This document shows positions 1-64,000 of a DNA stretch of 64,000 nt, piece after piece. Below the pieces are notes generated by a model. The model was not told the origin of the DNA, did no database searches, and worked only from the letters and a program-made list of their open reading frames with translations. The translations under genes were made by a program, and so were the position numbers. Location of the stretch: positions 2,046,001 to 2,110,000 of the forward strand of contig OZ251227.1 in assembly GCA_965240325.2 (NCBI GenBank), written 5' to 3'. Source of the DNA: Rebecca billardiae RCC1528. Its lineage: Eukaryota; Protista; Haptophyta. How positions within the stretch are numbered: the stretch's first letter is position 1; each line of letters opens with the position of its first letter.

Positions 1-1029
1 TGGCTGGCGGATGAGTCGGCAGGCTTGGGGAGCCCGCGAGCGCGGCACGCCACGCTGTTTGCATACTGTAGTTGCGCATCGCCTCTTCGTAGACGCGCGC
101 CTCACTCTCAGCTGAGCTCGGGCCGTCGGGTGCGACGACGGCTGGCGGGAGCCGCTGACCGTGTCCGTGACATCATGACGACCGACCGCGAACTCCGACC
201 TGGCTGACGGCAGCACTTGCGAGCAGCGCAGCACGGCGCGGCGCGTTGCGGCCTGCGGCGCGGCGTGGCGGTGGGCCCGCGTGACACGCTGCCAGCGTCA
301 CGGACAAGCGAGACCCCGCCCCGTCTCCGCAGCGCCGCGCTCACATGTGACCACGACCTGCACAACACGGGCCGTGGTCAGAAAGCCGTCGCACGCGCGT
401 TCACTTACGCGGCAACTTGGTGCTGAGCGCCAGCCGAGAGGTAGTGGCGACGACGACAGCCACTCCAGGTCGATGTGCACCTGCGTCTGTGCCCGGGTGC
501 CGCTGGGATGCGATTGAGGATGAGAGCTTGCGGCAGCATGCCCTGACATGAGCAGCGGTCAGTTTGGAGAGCGTGAGTCGTGCCAGCACGCGAGAGCAGA
601 CGTGCACGTTTCGAGCAGCCGAGCTGTACCATGAACGTCAGCAATCTAGCGCGCATGCCGCGCACCCGAAAGAGCTGACCATCTCCGCGTGCTCAGAGCA
701 GCCGGCGGCGCGCTCGCAGAGTCGCTTCGGAGTCGCTTTGCGGCCGTCTCGGCGCGTGTCATGTGGAGCTGCTCTCGAGGCGAAGGAGGAGGATGGCGTT
801 GATCAGCGCCGCTGAAGACTAGGACTAGGCTCTCTCGCGAGGTCCGCCGCGCGGTCTACGCCGCCGATCACGGCCTCTTGAGGACGGTCGGCCAGCGCGC
901 GCGTCGGCAGCCATCGTGACGCCTCTCATTCAACTTTCGGCCCGTGTTAGCGCACTGTGTAATGGTATGATTTAAGCTTTCTCATGACAGGACCCCCTGT
1001 CCCTACCGATCTTGACTAATTTTTTACTT

Positions 1030-1240
1030 ATTGGCTGAGAATATTCTACACAACTTTTAGGCGAGCATAGCTACCATTCCATCTAAAACTACCCACTACC
1101 GCGTGATGAACGATCAGTGCAATTAACGATGCTGAAATCCGCGCAGCGAGGGGGCACTTATGGAGTAGTGTGGGTCCCCTGATTGGCTGGTTTTTCTTTC
1201 CGGTAAGCTGTGATTCGCGGGAAAGTTCACCGACGATTGG
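1030..1240. promoter_or_regulatory. Cluster of three inverted CCAAT (NF-Y-type) boxes in an AT-richer patch upstream of the surface-protein gene
   Basis: ATTGGCT at 1030, 1182 (CTGATTGGCT) and 1236. Confidence 0.4.
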
Positions 1241-1429
1241 CTAAAGACGGTAATGTGGGTATGCATCGACCCAAACCACCTGTCAAGTACCGATCGCAAA
1301 TTAGAAATTGCTGTAGTGCGAGTTCGGAGTGCCGAGAGCAACTCCGCATCCAGCACGAGGCCGGACGAGAGGTCATCAACGCGTCGAGCACATCTGCACC
1401 TGGCTGACCACGCAGAGTGGCGAGCCTTG

Positions 1430-4400
1430 ATGGTGACCGGTCCCGCTGGCCGCGCGCTTGGGCTCATCGCATTGCTCCTCAACACATGCCACCACACAGC
1501 AGCAGCCTGCGACACCGACGCTGACTGCGGCACGAGCTCGTACTGTACCGGACTCGGCTACTGGTCCTTTTGCACTGCGTGCTTGACCTGCACCGGCTCC
1601 TGGTGCGGGCGCGCGCCGGGTTGTTACTCCCCGCCCCCACCGCCATCGCCACCGCCGCCGCCGCCGACGTGCTCATCGCACACGACCTGCGCGTGGGACG
1701 AGTTCTGCCGCGACAACAACTGGCCGTATGCCGACAGATGCGACGACTGCGACGACTGCGACCCTGGTTCATCATCCACCAACTCCATCGACGGCAGCTG
1801 CGACCACTGCCCGGCGCCATCCGATGGCAGCTGCCGCGCGCACACGCACTGCCCGAGCAACAGCTTCTGCTACGACGATGGACCGCTGGGCTGGAGCGAC
1901 TTCGTCTGCAGGCAGTGCGACGACTGCACTGCTGGTTTCACTGGCAACTCTGTCGACGGCGACTGCTTGGGGCCGTGCCCGCCGTGCACGGCGCACGACG
2001 AGTGCAGTTTTGGAGAGTTCTGCCTCGATGACGGAATCGCTCATTGCGACGACTGTACCATCTGCGACCCCGGCTCAGTATCCACCAACTCCATCGACGG
2101 CAGCTGCGACCACTGCCCGGCGCCATCCGATGGCAGCTGCCGCGCGCACACGCACTGCCCGAGCAACAGCTTCTGCTACGACGATGGACCGCTGGGCTGG
2201 AGCGACTTCGTCTGCAGGCAGTGCGACGACTGCACTGCTGGTTTCACTGGCAACTCCGTCGACGGCGACTGCTTGGGGCCGTGCCCGCCGTGCACGGCGC
2301 ACGACGAGTGCAGTTTTGGAGAGTTCTGCCTCGATGACGGAATCGCTCATTGCGACGACTGTACCATCTGCGACCCCGGCTCAGTATCCACCAACTCCAT
2401 CGACGGCAGCTGCGACCACTGCCCGGCGCCGTCCGACGGCAGCTGCCGCGCGCACACGCACTGCCCGAGCAACTACTTCTGCTACGACGATGGACCGCTG
2501 GGCTGGGATGACTTTGAGTGTTCGAGCTGCTTCGATGGGCTACTGGGATGTAACCCTGGAACATCGGCTGACAGCTCTTGTGATACCTGCCCTGGCACAT
2601 GTGCTGACGATGCTGGCGATTGCGACGCTTGCTGCTCATCACCTGCTGGCCGTTGGCCACGGTGGTCATCCGATGCTGGCTCTTCTGACTACGACTGGCG
2701 TGCGGCACCATTGGGCATGCAAAGCACCAACACATCCACAACTGCCGCTGCTAAGGATGCTGGTGATTCTGCAGAGCCAGCAGCTGCAGCACATACCCCC
2801 ACAAAGCGAGCTCCAGTGGTTCTACTTCAGCGCCAGCCGATTGCCTCGGCATCTCCAGCCTCGCGTGCAGCCAATGCTGCAGTCACTGCACCGCCCATCA
2901 TTGAGCTCAAGGCACCACCACTGCCTGGTGGCAGTCCACGCATCTCCTCAGCAGACCACTTGCTCTGCGATTTGACAGACGGAGTGGCGTTCGACTGCTT
3001 GCAAAGCTCTTCCTCACTCTCATCCTGGACACCAGGCTGCCAACTTGAACTCCCTCCTGGCACCTGCAAGACAGTGGCTGAGCTCGAGGCACTGGGCTCT
3101 GGCATTTCTTCCACAGAGGCTGCTCTCCTGGCATTCTGGCGCTCGCACGCCTCTGGTACGACTGGGTTCTCTCATACATCGAGCAAACAGAAAGCACGTG
3201 CTGCTGGTGAGAACACTGTGCCTACCAAGCCTACCTCAGCATCGACTTCCAATACCAGCATTACCTATGGAGAGGCGAGCCACACCTCGCCCGCAGTGCG
3301 TTGGGCAGATACGGCAGGCACAGTGGGCAGTGGTGTGCAGGGGTGGCCAGTGTTGGCCAGCTCGACGACGACGAGCAGTACATCTGGCACCAGCACCTCA
3401 TCAGCAGAGGCCCCTCCACTACTACCACAGCATGCTAACAACATTACAGCTGCTGCCACTACTCCATCATTCTCACCGAGTTCGTTGCCTGGGTGGATCT
3501 CTGGGGTGTGGGACACCTTGCTGGAGAGCTGCACTGAGACAGAGTGCGAGCTGAGCCAGAGCTGGGACATCTGCTCTGATCTGGCCGATGTGGATTGTGG
3601 GGACTCTGGTGTGTTCACTTTCGGCATGGGCTTCTACCCGTGTGAGGCACCTGCCACTGTCGTCACCAGCTTCAGCGGCCCAAGCTTTATCGTCGGCGAT
3701 GCGCCGATCCAGTTCGCTGCAAGTCTCGATGCCACAGTGGTCCTCAAGCTCTATGAGCTCGAGTCTTGCTGGGTTCTGGAACAGATCCTCACCCGATATT
3801 TTGGATTGCCTAGTTTGACCGCAGAGGCGTTGGCGAGCATGCTTACTGATTGTGAAGACGCCAAGATTTCTGTTCATGCATTTGTAGGCCTTGGCCTTGT
3901 CGAAGGCAACCTCAAGCTCGATTTGGCGTTTGACCTGCATGTAAATGTCCATGCCAGCGGCGTGCTGTATGGGTGCTATTGTGTGGATGCACACGTGTGG
4001 AGCTGGCTTGACGACAGGCAGGGCCCAATGGACCTGGACCTTCCAGCGTTTACTCAGAGGGAGCTCGTGGAGTGCCCAGTTCCGCCGCCGACGCCGCCAC
4101 TCTCGCCCTCGCCGCCGCCGACGCCGTCGCCGCCACCGTCGCCGCCGCCGCCGCCGCCGCCACCGTTGCCGCCGCCGTCGCCACCGCCGCCGCCGCCGCC
4201 GCCGTCGCCGCTGTCGCAGCAGTCGCCGTCGCCGCCGTCTCCGGTGGACGACCGTGCGCTCTCGGCGTCCGAGTTCAACGTGCGCGTCTTGGGCCGCTCT
4301 GGCAAGATGGTGTACGGCACCTCGGGTGGCTCGGACGACGACAAGGTGCAGGTGACGATGTCGAGCATCACCGAGCGCGCCTCGAACGGCGACCGCGTGG

Positions 4401-5120
4401 GCCAGTCTGGTCCGAACGACGGCAAGCACTCGCGCAACACGTTTGCGAGCACGGACTTCACGTTCGGCGAGGTGTACGCCACGAACGTGTCCGGCGTGAA
4501 CGCGAGCGCCATCGACTTTGATGTGAAGCTGGTCTACGACAGCGCGGACCTGCGCATCACTGCGCTGATCTTCACGGAGAGCGGCACGATCTACCCGACC
4601 CCTTCGGAGGCGTACAACGTGAGCGAGGGCACGCTCAAGTTCAACGTCGAGGTGCGCGCCCCGAGCATGCGCTCCAGCACGGTGCGTAGGTGTGCTCCCT
4701 GACTGACCCGTCTTCTCACCACGCGTGCCGCGTGCATGCGTGTCGATGCGCTTGCGCGTGCAGGTGCTGAACTGGCCGTTCTGCGCTGGCGAGAGCGGCA
4801 ACCCGTGCCAGGGCGAGACTGGCGAGTTCCTCGACATTGGCATCGAGGTGAAGTCGAAGGGCAACGAGAGCCTCAGCCTCATGCCGATCGAGGCGAACAA
4901 GTACTCGCTCGGCGACGGCGCCGAGCTGATCGTGTCGGACACTGCTCGGCTGGATGGCACGTGGACGACGATGCCGTCTGGCTACCCGGAGCTGTCGCTG
5001 TCTGGCTCATCGAAGTACGAGCTGACGCTGCGCTTCGACGAGTTCAGCGCGTCCGCGCTGTACGACCCGGTCGTGCAGGACGTGGGCACTGCGAGCACGC
5101 CGCCGCCGCCGCCGCCGCTG

Positions 5121-5168
<48 letters not shown>

Positions 5169-5290
5169 GCGCCGCCGTCGTCGCCGCCGCCGTCCCCTCC
5201 GCCCAGCCTGCCGCCGCCGTCGCCACCCCCGCCATCGTCGCCTCCGCAGTCCCCTCCGCCCAGCCCGCCGCCACCCTCGCCCCGCCAGCC

Positions 5291-5344
<54 letters not shown>

Positions 5345-6365
5345 GCTGCCGCCGCCGCCGCTCTCGCCCAGCCCTCCGCCGCCGTCGCCAGCGCCGCCGT
5401 CGTCGCCGCCGCCGTCCCCTCCGCCCAGCCTGCCGCCGCCGTCGCCACCCCCGCCATCGTCGCCTCCACCGTCCCCTCCGCCCAGCCCGCCGCCACCCTC
5501 GCCCCGCCAGCCGCCGCCGCCGCCACTGCCGCCGTCGTCGCCTCCGCCGTCCCCTCCGCCCAGCCCGCAGCCACCCTCGCCCAGCCCGCCGACCCCGCCG
5601 CCGCCGCCGCCCTCGCCCCCACCGCTCCCACCAATCACTGGCGACACCACCGTGTCGCGAGTGCGCTCTGAAGCAACGCTCGAGGGCGACCAAAGCGACT
5701 GGGATGAGAGCTCAGCATCTGGGCAGCAGCAGCGGGCGAACTTCAAGAGTGGCGTCGCCAGCGCGCTCAACGTGAGTGTGAGCGCCGTCGAGGTGCTCGC
5801 CGTCCTCGACTCAAGCGTCACAGTCATCTTCGACGTGCTGCACTCCGAGGCGGCAGCAGAGAACACGCAGACCATTGAGGAGCTCGCAGCGCTCGTGCAA
5901 TCGCGTGCGCAAGAGATTGGCAGCTCAGTCGCAGCTTCAACTGGCACTGCAGTGGTGGAGGTCACAATGACAAGGATCGTAAGCACACCCAGCACACCAG
6001 AGACGACGGAGGGGGGCTCCAACCAGGACAAGAGTGACTCTGGTGGTGGCGGCGGCGGAGACAGTGGCAGTGATGGCAGTGGAGGCAGTCGTGAAACAAG
6101 TGCAGCCAATGCCTCCTACAAGCAGTCGACCAGCGCTCCGAATGCAGCTGTGCTTGGTGGCATCATCGGTGCAGGAGCTACACTACTTGCAGCACTTTGC
6201 TGCTGTGCATGCTGCTGGCTTGCTTACCTTCGGCGCAAGCAGCTCAGCATCATCAAGCCCTCGACTGACCCTGGTGCAGACGAGACAGGTGCCCAAGGTG
6301 GCTTTCACAGGTCTCGTGTATCACCCTCTCCAAGTGCCATCTATCCGGAGGACGAGGCAATGTGA
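1430..6365 (+). CDS. Large type-I membrane/cell-surface protein: signal peptide, Cys/Asp-rich repeats, Ser/Thr-rich region, Pro-rich stalks, CARP/SAARP-like domain, SEA-like domain, TM helix. Exons 1430-4651 and 4764-6365
   Basis: First ATG of ORF 1253..4702 is at 1430 and is followed by hydrophobic ALGLIALLLNTC. A GT..AG intron at 4652-4763 joins KFNVE|VLNWPFC in frame with ORF 4725..6365. C-terminal TM segment AAVLGGIIGAGATLLAALCCCACCWLAYL is followed by RRK. Confidence 0.85.
1774..2506 (+). repeat. 306-bp (102-aa) coding tandem repeat, about 2.4 near-identical units
   Basis: ATCCACCAACTCCATCGACGGCAGCTGCGACC recurs at 1774, 2080 and 2386. Confidence 0.95.
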
Positions 6366-6599
6366 ATGAACGGGGTCAGCCGATGCAGTGCTCAGCGCAC
6401 ACTTCATTCCGCCATCATCAAGACATTCCGCCATCATCAATCAAGAATACTCGAAGAGACGCGCGCACACATCAATCATGCAGCTCTCATGCACCAGCAG
6501 TGAGTCCTTCCGTAGAACCAACGCAGTTTGGGGCCCGCTGTGCACCCCGTCCGTCGGCTACTGTGGCCGGCTCTGTCTGACACGTGTTATATATATATA

Positions 6600-8140
6600 T
6601 ACAGTTCGCCTGAGCTGCCACCGCCCACTCAGTTGCCGCCCACCGGGCCGGCGGGCCGAGGACTGTCGCCGCGGGTCGCGCGGGGTGAAGCAGCTGCCGG
6701 GGCGGCGCGTGTGCGCAGCGGGCGAGAGGCGCCGTGCGGCGCGGGCCGGCGCGTGCGCGCGTGCGGGCGCATCTGCTTCGGAGGTGCTCGCGCTGCGCCA
6801 TGTGCTCGACGACGGGCAGCTGGTCGCTCAGCCGGCGCGCCTCGTGCCGGCAGAGCAAGAGCGCGCGCCACTGCTCGGCCCCGGCCTGCGCTGCGCAGCC
6901 GCGCACCAACCAAGACCGAGCGGAGCTCGGGGTGGAACGAGGAGAGCGGCGCGTCGCGCCTGCCGCCGCGCGTGCGCGCCTGCTCCACCGCGCCGCCGTG
7001 CTCGCCCGCCGCCTCCTCCGCCGCGTCGGCCTCGAAGACGGCGGCGGCCAGCCAGGGGCAGGCTGAGCCGTGCGCGCTCACCCGGCGCCGATCGCCTCGA
7101 CGGCTGTCTACTCCACTCAGTTACTCCACAGCTGGCTGCTCGAGCTGCTGCACGGGGCGTCGCGACGAGGGCGCCGCGCGCGCCCAGCGCGTCCGTCGCC
7201 GCGTCGCGCAGCGCGTCGAGCTCGGCGCCGCGCTTCGCCAGCTCGGCGCCCAGCGCCTCCGCACGCACGTGCTCATGCACGGCCTGTCTGTGTGACGCCA
7301 CCCATCTGCGCGCGCAGCTCGGCTGCAGCTCGACGGCGGACTCGTCGCGGCTGGCGGCGAGGGTGCGCAACGCGTCCGGATGGCCGTGGCCTGCAGCCCG
7401 GTGATCGCCGCGTCGACGCGCGCGGCGCATTCCCCGCGCAGCTCCTCGCGCTACGTGGCCGCGCTCGCGTGCAGCCGCCTTAGCTGCGCGACAACTGGCG
7501 AGCGTTCGGCTTTGGCTCCTGCTCGTCCTCGCGCTGCTGCACCTCAGCGCCGCCGTCGACCGAGTTGAGGAGGAGCTCGCGCTCGGCGTCGAGGAGCGAG
7601 CTCGCGTGCTCGAGCTCGCCCTTCAGCTGCGCGAACTCCGGGCGCATCCGGCTCATCTATCTCCGCTGCGTGCTCGGCGCGCTCATCTGACTCGAGCGAC
7701 GAGCTCGCGAGCGTGCTCCGGACTTGGCTCGCCCTTGCACGCTCCTCCTCGAGCGACGGACGCGCCCGCGGGCAGGCTGTTGCCCGCCGCCCCCGCCGCG
7801 ATCTCGTCGCGCATGCTTTGTTTGCAGCGGGGCGCTGTGTGCGCGCCGTCGGCACGGCCTGACGAGACGACCGAGACGCGCGCGACGCCTCGGGGAGAGC
7901 CGGAGCGGAGCGCGATGAGGGCGAGAGCAGAGCGCGAGGGGGAGACCAGCGGCCGGCCAGCTCCCGCCACCGCGCGCGCACCGCGGCGTACGCGGCGCCG
8001 ACACGCATGTCCCCGGTCAGGGCGCCAGCGACGAAGGCGAGCGAGCGAGCTCGCAGGCGCAGCCGGGGCGATGACGGGACTCGCGCGCTCGACGCTCGGT
8101 CGAAAGGGTGCCGCGCGCGCGCCTGGCGGCTCCATATCCA
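6600..8140 (-). pseudogene. Decayed coiled-coil gene
   Basis: Coding-like coiled-coil peptides (EEERARASQVRSTL, EFAQLKGELEHASSLLDAERELLL, REELRGECAARVDAA, AELAKRGAELDALRDAA) occur in successive different minus frames, with an in-frame TAG near 7452 and no obvious introns. Confidence 0.45.
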
Positions 8141-8372
8141 ATTTATTCGCAGTATCTAAAGTCTGTTTTGCGAATAATGAGCAAAACTTGTAACACCTCT
8201 AAGTGCGGCCCGTGTGTGGCCTACTTAGTACTTTAGAGTTTAGTTGTTTCCAGCAGCACCCTGGCGACCAAGTTCTGTTCGACTACCCCCATACGTATTA
8301 TAAGTTATAGGAGCCTGGAATTCGCTGCGCTTATCTGGCGGCTGCGCAATCTCGTATGAAGATTTACAACAA

Positions 8373-9379
8373 ATTCTGGTGAACACTACAGCTTTAAACA
8401 ATTTTAATTCGTGACAAAGCCCTGGGAGACCCAGCTCCGACCCCCTTTAATTGGGTGTGACGTACTGCTGTCCCAAGTAATACCGGAGTAGGAATACGAA
8501 GAATGGGGCCTCAAACGTTTTTTGATTAGGCACGCCTCGGGAATCGAGAACGCACTTGGTTAATTTTTGCGCCAATTAAGGCACGCCTCGGGAATCGAAG
8601 CGCATGTGGTTAATTTTTGCGCGCGCCGCATAGAGATGTCGTTGCGATTCCCACAAATCTGGCGGCGATCTTAGCGGTACCCCCTTACCCAGTTCATACC
8701 GCCTATACAATACGGTAACGGTACGGACCTGGCGCGCCTCGCCGTGCACCCGCACGAGGCCACGCGCCCCGGCGCGCGCGCGCCCGCGGCCTCGCACCCA
8801 AACTGCGAGACGCCGGCAACGCTCGACGCGTGCCTCGCGCAGCGCGGCTGGCGAGCACGCTGAACGGCGTGGACGAGGCGCGCAACGCGGAGCGCCGCGA
8901 GGGTCACGCCGCGCGTCGAGCCGAACCGCGCGCGGCGCGCGAGGCCGCCGCGACCGACGCGGTCGCGCGCCATCTGGGCGTCCGGCGGCAGCAGCGCGCA
9001 CGACGTGCGGACTGCAGTTGCTGCACGTCGATGGCCGACGCGCGCACGCACGGCGTGATCGGTGCGTGCCGTTGCCGTGCCGCCGTGCCCGAGCGGCCGT
9101 GCGCAGCGACGACTGCATTGACTGCATCGACGCGCGCCTCGCTGGCGCCTCGGTGGGCCTTGCAGAACTGGGAGAGCCACGCTGCCGCACCTGGCTAATG
9201 GCTAAATCGCACACGCGACGCGCGAAGACGCGGCAGCTCGGATGATACCGTTAGTCAGCGCTGAACGGCCAACTCGTCTCATCGTCGTCGGGTCTGCCGG
9301 CCCTGGCAAGCTTTCGCGTCCTAGACGCGCTGTGTTCGACCAGCCCCACCGGGAAAAGGCCGCTAGGCCCCCGCTGTTT
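8373..9379 (+). repeat. Dispersed repeat A, internally deleted copy (inverted relative to 34176-35550)
   Basis: Reverse-complement match over about 1 kb, with 365 bp missing at the GGA junction (8725-8727). Contains a ~50-bp tandem pair GGCACGCCTCGGGAATCGA...GGTTAATTTTTGCGC at about 8528-8622. Confidence 0.9.
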
Positions 9380-9520
9380 AATGGCGCAGATTCGTTCACC
9401 CAGATATACTGACAATTTGACGGCCACGCTGATTACTTATTGACTCACGTCCGGGCGCGATTTTAATCACGTAATAGACAGCAGTGGGGTACCCCTCGGA
9501 AAATCGACACTCACCTTCCA

Positions 9521-9679
9521 ACAGCCCTCAAAATCGTCCGCCCCCGTCCGCCCCTTTTCTTATTTGACGATCAAAAGATCTTATTAATTTTATTTGACGA
9601 CAGTGACGTAGCATTGAGGGCCCCCGGCCCGGCGGGGCTCCACGCTCCGCGCTCCGCCCTGATGCACCACTACGGGCCA
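9521..9679 (+). repeat. Dispersed repeat B, diverged inverted copy of about 35660-35800
   Basis: Shared blocks CAGCCCTnAAAnTCGTCC..CCCGTCC..TTTTCTTAnTTGA and GGGCTCCACGCTnCGCGCTCCGCCCTG..GGGCCA. Confidence 0.7.
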
Positions 9680-9713
9680 TGATATGGGGGTATATCTATA
9701 TGGCCGACGATGA

Positions 9714-10742
9714 TCAGAGCTCGTGGCGTCCGACGAAGCAGCACTCCTCATCAGCAGCAGGCGAGGCAAAGCCATAATAGCAGTAGCTCTCCGACGACCA
9801 GGCCTTGCCGCACTGGCTGCACTCGAAGCTGGCACCGTCGCGGTCCTTCCACGTGCGTACGACGCAGTCCTCGGGGTGCGCAACGCGGCACACGAGGTCG
9901 GATGTGTACCCGGGGTCCACCGCCTTGCCGCACCGCCGGCACGTGGCAGTCGCCTGGCTCGGCAGCACGGACGGTGGTAGGACCCGTGCCACGTCGCGCA
10001 GCCCGTCGACGCTGCTGGCCATGTGCTCGCGCAGCGCAGCGAGCACGTCGGAGGCGCTCATCTTCGACAGGCCATACTCCAGCCGCTCGCGCTCGCCCGG
10101 AAGCGCGTCCGCCTGCTGGCGTCGCACGCGCGCGTGCCGCTGCGCGCACTCGCATTCAAGCGCGGCACGGCGCTGCTCGGCTGCGGCGTCGACGACCTGC
10201 AGCAGGCTCGCGGACGCGTGCTTGCACAGGCCTCGCCACCCGGCGGCCCCGGCAAAGTTCTCGCGCTGAGCAAAGTCAGGACAGCTGCACGACACGTCGA
10301 GCTCGGCGAGCGTGCCGCCCGAGAGCTCTGCCGGAGCGCTCGCCTCCACGCGGTACGGCGGTGTGCCCGCGTTCGAGGGCGGCGCGCTCCACGCAACGCT
10401 GACGGCGCCGTCGTCGTACCGCTTGAAGGAGACCATCTGCGGGGTCTGGCAGAGCCTGCTCGAGCCACGAGCACCGCGCACTGCCTGCGCGGAGAGGCCG
10501 GGGATGACGTGTGGTGGCGCCTCCAAGGCATCCTCGCTCTCGTCACCCTCCTCCTCCTCGTCCTCGCCGTCCTGGTCGTCGTCCCAGTCGCCCTCCTCCT
10601 CCTCCTGCCCGTCGTCCTCTTCACTGTCGTCCTCCTCACCGTCAGCCTCCTCTTCCCCGTCCTTCTTCCCACCACATGCCTCGTCCTCCTCATCTCTCTG
10701 CCGCTTGCGGCCGGCCGCCCCGCCGTCGTCAGGCGCCATCAT
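9714..10742 (-). CDS. SWIM zinc-finger protein with acidic N-terminus and C-terminal Cys/His cluster
   Basis: SWIM motif CSCPDF...LCKH, NLS-like GRKRQR, long D/E tract, C-terminal CRRC..C..HP..CSQC..CFVGRH. Confidence 0.8.
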   Translation of the reverse strand: MMAPDDGGAAGRKRQRDEEDEACGGKKDGEEEADGEEDDSEEDDGQEEEEGDWDDDQDGEDEEEEGDESEDALEAPPHVIPGLSAQAVRGARGSSRLCQTPQMVSFKRYDDGAVSVAWSAPPSNAGTPPYRVEASAPAELSGGTLAELDVSCSCPDFAQRENFAGAAGWRGLCKHASASLLQVVDAAAEQRRAALECECAQRHARVRRQQADALPGERERLEYGLSKMSASDVLAALREHMASSVDGLRDVARVLPPSVLPSQATATCRRCGKAVDPGYTSDLVCRVAHPEDCVVRTWKDRDGASFECSQCGKAWSSESYCYYGFASPAADEECCFVGRHEL

Positions 10743-10819
10743 GCCAAGGCCCTTGACGCTGCTGGATCAAAGAACGGCCGAGGAGTCGAGGACTCTGCCA
10801 GACCGAGTCTCGCCTCAGC

Positions 10820-12496
10820 ATGGCGCCTCCGCCCTCCCAGTGGGTGCCACCCCCCACGAGCCTTTTGGACCCTCCCCGAACGCCATCGTTCTCCTCCCCG
10901 ATGAGCCGCGCATCGCCGGGCCAGGCGTCGCGCTTCTTCGAGACAGATGGGCCCGACGTGCTCCGCGAGGAGCTGGACGCATTCTTGCGCACGAGCGCGC
11001 GCAAGGGTGCCTACGAGCAGCAGTGCGCGGCTGCAGTGTGCGTGATTGCTGCGGCCGAGCGCGAGGGTGCAGGGGGTTGCGAGGCGCTGTCCGTGGTGGT
11101 GCGCGAGCTGAACCGGATATACACGAACGTCACCTGTCGCCTGCACGAGAAGCCAGATGCGGCACGCCGCGCACACGCGCGCCAGGAGCTGAACGCGGTG
11201 CGCGCTCAGGCGAAAGCGCTCCTCGCGCAGCGCGACTGCCAGCCGTCCGCTCGCACAGGGACTGGCGGCAAGCCGCGCGCACCGCGCGTGGCGCCGAGCG
11301 CCGCCGAGATTTGGGCGACTGGCGCCGCCGCCTTCGACGTGCTCCGCGCGCACTGCGCCGAGTACCGCTCGACAGGCAGCAGCCGCCACCTGTGCGCGCG
11401 CGGCTGCTACCTGCTGGCGTTTGAGCCCGCGCGCCGGCTGCAGGCGGTGCGGGACGCGCTGGGGGCGGAGGCGGAGGGCGGCTCGTGCGCGGCTGCGGGC
11501 GCGGACGCGCGGCGTCGGTGCGCGCGGCTGTGGCGCGCGGAGCTCGGCGTGCGCCCGCCTCGCGAGGCCGGCCCTTCCGCCGCCGCGCCTCGCTGTGAGT
11601 CCCTGCTTCTGTGCCCGTGCTGCGCGCACACGGGGCGACGGTTTGAGAGCGTGCCCGATGCGCTGAGACACGCCGGGCTGCCTGCGGCGCCGCGCGCGCC
11701 GGCTCCTCCGGCGGGCTTCGCGGACGCGGCGGGTCGCCCATCGGGCTTCGGCACGCCGTGCACGCCCGATCATCGCCCAGCCGGCGGCCCGTGGGAAGAG
11801 GGCACTGGCGCTCGGCTCGGCTCGGGTGGCAGCGGCTCGGCGAGCGATGGCGCTGCCGCCGACGACAGCGCGAGCGACCCTGCTGCTGCCGGCTGTAGCA
11901 CGCCGGGGCGTGGCACGCCATCGCCCCAGCGCCAGGCCAAGCGGCGACGCCCCGCACCACCGTGCCGCGAGCTGCTCAGTCCATACTTCAAGGAGCGCAC
12001 CCCGCGGCGCGGGCTGCGCGCGAGCCGGCTGCAGCGCGCGCCGCCCTCGCCTCTCGGCCTGCTCGAGGAGCTGGTGGCGGAGGACGGGTGGCGGCTGCTG
12101 GTCGTGTGCGTGCTGCTCAACCAGACGACGCGCGCGCAGGTGGACCCCGTGGCGCACGCCCTCTTCGGCGAGTACGCGCACGCGCGCGCGCTCGCCGACG
12201 CGGACGAGGCGCAGCTCGCGAGCCTCCTGCGCCCGCTCGGCCTGCACCAGCGGCGCGCGCGCGGGCTGCGACGGCTGTCCGAGGCGTGGCTCGAGGACGT
12301 GTGGGCGCGGCCGGACGAGCTGCCGGGTGTGGGCAAGTACGGTGCTGACGCGTTTGCGATCTTCCACCTCGGCCGCTGGGACGAGGTCGTGCCGTCAGAT
12401 CACGCGCTGAACTGGTACTGGCGTTGGGTGCGGGGAGAGCTGCCGCTGCTGGCAGCTGGCGACGGCGACGGTATTGAGGCGGCTGCCACTACCTGA
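10820..12496 (+). CDS. MBD4: MBD4-like HhH-GPD DNA glycosylase with degenerate MBD-like segment
   Basis: SPYF, PPSPLGLLEE, WRLLVVCVLLNQT, LRPLGL, LPGVGKYGADAFAIF, PSDHALNWY. Upstream WRAELGVR...GRRFESVPDALRHAGL resembles an MBD fold. Confidence 0.9.
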   Translation: MAPPPSQWVPPPTSLLDPPRTPSFSSPMSRASPGQASRFFETDGPDVLREELDAFLRTSARKGAYEQQCAAAVCVIAAAEREGAGGCEALSVVVRELNRIYTNVTCRLHEKPDAARRAHARQELNAVRAQAKALLAQRDCQPSARTGTGGKPRAPRVAPSAAEIWATGAAAFDVLRAHCAEYRSTGSSRHLCARGCYLLAFEPARRLQAVRDALGAEAEGGSCAAAGADARRRCARLWRAELGVRPPREAGPSAAAPRCESLLLCPCCAHTGRRFESVPDALRHAGLPAAPRAPAPPAGFADAAGRPSGFGTPCTPDHRPAGGPWEEGTGARLGSGGSGSASDGAAADDSASDPAAAGCSTPGRGTPSPQRQAKRRRPAPPCRELLSPYFKERTPRRGLRASRLQRAPPSPLGLLEELVAEDGWRLLVVCVLLNQTTRAQVDPVAHALFGEYAHARALADADEAQLASLLRPLGLHQRRARGLRRLSEAWLEDVWARPDELPGVGKYGADAFAIFHLGRWDEVVPSDHALNWYWRWVRGELPLLAAGDGDGIEAAATT

Positions 12497-12815
12497 ACCG
12501 GTCGTCACCGATGAATGTGGCGAATATAAGTAATGTCTCAGACTCAGTCTCTGTCTCAGGGCGGGATCGGGGATGTCGATGACGTCGCGATGATGACGAT
12601 GACGGCGGCGACCGCGGGCTGATTTTACAGGCTGATAGTGATACTAAGACTAGACTTTTGAGGCGCTGATGATAGGCTGCTAGTGATGGCGCGGACGAAT
12701 ATAAGGCGCGCCATCGATCAAAGGCGCGGCCGCCCGATCGAAAATCTCTATCGTCAGCGGTAGGCTCGGGCGCACAACTCGGTGACATCAACCAATAACG
12801 ACCCGGTTGCGCAGG

Positions 12816-15800
12816 CTATTGCTGTGGGGTCGGCAGCCCGAGGGTGGCCGCTGATGCGCCGATCGGCGGCGGCGAGGGCGCGCCGCCTGCCGCGTCGGGG
12901 CCTACGCCCAGCCCAGCGGCGCACGCGCCCGAAGCGGCCGCGCCGTGCGCTGTCCCCGCGGCCGCGCCGCTCGCCGCGCCCGTGGCCATCGTCGCCTGCC
13001 TGTCTAGCAGCTGGAGGAGCTCCGGCCGGGCCTCGATGTAGCGGAACGCCGCGAGCGCGCGCGCTGCCTGTGGCCCCGCGTCCGCGCTCAGCCGTGCGAC
13101 GAGGGCGGCGCTCGGCCGGCCGCGCTGCGCGGGCGTCGTCCTGAGCTTCGGGTCGTGCACCGCGATCGCGCCCGCGCGCAGCAGCAGCGCCGCGCACGCG
13201 TCGCTCCGAGCGACGGCGGCGAGGTGCAGCGGCGTGTCGCCGTGGAAGTTCGCCGAGTCGAGGCCGACGTCGACGCCGAGCGCGAGCAACGCCGAGACGC
13301 CCGCGGCGCAGCCGGCCCCTGCCGAGAGGTGCAGGGGCAGGTTGCCTCCGATGTCGCGCGCGCGGCACGCGGCGCCGCGCTCGAGGAGCAGCCGCACGCA
13401 CGCGGCCGCGCGCCCGGCGCACGCGCGGTGCAGCGGCGTCGCGCTCGACACGTCGACCGCGTCCACCGCGGCGCCGTGCTCCAGCAGCAGGCGCGCGCAC
13501 CGCTCAGAGCCGCGCGCGGCCGCAACGTGCAGCGCGGACTCGCCGTTCGGTCCGCGCGCGTCCGGCTGCGCGCCGCGCGTGAGCAGCAGCGCCACGCACG
13601 CCGCGTAGCCCGCGTCGCACGCCACGTGCAGCGCCGAGGGCGAGGAGGACGCCGGCCCGGCCGAGCTGTGCGCGCGCGCGTTCGCGTCGACGCCGTGGTC
13701 GAGCAGGAGCGCCGGCACAGCCAGTGAGACGCCGTCCATGGCACACAGCCGCAGCAGAGCGCGCGTGCCGTCCGCGCCCTGGCTCAGCAGCGCCCACGCA
13801 GCCTCCACCATCCCGGCCACGCACGCAGACTCGAGCGCGGACGTGGCGAGCGCGCGGCCGCTCACGCCTGTGCTCTGCTCGAGCTGTGCGAGCAGCGAGG
13901 GGAGGCGCTCGGCGTCGCCGGAGCGGCAAGCGTCTAGGAGCACGCGCTGCGCATCTGCGGCCGCCGCGCCCGCCGCCGCGCCCGCCGCGCCTACCGCCGG
14001 CCCCGCCGAGCCGCCCCCGGGCCCGCCCGCGCCGCCCGCGCCGCCAGGCCTGGGCGCAGCGGTTGCCGGCAGCAGCGCCGGGAACTCGGCGGCCGTGAAC
14101 TCAGCACCGGCCGTGTCCGGCGGCGCGTCGGCGCTGAGCGGCGGCGCGCGCGTGCCCGTGCTCGGCGTGGACGGCGTGAGGGTTGTCGCCATCGACGAGG
14201 GCGCCGAGGACGACGAGCCGAGCTCGGCGCCATGCAAGGCCGCCGCCGCCGCCGCTGCCGCCGCCACGGCGGGCGAGGCTGATGCCGGCGCGCCCGCCGC
14301 CGCCGCCGCCGCCGCCGCGGCGGTCGCCGTTGTTGCCGCTGGCTCGGGCGCGGCGCCAGCGGCCACAGCAGCAGGCGGCGCGCCCACTGCGGCGCCGAGA
14401 CAACCGGCGCTCGCTGGGCGCGCCCCCGCGGCGACAGGCGCGGCCGAAGCCACCGCGCCGCCCTGCGCTGCGCCGCCGCCGCAACCAACGGCCGCGGCCG
14501 CGCGCGCGCCCCCGTGCACGAACGCTGGCAGCCGCTCGGGCGGCGCGCCGGGCGGGCGGCGCGCCTCCGCAGCCAGCCAGCCCTGCGCGTCGCGCAGGCG
14601 CTCGTGCAGCTCGCTCTCGTGCTTGGCGCGCAGCGCCTCCTCGACGCGCGCGCGCACCGCCTTGAACGCGACGGCGTCGAGCGGCAGCCTGGTGCGCGCG
14701 TCCACCACCGTCACACGCCGGTGCGGCTCGGCCGCGAAGCGGTGGCAGGCGCGCGGCGCAGTCGGCTCCACCGCGCCGAGCGCGGCGCCCGACTCGGCGC
14801 CGAGCTCGTCGAGCCGCGAGGGACCGAGCCCGTCGCGCGAGGCGGGCGCGAGCAGGAAGGGCAGCGCCGCGTCGGGCACCCACAGCCCGAGCCGCTCGCC
14901 GTTCAGCTCGTGCACCTGCGTGCGGCACTGCGCGGGCGTCGCCGTGCGCACGATCGCCTCCAGCGAGCGGCGGCACTCGTCGTCAATCGCGGGCGGCGGC
15001 GGCGGCGGCTGCGAGGGCGGCTGCGAGGGCGCGCCGCGCGCGCCGCCGCCGGCGTGCGTGCCGTGCGGCTCGCCGTGCTCGTCGAGCGCTCCCGCCTCGC
15101 CGTTCGGCGGGCCGTTCGGCGCCGCTGCCGACGTGAGCCGCGCCGCCTCGAGCAGCTTGCCCAGCGCATCGAGCGTCTCGGCGGCGGTCGGCGCGGCGGC
15201 GGCCGCGCGCGAGGACACGTGCGCGGAGGAGGCGGACGCGTTCGCTTCGCTCTCGGCGCGCGGGTGGGCGAGGGCGCCGGCGGCGGCGCCGGCCATTCGG
15301 CGCTGGTGCATCTCGGCCAGCGCGAGATCGCGCACGTCCTCGTCGTGCTTCGCGCGCAGCACCTGCTCGATGTGCGCGCGCACGGACCTGAACTCTGCGG
15401 CGGTCAGAGGCTGGCCCCCATACGGGTTGCTCACGTCCACGCGCCGGTACGGCGCGCCGCGGAACTTGTGCGCCGAGTCGGGGCGCGAGGGGTCGAGCGG
15501 CTCCATCATCACCTTGGTCAGGTCGCACAGCTGCTGGATGCGCAGCCCCGCCGGGCCGATCAGGTACGCCATGCAGTGCTCGGGCACCCAGAGCCCGAGC
15601 CGCATGCCGTTGGGCGCGTGCACCTCCGAGCTGTAGACCGGGAGGCGCTTCCTGACCGCCGCCTCCGCCTCGAGCAGCGCGGGCGGGGGCGGCGGGAGCA
15701 TGGGCGGCTGCAGCGGGAGCACGAGCGGCGGCGGCGGCGGCAGCGGCGGCGGCATCGGCTGCATCGGCGGCGGCGGCATCTGCATGCCCGCCATCGCCGC

Positions 15801-16351
15801 CATCGGCGGCCAGCCCAGATGGTGCGCCCACATCAGCGGCGGGATGAAACCGTGCGGCGCGCCGGGCGGGAGCGCGAGGCCGGGCCCCGAGGGCGCGGGC
15901 GGCTCCAGGCTCTGCATGCCCTTGATGTCCGACGCGTGCAGCAGCACGTACTCGCGCGTCACCGCCGAGGGCGGCACCCAGTTCATCGCGCGGCGGTCCT
16001 CGGTGCCATGCGAGCGCGCTGCGCTTGCGCGGCGCGGCCGCGGGGCAGCGCGGGTCCAGGCGCGTGAGCCGCCGCGAGCGGGACGGGCGGTGCGCGCAGC
16101 GGCGCGTCGCATGCACGCTCGGGCGGGGAGCCGCGCGCGCATCTGCCGCGCGACGAGTGCAGCGCATGGTGCGGACGCGAGCGCGCAGCCGCGAACGGAG
16201 CGCGCCGCACGCACGCACGGTCGCACGCGCGCGCACCGTTGCACAGAGTGACGCTGCCGCTCCCCATATCGAAGGAGTACAACATACCCTCGTACCGGAT
16301 GTCCGTGCTCGCCTCGACCAGCGTCACCCGCCTGCCCACCATCCTCTCCAT
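12816..16351 (-). CDS. Lsm14/Scd6-like Sm domain + Pro-rich region + two KH-like domains + ankyrin repeats. Exons 16351-16237 and 16018-12816
   Basis: Intron 16019-16236 (GT..AG) gives MVGRRVTLVEASTDIRYEGMLYSFDMGSGSVTLCNARSHGTEDRR...EYVLLHASDIKGM, the Lsm14 N-terminal signature. KH-like LWVPEHCMAYLIGPAGLRIQQL. Several TPLH/SALH ankyrin units. Confidence 0.85.
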
Positions 16352-16636
16352 GGCCGGCGCGCGGTCGGGGTCGAAGCTGCGACGATGAAAGTTGCCGGCC
16401 ACGCCGCGGGGCTTCCGACCTCGCAGCCGATCTTCGGCCCGCCGCCCGACCCCTGACCGACGCGCACGTGCTGACGAGACATGAAGTGAGTACGGCCGCA
16501 GGCGCTTGGTACGTACGGAGTTACCCACCCCGCGGGGCCGCGAGGATGAGCAGTCGTCGCGTTATTTATCGGAGGGCCTCAGTTGCATCCATCATGGTGG
16601 GCGTCCGCGACCGCTCAGGTTGAGCCGTCGGACCTG

Positions 16637-19600
16637 ATGCCCTCCCGGGTGCCCTCCGAGGCCCAGCCGACGGGCGTGCGGCAGAACCTGGCCTACTCGC
16701 CCGCGCGCAGGCGCGACGCGAAGCGGCAGCAGTTCCCGCCGCCAGCCGACGCAGGCGAGGCGGCCAACGCCCCGCTCGCCGATGTGGAGGTTGTGGGCAG
16801 GGCCGTGACGGGCGGCGAGCCCGCCGGCGCGAGCCGCGCGAGGCGGGTCGACAGCGGCGGCGCAGAGCCGTTCGCCGATGTTGACGAGCTCATCTCCGCG
16901 TGCGAGGTGCAGTTCGCCGGCGTCAACCTCGCCTCGCTCGAGTTCCGCGAGCGCGCCAAGTTTGCGCGCGTCGACGCGCGCGACGAGTCGATGCACGAGC
17001 TGCTCGCGCAGCGGCTCGCGCTGCTGCTGGACAACGAGTGGCAGGTGGACGAGCGCTTCGGCCGGCCCACCGTCGTGATCTCCGTCGCCGGCTCGCAGGA
17101 CGACTTCAACATGTCCCCGCGCATGCGGCGCGCGCTGTGCAACGGCCTGATCCGAGCGGCGCAGACGACCAACGCGTGGATCTTCACGGGCGGGCTGGCG
17201 GCGGGGGTGGACCAGCACGTGGGCGAGGCGCTCGCCTCGCACCCCGACATCGCGTGCATCGGCATGCCCCTCTACGGCGACGTCCTCGGCCGCGAGGCCC
17301 TCGCGCCCCGGCTCGCGCCGCTCGAGCACCACGCGCACCACGCCGGCTCGGGCGGCGCGCGCGAGCGCGAGCGCTTCGCGGAGTACATGTACGGCGCGGA
17401 GCTCAACGCGCTGGGCGAGGCGTCGCGCGTGTGCGCGCTCGAGCCGCACCACTCGCACATCATCGCCGTCGACCTCGGCCGCTCCGGCCGCTCGGCGCGC
17501 AAGCGCGCGCGCGCGTTTGCGTTTGCGTCGCTCCTCGCCTACTGCCGGCACGACGCGGGCGTGCCCGCGGCCGTGCTGCTCGTGCACGGCGACGGGAGCA
17601 CGCTCGCGGCGGCGGTGGACGCGGTGCAGGAGGACGTCCCCGTCGTCGTGCTCGCCGACTCGGGCGGCGCCTCCGCCGCCATCGCCGACTACTTCACCCG
17701 CTCCGCCGAGCACGGGCGCACGCTCGAGCTGCACGCCGCGCACGTGCGCGCCGCGCAGGAGAGCTTGACCAAGGCGCAGGCGGAGGAGGCGGCGCCGACG
17801 CCGACGGCTGTGGGCGCGCGCGCGGGCGTGGGCGGCGGGCGGCGCGCGGTGCGCCGCGCGCGGCAGGCCCTCGACGCCGCGCACCGCGCGCTGCACGAGG
17901 CGCAGCGCTCGCTGCTGCGCGAGGCGGACGGCGTGCGCGCCGCCTTCTCCGGCCACAGCTCGCTCGCGCTGCTGGACGAGCTGCACACGCGCCGCCATCT
18001 GGTGCACGTGCACAGGCTGGAGGCGCAGTCGACGGACGGCGTGGCGCGCTCGCTGCTCCTCGCGGTCACGCGCTCGCCCAAGCTGCCCGAGATGAAGAAG
18101 CTCGAGCTCGCCGTCGTGTGGAACAACCTGGAGATGCTTGGGATGCTCATCTCGTCGGGCGCGGCGCTGCGGCGCGCCGGCTCGGCGGCGGGCGCGGCCG
18201 CGGTGCCGGACAGCACGAGCGCGGCGCTGGTGGCGGAGAAGCACCTGAGCATGTACGCGGCGCTGCAGCTCGCGCTCGAGCTGCAGCGCCACGAGGCCGT
18301 CGCGCTGCTCCTGAGCAACGGCGCGCGCGTCTCGGCCGTCTCGCTCGCGCGGCTGTACAACCTGCGCGAGCGCAACCCGTTCCGGACTTTCGCCGGACTG
18401 CAGGCGAAATTCCGGCGGGCGATGCGGCGCGAGGCGGCGGAGGGCGGCGGGGGCGCGGTGCTGTGGCGAGACATCCGCAGCCTGCGCCGCGCGGGCGACT
18501 CCATCCTCGACCCCTCCGAGTCCTCGGGCGAGCTCGCGTCCACGCAGCGGCTGGAGCGACTCTTCGTCTCAGACGGCCGCTACTTGTTCCTCACGCGGTT
18601 CGTCGAGGCGTACGTGGCGCCCGAGGGGCAGGTGGGGGTGAGGCAGCGCCGCGCGGAGCGCGGCGGGGAGCGCGGCGCGGAGCAGGGCGCGCAGCTGCAC
18701 CGCGCCACGACGGCGCAGCCCTCGGGGCTGCGCCGCGTCCTCTCCTCCTTCGGCCGAACGCTCTCGAGAGAATCCTTCTCGGTGCGCAGCTCAGCCGGCG
18801 CCAACAGGAGCCGCGACGACGCCGGCGCCGGCGACGGGGAGCGCCAGCCGGCAATCGCGGTGCGGGGCTTCTCGTTCGCGGGGCTGCCGCGCACGATCAG
18901 CCGCGCGCTCAGCTCGAGGGCCGCCAGTGCGCCGAGCTGCAAGCTGCGGGACGCGGAGACCGAGCCGCCTGCCGCGCAAGCCGGCGCAGGCTCGGCCGCC
19001 GAGCCCGCCGGCGCGACCTCGGCGGAGGCGCGCGGCGGTGCGCCGACGAGAAGGGGTAGCGGCGGCAGCGGAGGCGGCGGTGCCGCCGCGGACGGCGCGG
19101 ATGGCGCGGCCGCGAACGCCCTCGGCCGCACCGGCAGCTGCAGGCCCCGCGGGCTGAGCGTGTCCGTGGACACCGCGCGCACGGACGTGCGCGTCGCGCC
19201 GCTCGACCTTGAGAGCGCCGGCGGAGACACGCCGCCGCCGACGCCGCCGGCGGCGACGCCGCCGCCGACGCCGCCGTCGGCGACGCCGGCGAGGACGGCG
19301 TCAGCGACGCCGCCGTTGCAGGGCGTGCGCAGCCGCTCGGGTCCCTCCGGACCGCTTCCGCGCTCCTGCTCGGCCTCGCCCGCCCCTGGCCGCGGCGCGG
19401 CCGCGGCGAGCGCGGCCATGGCGCGGCTCGGCTTTGCGTCGCCGCCGCCGGGGCGCGGCGGAGGCGGCGCGCGGCCGGCGCCGCCGGGTCGGCTGCTGCG
19501 GCACCAGCAGTCGATGCTCACGCGGTTCGAGCACGGCACGCGCATCGACGACGTGTTCTTCTGGGCGGTGCTGATGGGCGACCAGGCGCTCGCGACCGCG

Positions 19601-22600
19601 CTGTGGCGCTTCTCGCGCCGGCACATCCGGCTCGCTCTGCTCGCGTCCGACACGTGCCGTCGCATGATGAGCGTCACCTCTCAGGGGCGCAAGCACGCGC
19701 ACGAGATCGCGCCGATGGCGGCGTACTGGGAGGGCGTGGCGACGGAGGTGCTGGAGGAGGTGCGCCCCGCGGCGAAGGACCGGCGCACCGTCTTCGAGGT
19801 CGCCGAGCGCGTCCTCCTCAACACGGTCGGCGGCGCGCCCGCCGTCGAGCTCGCGCTCAAGCTGGGCGCCAAGACGTTCAATGGCCACCGCTCGTGCCAG
19901 CTCATCACCGCGCGCAGCTGGGCGGGGGTGTCGCGCACGCTGCGGCTGCGGCTGGAGGACGACAACGCGTCGCACGGGCAGGTGATCACCAAGATGCTGC
20001 TGCCCTTCGAGTGGGCCGACGACTGCGCCGACATGCTCGGCCTTTCCGGCTGGATCGCCAAGGTGATGGCGAACCGGCGCGGCGCGGCGCGTGCGTCGAT
20101 GAGCGCGGCCGGCAGCGGCGCGCGGCTCCGGCTCGCGCACGGCGACAGCGACGAGATGGACAGGCTCGCCGACAGCGTGGTGGCCTTCGGAGGAGACGCG
20201 GACGACGACGATGCCGACGACGACGACGACGACGACGACGACTCGTCCGCCGACGCCTCGAGCGACGGCAGCGACGCCGAGTCGGACGTCGGCCGCTTGC
20301 GCAAGCGGCAGCAGGCCATGTTCTGGCACGTGTACTCGATCCCCGCCATCAAGTTCTGGGCGCGCGCGGTGGTGACGAACGGCGGCAGCACGCTGCTGCT
20401 CGTGCTGCTCGTCACCTCCACGCGCATCTCGATGCCGCACGCGCTGAGCGAGTGGCCGCACATGGGGCAGGGCACGCTCGAGGGCCTGCTCGGCTTCTGG
20501 GTGCTCGGGCTGGCGCTCGACTTTGCGGAGGCGCGCGGCCGGCGCACGCGCTGGATGGCGCGCACCGGGCTCGCGCCGGTGGGCGGGCAGACGCTCGAGC
20601 CGATGCAGCTGCTGATCCTCTTCTCGCTCCTGGTCGTGCGCGCGCTCTACCTCTCGTGCGCCGCGCTCGGCCTCCCCGGCTGGTGGCGCGCCAACGACTC
20701 GATGACGGAGTGGATCTTCCCCGTGCTCGTGGGCGCGGCAAACCTCTCGTGCTTCTACCGCTTTCTGATCGAGACCCTTCTGGTCTTCCAGCAGGGCGGG
20801 CTGCTGGTGATCACGGCGGGGTACATGGTGCGCGAGAACCTGCTGCAATGGCTGGTCGTGATGGCGCTGGTGCTCTGCGCCTTCGGCCTCGCCTTCACCG
20901 CCATCATCGCCAACTACCCGTACGGCGACGACGAGTGCGAGGCCACGTCCCCGTGGCTGACGGGGCAGTCGCCCGCGCCCAACCTGCTGGCGTGGGCGCT
21001 GCCGATGCTCGGCGTGGGGCGCGAGGAGGTGCCGCCCGCCGCGAGCGCGGGCGCGAGCGCGGGCGCGCACGCGAGCGCGCCCGACGCCGCGCTCGCGGGC
21101 GTGTGCGAGCGCCCCGTCTCGGCGAGCGCGGGGCTGGTCGGACTGTGGGCGCTGTTTGGCGAGTTCGACCCGACCGCGCTTGAGCAGACGCGGCCGGTCG
21201 CGCCGCTCGTGCTGCTCGTCGTGCTGCTGGTGATCTGCCAGATCCTGCTGCTCAACCTGCTGATCGCGCTGATGGCGGAGACGGTCGCGACGGTGCTCCG
21301 CAACGCCGCCATCGAGTGGAAGTACCAGTTCGCCGTGCTCGTCGACTACTACAGGGCGGTGGTCGCGCCGATGCCGCCACCCTTCAACCTGCTCGAGCTC
21401 TGGTGGCGGCTTGGTGCGGAGCTCTGGCTGCGGCTGGGGCGCGCGCTGCGCGCGCGGCCGGACGGCGGGCGCATCCGCCGGCATCGCACGTTCACCGCCG
21501 CGCTCCGCGCGGGCGCGCAGCTCGAGAAGCAGCAGCAGCAGCAGCCCTTCTCCGACTCGGAGGCGGCGCATGCCACGCAGGACGAGATCCGAGCCTTCCA
21601 CGCGTACGTGAGGAGGCGCGAGGAGCGCGAGCGCGCGCAGACGGGCGCGCGCTTCGACAGCCTGCAGCGCGTCGCGGACGGGCTGGACGTGCGTCAGATG
21701 GAGGAGCGCGACGCGACACAGCGCGCGGCGGCCATGCTCGACGAGCACGTGCGCTGGGCGCGCGAGCGTGCCGACCGCGTGCCGGACGCGCCCATCCGGC
21801 GCGCGCGCGGCGGCGCGGGCCCGCCCGCGGCGCGCGCGCGGCTGCACACGCACGCTCGCTCCGAGGCGCACCCGCGCTTGGTGGGCAAGCGCGCGCACGT
21901 GCCGGACGCGCGCGTGCCGTGGGAGGAGCCGTTCCCGCTGTACGAGCCCGTCGAGTTCACCGCGGCCGAGCTGCTCAGCGACGCGGCCGACGTGGCGGCG
22001 GGCCGCGCCGCGCTCTCGCCGTGGGAGGCAGACCCGCCCGACGCGCCGCAGATCGACTTCTCGCGCCGCTTCTCGGCGGCGCGGATGCCGATCGCGCTCT
22101 CGGCGGTCGGCCGCCCTCTGAACCCGCACGGCCGCACCGGCACGGCCGGGCGCGGCGTGCTGCCCAAGTGGGGGCCCAACCACGTGCGCGCCGCGCCACT
22201 CGCGCGCGCGCGCGCGCGCGTCGCGCCTCCGCCGCGCAGAGCGCGCGCGCGCGCGGCTCGGCGCTCACGCTCGCGCACCGCACCACGCCCTCCGCGCGCG
22301 CGCAGGGCGTGACCGCCCTCTTCGCGCGCTTCGAGGAGCGCAGCGGCACGTTCCGAGCGCTCGTCGTGCGCACGCCCGCCAGCAGCATGTGGGGCCTGCC
22401 CAGCGGGCTCGTCGCGTTCGACGAGCAGCCGGCCGAGGAGGCGGAGGAGGGCGGCGGCGGCAAGCTGCCGCCGCGGCGGCGCAGCACGTGGGCGACCGCT
22501 GCGCTCGCGGACGCGTCGCAGCTGCACGGCGAGGCGCTCGAGGAGCTGATCGACCTGCACTTTGGCGGCACCTCCAACAGACCCGGCCGGCACGGCAAGG

Positions 22601-22881
22601 AGGTGCCGGGCGCGGCCGGGTACGTTGACGACGAGCGCAACACGGACCACGCGTGGGTCGAGGCGACCGTGCGCCTCTTCGTCGTCGGAGACGACCCGGT
22701 CGGCCGGCTGCCGGAGATCGGCGACAGGCGCGGCTCCGAGGCGCCGCCCGCCGACGCGCTCTTCCAGTGGGTCGACGTGGACCGCTCGGAGCTCGCGCGC
22801 GGCTCGGTGGGCGAGCTGCGCGCCGAGACGACCGAGTACCTGCACCTCGCGCGCCCGCTGCTGCCGTGGAAGCACCTGTGA
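16637..22881 (+). CDS. TRPM2: TRPM2-like cation channel (SLOG/MHR region, TM/pore, TRP helix, NUDT9-homology domain). Exons 16637-22183 and 22306-22881
   Basis: SLOG motifs VISVAGSQDDF, GLIRAAQTTNAWIFTGG and LEPHHSHII. Pore LFGE. LLNLLIALM..WKYQF..PPPFNLL. NUDT9H motifs RPLNPHGRTG.AGRG.LPKWGPNH and GYVDDERNTDHAWVE. Intron 22184-22305 restores the frame. Confidence 0.9.
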
Positions 22882-23135
22882 GTGTGAGGCCGCTGCACGG
22901 GGTGTAACTAGTTGATCAGGAGCCGTGGCGCTCTGTCTGTGCTACTCAGTGATGGCAATGGTGCGGCGGGGCGCGCGAGGGCGGAGGGCGCCTAGTGCAG
23001 GACGCCAGTGACACATGATGTAGTGCTCGCTGCCGGCTCCGTCTCTGCTCTCTCCGTAGCTAATAAGCTATAGCTAGACACAGTGAGTACGCACTCGTAT
23101 CTGATCCGTGACATCCGATGTGCGGATGGCACTGT

Positions 23136-23258
<123 letters not shown>

Positions 23259-23525
23259 GTCATCGTCGTCATTAGTCGTGTTCAAACGTGCGCGTAGATC
23301 GGTCGTCGGGGCGTCGTCAGCGAAAATACACGATACGGCCGGCGGTCGGAAGCGCGCGCGTAGTAACTCCGCTTGGCTGATGATGCCTGATGAGTGATGG
23401 CATCACGTCACGCGCCGCCACATCGCGCCGCCGCCGCCGCGTGGAGTCGTCGCGACGACCACCCCGCGGCTAAAGGCCATTTGAGTCCCTGCACGGGTGT
23501 CGCGCTCGCCGTGTGTGCGTGCGGG

Positions 23526-24386
23526 CTATCTCCGTCGGTGCGTCGCGCCGAGCGCGTACCGCGGTGGTCGGCGGCTGAACTCCCACGAGTCGACGAGGAA
23601 GACTCGACACGAGGACTGCGCCAGCTGCGCGCGCAAACGCGCCAGCAGCGCCTCGCCGCGCGCGCGGTACTGCGCCCTGTGCGCCTTGCCGCCCACGAAC
23701 GTGTGCATCTCGACGTAGGCGAAGTCCAGGCCGCACAGAACCCCGCTCTCCACCAGCCTGGGCAGCAGCTCGAGCTCGGCCCCCTCCACGTCCATGTAGA
23801 GCCCCACGCGCCCGCGCACGCCCGCGCTCGGCAGCGCGCGCTCCAGCACGTGCTGCCGGATGAACTGGGCGAGGTCGACGACGGTGACCGGCACGTGCTT
23901 CGCGCGTGGGCCCGAGGGCAGCGAGCCCAGGCTGCGCTGCGCGCTCTCCTCGGTCATGCGCGATTGGTGCGGTGGCGTGTACGACAGGTCGGCGGTGCCG
24001 TTGCGCAGCCCTGCGGCCGTGCGCAGGAAGAGCGCCACGCGGAAGCCGCGACCGATGTACGCGTCGCGCAGGGCGGCGAGATGCGCCTCGGCGGCGGGGC
24101 TAGCCTCCATCCCGATCGCGCACAGCGTGCGATCGCGCGCCCGGGCCGTGCCCAGGTACTCGTCGTAGTACGATTGGATGGGCGCGCCCGGCCGCTGCTC
24201 GGGCTCAAACAGGTTCTGCAGGTGCGTGCCGACGTTGCTGCCGATGTCGAGGAGGACCGTCGCGCAGCCGTCAGCGGCGGCCGTGATGCCTCCACCGACC
24301 ACCCTCGCGCCAGAGCAGAGCAGCAGCATGGGTACGGCACCTGCCCAGCATGGGCTCCTGCCCGCTCGTCGGCGCAACGCCGCCAT
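23526..24386 (-). CDS. FkbM-like SAM-dependent methyltransferase (start uncertain: 24386 or 24329)
   Basis: VLLDIGSNVG, GMEASP, LYMDVEGAELELLPRL. Hydrophobic N-terminal segment. Confidence 0.75.
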   Translation of the reverse strand: MAALRRRAGRSPCWAGAVPMLLLCSGARVVGGGITAAADGCATVLLDIGSNVGTHLQNLFEPEQRPGAPIQSYYDEYLGTARARDRTLCAIGMEASPAAEAHLAALRDAYIGRGFRVALFLRTAAGLRNGTADLSYTPPHQSRMTEESAQRSLGSLPSGPRAKHVPVTVVDLAQFIRQHVLERALPSAGVRGRVGLYMDVEGAELELLPRLVESGVLCGLDFAYVEMHTFVGGKAHRAQYRARGEALLARLRAQLAQSSCRVFLVDSWEFSRRPPRYALGATHRRR

Positions 24387-24474
24387 CGTCGTTCCCGCGC
24401 GGCCACACCACTGGCCGCTGCTGGAGTGCTGGAGCGGGAGGGCGGACGCGAGACGTCGAGAAGCGTCCTTCAGC

Positions 24475-25908
24475 ATGCCGGCGCGGCTCGCCCTCGTCGC
24501 GCCGCTCGCAGCGCTGGCGCTCGTCGGCGGCGTCGGCATCCAGCGCGGCCGCCTGCTCCCCCAAGCCCGCGCACGAGCACTCACCCTGCGCGCCGCACTC
24601 CGGCTCGGCCCGTCGGCGGCGGAGGGCGGCGCGCCTGTCGCCGCACCCGCGCTCGTCGGCTTTGAGAACTTTGTGCGCACCAACCCGCGCTCCGACCGCT
24701 TCGAGGTGCTGGGCCTGGATCACCTGGAGTTCTACTGCGCCGACGCGACGACAACGTGCGCGCGCTTCCTGAATGCCCTGGACATGGAGCTCGTCGGCCG
24801 CCTCGACGCGGGCGGCGCGCGCAGCCTGTGCGCACAGAGCGGCAACGTGCGATTCGTCTTCACCGCGCCCACGGCCACTTCACCCGGCGCCGAGGGGGCG
24901 CCGCTCGGGTTCGACGCGGCGTGCGCGCGAGACTTTGTCGAGGCGCACGGGCTGGGCGTGCGCGCCATCGCCATCCACGTCGCCGACGCCGTCGCCGCGT
25001 ACGACGCATGCGTGGCCAACGGCGGCGCAGGCGTGCGCCAGCCACAGGCGCGCGAGGGCGTCGCGGGCGCGCGCGTGACGAGCGCCGAGGTGGCGCTGTA
25101 CGGCAACGTCGTGCTCCGCCTCCTCAGCACGTCCGGATCGGCCGGCGAGGCCACCGAGCCCCTCGCGCTCCTGCCGGGCTACGCGCCCGTCGACGAGCCG
25201 GGCGCGCAGCTGCCGGGCGCGCGCGCCACGCCGCCGCTCATCCGGGTGGACCACGTGGTCGGCAACGTGCCCTCGCTCACCGAGCCGTGGGGGCGCATCG
25301 CGCGGATGACGGGGTTCCACGAGTTCGCCGAGTTCACCGCCGAGGACGTCGGCACCGTCGACTCCGGCCTCAACTCGGTCGTGCTCGCCTCGAACAGCGA
25401 GACAGTCCTGCTGCCGATCAACGAGCCGACTCACGGCACGCGGCGCGTGTCGCAGATCCAGACGTACCTGGACGCGCACGGCGGGCCGGGCGTGCAGCAC
25501 ATCGCGCTGTTCACGCCGGACATCTTCAGCACCGTGCGCGAGATGCGCGCGCGCACGCCCCGCGGCGGCTTCGCCTTCATGCCGCGCCCGTCGAGCGCGT
25601 ACTACGCCGAGCTGGCCGAGCGGCTCGGGCTGGGCGCGAGCGACGCGCCGCTCACCGCCGCCGAGCTGGCGGAGGCGGAGGAGCTGGGGATCCTCGTCGA
25701 CCGCGACGACCAGGGCGTGCTGCTGCAGATCTTCACGACGCCCGTCGGCGACCGGCCCACCCTCTTCATCGAGATCATCCAGCGGCTCGGCTGCGAGGAC
25801 GAGGGCGGCGCAGCCGCCGTCGGCGGGTGCGGCGGCTTCGGCAAGGGCAACTTCCGCGAGCTCTTCAAGAGCGTCGAGGACTTCCTTGCGGACGCGGAGG
25901 CGGCGTAG
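24475..25908 (+). CDS. HPD: 4-hydroxyphenylpyruvate dioxygenase with N-terminal signal/transit-like extension
   Basis: FVRTNPRSDRF, DHVVGNVP, FHEFAEFTAEDVGT.DSGLNSVVLA, QIQTYL..H.GPGVQHIAL, LLQIFT, FIEIIQR, GGFGKGNF.ELF. Confidence 0.97.
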   Translation: MPARLALVAPLAALALVGGVGIQRGRLLPQARARALTLRAALRLGPSAAEGGAPVAAPALVGFENFVRTNPRSDRFEVLGLDHLEFYCADATTTCARFLNALDMELVGRLDAGGARSLCAQSGNVRFVFTAPTATSPGAEGAPLGFDAACARDFVEAHGLGVRAIAIHVADAVAAYDACVANGGAGVRQPQAREGVAGARVTSAEVALYGNVVLRLLSTSGSAGEATEPLALLPGYAPVDEPGAQLPGARATPPLIRVDHVVGNVPSLTEPWGRIARMTGFHEFAEFTAEDVGTVDSGLNSVVLASNSETVLLPINEPTHGTRRVSQIQTYLDAHGGPGVQHIALFTPDIFSTVREMRARTPRGGFAFMPRPSSAYYAELAERLGLGASDAPLTAAELAEAEELGILVDRDDQGVLLQIFTTPVGDRPTLFIEIIQRLGCEDEGGAAAVGGCGGFGKGNFRELFKSVEDFLADAEAA

Positions 25909-26355
25909 CACAGTCCGCCGCCAGCCCGAGCCGCGGCGGAGCGCGCGCCTCTCGCCTCGCCTCGCCCCCGCGCGCCCGTCGTCGGCTCTTGCGCGTGGCG
26001 CGACGAGTCGTCAGGGCACTCGCGGCTCGGCCGACACGTCGCCCGGGCGCCCCAGTCGGACTCTCGTCGACTAGGAGTCCTCGATCCCAACCAACTTCGG
26101 CAGACAATGGGCATTCCCTTCACTCCTCGGACGAGCCCTGACGTACGCGAGCTTCATCACGACGCTGCACTGACGTGCGGGCGCCTGCTTTTTATTGTCG
26201 CGTCATTTTCATTTCCAATGCCCGCTGTGCATCCCGAAGCGGTTTGGCCGCATCAGACCGATAGAGATTCCTCCGCTGCCTACAATGAGAGGTACGAGAG
26301 TACCCGCCGATGGGTAGTCAAAATCCATTTTCAACGGCTTGAAGCACGCCTATTG

Positions 26356-27431
26356 GAGGCCACTTCACCGAAATCCAGGTTGGGGAGGATCTCCGCTGCA
26401 CTGGTGGGGAGGATGTCATCCTCCCCGCTCGCCACGGCTGGGGAGGATGTCCGCCGCGCTGTCCGGTCTTTCGCCGCTGACAAAACTTTCGAAAACGAAA
26501 GTCGCGCTATGGCGGACCCGGTGTTCCCGCCCGGCGGCGAAAGGGGCGCGGGGCCGGTGGCTCGCGATCCGAAGGGCAGTAGCTCGCGACCTCGCTTGGG
26601 CGGTGGCAGCGGCGCTGTGGCACGGCGTGTACCATCCGCGCGGCTGTGCGCGATCGCGCGGTCCCGTTCGTCGCCACGCCGCGCGCGACCGTTCACGCCA
26701 CAGTCTTTCCGCACTGGCATGCACCCGTTGCAAGCGCATGACGGCGGAGAGCTCAGAGAGCCCGTCACGCGCGTGACGACCGTGTGGGATGGGTTGTGCC
26801 GATATGAAGGCTGCCCTTCGTAGGCTTTCTGATGAGCCCATCCAACGTTCAGACCATTCCTAACTGCTGAAAGATGAGTCATCGCCTGCCACACGGCCAT
26901 GGAGTTGTGGACAGTACAGCAGCCGTCCATGATCCTCATGCCCGCCTCATGGGCCGGCGCGTGCCTCCCTGAACATGAAGACAAGCTGTACAACCCATCC
27001 CACACGGTCGTCACGCGCGTGACGGGCTCTCTGAGCTCTCCGCCGTCATGCGCTTGCGACGGGTGCATGCCAGTGCGGAAAGACTGTGGCGTGAACGGTC
27101 GCGCGCGGCGTGGCGACGAACGGGACCGCGCGATCGCGCACAGCCGCGCGGATGGTACACGCCGTGCCACAGCGCCGCTGCCACCGCCCAAGCGAGGTCG
27201 CGTGCTACTGCCCTTCGGATCGCGAGCCACCGGCCCCGCGCCCCTTTCGCCGCCGGGCGGGAACACCGGGTCCGCCATAGCGCGACTTTCGTTTTCGAAA
27301 GTTTTGTCAGCGGCGAAAGACCGGACAGCGCGGCGGACATCCTCCCCAGCCGTGGCGAGCGGGGAGGATGACATCCTCCCCACCAGTGCAGCGGAGATCC
27401 TCCCCAACCTGGATTTCGGTGAAGTGGCCTC
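26356..27431. mobile_element. Non-autonomous foldback/long-TIR element: 442-bp inverted arms, 192-bp spacer, flanking target-site duplication
   Basis: 26356-26797 is the near-perfect reverse complement of 26990-27431. TATTG lies immediately outside both ends (CTATTGG if the termini are trimmed by 1 nt). Confidence 0.9.
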
Positions 27432-27432
27432 T

Positions 27433-27548
27433 ATTGGCTGAAAGTTTGTAGATACCAAAGATCTTTTCAAAATAATGATGTCGCTTTTCTGGCGGCCGGT
27501 TCAGCCAATCAGCTGTTAGATTTTGACGGACGTGGAAGTTGAGCCAAT
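27433..27548. promoter_or_regulatory. CCAAT-box cluster upstream of ParA copy 1
   Basis: ATTGGCT at 27433; AGCCAATCAG with CCAAT at 27505 and 27544. Confidence 0.45.
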
Positions 27549-27747
27549 CAGGGCTTTGAAAGATAATTATTCCCAGACTCCAAACTTCTCGATGCGAAAT
27601 TGGCGGTCGCATCTCTGCCTCGCGAGGCCACATCTCGGCGTCGTCGGCGAGTCGGCGAGGAAAAACAACGGGACAGCCGACGACAGGCGTACCTTCACGA
27701 GTTGCCGACGACCCTAGCCTGCGGGCCATCTTCGATCCGTGATCACC

Positions 27748-29351
27748 ATGGCGGACGCGCCCGCGGCTGCGACCCCAAAGAAGAGCAAAACCCGCCCGCC
27801 GGGCGTCTACAAGATCGAAAAGAGGGTGGAGGCCTACAAGGACCGCGTGAAGGCGCACAAGGTCGGACCCGGGACAAAGGGGACGCCGCTGCCCGCGAAG
27901 AAGCCGCCGACGATCATCGCGCTGTACAACTTCAAGGGTGGCGTTGGCAAGACGACCAACCTCATCAACATCGCAACGACGATGGCCGCGACAAAGCGGG
28001 TGCTGATCGTCGACGCCGATCCGCAGTGCAACGTCACCACCTTCTTCATCCCTTCTGTGGATGACGCGGCCGAGAAGGGTGCTCAGCCTGCAGGCGGCCC
28101 GGCTGATGGTCACGGCGATGGGGACGGCGGGGCCCCTGCGCCAGTGGCATCATCTTCGAGCGGCATCCGCGCGGCTGAGGACCCGCTGCCCGCGGGTGCT
28201 GTGGGCAAGCCGCACTCCATGGCGCAGATCGACAATGCCGTGCTCTACACGGAGTACGGCGTCGACGACCTCGACGTGCTGCTAGCTCCCGCGTTCGAGG
28301 GCGAGATCGCCGCGCTCGTGCCGCCAGACAAGTACCTCACTCCGGAGCCCATCGAGCTGGACGACGGCTCGGCATCGTGGCCTGCCCACAACCTGCTGCT
28401 CATCCCAGGCAGCCCGACCGTCGCGCTGCTCGAGCGCAGCATCGGCAAGGCCGAAGGCATGGACGCGCCCGTCAAACTGGGCGCGTTCCGCAAGCTGCTG
28501 CTGGCGTCCGCGGAGGTCACGGGCGCCGAGGTGGTGCTCGTCGACCTGGGCCCGTCTGCCTCGCCACTGAACATCGTGCGCGCTGCGCGCCCGCGCACGG
28601 CGCCCCATCCGGCGGGATCCGGCCAGCGCGTACGTCCGCCATCCTTGCGCACACTTCACCGCACAACCGTCTCACACTCGTGTGCCCACCGTGCGTGTGC
28701 GTCACATTGTGCTGTGGTTTCTGGCTGTGGCCATGATGACCGCCCTCCGACTGCGCGCAGTGCTTCCTCCTCTCGTGCGACTACATCTTGCCGCCGGTGT
28801 TCGCTGACTCGTACTCGACGTTCAGCATGCACAAGCTGCTGGTGTTCCTCGTGCCCGAGCTCAAGGCTGAGCACTCGAAGATCATCCGCGCGCAGGGCGA
28901 TGCTGGGCCGAACGGCAAGCTGCAGGGCGAGATCACCGCGCGGCAGCAGGAGCTCGGGTACGCGTTCAACCGGAAGATGCCGCGGCTGCTGCCGTTCATC
29001 TTCACCAACTACATAGCCGCGCAGAACAACGTGCTGCGGATCCAGCCCGCACGCTTCGTGGTGCTGGCGCAGAACATCTTGGAGCGGCAGGACGTGCTCA
29101 ACGCGAGCTCGGACCTCTTCCTCCCGCACAACGGCAGCATGACCCTGTGCCTCTGCAAGAACCTCGGCCAAGTGCAGGGCGCGTCGCTGTCAGCGGGCGT
29201 GGCTGCTGCTCACCTCACCGAGCAGCACTTGAGGGAGGAGCGCATCATGAATCCGGCCAAGAAGATCGCGCTGATGCAGATTACCTACGCTCGCAAGCGC
29301 TACGCAGCGTTCGTGGAGTGGCTGCTCGACGTGTGCGTCAGCGGCAAGTGA
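27748..29351 (+). CDS. ParA/Soj/MinD-family P-loop ATPase, copy 1 (472 aa). Exons 27748-28575 and 28761-29351
   Basis: Deviant Walker A YNFKGGVGKTT, VLIVDADPQCN, LLLIPGS, Walker B VVLVDLGPS. Intron 28576-28760 gives SPLNI|CFLLSCDYILPPVFAD. Lys-rich N-terminus PKKSKTR. Confidence 0.9.
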
Positions 29352-29667
29352 AGTCGTTGTCGAGAGTCTTCGATCACCGAATGCGCACGCATGCAGCAGT
29401 AGTCGTGCACTTCGTGCAGCGTGCAGCGCGCAGTGGTGCGTATACGATTTTCATCATCTACGTACTCCATATCGTCATTGTCATGTGATCCGGCTGATCC
29501 GCCTCGCCGTCAGCAGCAGACGAGACATGCAGAAACTCATCAGCAGATCGGATGATTGTCAGATCGATTCGACAGATCGCGCGCATCGATCGTACTTCGC
29601 GGCAATCAGCATATGCGGCTCAGACTGGGCAGCGCAGGGCAGCCTGCTGCGGCACCGGGGCACGTAG

Positions 29668-31806
29668 TCACAATAAGGCCTTCGGCGGCGGCGCTGCCGA
29701 ATCGATGCCGGCGCCAATCTCATCCCGGACCTGCCGCAGCTTGCGGTGCTCTGGGAGCAGGTGGTGCTCCGCCTCGAGCGCGCGCGCCGCCTCCCGCGCC
29801 ACGCGCGCGCCCTCCGGATCGCCGCACGCCATCAGCGCGAGGCCGAGGTTGGCGCGCGCAAACGCCGCGCGCCGATCGCGGCCGGCGCGCTCGAGCCCGT
29901 CCGCCGCGCGCGTGTGGAGCTCGGCGGCGGCGCGCGCGTCGCCCTGCGCGCAGAGGACGGAGCCGAGCGTATCGAGCGTGTCGACGGTGTCGGGCGCCTC
30001 GGCGCCGAGGCTCGCCTCCCGCCCGGCGAGCACGGCGCGCGCCAGGCCCTCCGCCTCCGCCAGCGCGCGCCCCGACTGCGCGAGCACGGCGCAGAGCGCG
30101 CCCATCGTCGCGTAGCACCGCGTGTCCTCGGCGCCCGCGCCGCCCTCGGCGCCGTACGCGCCCGCCCCCTCCTCCCCCGGCGGCGGCGCCGCGCCCGCGC
30201 CCGCCGGCGCCGCCTCGCGCGGCCCCTCGGCGCGCGCACGCAGCGTGTCTCTTAGGATGGCCTCCGCCTCGGCGAGGGCGCGCGGCTCGGCCGAGCCGGC
30301 GAGCGCGCGCGCGACCAGCTCGCGGCCCGCCAGCGTGAGCTTGTGCGCGGGCCCGTGCACGCGCTCGAGCGCGCTCAGGTTGCGCCGCGCGAGCGCCTTC
30401 GCCTCCGCGCACGCGCCGCGCGTGAGCAGGATGCGCGCGAGCGCGCCCCTCGACTCGAGGGTGGACGGGTGATTCGCGCCGAGGCCGGCCGCCGCCTCCT
30501 TCTGCGCGACCGTGCGCCGCGCGAGCTGCTCCGCCTCGAGCAGCGAGCCGCGCTCGGCGTGGAGCACCGTGAGGTTGTGCAGCGTGCGCAGCGTCTCCGG
30601 CGCCTCCGCGCCCAGCTGGCGCACGCGCCCGTCGAGCACGCGGCGGTACAGCGCCTCGGTCTCACCGAGCGGCGCGCCCTCCGCGCGAAGGATCGCCAGG
30701 TTCTCGACCGAGGTGAGCGTGCTCGGGTGCTCCGCGCCGAGCCGCGCCTCCTTGCCCGCGACGGCGCGCGAGTAGAGCGCCTCCGCCTCGGCGCGGTGCG
30801 CCGGGCCGCGCGCCTTGAGCAGCACCGCGAGGTTGTTCGCCGTGGCCAGCGTGTCTGGGTGCCCAGGCCCCAGCTCCGGACTCGCCTCGCGTGCCGCCAG
30901 CTCAGCGCGGTACAGCCGCTCCGCCTCCGCCACGTGGCCCAGCCGGCGCAGCAGGACGGCGAGCTTGTGCCGCAGCTTGAGCGGGCGCGCGGGCGAGCCG
31001 CTCGCCTCGAGCTCGCGCAGCGCACGCCGGCCGCACCCGCCGAGCCACTCGCGCAGCGCCGCGCCCACCGCCACGTTGAGCGCGTGGAAGCCCACCCCCG
31101 CCTGCACGGCCTCGCAGATGCTGCGCCGGTCCGTCGCGGAGGACGCGGCCGAGCGCTCGACGTCGACGCGCGAGAGCGCGGCGGCGATCGAGTCGAAGTC
31201 GTCGACGAGCGCGGTCTCGAACGCCCGGCGCGCCGAGCGCGGCATCGCGACCGAGAGCGCCGCGCCGCTCTCGACGGTGGCGTTGATCTCGAAGAGGCAC
31301 CACGCGCGCGTGAGCGCGAGCGGCGCGTGCCACGGCTCGAGGACGAGCACCGTCGTGCCGATGGCGTGCACGTTGGTCTGGAAGACGGCCGACCACCACT
31401 CGAACGGGCGCGTCGCGGTGTCCCACTGCGAGTTGGTCACGAGGTCGAGCCACCAGAACGCCTCGGCGGCGTGGCTGACGAAGCGCGTCGCGCGGCCGAG
31501 GTCGCCGGCGGAGCCAACGACGGTCGGCGTGCCATCCGCAGCCGGCGCATCCGCTGCCTGCCCGCCGTTCCCGCGCGCGAGCAGCTCGACGTACGAGCAG
31601 CGCGCGACGCGCGTGAGCGGCCGGATGAGCTCAAAGCACACGTCCTCGGTGCTGAGCGGCTCGCCGGCGCCGCGGGCCGAAGGGGGCTACTCCCACGCGC
31701 GGTGGGTGCGCGGCGGGCCTGGCTCGGGCGCACGCGCGCGGGCCATCTCCCGCAGCGCGCGCAGCACGCCGAGGCGAACGCCGCGTCTCTCGAAATCGGC
31801 CGCCAT
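29668..31806 (-). pseudogene. TIR/HET-like + kinesin-light-chain-type TPR gene, disrupted copy
   Basis: Relative to 42765-44972 it has a CAG>TAG stop at 31687-31689 and a 72-bp in-frame deletion at about 31470 that removes WGLAFGSLVEAL... Confidence 0.85.
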
Positions 31807-31969
31807 GCTGACGACGTCTCCAGTACAGGTCGCTGCGTCGTTTTTCGGACTGCTTCGTTTTTCGGACCCGGGCGATGGCGACAGTGGCTCGCTCATCGGC
31901 GGGTGCGTGGCGGGCGCGCCGCGGCAGGGCTGAGCAGCCTGTCGGCGCGTGGGGTGACGTGCCCGTCAC

Positions 31970-32640
31970 TATACGTTACCAGTCGGGTCGCGGTGCCTGC
32001 TGGCATCGTCCTCGGCCGCTCGCAGCTCAGGCGCTGCGCTGATCGGTACGCCCGCGCTTACGCTGTGCGCGCCGGCCGGGCCCAGCGCAAGCGCCTCGAT
32101 GAAGGCGGCTAAGGGCGTCAAGCCGTACTCGGTTGAGGCGCGAAAGCGGAGACCTACAAGATATAGCGCGCGGTAGTTGCCCAGAAGGCGGCTGCCATGC
32201 GGTGGTGTTGGGGCGCGCGGCTGCGTGCTCGGCCGACGACAACGAGCCCTCTGGCACGCTCTCATCATCGAAGTTGAGTGTGTTCACAGCCACGCCGGCG
32301 GGGATGCGCTGGAAGACTGCTCCAGCCTTCCGCGCCAACGTTGAGCTTGCCAAGCAGTAGTCGGCACGCCAGGCCGCCAAGCTCGCGCGCCTTCGTGAGC
32401 AGCACGAGGCCGAACTTGATGACGTGCGCTAGGCTGAGGCGGTGAGGTTCGACGCGGCTGAGCTCGCCGACCAGCTCGGTATCCTTCCTGTGCACGCCGT
32501 AGAGGTCGCCGCGCCGAAGCCGGACAACATGCGGCTCAATGATGGCCAGAATGACTCGTGATCGTTGCGGGAATTCAACCAGAAGAAGGCCGCGCGAACT
32601 GCGCAGAAGGAGGCGGAGGCGGCGCGTGCGCGCGCTGGCC
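31970..32640 (+). pseudogene. Decayed coding relic, possibly a transposase C-terminal region
   Basis: Coding-like helical text (FRANVELAKQ*SARQAAKLARLREQHEAELDDVR*AEAVRFD...REFNQKKAARTAQKEAEAARAR) broken by TAG/TGA stops. Family not identified. Confidence 0.4.
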
Positions 32641-33310
32641 GGCGGTCCGAAAGTTCACCAGGTCGACGTCGACGGCGAACGCCGGACGGTGCCCGCGGCG
32701 CAGGGTCTGGAGCTGACATCGACAGTCGCCTGGTGAGCATGCTTACCTGCCCCTGGGGTTGGATGCTACACGCACGTGATGTCTGGAATGTATGATGCCG
32801 TCAGCCCGACTCAAATGGCCTACCAGGCCGCAGCTGCTAGCAGACTCCGCGTGCATGCTGAGAGCATGCGGTCCGAAAGTGGTCGACGGTGCCCGCGGCG
32901 GAGCAGCCGCAGCTGCCGTCTGGGCGGCTAGCGCGGAAGCTGAGTGAGCATGTTCGTCCGTTCCTGAGGTGGTCTACTGCATGTATGTTATATCTAGAAT
33001 GCATGATGCCGTTAGCCCGACTCACACGGCTCACCAGGCAGCGGCTCTGACTCGGCGCGCGCGCTGAGAGCCCGCGGGTCCGAAAGTTGAAGCATGCCGT
33101 CGGCGGCCCCGTCGTGGAGCTCGTGGCGTCCGTGGGGCACATGGTAGTGGAACAAAGTCGTCTAAATGGTACATAGCCGCTGGGTTGTACCTCAGGCACA
33201 CCCTGGGGGTGCCGCCAGACGCGATCTCGAGCGCCGCAGACCCCCGGGGGCGCCGCCGCCATCGTGCACAAAAAGTGAACAGCAATCGGGTCCGAAAGTT
33301 GAAGCAGCGA
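32640..33310. repeat. Degenerate tandem repeat of about 210-225 bp, 3-4 units
   Basis: GGTCCGAAAGT at about 32644, 32870, 33077 and 33289. ATGATGCCGTYAGCCCGACTCA at about 32792 and 33003. Confidence 0.75.
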
Positions 33311-33499
33311 CCTGTAGTCATTACTCATTACCCCCACCTCTTGAAAGGCCGATAGGCGGCGGAAAATTTCACAGCAGGATGGCGGTCGCGCCAAACCTCG
33401 GCCCTCGTCGCCGTGGCAGCAACCGCGTCTTCGCGAGTTGGCGACCCTCGCCGCAGCGCGACACAGACAAGCCCGTGATGCCATCCGCAGAGGCATGAA

Positions 33500-34100
33500 A
33501 CGTCGAGCATGCAACATCGCCGCGCCATCCTCGTCCATCGCAGGCGCTGCGGGACGAGGCGGAAGTCGTCACGCCGGTGACGGATGCGCTGCGATTCGTG
33601 TGCCCGCGTGAGCAGCGCTTGCCCACTCTCGATCGCGAGTGGCACACGCTGTCGCTGTGCGCGCGCGCGCGCACAACCAACAGCTCCTCGTGCCGCCGAG
33701 CACGTGAGCGCCAGACCTGTCGAAGATGCGAAGAGCGACGACCGCGTGAACGTCAACGCGCTCGTGCTCAGCGTGGCGGCCGTGTACGACGTCAACGCGA
33801 CCTGCGCCGAGCCCATCATGCCTGGAGCGGACATCGGCAAGCATCCTCGCGACGACCGCTCTCGGCTGGCGTCAGGAGGACATGCACATGATCTACTCTG
33901 GCGGCTTCGTCGGCGGCGAGGCGCTCGATTACGCCATCGCGGTCGAGATGCAGCACATACAGCGCGTACCCGCGCTCGCGCGGAGCAACGGGCTACCCGC
34001 CCCGCCCCGCGTGCTGCACATTCCCTCGTGGGTGTGGGCCTCGCTGATGCGCACAGAGTACAGACGTGTACACGAGTGGGAGAACTTCACTCTTCAGGTG
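33500..34100 (+). pseudogene. Frameshifted coding relic ending in a Ulp1/C48-protease-like N-terminal fragment
   Basis: GFVGGEALDYAIAV...RVLHIPSWVWASLMRTEYRRVHEW loosely follows the Ulp1 pattern WLNDEVINFY...HFFNTFFY.KL...Y..V.RW. Truncated by repeat A. Confidence 0.3.
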
Positions 34101-34175
34101 TCACTGGTCCTCGCCCTCGGACTGTCCGTCACCCACGGCCACGAGAATGTGGAAAGACGCGAACCCGCAGAGGAA

Positions 34176-35550
34176 AAACAGCGGGGGCCTAGCGGCCTTT
34201 TCCCGGTGGGGCTGGTCGAACACAGCGCGTCTAGGACGCGACGGAGAAGCTTGCCAGGGCCGGCAGACCCGACGACGATGGGACATCCGGGCTGCCGCGT
34301 CTTCGCGCGTCGCGCGTGCGATTTAGCCATTAGCCAGGCGCGCAGCAGCGCGGCACTCTTCTGCAAGGCCCACCGAGGCGCCAGCGAGGCGCGCGTCGAT
34401 GCAGTCGTCGCTGCGCACGGCCGCTCGGGCACGGCGGCACGGCAACGGCACGCACCGATCACGCCGTGCGTGCGCGCGTCGGCCATCGACGCGTGGTAGT
34501 CGTGCAGCAACTGCAGCTCCGTGGGGTTTTCCGCACGTCGTGCGCGCTGCTGCCGCCGGACGCCCAGATGGCGCGCGACCGCGTCGGTCGCGGCGGCCTC
34601 GCGCGCCGCGCGCGGGGCGGCTCGACGCGCGGCGTGACCCGCGCGGCGCTCCGCGTTGCGCGCCTCGTCCACGCCGTTCAGCGTGCTCGCCAGCCGCGCG
34701 CGCAGCTGCGCGAGGCACGCGTCGAGCGCTGCCGGCGTCTCGCAGTTTGGGTGCGAGGCCGCGGGCGCGCGCGCGCCGGGGCGCGTGGCCTCGTGCGGGT
34801 GCACGGCGAGGCGCGCCAGGTCCACAAACGGCTCGTCGCGCAGTTCCAGCGCGCGCAGCCCGGCGACGCGCGCGTCCCAGCGCGCGACGTGTTTGGACAG
34901 CGCGTCCGACATGCGCGCGCCGCCCGCGTCGCCCTCGCCGCGGTACCGGCGGATGAGAATGGCCAGGGCTGCACGCACGTTGGCGAATTGCGCGCACGCC
35001 GCCGCGCTCCGCCTCCGCATCTGCACGACACACGCCGCGTAGACCACGAACGAATCCAGCTCGTGCACGACATCGTCAGCCGACGTGGCCATGTCGGGCC
35101 GACGGCGGCCAAAGTCACGACTCACGATGTGCCCCTCCCGACCGGGGACCCGGCGTCGTCCGGCAAAAGCGGCAGGCGCGGCGCTTCCGTACCGTTACCG
35201 TATTGTATAGGCGGTATGAACTGGGTAAGGGGGTATATACCGCTAAGATCGCCGCCGCCAGATTTGTGGGAATCGCAACGACATCTCTATGCTGCGGCGC
35301 GCGCAAAAATTAACCACATGCGTTCTCGATTCCCGAGGCGTGCCTTAATTGGCGCAAAAATTAACCAAGTGCGTTCTCGATTCCCGAGGCGTGCCTAATC
35401 AAAAAACGTTTCAGGCCTCGTTGTTCGTATTCCTACTCCGGTATTACTTTGCTCAGCAGTATTGGGCACCCAATTAAAGGGGGTCGGAGCTGGGTCTCCC
35501 AGGGCTTTGTCACGAATTAAAATTGTTTAAAGCGCTGTGTTCACCAGAAT
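34176..35550 (-). repeat. Dispersed repeat A, longer copy, containing ORF 34094..35125 of unknown function
   Basis: Reverse-complement match to 8373-9379 plus an extra 365 bp (about 34824-35188). Confidence 0.9.
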
Positions 35551-35659
35551 ATTGCGACAGCACTGGCACGGCCCGCCGACCCCCCCGCCCGCCAGGGCAC
35601 AGTTTTATTATTATCATCATCATCATATATTATAAGTAGCAGACATGCAAATATTCACT

Positions 35660-35800
35660 TGGCCCGCGGTGCAGGGCGGAGCGCGCAGCGTGGAGCCCGC
35701 AGTGCGGGCCCTAGCCCTAGGGCTAGGGCGGCTAGGCCCCGTTTCAAAAAGAGCATTGATCAAGTAAGAAAAAAGGGACGGGGGACGAATTTCAGGGCTG
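35660..35800 (-). repeat. Dispersed repeat B with a 22-bp perfect palindrome at 35708-35729
   Basis: GCCCTAGCCCTAGGGCTAGGGC; flanks match 9521-9679 inverted. Confidence 0.7.
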
Positions 35801-36099
35801 GAGGAGACCGAGTTTCGAATTTTGAGACCCATCTAGAGGTATCCATTCAGCGAGAAATGGTCGCGTCCGGCTTGTTTGTATTCAAGAGGAATCATCAACG
35901 TAACCCACGCCCAAGTGTCCAAGTCCATAAGAGTGGGTAAATTTTGTGGGTAGACTCTCGTAGTTCATGTGTGACCATATGTAGTTAGTAAAGTCTATAA
36001 TAGTAAAATAAATATGGCCTCGCCGCAGCAAGAACGACTCTCACCAACTCCAATAGTGCGAGACATTGAAAGATACCCGCAGCTATCTATTCGTCAGTG

Positions 36100-36194
36100 C
36101 CAGCCCATTTCATAGTCACTGAGCTCAAAAACCAGTACCGGCGTCGCCCGTCCCGGGTCGGTAGGTTTTGAGCCCTGAGAGTGAGACGGGCTGG
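36100..36194. mobile_element. Hairpin mini-element (MITE-like), about 95 bp, copy 1
   Basis: Imperfect palindrome CAGCCCATTTCAT...GCTCAAAAACC / GGTTTTGAGC...GTGAGACGGGCTG. Second copy at about 51529-51627. Confidence 0.65.
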
Positions 36195-36867
36195 GGCTTT
36201 CCGCTTTGAGCTTGGCCTCGCGCCAGGCGCCGCTCGCCGGAGCGGCGGCCGCTGCGCATGAGGCGTTCACTATCCGACGGACTCAGCGCAGGTGCGCGCG
36301 GCTGCGGCGGGTCCCGACGGTCATCGGCGTCGCTTTCGTGCCCCGCTCATCCCGCGCGCCCCGCCCTGCCGATGCCCCTTCGGGCTCGGCCCAGTGCGGG
36401 TTCCTCGTCGGACGCGGCTCCGCGTGCAGCGTGCTTGACTCGCGTGTGTGATTGATATTCTGGGTGCGAAAGCGCGTGGCGCGTGGGAGCGAGGCGCGTT
36501 TCTCGCTGCTGTGTTTCATCCAGCCGACCATGCGCGCGCCCGCGCGCGCCACGCCACGCGCCACGCCGCACGCCGCGCAGTTGAACAAGTCGAGGACGAG
36601 TAGTTTCAGCTTCACTCTGCACTCTGCCGAGCCTCGGATCTGGTGGAGCCCGTTCGCCTGATCCAGTCGGCGTGGTGCGAGCGGGTAGTCTTGGCCGTTC
36701 TGTCGGGATGTGGAGCAGCCACCACGGCCATCTCGCTCGCCCATAAGCCCTCGGCTCGCGCCGTCCATGGCCGAGCTGTGACGATGGGAGCCTGCCTCTA
36801 GCTGCGCTTGAAGGCGCGGCAAGCAGCGCGCGAGATCTGCGCGGGCGACGAGGCTGGGCAAATCCTC

Positions 36868-38823
36868 GCAGCACGAGCTGGACCGCGCGCACATCTATTT
36901 TGCTCTCGCCCGCCGGTCTCGAGTCTCCACTGCTTGACTGGCGCATCGAGCCGCGCGCTGACCGTGCCCGAGTCCGAGAGTCGGAGCGGCTCTGGCGCTC
37001 ACGAGGGCGGATGCCTGACTGCCTGACTAACGAGAGCCACCGAGGCTGATGGCTGCGAGCCGCGGCGAGTCCGCCGGTAACGATGGCGAGGTGGCATATA
37101 TATATATGCTACGGGCGACGCCGTGCTGGCCCCTCTCACCCGTGCTCGCAGTCGCCCTCCGGCCGCTCCGTAGTCGGTCACACCGCCGCGGCGGCACCGG
37201 CGACGCGCGCCGACGGCGGCCCTTGCAGTTGTACTCGTACGCACTCGGCATCGACGCGGCGGCGAGGCTGCAGCGTGCTGAGTGTCTGAGTGACGGAGCG
37301 GTCGGGCAGTCGGTGGCACAGCTCGGCACCGCGGGCCCCCAATAACCAACTACGTTGGTTCAGTGGGTCTTATTCATGTTATGACGCAGAATTCACGGAT
37401 TATACTAGTAAGCAGTGACTGTGAGCACCGCGCAGAACGCGGTCATATTGAGTCGTAGCAGTCAGCACACGTATGTAGCCATATAGCGCGCGGCGACTAG
37501 CAGCATATATGTCCGACCGTTGGAGTGTAATAAGCCTGGATGCCTAGCGCATGTGAATGTCCGTGCTGCCGCAGCTGTAACAGGACACTAACAGGTGCGA
37601 CTCGGGTAAGCGTGAGCGGCCAAGAGCAACGATGATCGTGAATGCGTGGCCGACGGAAGGACAGCGCGCCTCCCGCGAGGCGCGAGCCCCGGGGTGGTGT
37701 GCACTGAAACGGAGACGAAAGGACTATGGGGGTACAGAGAAAAGTAAGCGCTGCGCCTCACTTGGGCTCGGGCATGCATGGGAGCTTGATGATCATCGCG
37801 GTGATATCATCCCGGTAGTCGCCCTCCTCCTTTCGCCATGCGGCCGACGCGCGCTCGATCAGCCTGCGATCAGCCGGGTCGGTCGGACGTCCGCGCGTCG
37901 CGCAGGGCGTCAGCAGCGCGGCAAGGGGCAGGCTCGCAGGCCAGGCAATGGCCACGTGCGCGAGCGCGCGCGCGCGAGCGCGCGCACGGCGATGGGCGCG
38001 GTCTGCGCGCGCACTTGGTGCACGCATTCGTGGCGCCCGATCTTGCGAGCAAGGGGGCGACGAGCGTCGCCGCCGCGTCTGATTGGAGGAACTCCCACAC
38101 GCCATCCGACGCGAGCACGATGAAGGCGTCCTGCTCCGAGAGCTTGCGCACGCTCACGTCCGGCTCAGCCGTCACGCCGATGCGCTTGACGCCGTGGTCG
38201 CCGATGGATCGCGACATGGCGAGGCCCGGCGCGGTGTGCTGCGAGTCGAGGTAGACGCGCGCGGGGCCGCCCCAGTCCTCGGGCGGCGAGACGAACCCGC
38301 CATGCTTTTTGATCCGCGCGAGCTCCTCGGGCAGGTCGGGCTTGTGGTCGCGGCTCAGATCGTGGGCCACGACCTGGCCCTTGCGCTTGCCGTGCGAGGC
38401 GAGCACGGCGCGCGAGTCGCCGCAGCACGCGGTGTACAGCACGTCCTCGATGAGCAGGATGACGGTGGCGGTCGTGCCCGACGCCTCGGCGTCGATGCTC
38501 CCGCGCTCCAAGCCGAGCAGCTCGTCCACGCGCACGAACGACTCCTGCAGCGCGCGCTCGGGCTCGTCGAAGAGCGCCGGGTGGTCCTCGAGCAGCGCCT
38601 GCAGCGTGTGCGCGACAAACTGCGAGCACTCGGCGCCGCTCAGCCCTGCGGGCGGGCGCGCGGGGCGGCGCGCATGAGCGAGCGCGCGCGCGCCGCGCCG
38701 CGCCGCGCCGCGCCGCGTCGCCCCGCACGCACCGTGCCCGTCGAAGACTGCAAACATGGCCGCGGCCGGGTTGCCGGCAAACGGGTAGGACACGAGGCCG
38801 CGGTCCTGGTTGATCTTGCCCGC
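36868..38823 (-). pseudogene. Inverted duplicate of 49516-51522 containing a 5'-truncated PP2C gene (coding part 38823-37758, two introns retained) and its downstream region
   Basis: Reverse-complement identity. The copy starts abruptly at AGKINQDRG and lacks exon 1 and the start of exon 2. Confidence 0.9.
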
Positions 38824-38899
38824 ACCCAGCCGAGGCGCGGCGCGCGGACGCGGAGCGCGAGCGGCTGGACGGCTTCGCCACGCTCGACTCGCTCGATTG

Positions 38900-40253
38900 C
38901 TTGCGCGAGAGCGCGCCCGACGCTGCCGCCGCCGCCGCCGCCGCTGACGACGACGACCCCGCCGCTGCCGCCGCCGCCGCCGCCGCCGCCGCCGCGCCCT
39001 TCCCGCACTTCGTCCATCGAGATGGCGTGCCGCCGTTCCGCCCGACCTACGAGTGGGCGGACGTGCCGGAGGGCGCAAACAAAGGTGCCGGCGGACGCCG
39101 ACGTCGACTGGCGCGGCCAGCGCGCGCGCATCCCCACGCACATGCCGCTGCACCTGCCGGCGTCGTGCTTCATCACGCAGCCCGACCCCGACGGCCTCGG
39201 CGACTGCTCGTGCTGCACGCCTCGCGCGTGCTGGGCCGGCGGCCCGGCGTCGGCCGAGGGCGGCGGGACTTGTGACGCGTGCGTGCGCTGCCTCGCCAGG
39301 GCGCCGCCGCCGCCGCTCGGCCCGGACGCGGTTACGCGCGACTACGGCCTGCTCGACGTGCGCGCCGAGACGACGATCGGCGAATCGAGGCGGACATCGG
39401 CGAGTGGCTCGCCGAGCGCGCTGCGCCGGGGCGGCCGCCCAAGCCCAGTCTCGTGCGCGTGCTCCGCTCGGACGACGGCCGCACGCTGCTCGAGCCGCTC
39501 GACGCGGCGGCCACGGCGCGCGACGTCGACCTGTACAACATCGCGGAGGAGGTCGTCGTCGTCGCGCTCGCCGACGGCAGCCCGATCTACGCCGCTCGCC
39601 ACCGCGCCGCGCACGGCGCCAACTCGCGCACGGGCAAGATGCCCGACCACATTGCCACCATCAACAACCTCGCCGCCGCCGACCATGACAGCCACGCCGA
39701 GCAGACCCACCTGCCGCGCCTCGACAAGCACACGTGGCGGCGGCTCGCCAAGGTCACCGCCCGCTACGCGCAGCAGCCCACGCTCATGTGCTTCTGCTGC
39801 GGCTACGCCATGTACCCGGGCGAGGGCCGCATCGTCCACGTGGTCGGCGTGAGCGACGTCACCGAGCTGCGCGCCGTTCGGGTGTTTCGCCCCATCCTCA
39901 ACCACCTGGCGGCGCGCACACGGCGTGAGCTCGACGAGATCGTGACGTTCGAGCGCGTGGACAAGGAGGAGTACATCCGCCGCCCGCCGCCGCCACTCGC
40001 GCGGGAGTCGGACGCCGCGGCCGCCGCCGACGCGCACGGCGACGCCGACTTCGTCCTCGAGGACGGCTCCGACGACGAGGACGCGCCGGGCGAGGACTCT
40101 GACGACCAGTTCGAGGACGAGGACGACGAGTTCGCCGACGTGGGCTGGTCCAACCAGCCGCACGAGGCCGAGCCGCAGCACCGCGTGGCGTCGTGCTCGG
40201 CGTGCGCGGCGCGCACGCAGCGCCTGTACGCCCCGTTGTCGTTGCCGCCCTAG
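38900..40253 (+). pseudogene. Frameshifted Cys-rich coding relic, possibly a Helitron RepHel N-terminal fragment
   Basis: Coding-like text moves across three frames (shifts near 39085 and 39385). CFCCGYAMYP followed later by VASCSAC. Ends at TAG 40251-40253. Confidence 0.4.
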
Positions 40254-40691
40254 CGGTAGGGTGAGTGAAGCCCAAGTCGCGCCAAGTGAGCAACCGTGAT
40301 CCCGATTTCGGTGCAAGGGTGGTGATGAACAGTTGGTCCGATGCGTCCTTCATAGATGAACAGGCGGTTGCGAAGCTGTACATGTACAGTTGATGACTTA
40401 AAGAATATCACTTTCGTAACTGATGTATGATAGGCTTCGTTAATTGTCATCGATGGGTTGTATATATATATATATAATACCCGTCTTGTAGGGGGCTGGG
40501 GCAGGACGGGTGGATTCCCAGACTCCAAACTTCTCGATGCGAAATTGGCTGTCGGTCGCATCTCTGCCTCGCGAGGCGACGACATCTCGGCGAGTCGGCG
40601 AGGACAAAACAACGGGACAGCCGACGACAGGCGTACCTTCACGAGTTGCCGACGACCCTAGCCTGCGGGCCATCTTCGATCCGTGATCACC

Positions 40692-42298
40692 ATGGCGGAC
40701 GCGCCCGCGGCTGCGACCCCAAAGAAGAGGAAAACCCGCCCGCCGGGCGTCTACAAGATCGAAAAGAGGGTGGAGGCCTACAAGGACCGCGTGAAGGCGC
40801 ACAAGGTCGGACCCGGGACAAAGGGGACGCCGCTGCCCGCGAAGAAGCCGCCGACGATCATCGCGCTGTACAACTTCAAGGGTGGCGTTGGCAAGACGAC
40901 CAACCTCATCAACATCGCAACGACGATGGCCGCGACAAAGCGGGTGCTGATCGTCGACGCCGATCCGCAGTGCAACGTCACCACCTTCTTCATCCCTTCT
41001 GTGGATGACGCGGCCGAGAAGGGTGCTCAGCCTGCAGGCGGCCCGGCTGATGGTCACGGCGATGGGGACGGCGGGGCCCCTGCGCCAGTGGCATCATCTT
41101 CGAGCGGCATCCGCGCGGCTGAGGACCCGCTGCCCGCGGGTGCTGTGGGCAAGCCGCACTCCATGGCGCAGATCGACAATGCCGTGCTCTACACGGAGTA
41201 CGGCGTCGACGACCTCGACGTGCTGCTAGCTCCCGCGTTCGAGGGCGAGATCGCCGCGCTCGTGCCGCCAGACAAGTACCTCACTCCGGAGCCCATCGAG
41301 CTGGACGACGGCTCGGCATCGTGGCCTGCCCACAACCTGCTGCTCATCCCAGGCAGCCCGACCGTCGCGCTGCTCGAGCGCAGCATCGGCAAGGCCGAAG
41401 GCATGGACGCGCCCGTCAAACTGGGCGCGTTCCGCAAGCTGCTGCTGGCGTCCGCGGAGGTCACGGGCGCCGAGGTGGTGCTCGTCGACCTGGGCCCGTC
41501 TGCCTCGCCACTGAACATCGTGCGCGCTGCGCGCCCGCGCACGGCGCCCCATCCGGCGGGATCCGGCCAGCGCGTACGTCCGCCATCCTTGCGCACACTT
41601 CACCGCACAACCGTCTCACACTCGTGTGCCCACCGTGCGTGTGCGTCACATTGTGCTGTGGTTTCTGGCTGTGGCCATGATGACCGCCCTCCGACTGCGC
41701 GCAGTGCTTCCTCCTCTCGTGCGACTACATCTTGCCGCCGGTGTTCGCTGACTCGTACTCGACGTTCAGCATGCACAAGCTGCTGGTGTTCCTCGTGCCC
41801 GAGCTCAAGGCTGAGCACTCGAAGATCATCCGCGCGCAGGGCGATGCTGGGCCGAACGGCAAGCTGCAGGGCGAGATCACCGCGCGGCAGCAGGAGCTCG
41901 GGTACGCGTTCAACCGGAAGATGCCGCGGCTGCTGCCGTTCATCTTCACCAACTACATAGCCGCGCAGAACAACGTGCTGCGGATCCAGCCCGCACGCTT
42001 CGTGGTGCTGGCGCAGAACATCTTGGAGCGGCAGGACGTGCTCGAGGAGAGCTCGGACCTGTTCGTCCCGCACAACGGCAGCATGACCCTGTGCCTCTGC
42101 AAGAACCTCGGCCAAGTGCAGGGCGCGTCGCTGTCAGCGGGCGTGGCTGTTGCTCACCTCACCGAGCAGCACTTGAAGGACGAGGGCATCAACAAAAATC
42201 CGGCCAAGCAGATCGCGCTGACGCAGATTACCTACGCTCGCAAGCGCTACGCAGCGTTCGTGGAGTGGCTGCTCCACGTGTGCGTCAGCGGCAAGTGA
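40692..42298 (+). CDS. ParA/Soj/MinD-family P-loop ATPase, copy 2 (473 aa). Exons 40692-41519 and 41705-42298
   Basis: Same motifs and intron as copy 1. N-terminus PKKRKTR is NLS-like. Confidence 0.9.
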
Positions 42299-42764
42299 AG
42301 TCGTTGCGAGTCTTCATCACCGAATGCGCACGCAGGCAGGCAGTGATCGAGCAGCGTGCAGCGCGCAGTGGTTGCCTGGTTGGTACGATTTTCATCTACT
42401 CCATCTCGTCATTGTCATGTGATCCGGCTGATCCGCCTCGCCGTCAGCAGCAGACGAGACATGCAGAAACTCATCAGCAGCAGATCGGATGATTGTCAGA
42501 TGATCATCATCGACAGATCGATCGCATCACGCATATCGATCATCGATCGTACGCGCGTTACTGTGTGTCTTTGTGCAGTGTTGGATGGCGTCAATCACGC
42601 CTTAACCAAGTGTGCACGTTAAAACATAGTAAACTGCTGTAAAGTGTCGTAATATTATTCGCGGCAATAATCATCGGCACGACTGTGAGCATAATTGCAT
42701 AATAGTAAATAGGCTCCGGTCCTGGGCAGCGCAGGGCAGCCTGCTGCGGCACCGGGGCACGTAG

Positions 42765-44972
42765 TCACAAGGCCTTCGGCGGCGGCGCTGCCGAATCGAT
42801 GCCGGCGCCAATCTCATCCCGGACCTGCCGCAGCTTGCGGTGCTCTGGGAGCAGGTGGTGCTCCGCCTCGAGCGCGCGCGCCGCCTCCCGCGCCACGCGC
42901 GCGCCCTCCGGATCGCCGCACGCCATCAGCGCGAGGCCGAGGTTGGCGCGCGCAAACGCCGCGCGCCGATCGCGGCCGGCGCGCTCGAGCCCGTCCGCCG
43001 CGCGCGCGTGGAGCTCGGCGGCGGCGCGCGCGTCGCCCTGCGCGCAGAGGACGGAGCCGAGCGTATCGAGCGTGTCGACGGTGTCGGGCGCCTCGGCGCC
43101 GAGGCTCGCCTCCCGCCCGGCGAGCACCGCGCGCGCCAGGCCCTCCGCCTCCGCCAGCGCGCGCCCCGACTGCGCGAGCACGGCGCAGAGCGCGCCCATC
43201 GTCGCGTAGCGCCGCGTGTCCTCGGCGCCCGCGCCGCCGTCGGCGCCGTGCGCGCCCGCCCCCTCCTCCCCCGGCGGCGGCGCCGCGCCCGCGCCCGCCG
43301 GCGCCGCCTCACGCGGCCCCTCGGCGCGCGCACGCAGCGTGTCTCTCAAGATGGCCTCCGCCTCGGCGAGGGCGCGCGGCTCGGCCGAGCCGGCGAGCGC
43401 GCGCGCGACCAGCTCGCGGCCCGCCAGCGTGAGCTTGTGCGCGGGCCCGTGCACGCGCTCGAGCGCGCTCAGGTTGCGCCGCGCGAGCGCCTCCGCCTCC
43501 GCGCACGCGCCGCGCGTGAGCAGGATGCGCGCGAGCGCGCCCCTCGACTCAAGGGTGGACGGGTGATTCGCGCCGAGGCCGGCCGCCGCCTCCTTCTGGG
43601 CGACCGTGCGCCGCGCGAGCTGCTCCGCCTCGAGCAGCGAGCCGCGCTCAGCGTGGAGCACCGTGAGGTTGTGCAGCGTGCGCAGCGTCTCCGGCGCCTC
43701 CGCGCCCAGCTGGCGCACGCGCCCGTCGAGCACGCGGCGGTACAGCGCCTCGGTCTCACCGAGCGGCGCGCCCTCCGCGCGAAGGATCGCCAGGTTCTCG
43801 ACCGAGGTGAGCGTGCTCGGGTGCTCCGCGCCGAGCCGCGCCTCCTTGCCCGCGACGGCGCGCGAGTAGAGCGCCTCCGCCTCGGCGCGGTGCGCCGGGC
43901 CGCGCGCCTTGAGCAGCACCGCGAGGTTGTTCGCCGTGGCCAGCGTGTCCGGGTGCCCAGGCCCCAGCTCAGGACTCGCCTCGCGCGCCGCCAGCTCGGC
44001 GCGGTACAGCCGCTCCGCCTCCGCCGCGTGGCCCAGCCGGCGCAGCAGGACGGCAAGCTTGTGCCGCAGCTTGAGCGGGCGCGCGGGCGAGCCGCTCGCC
44101 TCGAGCTCGCGCAGCGCACGCCGGCCGCACCCGCCGAGCCACTCGCGCAGCGCCGCGCCCACCGCCACGTTGAGCTCGTGGAAGCCCACCCCCGCCTGCA
44201 CGGCCTCGCAGATGCTGCGCCGGTCCGTCGCGGAGGACGCGGCCGAGCGCTCGACGTCGACGCGCGAGAGCGCGGCGGCGATCGAGTCGAAGTCGTCGAC
44301 GAGCGCGGTCTCGAACGCCCGGCGCGCCGAGCGCGGCATCGCGACCGAGAGCGCCGCGCCGCTCTCGACGGTGGCGTTGATCTCGAAGAGGCACCACGCG
44401 CGCGTGAGCGCGAGCGGCGCGTGCCACGGCTCGAGGACGAGCACCGTCGTGCCGATGGCGTGCACGTTGGTCTGGAAGACGGCCGACCACCACTCGAACG
44501 GGCGCGTCGCGGTGTCCCACTGCGAGTTGGTCACGAGGTCGAGCCACCAGAACGCCTCGGCGGCGTCGGCCGAGCCTGCGGCCTCGGCGGCCGCCTCCAA
44601 CGCCTCGACGAGCGAGCCAAACGCCAGCCCCCACGCGTGGCTGACGAAGCGCGTCGCGCGGCCGAGGTCGCCGGCGGAGCCAACGACGGTCGGCGTGCCA
44701 TCCGCAGCCGGCGCATCCGCTGCCTGCCCGCCGTGCCCGCGCGCGAGCAGCTCGACGTACGAGCAGCGCGCGACGCGCGTGAGCGGCCGGATGAGCTCAA
44801 AGCACACGTCTTCGGTGCTGAGCGGCTCGCCGGCGCCGCGGGCCGAAGGGGGCTGCTCCCACGCGCGGTGGGTGCGCGGCGGGCCTGGCTCGGGCGCGCG
44901 CGCGCGGGCCATCTCCCGCAGCGCGCGCAGCACGCCGAGGCGAACGCCGCGTCTCTCGAAATCGGCCGCCAT
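42765..44972 (-). CDS. TIR/HET-like N-terminal domain + kinesin-light-chain-type TPR repeats (735 aa, intact, intronless)
   Basis: FVSHAWG, FWWLD, VLVLEPW, LTRAWCLFEI. TPRs of the LGP.HPDTL.TANNLAVLL..G...EAE.LY.RA type. Confidence 0.85.
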   Translation of the reverse strand: MAADFERRGVRLGVLRALREMARARAPEPGPPRTHRAWEQPPSARGAGEPLSTEDVCFELIRPLTRVARCSYVELLARGHGGQAADAPAADGTPTVVGSAGDLGRATRFVSHAWGLAFGSLVEALEAAAEAAGSADAAEAFWWLDLVTNSQWDTATRPFEWWSAVFQTNVHAIGTTVLVLEPWHAPLALTRAWCLFEINATVESGAALSVAMPRSARRAFETALVDDFDSIAAALSRVDVERSAASSATDRRSICEAVQAGVGFHELNVAVGAALREWLGGCGRRALRELEASGSPARPLKLRHKLAVLLRRLGHAAEAERLYRAELAAREASPELGPGHPDTLATANNLAVLLKARGPAHRAEAEALYSRAVAGKEARLGAEHPSTLTSVENLAILRAEGAPLGETEALYRRVLDGRVRQLGAEAPETLRTLHNLTVLHAERGSLLEAEQLARRTVAQKEAAAGLGANHPSTLESRGALARILLTRGACAEAEALARRNLSALERVHGPAHKLTLAGRELVARALAGSAEPRALAEAEAILRDTLRARAEGPREAAPAGAGAAPPPGEEGAGAHGADGGAGAEDTRRYATMGALCAVLAQSGRALAEAEGLARAVLAGREASLGAEAPDTVDTLDTLGSVLCAQGDARAAAELHARAADGLERAGRDRRAAFARANLGLALMACGDPEGARVAREAARALEAEHHLLPEHRKLRQVRDEIGAGIDSAAPPPKAL

Positions 44973-44988
44973 GCTGACGACGTCTCAT

Positions 44989-45013
44989 TACCCCCATATT
45001 CAATATGGGGGTA
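44989..45013. other. Perfect 12-bp-stem hairpin at the duplication breakpoint
   Basis: TACCCCCATATT-C-AATATGGGGGTA. Confidence 0.9.
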
Positions 45014-45046
45014 CTATCACGCCTTAACCAAGTGTGCACGTTAAAG

Positions 45047-45798
45047 GCCAACCGGTCCAGACCTCAGGATTATCCTTAACCTGCACGCCAGTGGGCGGCC
45101 CACTGGCGTGCAGGTTAAGGGTTTCGTCAGGTTGGCGCGCGTGTGGGGCGACGCTCCCGCCGCCACCTCGCTCTCGCCTTCCGCCGCCAGGGCGAGGCCG
45201 CGCGAAGTCCAGTAGATCTTCCGATGGGACGCAGCGGGGCGGTAGCGAAGCGGTGAACTACTGTCGCTTGCGCGTGGCGCAGCGCTTCGCGCCCTCGCAC
45301 CTCGACGGTCAGCTGCAGGCCCGCGCGAGCGCGAGCCGGTGTGCCGCCGCCACATTCAGCCAGAGACATGCCGCGCCTTGCCTGCCGAGGCAGCGAAGAG
45401 GCACGCACGTGAAGCCGCTGGGCGCCATGGCGCGCGCCCATGACCGTACTGTCACATGGCTCACGCCGTCCTGGGATGCGCGCCTCGGGTTGCGCTCAGC
45501 GCGCGCATACTTTGCGGGGACGACAGCACGGCTGAAGCCGAGAGGCGGCGCACACGCCCGTGCGGGCTCAAGGCGCCGAGAAGATGGTCAGACGCGAGTT
45601 GCCCGGCGCAGGGCGGCGCAGAAAGGCCCTATGCCTCTGCCCGACCGCGTGCGCCATCGCCGCGTGCACGTCTACGACCGCGGCGGCGCGGCAGCGGGCG
45701 GCGCCTCGCGGCGGATGGCTGTGGCGGGCGCACGCGGCGGGTTTTGAATTTTTCTCATTTTCCGAGTTTCCCAAATCCTGAGGTCTGGACCGGTTGGC
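45047..45798. mobile_element. 752-bp non-autonomous TIR element (25-bp perfect TIRs) with an internal 47-bp perfect palindrome at 45074-45120
   Basis: GCCAACCGGTCCAGACCTCAGGATT at 45047-45071 and its reverse complement at 45774-45798. It interrupts the motif CACGTTAAAACATAGTAAACTG that is intact at about 42615-42636. Confidence 0.85.
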
Positions 45799-45912
45799 AT
45801 AGTAAACTGTAGGCGGCGGAAATTTTTCACAGCAGGATGGCGGTCGCGCCAAACCTCGGCCCTCGTCATCATTCTTTTCAAAACGAAGCATCGACTCCTC
45901 GGCTCCCGCACG

Positions 45913-48717
45913 ATGCCGCGCGCACGGGCGGGCCCGTCGGCGCCGGCGCCGCGGGCGCTCGATCTGGCGGGCGCGAGCGGCCTCGTGTCGTCGATGCTCA
46001 CCACGCCCTCCGCGCGCTCCGGCACGCTCGTGAGCATCAACGACGAGACGATCCAGGCCGTCCTCGCCACGCTCGTGCGTGAGATGATCGAGCTGCGCGA
46101 GGAGGGCGGATCGGCCGCGTCCTCCGCCACCGATCGGGAGGTGCAGCACGAGCTCCGCGCGCTGCGCGCGCACGTGCGAGAGCTCGAATCACGCCTCTCC
46201 CACGCGCACGACGCGGCTGCCCGCGCGGAGGCTCGAGCTGACGAGGCCGCCGACGCCGCGACGCGTGTGCGCGATGCGTCGCGTGCGGATATTGTTCGCG
46301 CCGTCGACGCGCGCCTGGACGGCGTGCACGTGACGCAGCAGCAGCTGGCCGAGGGCCTGCGCGCCGTCAAGGCACGCGCCAAGACGGCGCACGCCGCGGC
46401 CGAGGACGCGCTCGGCCGGGCCGTGCAGCTCGAGTCTGCGCGGCTCTCCGCGGCTGAGCAGCACGTGCGCTCGGCCGGCGACGCCGAGACTGCCGCGTCT
46501 GCCTCGGCGTCCCTCCGGCGGCAGCTGGAGCGATGGCAGGCGCAGGCGTCCGCGCAGCTCGAGGCCGACGCGCGCGCCGTGCACGAGCAGCTCGCCGCCA
46601 TCCGCGCCGAGCTCGCCGACGCAGCCACGCGCTCGGCGGCGGACGGGCGCCGCCAGCTCGCGGCCGAGGCATCGGCCGTGCTCGGCAGCGCACATACAGA
46701 GGTGGCGCGCGCGGCGCGCGCGGAGGTGGAGGCGCGCGGCGCGGAGCTGCGCGAGGTGGTGCGCGCGCACGTCGCGAGCGAGGCCTCCGCGCTCGGCTCC
46801 GCGCTCGACGCGCGCATCGGCGCCGCCACCGTCGAGCTCGAGGCCTCGTGGCACGCGCACCACGGCCGCGTGGTCGCCGCCCTCAAGGAGGAGCTGCTGG
46901 CACTGGCGCTCGCGGCGCGCGCCGAGGGCGAGCGCGCGGACGAGCGCGCGCGGGGCGCGGGCAGGGGCGGCGCGGAGGCGCGGCGGGAGGACGCGTCGCC
47001 TGCGCCGGCCGCCGCCGCCGCCGCGGCCGCCGCCGCCGCGGCCGCCGCCGCCGAGGCCGCCGCCGCGGCAGCGACCAAGGCCGCCGCGGACGCCGGCGCC
47101 ATCGCCGCCGAGACGGGCCGCGAGCGCGCCGCCGCCGCTGAGACGCGCGCCGCCGCAGAGGCTGCGGCGGCGGCGGCGGGCAAGGCGGCGGCGGAGGCCG
47201 CGTTCGTCGCCGCCGAGGCGGCGCGTGAGCGCACTGCGGCGTCAGAGACGCGCGCCGCCGCCGAGGCTGCGGCGGCCGCGGCGAGCAAGGCGGCCAAGGA
47301 GGCCGGCGCGATCGCGGCCGAGGCGGGCCGCGAGCGCGCCGCCGCCGCGGACGCGCGCGCCGCCGTCGAGTCCGCCGCGAGCTCGAGCAGTGCGATCGCC
47401 GACGCGCAGCGACGGAGCGCGCAGCAGCTGCAGCAGCAGCTGGAGTCGCAGCAGAGCACGATCGACGAGCTGCTCGCCGCGCAGGCGGAGGCGGGGCGCG
47501 CCTCCGAGACCGTGCGCGCGCACGCGGCCGCGCTCCGATCGGTGAACGACGCCCTCGCGCGGCACGAGCAGACGCAGGGCGCGATCGGCCGAGGCCTGGC
47601 CGAGCTGAGGCAGGAGCTGGCGAGCGAGCGCGCCGCGTTCGAGGCGAGCCTGGCGCGCGCTGGCGGGCGGGGCCTGCCCGCGGCCGCGCAGCAGGAGCTC
47701 GCCGCCCTGCGCGCCGATCTCACCGCGCTGGCCGAAGCGAGCGAGGCCGCGGGCGGGGCGACGCGCGCGCAGGACGATCGCGCGCGCGCTCGCGAGGAGG
47801 CGGAGGCGCGCGCGCGCGCGGAGCTGGAGGCGGCGGCGGCGCGCTCGGAGGAGGAGCGCGCGGCGCTGGGCGCGCAGCTGTCCCAGCTCTCCGCCGCGCA
47901 CGCGCAGCTCGGCGCGCAGCAGACGGAGCTGCGCCGGCTCGTCGCGACTGACCTCAGTCGCCTTGCCGCCCAGCTCGACGGCAAGGCAGATGCGCGCGCG
48001 CTCGAGGCCAAGGTGGATGCGCACGACGCGGCCGCGCTGCACCGCCTCTTCCAGTCGCTGCTCGAGGAGCTGACCGCCGACCCGTCGCGGCTGTACTACC
48101 ACCGGCGCCACTTCTCCTCGCGCCCGCACCTGCTGTCCAAGTACTGGGCGACGCAGACGGTCGGCGGCGCGTACGTGTGGCCGCGCGCGGCCGGGGTGAC
48201 GGGCACGGCATTTGGCGCGAGCGGCCGCGTGCGCGTGCGCCGGCCGCGCGCGCGCTCGGCGGGCGTGGCGGTGGGAGGGCGCGCGCATGACGATGCCGGC
48301 GTGTCCTACGGCGTGCCGACCACGCGAGCCGCGACGACCTCGCCGATGCACCCCGGCGCGGGCGGCTCCACGCCGCCGCTGTGGCGCTCGCCCCCCTCGG
48401 GCTCGGGCTCGGACGGCGCCGAGGGCGAGTACTCCTACTCCTACTCCGCCCATGGCACGGGCGCAGTAGCTGGCGGGCATGGAGCGGGCGCGTCAGCCGA
48501 GGGCGGCGTGCGCGAGGAGGCGCCGCAGCCCGGCGGCAAGAGGGAGGGCGTCAGGCACGTGCCGCGGCGGCGGCCGCGTTCGGGCGCGGCGGTGGCCTCG
48601 GCAATCGCCGCCGCCGGCCCGGCAAAGCAGCCGGCCGCCGCCGGCCCTTCTCGGCTACGCGTCGGCCCGGTGAGGCCGGTCGCCGCGGCAGAGGCGCACC
48701 AGCTCCACTTGCGCTGA
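45913..48717 (+). CDS. Ala-rich long coiled-coil protein (934 aa), function unknown
   Basis: Long ORF with heptad-like ELRALRAHVRELESRL and LQQQLESQQSTIDELL, three ~36-aa internal repeats and C-terminal LDGKADARALEAKVD. Confidence 0.75.
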   Translation: MPRARAGPSAPAPRALDLAGASGLVSSMLTTPSARSGTLVSINDETIQAVLATLVREMIELREEGGSAASSATDREVQHELRALRAHVRELESRLSHAHDAAARAEARADEAADAATRVRDASRADIVRAVDARLDGVHVTQQQLAEGLRAVKARAKTAHAAAEDALGRAVQLESARLSAAEQHVRSAGDAETAASASASLRRQLERWQAQASAQLEADARAVHEQLAAIRAELADAATRSAADGRRQLAAEASAVLGSAHTEVARAARAEVEARGAELREVVRAHVASEASALGSALDARIGAATVELEASWHAHHGRVVAALKEELLALALAARAEGERADERARGAGRGGAEARREDASPAPAAAAAAAAAAAAAAAEAAAAAATKAAADAGAIAAETGRERAAAAETRAAAEAAAAAAGKAAAEAAFVAAEAARERTAASETRAAAEAAAAAASKAAKEAGAIAAEAGRERAAAADARAAVESAASSSSAIADAQRRSAQQLQQQLESQQSTIDELLAAQAEAGRASETVRAHAAALRSVNDALARHEQTQGAIGRGLAELRQELASERAAFEASLARAGGRGLPAAAQQELAALRADLTALAEASEAAGGATRAQDDRARAREEAEARARAELEAAAARSEEERAALGAQLSQLSAAHAQLGAQQTELRRLVATDLSRLAAQLDGKADARALEAKVDAHDAAALHRLFQSLLEELTADPSRLYYHRRHFSSRPHLLSKYWATQTVGGAYVWPRAAGVTGTAFGASGRVRVRRPRARSAGVAVGGRAHDDAGVSYGVPTTRAATTSPMHPGAGGSTPPLWRSPPSGSGSDGAEGEYSYSYSAHGTGAVAGGHGAGASAEGGVREEAPQPGGKREGVRHVPRRRPRSGAAVASAIAAAGPAKQPAAAGPSRLRVGPVRPVAAAEAHQLHLR

Positions 48718-49026
48718 GAGCTGGTATCTGATTCGCGCAGTCGTTGTTCTCGCTCAAAGGCTCACTGACTTAGCACCGACGATACGTAACTTACCATCAG
48801 CCAGTCACTAGACACACTGCGCAGCGGATTAAATGCGCCGACGCATCAAAAATAAATCTGCGGCCCCAATAATCTCGCGCGCGCACGAGAGTGTCGGTTC
48901 GCGAATGAGCACAGCCGTCGGTTTCGTCCAGTGCGAATGTTCAGCGAAGGTTTCGTCCGGTCAAATACCAACCGCAGTACGCGCGGTACTCAATCGCCGG
49001 GCGCTGCAAGTGAGCGGTCGAGCAGC

Positions 49027-50586
49027 ATGCTGTCGTCCGCTGCGCCGGCGCACCCGCCGTTGTCGCAGCGGCTCGCAGAGGGCCTGACGAACAGCTTCCG
49101 GCAGCGCCGGCTCACCCTCGATGGCATCGACACCAGCGAGCTCAAGGAAGTCCGCGCCAAGCACGCTGCTGAACATGACGACAAGCCGAAGCCGAGCTCG
49201 CGCCGAATGAGCTTGAGGTGAGGCGCGTGGGCCACGCGCTGCGCCCGTGCGCGGCGGGAGGCCAGGCTTCGCTCGGTGCAGGAGAGCGGCCGGGGACGAG
49301 GTCAGCGGGCATGCGCAGCGCCCGATCCCCCCGCGCGGTCCAGCGCGTGCTCACGCGCGCATTGCGCACGACCTTGCCGCGCGCGCGCGCGCAGCCCCGA
49401 GATGGTGACGGGCTGGCTCTCCCACGCACCGCCCGTGGAGGAGCTCTTCCCTCGCAGCGTGGTGGGCACCTTCAGCTGCCACGGCACAGAGCCGGGCAGG
49501 CGGCCCGGCGCGCCCGCGGGCAAGATCAACCAGGACCGCGGCCTCGTGTCCTACCCGTTTGCCGGCAACCCGGCCGCGGCCATGTTTGCAGTCTTCGACG
49601 GGCACGGTGCGTGCGGCGCGGCGCGGCGCGGCGCGGCGCGGCGCGGCGCGGCGCGCGCGCGCTCGCTCATGCGCGCCGCCCCGCGCGCCCGCCCGCAGGG
49701 CTGAGCGGCGCCGAGTGCTCGCAGTTTGTCGCGCACACGCTGCAGGCGCTGCTCGAGGACCACCCGGCGCTCTTCGACGAGCCCGAGCGCGCGCTGCAGG
49801 AGTCGTTCGTGCGCGTGGACGAGCTGCTCGGCTTGGAGCGCGGGAGCATCGACGCCGAGGCGTCGGGCACGACCGCCACCGTCATCCTGCTCATCGAGGA
49901 CGTGCTGTACACCGCGTGCTGCGGCGACTCGCGCGCCGTGCTCGCCTCGCACGGCAAGCGCAAGGGCCAGGTCGTGGCCCACGATCTGAGCCGCGACCAC
50001 AAGCCCGACCTGCCCGAGGAGCTCGCGCGGATCAAAAAGCATGGCGGGTTCGTCTCGCCGCCCGAGGACTGGGGCGGCCCCGCGCGCGTCTACCTCGACT
50101 CGCAGCACACCGCGCCGGGCCTCGCCATGTCGCGATCCATCGGCGACCACGGCGTCAAGCGCATCGGCGTGACGGCTGAGCCGGACGTGAGCGTGCGCAA
50201 GCTCTCGGAGCAGGACGCCTTCATCGTGCTCGCGTCGGATGGCGTGTGGGAGTTCCTCCAATCGGACGCGGCGGCGACGCTCGTCGCCCCCTTGCTCGCA
50301 AGATCGGGCGCCACGAATGCGTGCACCAAGTGCGCGCGCGGACCGCGCCCATCGCCGTGCGCGCGCTCGCGCGCGCGCGCTCGCGCACGTGGCCATTGCC
50401 TGGCCTGCGAGCCTGCCCCTTGCCGCGCTGCTGACGCCCTGCGCGACGCCCGGACGTCGGACCGACCCGGCTGATCGCAGGCTGATCGAGCGCGCGTCGG
50501 CCGCATGGCGAAAGGAGGAGGGCGACTACCGGGATGATATCACCGCGATGATCATCAAGCTCCCATGCATGCCCGAGCCCAAGTGA
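49027..50586 (+). CDS. PP2C/PPM-family protein phosphatase. Exons 49027-49217, 49395-49606, 49699-50329, 50481-50586 (alternative start 48937)
   Basis: KINQDR, FAVFDGHG, SGTTA, CGDSRAVL, DHKPD, GLAMSRSIGD, LASDGVWEF, RDDIT. Three GT..AG introns keep the frame. Confidence 0.93.
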
Positions 50587-51528
50587 GGCGCAGCGCTTAC
50601 TTATCTCTGTACCCCCATAGTCCTTTCGTCTCCGTTTCAGTGCACACCACCCCGGGGCTCGCGCCTCGCGGGAGGCGCGCTGTCCGTCCGTCGGCCACGC
50701 ATTCACGATCATCGTTGCTCTTGGCCGCTCACGCTTACCCGAGTCGCACCTGTTACAGCTGCGGCACGGCACCGGCGGACATTCAAACTCACATTCACAT
50801 GCGCTAGGCATCCAGGCTTATTACATCACTACACCAACGGTCGGACATATATGCTGCTAGTCGCCGCGCGCTATATGGCTACATACGTGTGCTGACTGCT
50901 ACGACTCAATATGACCGCATCATACACAGTTATACACTGCTTACTAATAGTGTTCCGTGGACTGAATCCGCGTCTGACTGAGTCTGATGATAAGACCCAC
51001 TACTGAATAACCAACTACGTAGTTGGTTATTGGGGGCCCGCGGTGCCGAGCTGTGCCACCGACTGCCCGACCGCTCCGTCACTCAGACACTCAGCACGCT
51101 GCAGCCTCGCCGCCGCGTCGATGCCGAGTGCGTACGAGTACAACTGCAAGGGCCGCCGTCGGCGCGCGTCGCCGGTGCCGCCGCGGCCGGTGTCACGGGT
51201 GTGACCGACTACGGAGCGGCCGGACTCGGGGCGACTGCGAGCACGGGTGAGAGGGGCCAGCACGGCGTCGCCCGTAGCATATATATATATGCCACCTCGC
51301 CATCGTTACCGGCGGACTCGCCGCGGCTCGCAGCCATCAGCCTCGGTGGCTCTCGTGTCAGGCAGTCCGAGGCATCCGCCATCGTGAGCGCCAGAGCCGC
51401 TCCGACTCTCGGACTCGGACTGGCACGGTCAGCGCGCGGCTCGATGCGCCAGTCAAGCAGTGGAGACTCGAGACCGGCGGGCGAGAGCAAAATAGATGTG
51501 CGCGCGGTCCAGCTCGTGCTGCCCGGAC

Positions 51529-51627
51529 GCCCATTTCATATAGTCACTGAGCTCAAAAACCTACCGGCGTCGCCCGTCCCGGTCGTCGGTAGGTTTTGAG
51601 CCCCTGAGAGAGTGAGAGTGAGACGGC
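51529..51627. mobile_element. Hairpin mini-element, copy 2, flanked by direct repeat GCCCGGACGCC
   Basis: Stem GCTCAAAAACCTACCG / CGGTAGGTTTTGAGC. Direct repeat at 51521-51531 and 51626-51636. Confidence 0.65.
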
Positions 51628-51675
51628 CCGGACGCCGGCGACGCCGGCCTCGTGATGGCCTGCTCGGTCTCGTCG

Positions 51676-54648
51676 TCAGATGGACGGAGCTCCGAACACG
51701 ACGAACGGCGCCCAGTGGCGAATGCGGAAGATGCGCGAGCGGTCGTCATCAGTCTCGCGCTTGGTCCTGTGAAGCAGCTCACTTAAAGTTGCTCGCATCA
51801 GGCCTGCAATATCCACGTGATGCGCGTCGCCGCCCACATCGGCAGCTTGGAGGCTCTCAGCCAGCCGCTGGTACAGCTCCTCCATCATGTCGCAGGTCTT
51901 GCTGTCACTGACGGGCCACAGCGAAGCGATGAGCGTGCTGCAGCCCGCGGAGAGGAAGGCGCGCGCGATGCCGATCAGCCCCTCCGAGCTCAGCTCGCCG
52001 CGGAACGTGTCGCACGCGCTTAGCACCATGAGCTGCATCTCTCGCAGGTCGAGAGACTCCACGTCCGCCATCCCCAGCATCGCCTCGTCGTAGCTGGAGC
52101 CAGCCAGGTGCAGGCCTGTCGGCGAGCCGTGCACGGCGAAGTGCACAAAGTGTGCGCGCGCGAGGTGCTCCATGAGCGCGGGCTTCGTCACCTGCTCGCC
52201 CTTCAGCAGCGTCACCTCCAGCCTGCTCGCCACGGCCGCCTTCGAGTCCAAGAGCTGGCTCACGGCGCGCGCCTCGGTATGCGCTTCGAGAAGATCGTCC
52301 AGCGCCTCGCCCACCACGTCGCCCACGGCGAGCTGCTTCGAGAGCTGCTCCCGCTCAGCACGCTCGAGGTAGCGCACCACCTTCCGCGCGCCGCCGTCGA
52401 CCGCCATCGCCTCCACCCACACGCACCAGCTCCTCTTGCCGCGCACGCCTCGCCTCGCCTCCTCCACGTCCTCGTTTGTCTGCAGCCGCCATGGCAGCTC
52501 GTAGCCGGAGTAGTCCTGCACGCCCGCGACGAGGGCGCGCTGAACGGAGTCGTCCTGCGCGCGGGCAGCGCGGCTGGCAGCCCGGTGCGCCTCGAGCTGC
52601 AGCAGCGCGCCAACCGACGGCGCGACGCTCAGCGCGTGGCGCTCCACCAGGTACTTGCCCTCCGCGTCGAGCAGCGCGGCAAACGGCAGCGCGTGCAGGG
52701 GGCCATCTGGCAGCAGCACGAGCCTCTCGCGCCCCATCAGCGCCTGTGCCAGCGGCTCGACGAGCAGCTCGTGACACCGCCGCAGCAGCGCCTTCGCCTC
52801 CGCATCGGCTGCATCTGCGTCATCGCGACGGCGCTTACCCCTCGTTTGTGGCAGCCCCACCACCCGCTCGCAGTCAGAGACACGTGCGCCCATGCGCACA
52901 GAGGCCCTCACGCACAGGCGGCCGTGGTCGCCCGCTGACTGGCCGCGGCTGCTGAGGATCGCACCGCGCGTGTCAGCCACGAGTGTGCCCAGCGACTGCT
53001 CGCCCAGCTCAAGCTTGTGCAGCAGCGGTGCCAATCGCGGGTCTGGCCGCACCACCCACGCCAAGATGCTCGACTCGGTCACCTGCGAGAAGAGCACGAG
53101 GCAGGCTCGATGGCGCACAGCGTACTCGCGCATCTGCTGCCACGACGGCGCCGGCGGCAGCGCGCGCGAGGGGGCTGCGTTCATATCGGAGCCGCTCGAC
53201 GGCTGCTGCCAGTTCTGGCGCACGAGCAGGAGCGCGAGCGAGCGCGCTCGGCTGCGCTCGGCCGCCTCCAGCGCCTCTGCACCCCTCCCTCCCTCCACGA
53301 GCTCACGCTGCAGGCCATTCGAGGCAGCAACTGGCAGGCCGGTGTCCCCAAACGAGACGCGCGCTTGATCCGTGCTCAGTTCGACCCAGAGCGAATCGTA
53401 CACGGACAGAGCGGCCTTGAACTCGTCAGCTGCGCGCTCGTGCTGCCCGAGGCTGCTGTGCGCCCTGGCAAGGTTGCTCAGCGCATTGCCCTCGCCTTGC
53501 ATGTACCCAATCTCGCGGCTGATGGCCAGCGCCTTTTTGTGGTGCTCGACGGCGCGCTCGTACTGCCCAAGGCTGAAGTACGCGCTGCCCAGGTTGGTCA
53601 GGTCGCTGCCCTCACCCCTTCTGTCGCCAATCTCATGGCTGATGGCCAGCGCCTGCTTGAGGTGCTCGATGGCTGACTCGTACTGCCTGAGGCCGCTGAA
53701 TGCTATGCCCATGTTCCCCAGCGCACTGCCCTCGCCCTGCCTGTTACCGCTATCACGGCTGATGACCAGCGCCTGCCTGTGGAGAGCGATGGCGCACGCG
53801 TACTGCTTGAGACAAAAGTACGCGTTGCCCAAATTGACCAGACGGCTGCGTTCACCCTGCTTGTCGCCGATCTCGCGGCTGATGGCCAGCGCCTGCTCGT
53901 GGTACTCGATGGCGCGCTCATACTGGCCGAGGCTGCGATACGCGTTGCCCAGGTTGCCCAGGCAGCTGCTCTCGCCCTGCCTGTTGCCGGTCTCGCGGCT
54001 GATGGCTAGCGCCTTCTCATGGTGATCGATGGCGCGCTCGTACTGGCCGAGGCTGAAGTACGCATTGCCCAGGTTACCCAGATCGCTGCCCTCGCCCAGC
54101 CTGTCACCAATCTCACGGCTGATGGCCAGCGCCTCCTTGTCGTGCTCTATGGCGCTCTGATACTGGCCGAGGCTGAAGTACGCGTTGCCCAGGTTACCCA
54201 GGTCGTTGGCCTCGCCCCGCCTGTCGCCGATCTCTCGGCTGATGGCCAGCGCCTGCATGAGGTGATCGATGGCTAGCTGATACTGCCCTAGGCTACGGTA
54301 CGCGCTGCCGAGGTTGCCCAGCACATTGCCCTCAATCTGCTTGTCGCCGATCTCACGGCTGATGGTCCGCGCCTGTATGAGATGCTCGATTGCGCACTCG
54401 TACCGCCCAAGGCTGTCATACGCGTTGCCCAGGCTACTCAGCACACTGCCCTCGCCACGCATGTCGCCAATCTCGCGGCTGATGGGCAGTGCCTCCTCGT
54501 AGTGCTCGATGGCGCGCTCGTAAAGCCTGAGGCTTAAGAGGGCGTTACCCAGGCTGCTCAGCACGCTGCCCTCGCCCTGCCTGTCGCCGATCTCGCGGCT
54601 GATAGCCAGGGCGTGCTCCAGAGCCTCCACACGCGAACCGCCTTCCAT
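51676..54648 (-). CDS. TPR-CHAT protein (ten 40-aa TPRs + CHAT caspase-like protease), TTC28-like architecture
   Basis: ALAISREIGD..GEG..LGNLGNAY.SLGQY repeats, EALEAAERSRARSL, LPDGPLHALPFAAL, HFAVHG (catalytic His), VLSACDT (catalytic Cys), EGLIGIARAFLSAG..LIASLWPVSD, HWAPFVVFG. Confidence 0.93.
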   Translation of the reverse strand: MEGGSRVEALEHALAISREIGDRQGEGSVLSSLGNALLSLRLYERAIEHYEEALPISREIGDMRGEGSVLSSLGNAYDSLGRYECAIEHLIQARTISREIGDKQIEGNVLGNLGSAYRSLGQYQLAIDHLMQALAISREIGDRRGEANDLGNLGNAYFSLGQYQSAIEHDKEALAISREIGDRLGEGSDLGNLGNAYFSLGQYERAIDHHEKALAISRETGNRQGESSCLGNLGNAYRSLGQYERAIEYHEQALAISREIGDKQGERSRLVNLGNAYFCLKQYACAIALHRQALVISRDSGNRQGEGSALGNMGIAFSGLRQYESAIEHLKQALAISHEIGDRRGEGSDLTNLGSAYFSLGQYERAVEHHKKALAISREIGYMQGEGNALSNLARAHSSLGQHERAADEFKAALSVYDSLWVELSTDQARVSFGDTGLPVAASNGLQRELVEGGRGAEALEAAERSRARSLALLLVRQNWQQPSSGSDMNAAPSRALPPAPSWQQMREYAVRHRACLVLFSQVTESSILAWVVRPDPRLAPLLHKLELGEQSLGTLVADTRGAILSSRGQSAGDHGRLCVRASVRMGARVSDCERVVGLPQTRGKRRRDDADAADAEAKALLRRCHELLVEPLAQALMGRERLVLLPDGPLHALPFAALLDAEGKYLVERHALSVAPSVGALLQLEAHRAASRAARAQDDSVQRALVAGVQDYSGYELPWRLQTNEDVEEARRGVRGKRSWCVWVEAMAVDGGARKVVRYLERAEREQLSKQLAVGDVVGEALDDLLEAHTEARAVSQLLDSKAAVASRLEVTLLKGEQVTKPALMEHLARAHFVHFAVHGSPTGLHLAGSSYDEAMLGMADVESLDLREMQLMVLSACDTFRGELSSEGLIGIARAFLSAGCSTLIASLWPVSDSKTCDMMEELYQRLAESLQAADVGGDAHHVDIAGLMRATLSELLHRTKRETDDDRSRIFRIRHWAPFVVFGAPSI

Positions 54649-54859
54649 GCTCGGCCGGCCATCACCGAGATTGCATGCGCGGAATCTGAATCTCGTCCCC
54701 AGCTACCTTCAACCTGGTACAATTTAAGGACAGTACTGTACAGTAGTAGTAGTAGTAGACTCAGATCAAGGGCGGTGCTCTCAGATCTACACCTACGACC
54801 GAACACAACGCGCGCGCGCCGCTCGGCGCTCGAGCGCGCCGGTCCCGACGCTCGCAAAC

Positions 54860-56329
54860 ATGGCGGGCGGCATTTCGGCCATGCGCCCGGCGCATTGCGC
54901 GGCCGCGGCGCTGGTCGTGTGGGGGCTGGTGTGGTGCGTGCACCTGACGATGATCCAGCTGCCGCGGTCATCGCCGCCGCTGCTCGCGCGCATGGGTGCC
55001 GAGAGGCGCCCGAAGCGCCTGCACACGGGCATGGTCATGGAGGACGGCTCCATTGTGCCGGTGCGCCGCGCAAACGACGAGCGCCCGAGCATCGAGCTGC
55101 CCACGCGCGAGGCGCTCGATAGAGAGCGCCAGATCACACTCGTGCTCGCCGCTCGCGCGGCCGACGACGTCGGCTTCCCCCGGCTAGGCTCCCTAACCGC
55201 GTCGCTGCGCAAGTTCTGCGCGCCAGACGCGGTCGCAGAGATGCTGCTGCTCGCGCCCACGAGCGACCGGCACGTTTTCGAGACGCACGCGGCCTTTGCG
55301 AGCCTGCCCTTTGCCTGGCGCGTCATCGACGACAGCGGCCTGCTCTCTCGGCCGACGAAGCACTTCAAGCGGTACACGCCCCGGCGCGAGTGGGCTGAGA
55401 ACGGCGGCCGAGGCGTCAACTACCGCGTGCAGATGCTGCTGAAGATCGCCGTCGCGACGCTCGTGCAGACGGAGTACTACCTGACGCTCGACTGCGACGT
55501 GCTCGCGGTGCAGCCCATCACCTTCGACGCGCTCGTGCCCGGCGGCCGCGGCCTCGTCCAGGGCGAGCCCTTCCCGTACGAGCAGCGGCACGAGCCAGGC
55601 TGGTGGCACGCGGCCGAGGTCGCGCTGCGCGCGCGCGGCTGCCTCACGCCGGCCGAGGGCGGCGGCGATAGCGCGCCACTGGGCGGCGCGAGTATTGGCG
55701 TGACCCCCGCCGTGCTCTCGCGCGCGCTCGCCCTGCGCACCATGGCGCGCCTCGAGGAGGTGCACGGCGGGCGCTGGTGGGGCGCCGCGTGGGACGAGAT
55801 TCTCTTTCGACTTCTCTCGCAATCTCCCGACGAGCTCAACTGGACCGAGTACACGCTCTACTTCACCGCGGGGTGCGAGTGGGCGGGCGCGCTCGAGCGG
55901 CTACACGCGCCGCCGAAACCGGGCGCGAAGACCCTCTACTCGGAGCTCGGCTTCGATTGGGGCGACTGGGAGCTGTGGGAGCCGTCGCAGGCGTTTGGCC
56001 CGGACGGGCCCGCGCTCTTCACCGTCCTGCAGTCCATCTCGGGCGTGGAGCCGCAGTGGGTGGACGAGCAGGTCGCCCCCTACTTGGGCGGCACCGTTCA
56101 GGGGGATGCGGTGGGCGCTGGACTCCGGCCACGCGCGAACGCTACCGGCACCGTCGCGGCTGCGGATGCTGCGCGCGTCGGGCCTGCAGCGCCCACTGGG
56201 ACGGTGGATGCAGCCACTGGCACACGTGCTCGCGACGCATCCCCACAGCAGCAGGCTCCGACGGCCGTGCCGCCCGCGGCGGCTGTGGAGCATGGTCACG
56301 ATGCGGCGTCGACTGCGAGGCCATCATGA
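54860..56329 (+). CDS. Type-II membrane GT-A-fold glycosyltransferase-like protein (DUF6492-like)
   Basis: N-terminal TM, YRVQMLLKIAVA, YYLTLDCD (DxD motif), VTPAVL, WTEYTLY. Confidence 0.75.
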   Translation: MAGGISAMRPAHCAAAALVVWGLVWCVHLTMIQLPRSSPPLLARMGAERRPKRLHTGMVMEDGSIVPVRRANDERPSIELPTREALDRERQITLVLAARAADDVGFPRLGSLTASLRKFCAPDAVAEMLLLAPTSDRHVFETHAAFASLPFAWRVIDDSGLLSRPTKHFKRYTPRREWAENGGRGVNYRVQMLLKIAVATLVQTEYYLTLDCDVLAVQPITFDALVPGGRGLVQGEPFPYEQRHEPGWWHAAEVALRARGCLTPAEGGGDSAPLGGASIGVTPAVLSRALALRTMARLEEVHGGRWWGAAWDEILFRLLSQSPDELNWTEYTLYFTAGCEWAGALERLHAPPKPGAKTLYSELGFDWGDWELWEPSQAFGPDGPALFTVLQSISGVEPQWVDEQVAPYLGGTVQGDAVGAGLRPRANATGTVAAADAARVGPAAPTGTVDAATGTRARDASPQQQAPTAVPPAAAVEHGHDAASTARPS

Positions 56330-56595
56330 CTTTCTGCGCCAGCTGACGCTGTGCGCATCGATGCTTGTTCGTTCGATAATCCGTCTTCGGAGGGTTCCGC
56401 CGGACCTTCCGGCCGCGGGCGGGCCCTCAGTGGCGGTCGTCAAGTTGGCAGCAGCGGCGGCCTTGCTGAGAATATATTGTAGTTATTCATCGCCTTGAAG
56501 CGCGACTAGCTAATATGTCGTCCATGTCGATGATTAAACTATATCGTGGATCTAATTCTACCGACGAATTACTAATCTAATAATTAGTTATAATA

Positions 56596-56713
<118 letters not shown>

Positions 56714-56964
56714 CTGAATTTAGCTAGACCTGGGAGCGGCTGGGCCTGGGAGTGGCGCGAGTCGGATTGCTGCGGAGCAGCGGAGCAGACTCTGACTCGG
56801 CCTGACAGCGGCCGAGTCCCAGCCAGAAGGTAGAAATGGCATATATCAGCAGTCTAGTGAGTCTGCAGCCCGCACGCAGTCAGTGTCCGTGGCGGGCTCG
56901 GGCTCCGAGTCCGAAACCGACCGAATTGAGGGTGAAGGGTCTATTTAAGAGTAAGAGCAGGCAA

Positions 56965-57067
56965 GCAGTACAGTTTACAAATAACCTACAATATGTTTTA
57001 ACGTGCACACTGTTGAGTGTTGGTTTTAAAGGCGGTGATTGATGACGCCATCCAACACTGCACAAAG
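56965..57067 (-). repeat. Short dispersed repeat, inverted diverged copy of about 42569-42636 and 45016-45045
   Basis: The reverse complement reads CTTTGTGCAGTGTTGGATGGCGTCA...AGTGTGCACGTTAAAACATA. Confidence 0.75.
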
Positions 57068-57344
57068 CCGTCAAAGGGCACAGTACGGCCACATAAAAAA
57101 CAGACCGGCGCAGGCAGGTGAGGGGCGCAAAGTTGCCGCACCTCATCGAGGCGGCCATTGCAGCAAGCGGCCGCCCCGCGCTCGGAGGCACGTACGGTAC
57201 GCCCATAAGCCGTGAATTTACTGATATATATATATATTGTTGTCTTTATGATAAACTAGTTTATGGCATAGTCTCTGAGCTGCGATTCGACTGACAATAC
57301 TCGGCCTAGCAGTAGCAGGCGGGCTAGGGCCGCCATCAGATCGA

Positions 57345-57998
57345 CTACACCGCCGGGTACTCGGCACTTGCGGATACCACCGCGTCCATGCGAATATCGT
57401 GCGCCTCAGCAGGCACACTTTCAACCATCTGCACGTCGAAGCCGACGCCCAGCTTGACGCTGGGGGGCAGGCCCCGCTCGGCGCGCGCAGCATCCAGCGC
57501 CACCAGGAAGCGATCGTAGAAGCCCTTCCCTCGGCCGAGGCGCGTGAGCGTCGACGGGGCAAACAGCATGGCGGGGACAATGACCAAGTCAATATCTCCA
57601 TTCGTCGTGCCGTCGGCCAGGCCCTGCGCCGCGTCGTCGGTGTGCTCGGGCACGTGCCACGCGTTGATGGGTAGAGCGCGAAGCTCGTCGAGGGAGGATG
57701 CGCGCAGCATGCGCATGCTTCCATCACCATCGACCTTGGGCACATACACGCGCTTTGCGCTAGTGGAGAACAGAGCTTCAATCAGCGGCCACGTGTCCAA
57801 CTCACGCCCGTTCGTCATCGGCAGGTACACCGACACGCCGTCACTCCGCGCGAGGGCCGGGTGGCCGATGACGCGATCACATACGGCGCGTGACTGCGAG
57901 CTCACGTAGTCGGCGGAGATCGCCTTCAGCACCTTGCGGGCGCCTTGACGAGCAACCACCTTCGCAGATGCGCTCGCCGGCGCAGCGGCCGCTTGCAT
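57345..57998 (-). CDS. MTHFS: 5-formyltetrahydrofolate cyclo-ligase
   Basis: VSVYLPM...ELDT, KRVYVPKV, IDLVIVPAMLF, RLGRGKGFYDRFL, VPAEAHDIRMDAVV. First in-frame ATG at 57998. Confidence 0.92.
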   Translation of the reverse strand: MQAAAAPASASAKVVARQGARKVLKAISADYVSSQSRAVCDRVIGHPALARSDGVSVYLPMTNGRELDTWPLIEALFSTSAKRVYVPKVDGDGSMRMLRASSLDELRALPINAWHVPEHTDDAAQGLADGTTNGDIDLVIVPAMLFAPSTLTRLGRGKGFYDRFLVALDAARAERGLPPSVKLGVGFDVQMVESVPAEAHDIRMDAVVSASAEYPAV

Positions 57999-58105
57999 CA
58001 CCGTGGTGGGAGCAAGCAGCAACACCAGTGCCGATGGCACGACCGTCGTGATCGCCCTCCGCACACTGCCCCGTCGCGGAGCGCTGCGCCGCCTGCGCTT
58101 GCACG

Positions 58106-58681
58106 ATGGCGGTCCTCGCGGTCGCTGTGGTGTTGGTGACTGCACCCTTTGGCCTCAGCGATGCGCTCGGTCTGAAAATGATGCAGCTGCCGGCGAGACC
58201 ACACGCCTCGCTGAGTACTCGCGACGTGGTCACCACCCTCTGCTTCTCCCTGCAGCACAACCACGTGCCGCAACCGGATGCAGGCTTGCGCCGGCTGTGG
58301 GAGTTCTGCACCTTCGAGGCAAAATCTGCGCTCACAGCTCGGCGAGGGGCGCGCACGATGGAACGCTTCATGAAATATGCCACCTCGCCTGCTTTTGCGA
58401 AGCTCGTCAACGCGCGGTCCTTCGAAATACTGGAGGAAACACTCATAGCAGGCACGCCGACACGCGGGGACATGGCGAGCATCATAGTCGCGGTGGATGA
58501 TTGGGAAAGTGATGGCGTGGCCGACGAATATGGCGAGCATGAGGACGCGCGCAGATTTCGATGGCTGCTCCAGCAAGAGCGCCGGCCGCCTCTTGAGGGA
58601 TGCTGGCTCGTGCGTGAGGTGATCAGCCTCGACGAGCAGTATCTATTCAACGGCGACACTGGCTCGACAACCACCGAGTGA
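58106..58681 (+). CDS. Signal-peptide-bearing DUF4864/SnoaL-like small protein, possibly plastid-targeted
   Basis: Hydrophobic N-terminus. DVVTTLCFSLQHNHVPQPDAGLRRLWEF and C-terminal FRWLLQQERRPPLEGCWLV. Confidence 0.7.
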   Translation: MAVLAVAVVLVTAPFGLSDALGLKMMQLPARPHASLSTRDVVTTLCFSLQHNHVPQPDAGLRRLWEFCTFEAKSALTARRGARTMERFMKYATSPAFAKLVNARSFEILEETLIAGTPTRGDMASIIVAVDDWESDGVADEYGEHEDARRFRWLLQQERRPPLEGCWLVREVISLDEQYLFNGDTGSTTTE

Positions 58682-59003
58682 ACGTTGACCAACGCCTTCT
58701 CCAGGGCAAGCGTCGTCGTACTGTAGACGCCCACGGTGGTCTCGCACTAATATTCATCGCCGTTGCCCGTCCTTGTGAGCTGGTGCATCGTGAAACGCCG
58801 CAGTGGATGACCGCTGCTTTGAAGCCGCCTGACGAACCGCGCACCGGGCCCGTCTCCGACTGGTGATGCCGGACTTGAAACTTGTTCTGACTTCGGATTC
58901 GGACTCGGAGTGACTCTGTCCGACTCGGAGTCGCCGGGGCGCCGTGCCCGTGACGAGTTATATACATACTTTCGTCGTTATCAATTACGACCCCCGGCGC
59001 CAT

Positions 59004-59006
<3 letters not shown>

Positions 59007-59047
<41 letters not shown>
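59007..59047. repeat. (TA)n microsatellite
   Basis: Read directly. Confidence 0.99.
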
Positions 59048-59050
<3 letters not shown>

Positions 59051-59603
59051 CTAACTATTATTAACTAGTAGTAACTAAATAATATTCGTTTGACTTCGGA
59101 ATGACTCGGCTCCATCAGCGATCTGGCGGCGGAGCAACATGATTCCACGCCGCAGAATACGGCGGCAGGCATCATCGTCAGATCGTCGGTTGTCATTATG
59201 GCCGGAAACGTAGTCTCACTCAGATTGAGAAATGCCTTGGAAGCTGTGTCCGCCACTCCGCGCGGCCCGCGGCACTCGGAGCCGCGATGCCGGCCCCCCG
59301 CGGCGGCGCCGCGGTCGAGATTCAGGAAGGCTCGGGCTCCTCTCGTCGTCACGCAGACCCAGTGCCGAAGCGCCAATGCTGCGGATACCAGAAGTGCGTC
59401 GGATGTGGCTGCGGTCAATGGTGATCACAACGCACAGCGGTCCAAACGCAGCGATCCGTGTCTATCCCAGCTGAGTGTGCACTGGATTCTGAGACCGTGC
59501 GCGCAGTGCGCGCAGTGTCAAGGCAGACGGCCGCGGGATCAGCGGCTCGGTGGGAGGAGAGCGCCGCCCATGGGAGGGCAGTGGCATGGCCGCCATCACG
59601 AGC

Positions 59604-60208
59604 TCACGGGCGGCACACAGACGACCATGTGCAGTTGCCCAGCACGTCGCACGTGCCGTTCCGGAACTCGACGTTTTTGTACCAGGTCGGCTGCTCTGTC
59701 CACTCTCCACTAATCGCCAGGAAGCTCCGCTCCTCCGCGACGCTCCAGTTCGCGGGGACGAGCGAGTCTGGGTCCGAGCTGTTCGTGGGATCCACGCCTA
59801 CGCTGCACTCCATCTCGCAGAATGTGCACAGACAATCCACCAGGCCGAGCGATTGGCTGATGTGCTCCTCCGTGGTGTTCCTCACTGCGGCGCGGCACAC
59901 GTGTGGCGGCGCGCATGAGCCACCGACGCACGAGGGGGCGGGGAGGGGCGCAAGGGTGCGTGATGCACTCATCGCGCAGCGCGCGCACCGGAAAGCGCAT
60001 AACCCTCATCGGCACATCGAGCCGCCGGGCACTTGACGCACAGGACGTCCCCTGCCTCCGCAATCACCTGGGAGCCGAGCAAAGGCTTTTCTGAGGCCTC
60101 CTTCCACGAGGCCATGACGGCAAAGACGGCGAGCGTGAATGCGAGGGCAGTGCAGAAGCAGACACACGCCGCCATCGCCCCGGTGACGACATTTTTCGTG
60201 TTCACCAT
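59604..60208 (-). CDS. Small type-II membrane protein with a Cys-rich, N-glycosylation-site-rich ectodomain (166 aa). Exons 60208-59989 and 59884-59604
   Basis: Intron 59885-59988 (GTGCGC..CGCAG) joins two ORFs in frame. N-terminal TM; sequons NTT, NSS, NWS, NGT, NCT. Confidence 0.7.
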
Positions 60209-60504
60209 CGCGCCGCGCCGAGCAGGGGGCGCCCAGAGTTGCTGGCCCGGGCGACCGCTTTTCTCCGCGAGCAGCTGCGCCAAGCCGCGGCTGCGCGTTG
60301 ATTTGCTCCGGACCCGCGTCCGGGGGCTGGCTGGTACTCTCCGCCATCGCACTCGCTTCACGGGCTGTGCGGCCTGTGCCCGCCGAGTAACGATGGCGGC
60401 GCAGTCCGGAGGAGAGTACCAGACAGGTCCGGGGGCAGGACCCCCCTCGCCTTCTTCGCCCCTGCGACCGCAGCGACCCAAGCTGGTGAGCAGTTGGCAT
60501 CAGC

Positions 60505-61416
60505 ATGGCGGATGCTTTACGAGCGCGTTTGCACGGGGCAGTCGTGATCAGCCTCGCACGGCGCCCTGCGAAGCGTGAGTCGTTTATGCAGCGTGCACGC
60601 GCGGCTGGGCTGTCCGACGATCTACTGGACGTCTTCGACGCCGTCGACGGCAGCACGCTCAGCACTGACTGGCTGACAGAGCACGGCTTTGCACTCTACC
60701 CGCGGTGGCAGATCCCTGGGCACACCAACAGATTTTATAGTCGCCATCTGAAATGGGGTGAGGTGGGCTGCGCCATCAGCCACTGGCGCGTGTGGGAAAC
60801 GATCGCTGCGCGTGACGATCACCGCGCAACTCTGGTGTTCGAGGACGACGTCGTCTTTGCTGATGGCTTCGCTGAACGCCTGGCCTTGGCGTTGGACGAA
60901 CTTGAGCGGTTGCAAAAGGCGGACTCCGCGCATGCGCTGGATTTCTTCTATCTGCTGCACAAGCCGATAGGGCCGGCTCGGCAAGCACCCACGCCGCTCG
61001 CCGCGCTTGGGGGCGGTTGCGAGCTCGTCGCCGGCCCACCGCCCTCGTGGAAAATGGCGGCGTACGCGCTCTTCCCGGCCGGAGCCCGGAAGTTGGTGGC
61101 CTCAGACTTCCGTACGCAGCTCGTGCCCGTCGACGACTTCCTGCCGGCCATCGCATCGCACCATCCCTTGCGACCGGATCTGGACGGCCTGTTTCATTGC
61201 GGGAACAGTGCGGACGGCACGCAGCAGGCCCGTGACAAATCGGATAGGCAACCGTCAGCAGTGCTGGACGAAGGGTGGCTGCGCGTGGGGGCATTGGTGC
61301 CAAACGTCGTGAGCGAGCGGCGTCTTAGCCTCTCGGACACGGAGAACAGCAGTGAGGTGGAACCAACAGCTGGGCGGTCGGCCGCAAGTGGATTGTCACC
61401 GAGGCTTCCTGCATGA
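60505..61416 (+). CDS. Glycosyltransferase family 25 protein
   Basis: VISLARRPAKR, FDAVDG, GEVGCAISHWRVW, LVFEDDV, AYAL...GARKL, PVDDFL. Confidence 0.9.
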   Translation: MADALRARLHGAVVISLARRPAKRESFMQRARAAGLSDDLLDVFDAVDGSTLSTDWLTEHGFALYPRWQIPGHTNRFYSRHLKWGEVGCAISHWRVWETIAARDDHRATLVFEDDVVFADGFAERLALALDELERLQKADSAHALDFFYLLHKPIGPARQAPTPLAALGGGCELVAGPPPSWKMAAYALFPAGARKLVASDFRTQLVPVDDFLPAIASHHPLRPDLDGLFHCGNSADGTQQARDKSDRQPSAVLDEGWLRVGALVPNVVSERRLSLSDTENSSEVEPTAGRSAASGLSPRLPA

Positions 61417-62064
61417 TTCTGGCACGACGGATCTGGTTCGGGCCGGATGATGGCTGTGATGTTATTCAGCAAGCTATAACTACCGCCGGTCCGGGCGGTC
61501 GTGAATGGCCTTGCTTCGATCTAGTCTGGCAGTCTTAGCCTGGTCTTGGCTGAGTAGTCACCTGTCAGCTAGCAGTTCATATTACAGAACGTATATAGTA
61601 GCCATATATATATAATCCATATATATATTTAATATATATTATAATATGCGCCGCCAGAACATTATATTCCGAGCCAGCACAATTTTGGTCGTCATCCCAT
61701 CGCGATGATGATGCACAGCTGACGACGACTATCATGGGTGCCGGCGACTACCACTTGATGAATGCTGAATACGCACGGACCCGAAGGCTAAGCAGACCTC
61801 CTACGCCGAGCAGCTCGCGCTCGCTGAGACCTGCGGTGACCGTGATTCGCTCCGGACCCGCGTCCGGGGCAGAGGCCTCCCTAGGAGAGGCTCCCACCTG
61901 TATGTGCCCGAGCTGCGTCTCGTTGGGCGTCCTCATGCTGAGCCGCAACGTCGCTTTGCACGCAGAGGTCGGTACGGTAGCCCGGAAAGCCGCTGCAAGC
62001 CCGTTTGGAAATGCCGGCGTGGACACGGGACGATGGCCCGTGGACTCACCACCCGGCCAACAGC

Positions 62065-62180
62065 GATTCTCTCGACGTGATCACCGCCGAGAAGATTTCT
62101 CTCGACGTGATCACCGCCGAGAAGATGGCCCCAAGGATTCGTCACCCTGCCAAAGGCGATTCGCCCGACGTGATCACCGC
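62065..62180. repeat. 30-bp tandem duplication plus a partial third copy at the 3' end of the upstream membrane gene
   Basis: TCTCTCGACGTGATCACCGCCGAGAAGAT twice, then CGACGTGATCACCGCC overlapping the end of the CDS. Confidence 0.85.
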
Positions 62181-62720
62181 CAGGTGGAGTGGCACGACCA
62201 TGGACGAGACGATCGCAAAGTGCCACAGCGTGTGGTTGGTGACGTACATTTGGTACTGGCGATGCACGATGGCAAACTTTGCTTTGAAGTGCCAGAAGAT
62301 TCCCGCGGCGACCAGCCCGAGCATGAGAGCGCGCAAGCGCATCGGCATTGCGGAGAAGAGCACGATGGTGATCTCAAAGTAGACAGCAATGAGGGTGAGG
62401 ACGATGGCCATGATGCGGTCGATCGGGTGGGCGATGGAGCGAGTGTCAGTGAGCATGACGTCGGAGACGTAGCTCGCGAAGCTCTGTACGATGCAGGCCC
62501 ACGCCTGCGCCCGGAAGCTCCACTCGGTGAAGTAGGGCCACTTGGAGCCTGCATGCGTATGCGCGAGCCATGCGCACACGGACGCGGAATGAATCAAAGC
62601 CCAAACGCCTGCGGCGCCGAAGAGGAAGCATGACGCTCCATAGAGCCACTCGCGCCTCAGATCCGGCCCCCAGCGGGCGTGACAGTTCTTCTTCCTCGAG
62701 AGCAGCGCGTATCCGCCCAT
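62142..62720 (-). CDS. Multi-pass membrane protein, CREST-superfamily-like (192 aa)
   Basis: Several hydrophobic helices; motifs ASYVSD, HPIDR, HTLWH. Confidence 0.7.
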   Translation of the reverse strand: MGGYALLSRKKNCHARWGPDLRREWLYGASCFLFGAAGVWALIHSASVCAWLAHTHAGSKWPYFTEWSFRAQAWACIVQSFASYVSDVMLTDTRSIAHPIDRIMAIVLTLIAVYFEITIVLFSAMPMRLRALMLGLVAAGIFWHFKAKFAIVHRQYQMYVTNHTLWHFAIVSSMVVPLHLAVITSGESPLAG

Positions 62721-62928
62721 CGTCCCCGACGGGCGACGCCACTGTTGATCACGCCCAAGCCGAGTCCGCGGACGACCTTTCCGTGCTCTGCGGCTCCGGC
62801 GGACCGACCGCCATCGCTGCTCTCGCGCCCTATTTTCCGCGCGGAAGAGCGGCCAGCGGCGGGCGGAGGTTGGCCAGCTCGCGCGTGCTCTGTAGGCCGG
62901 CGCGGTCCCGGCCAGACCGCGGGCCGGC

Positions 62929-63939
62929 ATGCCCATCATCTACAGCCTCGTGGCACGCGGGACATGCGTGCTCGCCGAGCACACCACCACCTCTGGGAAC
63001 TTCACCACTGTTACGCGGCGCATCCTCGAGAAGATCCCTCTCGACATGGAGACTAAGATGAGTTACGTGTACGACAAGCACGTCTTCCACTACGCTGTGC
63101 AGGACGGGCTGGTGTTCCTCTGCATGGCCGACGAGGACTTTGGCCGACGAGTGCCATTTGCCTTCATCGACGACGTCAAGACGCGTTGGTTCAACACGTA
63201 CGGCGAACGCGGTGCATCGGCTCTGGCATACGGTGCGCGCGGCCCCAGCGCAGCGTACAGACCAGGTGGTCATGGGCTGAGCATCGCGCGCCGCGCGCGT
63301 GGCGCGGCGCCTGGTACGCAGGCATGAACGAAGACTTCTCGCGCGTGCTCGGGAGGCAGATGGTACGCGACCGCGCTCGCGCGGTCTTTTGCACGGCGCC
63401 ACACTGGGCTGCACTACGCGCTCCCTCCCGCTGACCAGCGCCCCTCGGCGCCCGCCGTGCGCACGCGCAGGACTACCACTCGGACGACACCGAGGTCGAC
63501 GCAATCTCGCGCGTGCGCGGCGAGATCGACGAGGTGAAGGAGGTGATGGTGGCCAACATCGAGCGCGTGCTCGAGCGCGGCGAGAAGATTGAGCTGCTGG
63601 TGGACAAGACGGACAACCTCAACCAGCAGGCGTTCCGCTTCAAGAAGCAGTCCACGTACCTGCGCCGCGCGCTGTGGTGGAAGAACTGCAAGCTGGTGGG
63701 CCGCCGCGCGGCACGCGGCGCCAGCCGAAACGCCCGCGGCTGCCTGCAATGCGCCCCTCTCGACACGTGCCCTTGCCATGTGCGCACGGCGCGCCCGCGC
63801 GCAGGCGATGCTCATCTTTGCCGTGGTGAGCGGGATCATCCTCCTGATCGTGATGAGCACATGCGGCGTCACTTTCCAAAAGTGCGTGAGCCGATCACAC
63901 AACCCTGGAGGATCAGGACGAGGCCACAAGCTTCTCTGA
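62929..63939 (+). CDS. VAMP7: Longin R-SNARE VAMP7/VAMP71. Exons 62929-63232, 63322-63362, 63471-63695, 63805-63939
   Basis: MPIIYSLVARGTCVLAE, FLCMADEDFGRRVPFAF, synaptobrevin EVKEVMVANIERVLERGEKIELLVDKT, WWKN, C-terminal TM. Three GT..AG introns. Confidence 0.96.
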
Positions 63940-64000
63940 CGCTCGTGTCATGCCTGATGACCATGACTTCGCGTGCACCAGCATTCACCGTGCCGTCAGC

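What the first reader, a model, noticed from the sequence alone, without database searches (positions are those of the whole stretch)
27569..44986. Candidate system: duplicated two-gene cassette of a ParA/Soj ATPase plus a TIR/HET-like-TPR protein in a eukaryote
Seen: a 4.3-4.5 kb unit occurs twice (27569-31820 and 40514-44986). It holds exactly two convergent genes, an intron-containing ParA-family ATPase and an intronless protein with FVSHAW/WLD/RAWCLFEI motifs plus TPRs. The breakpoints hug the pair, 14 bp upstream of the TPR ATG and about 180 bp upstream of the ParA ATG. Established: TIR and fungal HET domains share a fold with a catalytic Glu in a WC..E/W..QE helix, and bacterial conflict proteins combine ParA/MinD-like ATPase, TIR and KLC-type TPR domains (e.g. 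actinobacterial FxSxx-COOH system TPR proteins). Inference: this may be a split eukaryotic sensor/regulator/effector or toxin-antidote module that moves as a unit.
Basis: partly seen in the sequence, partly recalled or inferred. Interest (0 to 1): 0.9.

Follow-up and report, generated by a model that had tools for sequence, protein, structure and literature searches.

The report
Duplicated ParA and TIR-like-TPR gene pair
A 4.3-4.5 kb stretch holding a ParA-type ATPase gene and a TIR-like/TPR gene really is duplicated 13 kb apart in this GC-rich alga-like genome, but the two genes look like neighbours copied together, not a proven two-gene system, and one TIR-like copy is already broken.

Summary
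The duplication is real. Window 27569-31820 and 40514-44986 are 96-99% identical with sharp ends, and each copy holds a spliced ParA/Soj-type ATPase gene convergent with an intronless gene.

Only copy B of that second gene is intact (735 aa). Copy A has a premature TAG at codon 40 and a 72-bp deletion that removes the HAW motif and the helix after it.

The N-terminal domain of the intact protein is TIR-like, on modest but consistent evidence:
- a confident model whose best structural matches are TIR domains, at modest scores;
- an invariant Glu that aligns with the invariant Glu of this genome's own TIR_2 domains.

The domain belongs to a very large eukaryotic family with no Pfam model: about 10,000 cluster representatives and about 100 loci in this genome.

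The ParA-like gene belongs to an old eukaryotic clade that includes haptophytes and a labyrinthulid.

The "module" reading is mostly unsupported. None of the 7 sources of ParA homologues examined elsewhere has a TIR-like neighbour, and the cassette occurs only twice.

One loose end remains. The genome's third ParA copy (contig C18) also lies beside a divergent TIR-like-LRR gene, which chance alone would give about 2% of the time.

The read data found were too sparse to test the assembly.

The parts
27569..31820 (.). Duplication unit A (4252 bp)
   Evidence: blastn self-comparison; boundaries read
40514..44986 (.). Duplication unit B (4473 bp)
   Evidence: the genome-wide DNA search finds only these two copies of the cassette
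40692..42298 (+). ParA-like ATPase gene, copy B. Exon 1 is 40692-41519, the intron 41520-41704 and exon 2 41705-42298, giving 473 aa. Walker A reads KGGVGKTT and the leader is NLS-like (PKKRKT).
   Evidence: Splice model; Pfam AAA_31 at 1.9e-14 and CbiA at 2.6e-12; family alignment A3 confirms the junction; both exons hit by profile A3
27748..29351 (+). ParA-like ATPase gene, copy A. Exon 1 is 27748-28575, the intron 28576-28760 and exon 2 28761-29351, giving an intact 472 aa.
   Evidence: It differs from B at 1 site over about 1400 nt including the intron. About 17 differences then cluster in the last ~230 nt of the CDS.
42765..44972 (-). Intact TIR-like-TPR gene, copy B (735 aa, no intron)
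   Evidence: ORF; GC3 0.95; TPR_12 at 8e-22 and TPR_10 at 9e-17
44088..44972 (-). N-terminal domain (residues 1-295). The TIR-like core is ~residues 100-290. Motifs are FVSHAW 109-114, WWLD 142-145, Q151 and RAWCLFE 191-197, with E197 invariant.
   Evidence: AF2 model with pLDDT 93.8; TIR domains top the Foldseek list and the VIA list (Z 5.6-6.4); hhalign pairs E197 with the invariant Glu of this genome's own TIR_2 domains; invariant or near-invariant columns
42765..44083 (-). Kinesin-light-chain-type TPR array (residues ~297-735)
   Evidence: Pfam TPR_12, TPR_10 and TPR_NPHP3; NF040586 matches the TPR part only, below cut-off
29668..31806 (-). TIR-like-TPR pseudogene, copy A. It has a TAG at codon 40 (31689-31687) and a 72-bp in-frame deletion between 31473 and 31472 that removes residues ~112-136.
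   Evidence: 14 synonymous and 9 non-synonymous differences from B, including the nonsense change
42529..42721 (.). Intergenic insertion present only in copy B. It contains a 72-bp dispersed repeat (42565-42636) that has many 100% identical copies across the genome.
44987..45200 (.). MITE-like repeat abutting the right end of unit B. A short palindrome is followed by a ~153-bp dispersed repeat (45048-45200), which shares a segment with the 42565-42636 repeat.
26356..27431 (.). 1076-bp foldback element (442-nt perfect inverted arms) 137 bp left of unit A. The genome holds at least 25 copies at 97-100% identity. It is not part of the duplication.
36868..38823 (.). One arm of a second, inverted segmental duplication; the other arm is 49516-51522 (95% identical). 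It overlaps the PP2C gene 37870-39153(-), whose C-terminal two-thirds recur at 49516-50471(+).

Best explanation
This is a recent, local segmental duplication (copies 12.9 kb apart) that copied two neighbouring genes which probably act independently.

Gene 1 is a ParA/Soj-type deviant-Walker-A ATPase. It belongs to an old eukaryotic clade. Here it looks like an N-terminally shortened paralogue of a longer gene on contig C18.

Gene 2 is one of about 100 paralogues of a lineage-expanded family. The family joins a divergent TIR-like domain to kinesin-light-chain-type TPRs.

Inferred mechanism of gene 2, by analogy with SARM1, plant TIR receptors and ThsB: a single-chain sensor/effector. The TPR array would bind a ligand or hold the protein inactive. 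The TIR-like domain, through its invariant Glu197, would cleave NAD+ or a related nucleotide, or signal by oligomerising.

After the duplication, copy A of gene 2 was inactivated, while both ParA copies stayed intact.

Shown here: the duplication, the gene models, the lesions in copy A, the TIR-like fold at modest scores, the Glu alignment, the family sizes and the lack of conserved linkage. Inferred only: enzymatic activity, the sensor role of the TPRs and the functional independence of the two genes.
For: Duplication:
- Sharp ends, different flanks and copy-specific insertions.
- Only two cassette copies in 72 Mb.
- A second, inverted duplication lies next door, so the region is duplication-prone.

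ParA-like gene:
- Pfam hits above cut-off.
- A 16-row clade with 99% SH-aLRT support that holds E. huxleyi, Prymnesium and Hondaea, separate from the ~330-aa bacterial ParA clade.
- The model of the E. huxleyi homologue matches DIP2308, ParA, Soj and McdA at Foldseek E 5e-11 to 1e-7.
- The C18 paralogue shares the start-codon region and everything from RPPGVYK onward, but has about 470-520 extra N-terminal residues.

TIR-like domain:
- Model pLDDT 93.8.
- Foldseek's top 50 are mostly TIR domains.
- VIA Z 6.4 for SARM1, 6.0 for MyD88, 5.7 for RPP1 and SpbK, 5.6 for ThsB.
- The profile's best PDB hit is the PdTIR FISHAW region, E 0.14.
- TIR_2 is the only Pfam family hit repeatedly, by 7 of 65 members.
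- hhalign P = 0.008 places FVSH, WLD, TVLVL and E197 on the corresponding elements of this genome's TIR_2 domains.

Family size: 9,944 representatives at E<=1e-3 and about 97-100 loci in this genome.

Independence of the two genes:
- No TIR-like hit near ParA homologues in E. huxleyi, C. incerta, Hondaea, Pavlovales, a TARA scaffold, the GCA_029979725 contigs or a giant-virus-like contig.
- No ParA near homologue P0001.
- Copy A keeps ParA but has lost the TIR-like gene.
Against: - All three ParA-like genes of this genome sit beside a TIR-like-family gene. The C18 case is independent of the window's duplication and has a chance expectation of about 0.02.
- The TIR-like assignment rests on modest scores: Z below 8, Foldseek E about 0.1, and hhalign probability of only 4.8%.
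- No expression data exist, and there was no read-level check of the assembly.
- Most contigs examined in other taxa are short or give only 10 kb on each side.
Confidence: 0.65

Rival explanations
1. The ParA-like ATPase and the adjacent TIR-like protein form a functional two-gene module in this lineage. ParA would act as regulator, positioning factor or antidote, and the TIR-like domain as effector. The cassette was duplicated as a unit.
For: - Three of three ParA-like genes abut a TIR-like-family gene. The C18 pair is an independent juxtaposition: a different subfamily, LRR instead of TPR, tandem instead of convergent, and no shared flanking DNA.
- The chance expectation for the C18 case is about 0.02, given about 100 loci in 72 Mb.
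- The breakpoints enclose exactly the pair.
Against: - No linkage in any of the 7 other sources of ParA homologues examined, nor beside the closest outside TIR-like-TPR gene.
- About 97 TIR-like loci have no ParA partner.
- In copy A the TIR-like gene decayed while ParA stayed intact.
- The family is spread over many eukaryote groups, mostly as TIR-like plus TPR alone.
- The second adjacency is a single post hoc observation in a genome where such genes cluster.
Confidence: 0.2
2. The two copies are alleles or haplotypes wrongly assembled in series, not a real duplication.
For: - The identity (96-99%) is in the range of allelic divergence.
- No read-level check was possible. The only run found holds a few low-depth short contigs.
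Against: - The copies are separated by 8.7 kb of unrelated sequence that includes a PP2C gene.
- Homology stops sharply at both ends with unrelated flanks.
- Each copy has its own repeat insertions and lesions.
- The assembly has 41 contigs for 72 Mb.
Confidence: 0.05
3. The cassette is cargo of a transposable element (gene-capturing transposon) that mobilises the two genes together.
For: Dispersed repeats lie right at or near the unit's ends: the foldback element 137 bp left of A, and the MITE-like repeat abutting B's right end.
Against: - Only two copies, on the same contig 13 kb apart.
- No terminal inverted or direct repeats of the unit: 9 of 60 end bases match.
- The flanking repeats differ between the copies and are independent insertions.
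Confidence: 0.05

Closest known systems
TIR domains with NADase activity (SARM1, plant TNL TIRs such as RPP1/RPS4, bacterial ThsB, AbTir, SpbK)
   Same: - The same order of strands and helices over residues ~104-288.
- These are the best structural matches.
- There is an FxSHxW-type first strand, and an invariant Glu on the helix after the third strand, as in the plant SxWCLxEL motif. That Glu aligns with the invariant Glu of this genome's TIR_2 domains.
   Different: - No Pfam TIR, TIR_2 or PADLOC model reaches significance on the window protein.
- It has an extra ~100-residue N-terminal subdomain and extra C-terminal helices.
- It has a WxD..NQ motif.
- It is fused directly to TPRs, with no NB-ARC, NACHT or SAM domain.
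- Activity is untested.
Fungal HET domain (PF06985)
   Same: - Similar motif pattern (xSYxWG-like, WxDxxxxNQ, RxWxxxE).
- Published remote homology of HET to TIR (PMC10197012).
- About 100 or more copies per genome, with lineage-specific expansion.
   Different: The HET model finds none of these loci, even at E<=1. The family is found in algae, oomycetes, ciliates, Paulinella and chytrids, and is mostly fused to TPR_10/TPR_12.
ParA/Soj/McdA-type deviant Walker A ATPases; orphan ParA-like DIP2308 (PDB 3pg5)
   Same: KGGVGKTT Walker A, DADPQ and VDLGPS motifs. Pfam CbiA and AAA_31 hits. The fold of the family matches DIP2308, ParA, Soj and McdA.
   Different: - It is a eukaryotic nuclear gene with a spliceosomal intron and a basic leader.
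- It is ~470 aa, with long inserts and a family-specific C-terminal half that has no Pfam hit.
- No ParB-like partner or centromere is evident.
- It forms a eukaryotic clade separate from the ~330-aa bacterial proteins.
Two-gene conflict modules (toxin-antitoxin, bacterial defence pairs; fungal two-gene immune clusters)
   Same: Tight adjacency of an NTPase and a putative NAD-consuming effector, duplicated together.
   Different: Linkage is not conserved outside this genome. One partner is dispensable in copy A. There are only Walker-A-level matches to a PADLOC candidate, PDC-M28B.
FxSxx-COOH system TPR protein (NF040586)
   Same: KLC-type TPR repeats align (residues 297-546 against model positions 425-671).
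   Different: The score is 107.8 against a cut-off of 300. The N-terminal half of the model is not matched.

Membership tests
TIR superfamily | Flavodoxin-like alpha/beta fold shared with solved TIR domains | tested here: met
   The AF2 model has pLDDT 93.8. TIR domains dominate both the Foldseek and VIA lists, e.g. SARM1 Z 6.4 with 122 residues aligned at 4.4 A. The scores are modest (Z below 8), and related folds (nucleoside deoxyribosyltransferase, DprA) score similarly.
TIR superfamily | Conserved catalytic Glu on the helix after the third strand | tested here: met
   E197 is the only invariant column among 65 family members. hhalign aligns it with the invariant Glu of eight TIR_2 domains of the same genome (P 0.008).
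TIR superfamily | Recognition by curated TIR sequence models (Pfam TIR_2, PADLOC ThsB) | tested here: not met
   The window protein gets no hit. TIR_2 gives weak hits in 7 of 65 members (best E 0.0056), and ThsB in 1 of 65 at 0.03.
TIR superfamily | NAD+ or nucleotide cleavage activity | not testable with these tools
   Needs an enzyme assay of residues ~1-295, wild type against a Glu197 mutant.
HET domain (PF06985) | Match to the Pfam HET model | tested here: not met
   No member matches at E<=1. The genome-wide HET search gives two unrelated hits at E>0.17.
ParA/Soj-type ATPase | Deviant Walker A (KGGxGK[ST]) and the CbiA/AAA_31 domain | tested here: met
   KGGVGKTT is read. AAA_31 scores 54.4 bits (cut-off 27) and CbiA 47.2 bits (cut-off 25.4).
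ParA/Soj-type ATPase | ParA fold over the whole protein | tested here: met
   Tested on the E. huxleyi homologue (35% identical), not on the window protein. Foldseek gives E 4.9e-11 to 3pg5, and 1e-9 to 1e-7 to ParA, Soj and McdA. Model pLDDT is only 60.5.
ParA/Soj-type ATPase | Cognate ParB-like partner or cargo adaptor nearby | not tested
   The unit holds only the two genes. No ParB search was run.
Two-gene functional module (sensor/effector or toxin-antidote) | Linkage of the two families conserved across loci and genomes | tested here: not met
   Outside this genome, none of the 7 sources of ParA-like homologues examined has a TIR-like profile hit, and no ParA lies next to P0001. Within this genome there is one further independent adjacency, on C18, with chance about 0.02.
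Two-gene functional module (sensor/effector or toxin-antidote) | Both partners kept intact in each copy | tested here: not met
   In copy A the ParA gene is intact but the TIR-like-TPR gene has a nonsense codon and a 72-bp deletion.
FxSxx-COOH system TPR protein (NF040586) | Score over the curated cut-off across the whole model | tested here: not met
   107.8 bits against a cut-off of 300, over the TPR part only.
Segmental duplication | Two high-identity copies with sharp ends and unrelated flanks, and no transposon termini | tested here: met

The most novel reading that the evidence does not exclude
In this alga, ParA-like ATPases are dedicated partners of TIR-like immune-type proteins. All three ParA-like genes abut a TIR-like gene, at two independently formed loci. 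That would be a eukaryotic two-gene NTPase/TIR conflict module, within an unrecognised eukaryote-wide TIR/HET-like family of about 10,000 sequence clusters.
Probability: 0.15. Interest if true: 0.75.

Novelty: new member of a known kind. Interest (0 to 1): 0.4.

Why it matters
The cassette itself is an ordinary recent gene duplication. Two by-products are useful.

First, a very large family of TIR-like domains goes unrecognised by Pfam and by annotators. Members are named "kinesin light chain", "TPR repeat protein" or "hypothetical". The family has about 100 paralogues here and keeps an invariant Glu. It is a plausible, testable candidate for an innate-immunity or cell-death gene set in algae, oomycetes, ciliates, Paulinella and chytrids, comparable to fungal HET or plant TIR genes.

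Second, the nuclear ParA-like clade is an unexplained eukaryotic use of a bacterial positioning ATPase. A distant relative sits on a giant-virus-like contig. Its repeated adjacency to TIR-like genes in this one genome is cheap to test.

Tried and rejected
- Complex prediction. The two ParA exon products plus the TIR-like domain (ESMFold2-based job) scored 0.00 in both runs, and the controls were not run. This is no verdict either way. The chains were folded without alignments, and ParA was split at the intron.
- Reads. Only one public run held any of the stretch (share 0.09). It held short low-depth contigs identical to parts of the ParA gene, including an unspliced intron/exon piece, plus dispersed repeats. 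It says nothing about the arrangement or about expression.
- Curated sequence models. HET, PADLOC on the TIR-like family and NCBIfam FxSxx_TPR gave no membership. PADLOC on ParA gave only Walker-A-level hits to candidate PDC-M28B.
- ESM Atlas feature search gave no informative named cluster; the best score was 0.78.
- tRNA scan of 25000-47000 found nothing.
- Literature searches found no description of this TIR-like-TPR family or of ParA-like genes in giant viruses; the second search was noisy.
It was replaced by the protein comparison.
- Transposon-cargo idea: no terminal repeats were found.
- The window's own spliced ParA protein could not be folded, because it has no single reference. A homologue was folded instead.

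Full report
**Observation**

The window is G000:C10:2046001-2110000, from a 72-Mb, 41-contig assembly. The window is GC-rich, at 59-80% in 2-kb bins.

Self-comparison confirms a direct duplication. The blocks are 27569-29587 ~ 40514-42528 (96.4%), 29625-31475 ~ 42722-44570 (98.8%) and 31469-31820 ~ 44635-44986 (98.9%). The copies start 12,945 bp apart. Homology ends sharply on both sides, and the flanks are unrelated. A DNA search of the whole genome finds the cassette only at these two places. The ParA gene alone has a third copy on contig C18, 86% identical.

**Gene models**

*ParA-like gene, copy B.* The ATG is at 40692. Exon 1 runs to 41519, a 185-nt GTGCGC...CAG intron spans 41520-41704, and exon 2 runs 41705-42298. 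The product is 473 aa. The spliced junction reads LNI|CFLLSCDYILPP. This restores a block conserved in the family alignment (LNQxIVxSCDYILPP).

*ParA-like gene, copy A.* It has the same structure (27748-29351) and is intact at 472 aa.

*TPR gene, copy B.* It is an intronless 735-aa ORF at 42765-44972 on the minus strand. It carries FVSHAW (109-114), WWLD (142-145) and RAWCLFE (191-197), followed by TPR_12/TPR_10 repeats.

*TPR gene, copy A.* It is not equivalent to copy B. It has CAG>TAG at codon 40 (31689). It also has a 72-bp in-frame deletion that removes residues ~112-136, i.e. HAW of the first motif and the following helix. The remaining differences are 14 synonymous and 8 other non-synonymous changes. 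The copy therefore seems to have been under constraint for much of its history and was inactivated recently.

Copy B additionally has a 193-bp intergenic insertion holding a 72-bp dispersed repeat. A MITE-like repeat abuts its right end.

**The N-terminal domain of the TPR protein**

Pfam and NCBIfam see only the TPRs. A profile built from paralogues plus two outside homologues was searched against 1.84 billion representatives. It found 9,944 proteins at E<=1e-3 and 1,995 at E<=1e-30.

Sampled members are unnamed, or are called "kinesin light chain" or "TPR repeat protein". They have no Pfam model over this domain and usually carry TPR_10/TPR_12 repeats. Recorded taxa are Oomycota, Haptophyta, Chlorophyta, Ciliophora, Paulinella and a chytrid.

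In a 65-sequence alignment the only invariant residue is E197. Near-invariant residues are S111, W114, W143, Q151, P182, W183, P186, R191, W193 and C194.

AlphaFold2 run on that alignment gives a confident model: pLDDT 93.8 and pTM 0.91. The evidence that it is TIR-like is as follows:
- Foldseek against the PDB lists mostly TIR domains (RPPT, RPS4, RPP1, SNC1, RUN1, SARM1, ThsB, AbTir). The E-values are weak, about 0.1-0.7.
- The Foldseek-independent search gives SARM1 TIR Z 6.4, MyD88 6.0, Hydra TRR-2 5.8, RPP1 5.7, SpbK 5.7 and ThsB 5.6, over model residues ~104-288. The related nucleoside deoxyribosyltransferase and DprA folds score close behind.
- The family profile's best PDB sequence hit is the Paracoccus TIR protein, E 0.14, over the FISHAW...WYD stretch.
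- TIR_2 is the only Pfam family hit repeatedly by members: 7 of 65, best E 0.0056.
- I aligned eight canonical TIR_2 domains found in this same genome and compared profiles. hhalign (P 0.008, but probability only 4.8%) places FVSH on FISH, WWLD on FLDV, TVLVL on VVLVF, and E197 on the invariant Glu of the TIR_2 set.

Each line is weak to moderate, but they agree. I therefore accept "TIR-like with the catalytic-type Glu in place".

The HET model does not match. The HET resemblance therefore stays at the level of motifs, plus the published HET-TIR link (PMC10197012).

**The ParA-like gene**

Pfam AAA_31 and CbiA are well above cut-off. Full-length relatives of 410-600 aa occur in Emiliania huxleyi, Prymnesium, Pavlovales, Hondaea, Chlamydomonas incerta, Picocystis and Mesostigma. 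One occurs on a 219-kb contig whose genes look like a giant virus: topoisomerase II, a poxvirus-type poly(A) polymerase regulatory subunit and DNMK.

In a quick maximum-likelihood tree the window protein falls in a 16-row clade with 99% support, together with the E. huxleyi, Prymnesium and Hondaea proteins. The ~330-aa bacterial ParA proteins form a separate clade. This is an old eukaryotic family, not a recent transfer from bacteria.

A model of the E. huxleyi member (pLDDT only 60.5) matches the orphan ParA-like DIP2308, ParA, Soj and McdA.

The C18 paralogue shares the start-codon region (MADAPAA) and everything from RPPGVYK onward, including the intron. It has about 470-520 additional N-terminal residues with no Pfam hit, and its Walker A reads KGSVGKT. 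The window copies are thus a shortened form carrying a PKKRKT linker.

**Is the pair a system?**

Evidence against:
- (a) The genome has about 97-100 TIR-like loci but only three ParA-like genes.
- (b) The profile finds no TIR-like domain within up to 10 kb of ParA-like homologues in E. huxleyi, C. incerta, Hondaea, Pavlovales, a TARA scaffold, contigs of GCA_029979725 or the giant-virus-like contig. No ParA lies on the 21-kb contig of the closest outside TIR-like-TPR homologue.
- (c) The cassette has been copied only once, locally, with no transposon-like ends. A second, inverted duplication involving a PP2C gene lies next to it, so the region is simply duplication-prone.
- (d) In copy A the TIR-like gene has decayed while ParA is intact.

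Evidence for:
- The third ParA-like gene (C18:872612-875598) begins 0.6 kb downstream of a gene (C18:868993-872001) that encodes a divergent TIR-like domain followed by LRR_6 repeats. The domain keeps WFVSH, a 56-aa insert, YWVC..RQH and TRAWVGFE.
- The two loci share no DNA outside the ParA gene. The neighbours belong to different subfamilies and lie in different orientations. The juxtaposition is therefore independent.
- With about 100 loci in 72 Mb, finding one within 5 kb of a given 3-kb gene has a chance of about 0.02.

That is one post hoc observation, in a genome where such genes cluster. I count it as suggestive only, and give the module reading 0.2.

A complex prediction with the split ParA and the TIR-like domain gave no verdict.

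**Assembly**

Only one public run holds traces of the stretch, as a few short low-depth contigs. The allele-versus-paralogue question could therefore not be tested with reads.

The internal evidence favours a true duplication: 8.7 kb of unrelated genic spacer, sharp ends, and copy-specific insertions and lesions.

**Verdict**

The domain assignments are right in kind: ParA-type, and TIR-like rather than HET or FxSxx.

The "system that moves as a unit" is not supported beyond one local duplication.

The more interesting results are the size and anonymity of the TIR-like-TPR family, and the unexplained 3-of-3 adjacency.

Noticed in passing
window 26356-27431: A 1076-bp foldback element with 442-nt perfectly complementary arms. 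The genome holds at least 25 copies at 97-100% identity, and older copies at 83-93%. It looks like a recently active non-autonomous transposon.
   Followed up: partly
window 42044-42275 vs 29100-29328: ParA copies A and B differ at 1 site over about 1400 nt, including the intron. About 17 mostly amino-acid-changing differences then cluster in the last ~230 nt. Copy A agrees with the C18 copy at most of these sites, so the tail of copy B is the derived one. The cause may be gene conversion of the 5' part or fast evolution of the tail.
   Followed up: partly
G000:C18:872475-875598 (L020): The third ParA-like copy has an open ~520-aa N-terminal extension with no Pfam hit and a KGSVGKT Walker A. 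A TIR-like(+insert)-LRR_6 gene (C18:868993-872001) lies immediately upstream.
   Followed up: partly
L034/L035 (metagenome contigs of 219 and 135 kb): A distant member of the ParA-like family (P0291) sits among genes typical of giant viruses: topoisomerase II, a poxvirus-type poly(A) polymerase regulatory subunit, DNMK and cathepsin-like peptidase C1. GC is 42%.
   Followed up: no
window 36868-38823 and 49516-51522: An inverted segmental duplication (95% identical) copied the C-terminal two-thirds of a PP2C phosphatase gene (37870-39153, minus strand) to 49516-50471.
   Followed up: partly
window 51676-54702 (-): An intact TPR-CHAT (caspase-like) protein of about 1008 aa (CHAT E 1e-46) lies 6.7 kb from unit B. 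This is another conflict-type gene in the same neighbourhood.
   Followed up: no
window 42565-42636 and 45048-45200: Two short dispersed repeats (72 bp and ~153 bp, many near-identical copies genome-wide) share a common segment. One is inserted between the genes of copy B, and the other lies about 60 bp beyond the right end of copy B, within the MITE-like repeat that abuts it.
   Followed up: partly
G000: C13:293189, C5:1949398, C34:1015527, C13:1545244, C10:3069773, C10:2301163: The genome also has about seven loci with canonical Pfam TIR_2 domains, some in tandem within one ORF. These are separate from the TIR-like-TPR family.
   Followed up: partly
window 8370-9379 and 34176-35554: A further inverted repeat pair (86-91% identical) lies within the window. 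It was not examined.
   Followed up: no

Follow-up and report, generated by a model that had tools for sequence, protein, structure and literature searches.

The duplicated cassette

The window, the whole 64-kb stretch of DNA that we analysed, contains a 4.3–4.5 kb cassette twice, 13 kb apart and in direct repeat (self-BLAST and pairwise alignment). Each copy pairs a spliced gene for a ParA-type ATPase (+ strand) with a TPR gene that converges on it from the − strand. The flanks outside cassettes A and B are unrelated to each other, and the DNA hosting the cassettes is GC-rich.

27569–31820: cassette copy A, ParA on + and TPR on −, convergent (self-BLAST, alignment with 40514–44986)
27748–28575, + strand: ParA copy A exon 1, 276 aa (Pfam AAA_31 1.8e-14, CbiA 5.5e-13; translation)
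28576–28760, + strand: ParA copy A putative intron, 185 bp, GT..AG (from reading frame and homology)
28761–29351, + strand: ParA copy A exon 2, 196 aa and stop (alignment, homology)
29668–31806, − strand: TPR gene copy A, broken (alignment)
40514–44986: cassette copy B, direct repeat of A (self-BLAST, pairwise alignment)
40692–41519, + strand: ParA copy B exon 1 (alignment)
41705–42298, + strand: ParA copy B exon 2, 197 aa and stop (alignment)
42765–44972, − strand: TPR gene copy B, intact, 735 aa (N-terminal domain and TPR_10/TPR_12 repeats)

Both ParA copies are intact, encoding 472 aa in A and 473 aa in B. Exon 1 comprises, in order, a basic N-terminal extension, a deviant Walker A motif, a DxD motif, a low-complexity insert and Walker B. 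The Walker A sequence is KGGVGKT in both copies, which fits the deviant form KGGxGK[ST] that marks the ParA clade of SIMIBI NTPases in the parts of a family preprint considered here (Li, Burroughs, Aravind, bioRxiv 10.64898/2026.10.19.760177). VDADPQ (DxD), VLVDLGP (Walker B) and FTNY (the N of an [NT]KxD remnant) are also present in both. The intron position is supported by homologues, in which SCDYILPP follows directly on the Walker B region, and the 185-bp intron sequence is identical in A and B. We searched and folded the spliced gene exon by exon, with a full-length relative (P0003) as structural proxy. The P0003 model matched the ParA/Soj fold (Z 25–27; against HpSoj 6iub, Z 26.7 and rmsd 2.7 over 261 residues), and the exon 2 model, built on the copy B exon (pLDDT 93), carries C-terminal elements matching ParA/Soj. 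A Pfam scan returned no ParB match among the window ORFs scanned.

The two TPR genes are ~1% diverged, with a pair dN/dS of ~0.1–0.25. Copy A is disrupted by a stop at codon 40 (31687–31689) and, near 31469, by an in-frame deletion of 72 bp. Pfam gave no name for the N-terminal domain encoded by the TPR gene, which may be TIR/HET-like. The first 290 aa resemble eukaryotic clusters that are themselves unnamed (haptophyte, chlorophyte, diatom; feature score 0.95–0.96). A gene for a TPR-CHAT (caspase-like protease) protein of 990 aa lies 7 kb from cassette B (51676–54648, − strand), with 120-bp tandem TPR units and a Pfam CHAT match (1e-46).

The surrounding region is pieced together from local duplications and fragments of repeats. 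An inverted repeat with 442-bp arms (26356–26797 and 26990–27431; 99.5% identity, 192-bp spacer) ends 138 bp before cassette A; it may be a foldback element or a template-switch product, and may be related to the cassette duplication. Directly past the end of cassette B we observed a 47-bp near-perfect palindrome (45074–45120) and a short inverted repeat (44987–45016). Both adjoin an AT-rich repeat that recurs in the B spacer, and together they are possibly a transposon end. Other inverted segmental duplicates pair 36868–38823 with 49516–51522 and 8373–9379 with 34176–35550 (87–95% identity, many indels).

Homogenised core and divergent tail

Alignment of the two cassettes divided the ParA genes and the DNA beyond them as follows.

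27663–29099 (B: 40607–42043): homogenised tract, 1 difference in 1,437 bp, 0 at ~576 neutral sites
29100–29330 (B: 42044–42277), + strand: divergent ParA tail, 11 amino-acid changes, 1 inserted codon, 1 silent change
29232–29276 (B: 42176–42223), + strand: cluster of 6 substituted codons and the insertion, aa 434–448 (alignment, exon 2 model)
29352–29625 (B: 42299–42722): 3' spacer shared by both convergent genes (alignment)
42556–42720: AT-rich insertion, mostly B-only, 42% GC (alignment, repeat matches)

The sole difference in the homogenised tract is at base 27786 (S13R), so the original prediction that the copies are near-identical over exon 1, the intron and early exon 2, save one S/R change, was correct. 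None of the 576 neutral core sites (synonymous, intron and 5' UTR) differed, compared to 12.6 expected from the synonymous divergence of the TPR gene, 2.2% (P = 4e-6). The contrast in differences between core and tail was likewise strong (P = 2e-11, Fisher; tail boundary picked after the data were seen). Because an identical intron is not explicable by protein constraint, these data show statistically that the core owes its identity to recent gene conversion or to an equivalent recombination, which supports the earlier proposal that conversion homogenised the ATPase core.

The tail comprises the last 83 codons of ParA. Every tail change listed in the original prediction was recovered by alignment. 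The substitutions from A to B, in copy A numbering, are N390E, A391E, L397V, A425V, R434K, E435D, R437G, K444Q, M448T and D466H, and M439 in A is NK in B through one 3-bp insertion that keeps the frame. The lone silent change is CTC/CTG at L395. We counted 13 nonsynonymous bases over 189.5 N sites (pN 0.069) and 1 synonymous base over 59.5 S sites (pS 0.017). The tail spectrum is transversion-rich (4 transitions to 10 transversions, with 7 of the 14 changes C<->G) and differs from that of the TPR gene, which is transition-rich at 17:6 (P = 0.015). Self-BLAST of the window matched only A and B to the tail, with no third close copy. A reverse-transcriptase-driven, adenine-directed mutation process was considered and dropped, the tail changes being mostly C<->G and not at A.

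The divergence peak is not confined to the coding tail. It runs on through the non-coding spacer, where the first 244 bp hold 9 substitutions and 12 indels between A and B (21 events). Tail pN was 6.9%, compared to 3–4% substitutions and many indels in flanking non-coding DNA (P 0.02–0.27, Fisher). The 5' flank (27569–27662) has also diverged, with 4 indels in 94 bp. The original prediction mentioned neither of these diverged flanks nor the breakage of TPR gene A. The insertion in the B spacer matches repeats at 56992–57067 and 45016–45045 and is a candidate barrier to conversion.

An assembly or polishing artefact would give a similar mosaic if the core had been collapsed to one consensus or if the tail differences were errors, and the tail is covered by no public reads. 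The 1% divergence of the TPR genes was preserved, as was one difference in the core, which makes collapse unlikely. Errors would not be expected to keep the frame, as the tail differences do with their one 3-bp insertion, or to avoid conserved columns. The only public run with ParA DNA partly covers the core at depth 2–3 and leaves the tail uncovered; its low-depth contigs are nearly identical to the core, with the B base at 27786, although their independence from the assembly is uncertain. On balance, we consider an artefact very improbable. One contig of this run (X1; depth 2.7) carries a third variant, K44R at 27878, which is possibly an error. S13R and K44R are both nonsynonymous and both fall in the basic N-terminal extension.

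Constraint and selection on the tail

The original prediction took the excess of nonsynonymous over silent changes to suggest diversifying selection. Our tests of this rest on two sequences and 14 base changes. Under neutrality, ~3.5 of the 14 would be silent, compared to the one observed (P(<=1) = 0.06–0.12, binomial), and a spectrum-aware neutrality test of the same skew gave P = 0.095. Silent changes are few partly because third positions are ~90% G/C. Maximum-likelihood codon models of the tail alone gave dN/dS of 2.4–4.1 (P = 0.10–0.34 against 1); over all tail-alone variants the estimates were 2.0–4.1, and P rose to at most 0.46 once the complex M-to-NK codon was removed. The point estimate exceeded 1 in all of these models, and no test on the tail alone rejected dN/dS = 1 at P < 0.05. 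Strong purifying selection (dN/dS 0.25) was rejected (P <= 0.004), and a dN/dS of 0.46, the value for a paralog pair of another eukaryote, was weakly rejected (P = 0.005–0.047). These data argue against ordinary purifying selection on the tail. The prediction holds to that extent; its further step, dN/dS above 1, is not established, and the 13:1 skew is statistically compatible with drift.

With the TPR gene as a clock, the tail reached P ~0.001 under equal codon frequencies. Under MG-F3x4, F3x4 or F61, which account for the GC3 of 0.88–0.95, dN/dS was 1.2–1.7 (P = 0.2–0.67), and F3x4 and F61 by themselves gave 1.2–1.5 (P = 0.34–0.67). We did not accept the significance obtained with NG86 and the equal-frequency TPR clock (P ~0.001), as it was gone under F3x4 and F61 and the mutation spectra differ. 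Because the tail is transversion-rich and the TPR gene transition-rich, the tail and spacer appear to be older than the TPR gene, and the borrowed clock is therefore probably too slow for the tail. When the tail was split by family conservation, its variable half gave dN/dS of 3.3–7 (P 0.02–0.19 by model), or 2.0–6.2 with the TPR clock (P <0.001–0.12). This variable-half signal is the best evidence for diversifying selection and is borderline.

We then related the changes to family conservation and to structure. A profile search recovered >1,100 clusters of relatives, and in an alignment of 108 family members conservation was lower at the changed tail positions than at the unchanged ones (P = 0.005). 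The conserved half of the tail therefore remains under constraint. Six of the 11 changed codons and the insertion lie within 15 codons (P = 0.08 for clustering), at positions 434–448. In the exon 2 model this stretch runs from the last part of a short helix through a loop into the beginning of the terminal helix, and it is hypervariable across the family. A sequence search against the PDB gave no usable residue-level alignment of exon 2 to Soj. By secondary-structure order, the 434–448 loop would be an insert at about the position of K247 in HpSoj, where four lysines including this one bind DNA (PMC6393308); this would place the loop near the DNA-binding face of ParA.

Diversifying selection is a less probable reading of this pattern than the one we favour. 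The two genes would be anti-virus or anti-mobile-element ParAs in which DNA-facing loops at 434–448 were favoured to differ and conversion was kept from the tail, with the ATPase core still homogenised. The 13:1 ratio, the variable-half estimates, the clustering of changes and the predicted place of the loop at HpSoj K247 are consistent with it, as are the neighbouring TPR and TPR-CHAT genes. A divergence peak amid conversion is also a textbook sign of selection (PMC3924837). Against it, significance in the tail required that codon bias be ignored or a clock borrowed, and the non-coding spacer diverges to an equally high peak. The loop charge is nearly the same in both copies (4 K/R compared to 3), several tail changes are conservative (R/K, E/D, L/V, A/V), and A and B do not differ in the helix that corresponds to HpSoj K227/K230.

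Another explanation is decay of copy A along with its broken TPR partner, in which unselected tail changes would have arisen before the core was overwritten. The stop and 72-bp deletion in TPR gene A fit such a history, and B outscores A by 5.5 bits on the family profile. However, ParA A is intact, its differences from B avoid conserved columns, and the TPR pair still has a dN/dS well below 1. Polarised on the closest homologue (P0001), both copies carry derived residues: at positions 425, 435 and 444 it is A that retains the homologue-like residue, which means that B has derived changes too. The tail therefore does not reflect one-sided decay of A, and we regard decay as very improbable. Derived states in both copies would also be expected under diversifying selection.

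The reading that we favour, by a modest preference over all others taken together, is that the tail is an unconverted older block under weak constraint. The two-gene cassette was duplicated within the region, as its two copies show, and the ParA copies were later made identical over 1.44 kb by gene conversion or equivalent recombination, as the core statistics show. The tract probably ended ~250 bp short of the spacer rich in indels and insertions, because conversion is known to halt at large indels and TE insertions (PMC3924837), and the last 83 codons and the spacer would retain the older divergence. Within the tail, conserved structural positions stayed fixed, while loosely constrained surface positions, mainly in the 434–448 loop, would have drifted at roughly the neutral rate or a little above it. 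The original prediction had proposed a mosaic of conversion and selection. Its conversion of the core stands, and for selection guarding the tail there is a simpler rival in the indel- and insertion-rich spacer beside it.

Relatives and known systems

The closest named homologues of the ParA gene are in Emiliania (the best named match), Hondaea, Picocystis and Mesostigma. With Emiliania as the best match, the GC-rich host is probably a haptophyte-like alga. In an unrooted exon 1 tree, the gene grouped with these four apart from bacterial matches (100/99), with many rows being unlabelled metagenomic proteins assumed to be eukaryotic. One relative lies on an IMG/VR contig (25% identity). A metagenome scan with exon 2 gave no match, and an alignment-based scan gave only relatives at 22–41% over long stretches. 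The Emiliania and Hondaea homologues are single genes with housekeeping neighbours, which argues against diversifying selection on a specificity surface. Because of this arrangement, the ParA–TPR pairing is not conserved; neither Emiliania, Hondaea nor GCA_029979725.1 showed the linkage.

Close ParA pairs in other organisms gave tail dN/dS of 0.85 (core 0.61), 1.0–2.3 (core 0.31) and 0.46 (core 0.30), all from small counts, and a strain pair at ~2% divergence had zero tail changes. The ParA tail often evolves faster than the core, and dN/dS above 1 is no family rule. The last of the three pairs consists of two ParA-family paralogs of GCA_029979725.1 (L003:1753–3072 and L010:4005–5318), which are ~67% identical. 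A further family member (P0009/P0133; L008:1442–2716 and L009:3209–4507) lies on contigs that are dense in genes, mostly unknown ones, and lack introns (gene GC 46%), where a neighbour has a Gad2 domain; these contigs are possibly from a large DNA virus.

The gene has an intron, groups in a eukaryotic clade and, among the ORFs scanned, lacks a ParB or operon partner; it thereby fits the standalone clades Euk1 and Euk2, taken together, in the parts of the family preprint considered here. Those clades are placed there as sisters of bacterial STP lineages within ConB1. Those parts predict genome defence against selfish elements for eukaryotic standalone ParAs, and for bacterial ParA-effector systems they propose that fast-evolving C-terminal extensions intercept invader DNA (bioRxiv 10.64898/2026.10.19.760177); they report no selection test. 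Both proposals would agree with diversifying selection in the tail. Judging from fold, motifs and these parts of the preprint, the ParA copies probably act as ATP-dependent dimers whose C-terminal face binds DNA like bacterial Soj, and the dimers possibly act against invading DNA. An immunity-type role had originally been read from the skew. Such a role rests instead on what was seen of the preprint and on the neighbouring genes, not on the tail differences, and nothing points to a self/non-self or selfish-drive gene.

That these are immune ParAs, with a DNA-facing C-terminal loop diversified in an arms race with giant viruses or mobile DNA and conversion keeping the core interchangeable, is in our judgement unlikely, somewhat more so than diversifying selection as such. 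If true, it would provide molecular-evolutionary evidence for eukaryotic standalone ParAs as defence factors and would name the specificity loop; defence against selfish DNA is a prediction in the parts of the 2026 preprint considered here. Independently of its history, a natural pair differing almost only at 12 C-terminal positions is a ready comparison for DNA or partner specificity set by the tail. The pair also carries a caution: a 13:1 skew at ~90% GC3 next to a conversion boundary can appear without selection. Overall, our data suggest a real feature with an ordinary best explanation and a minority chance of an immune arms race.

Compared to known systems, the window's ParA shares with Euk1/Euk2, as far as the preprint was consulted, a standalone, full-motif ParA in a photosynthetic eukaryote, and differs from them in being duplicated in a TPR-gene cassette as a mosaic of conversion and divergence. 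With bacterial Soj/ParA (HpSoj 6iub, T. thermophilus Soj 2bek, DIP2308 3pg5) it shares the fold, as modelled for the full-length relative, the Walker A, DxD and Walker B motifs, and the N of the NKxD remnant. It departs from these proteins in lacking ParB and parS and in several additions: an intron, a long basic extension at the N-terminus, a segment inserted behind strand 2 and, ahead of the terminal helix, the helix-loop insert in which the changes cluster. The human red/green opsins (Fawcett and Innan 2011, PMC3924837) are likewise nearby duplicates with an identical intron and core and a local peak of coding divergence. In the opsins the peak stays within the functional exon, and the introns on either side of it have both been homogenised (PMC3924837), whereas in the ParA pair, a comparison of two sequences only, it extends into an indel-rich non-coding spacer. 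Because both the gene type and the pattern of conversion plus a divergence peak are already known, what is new is this particular pair.
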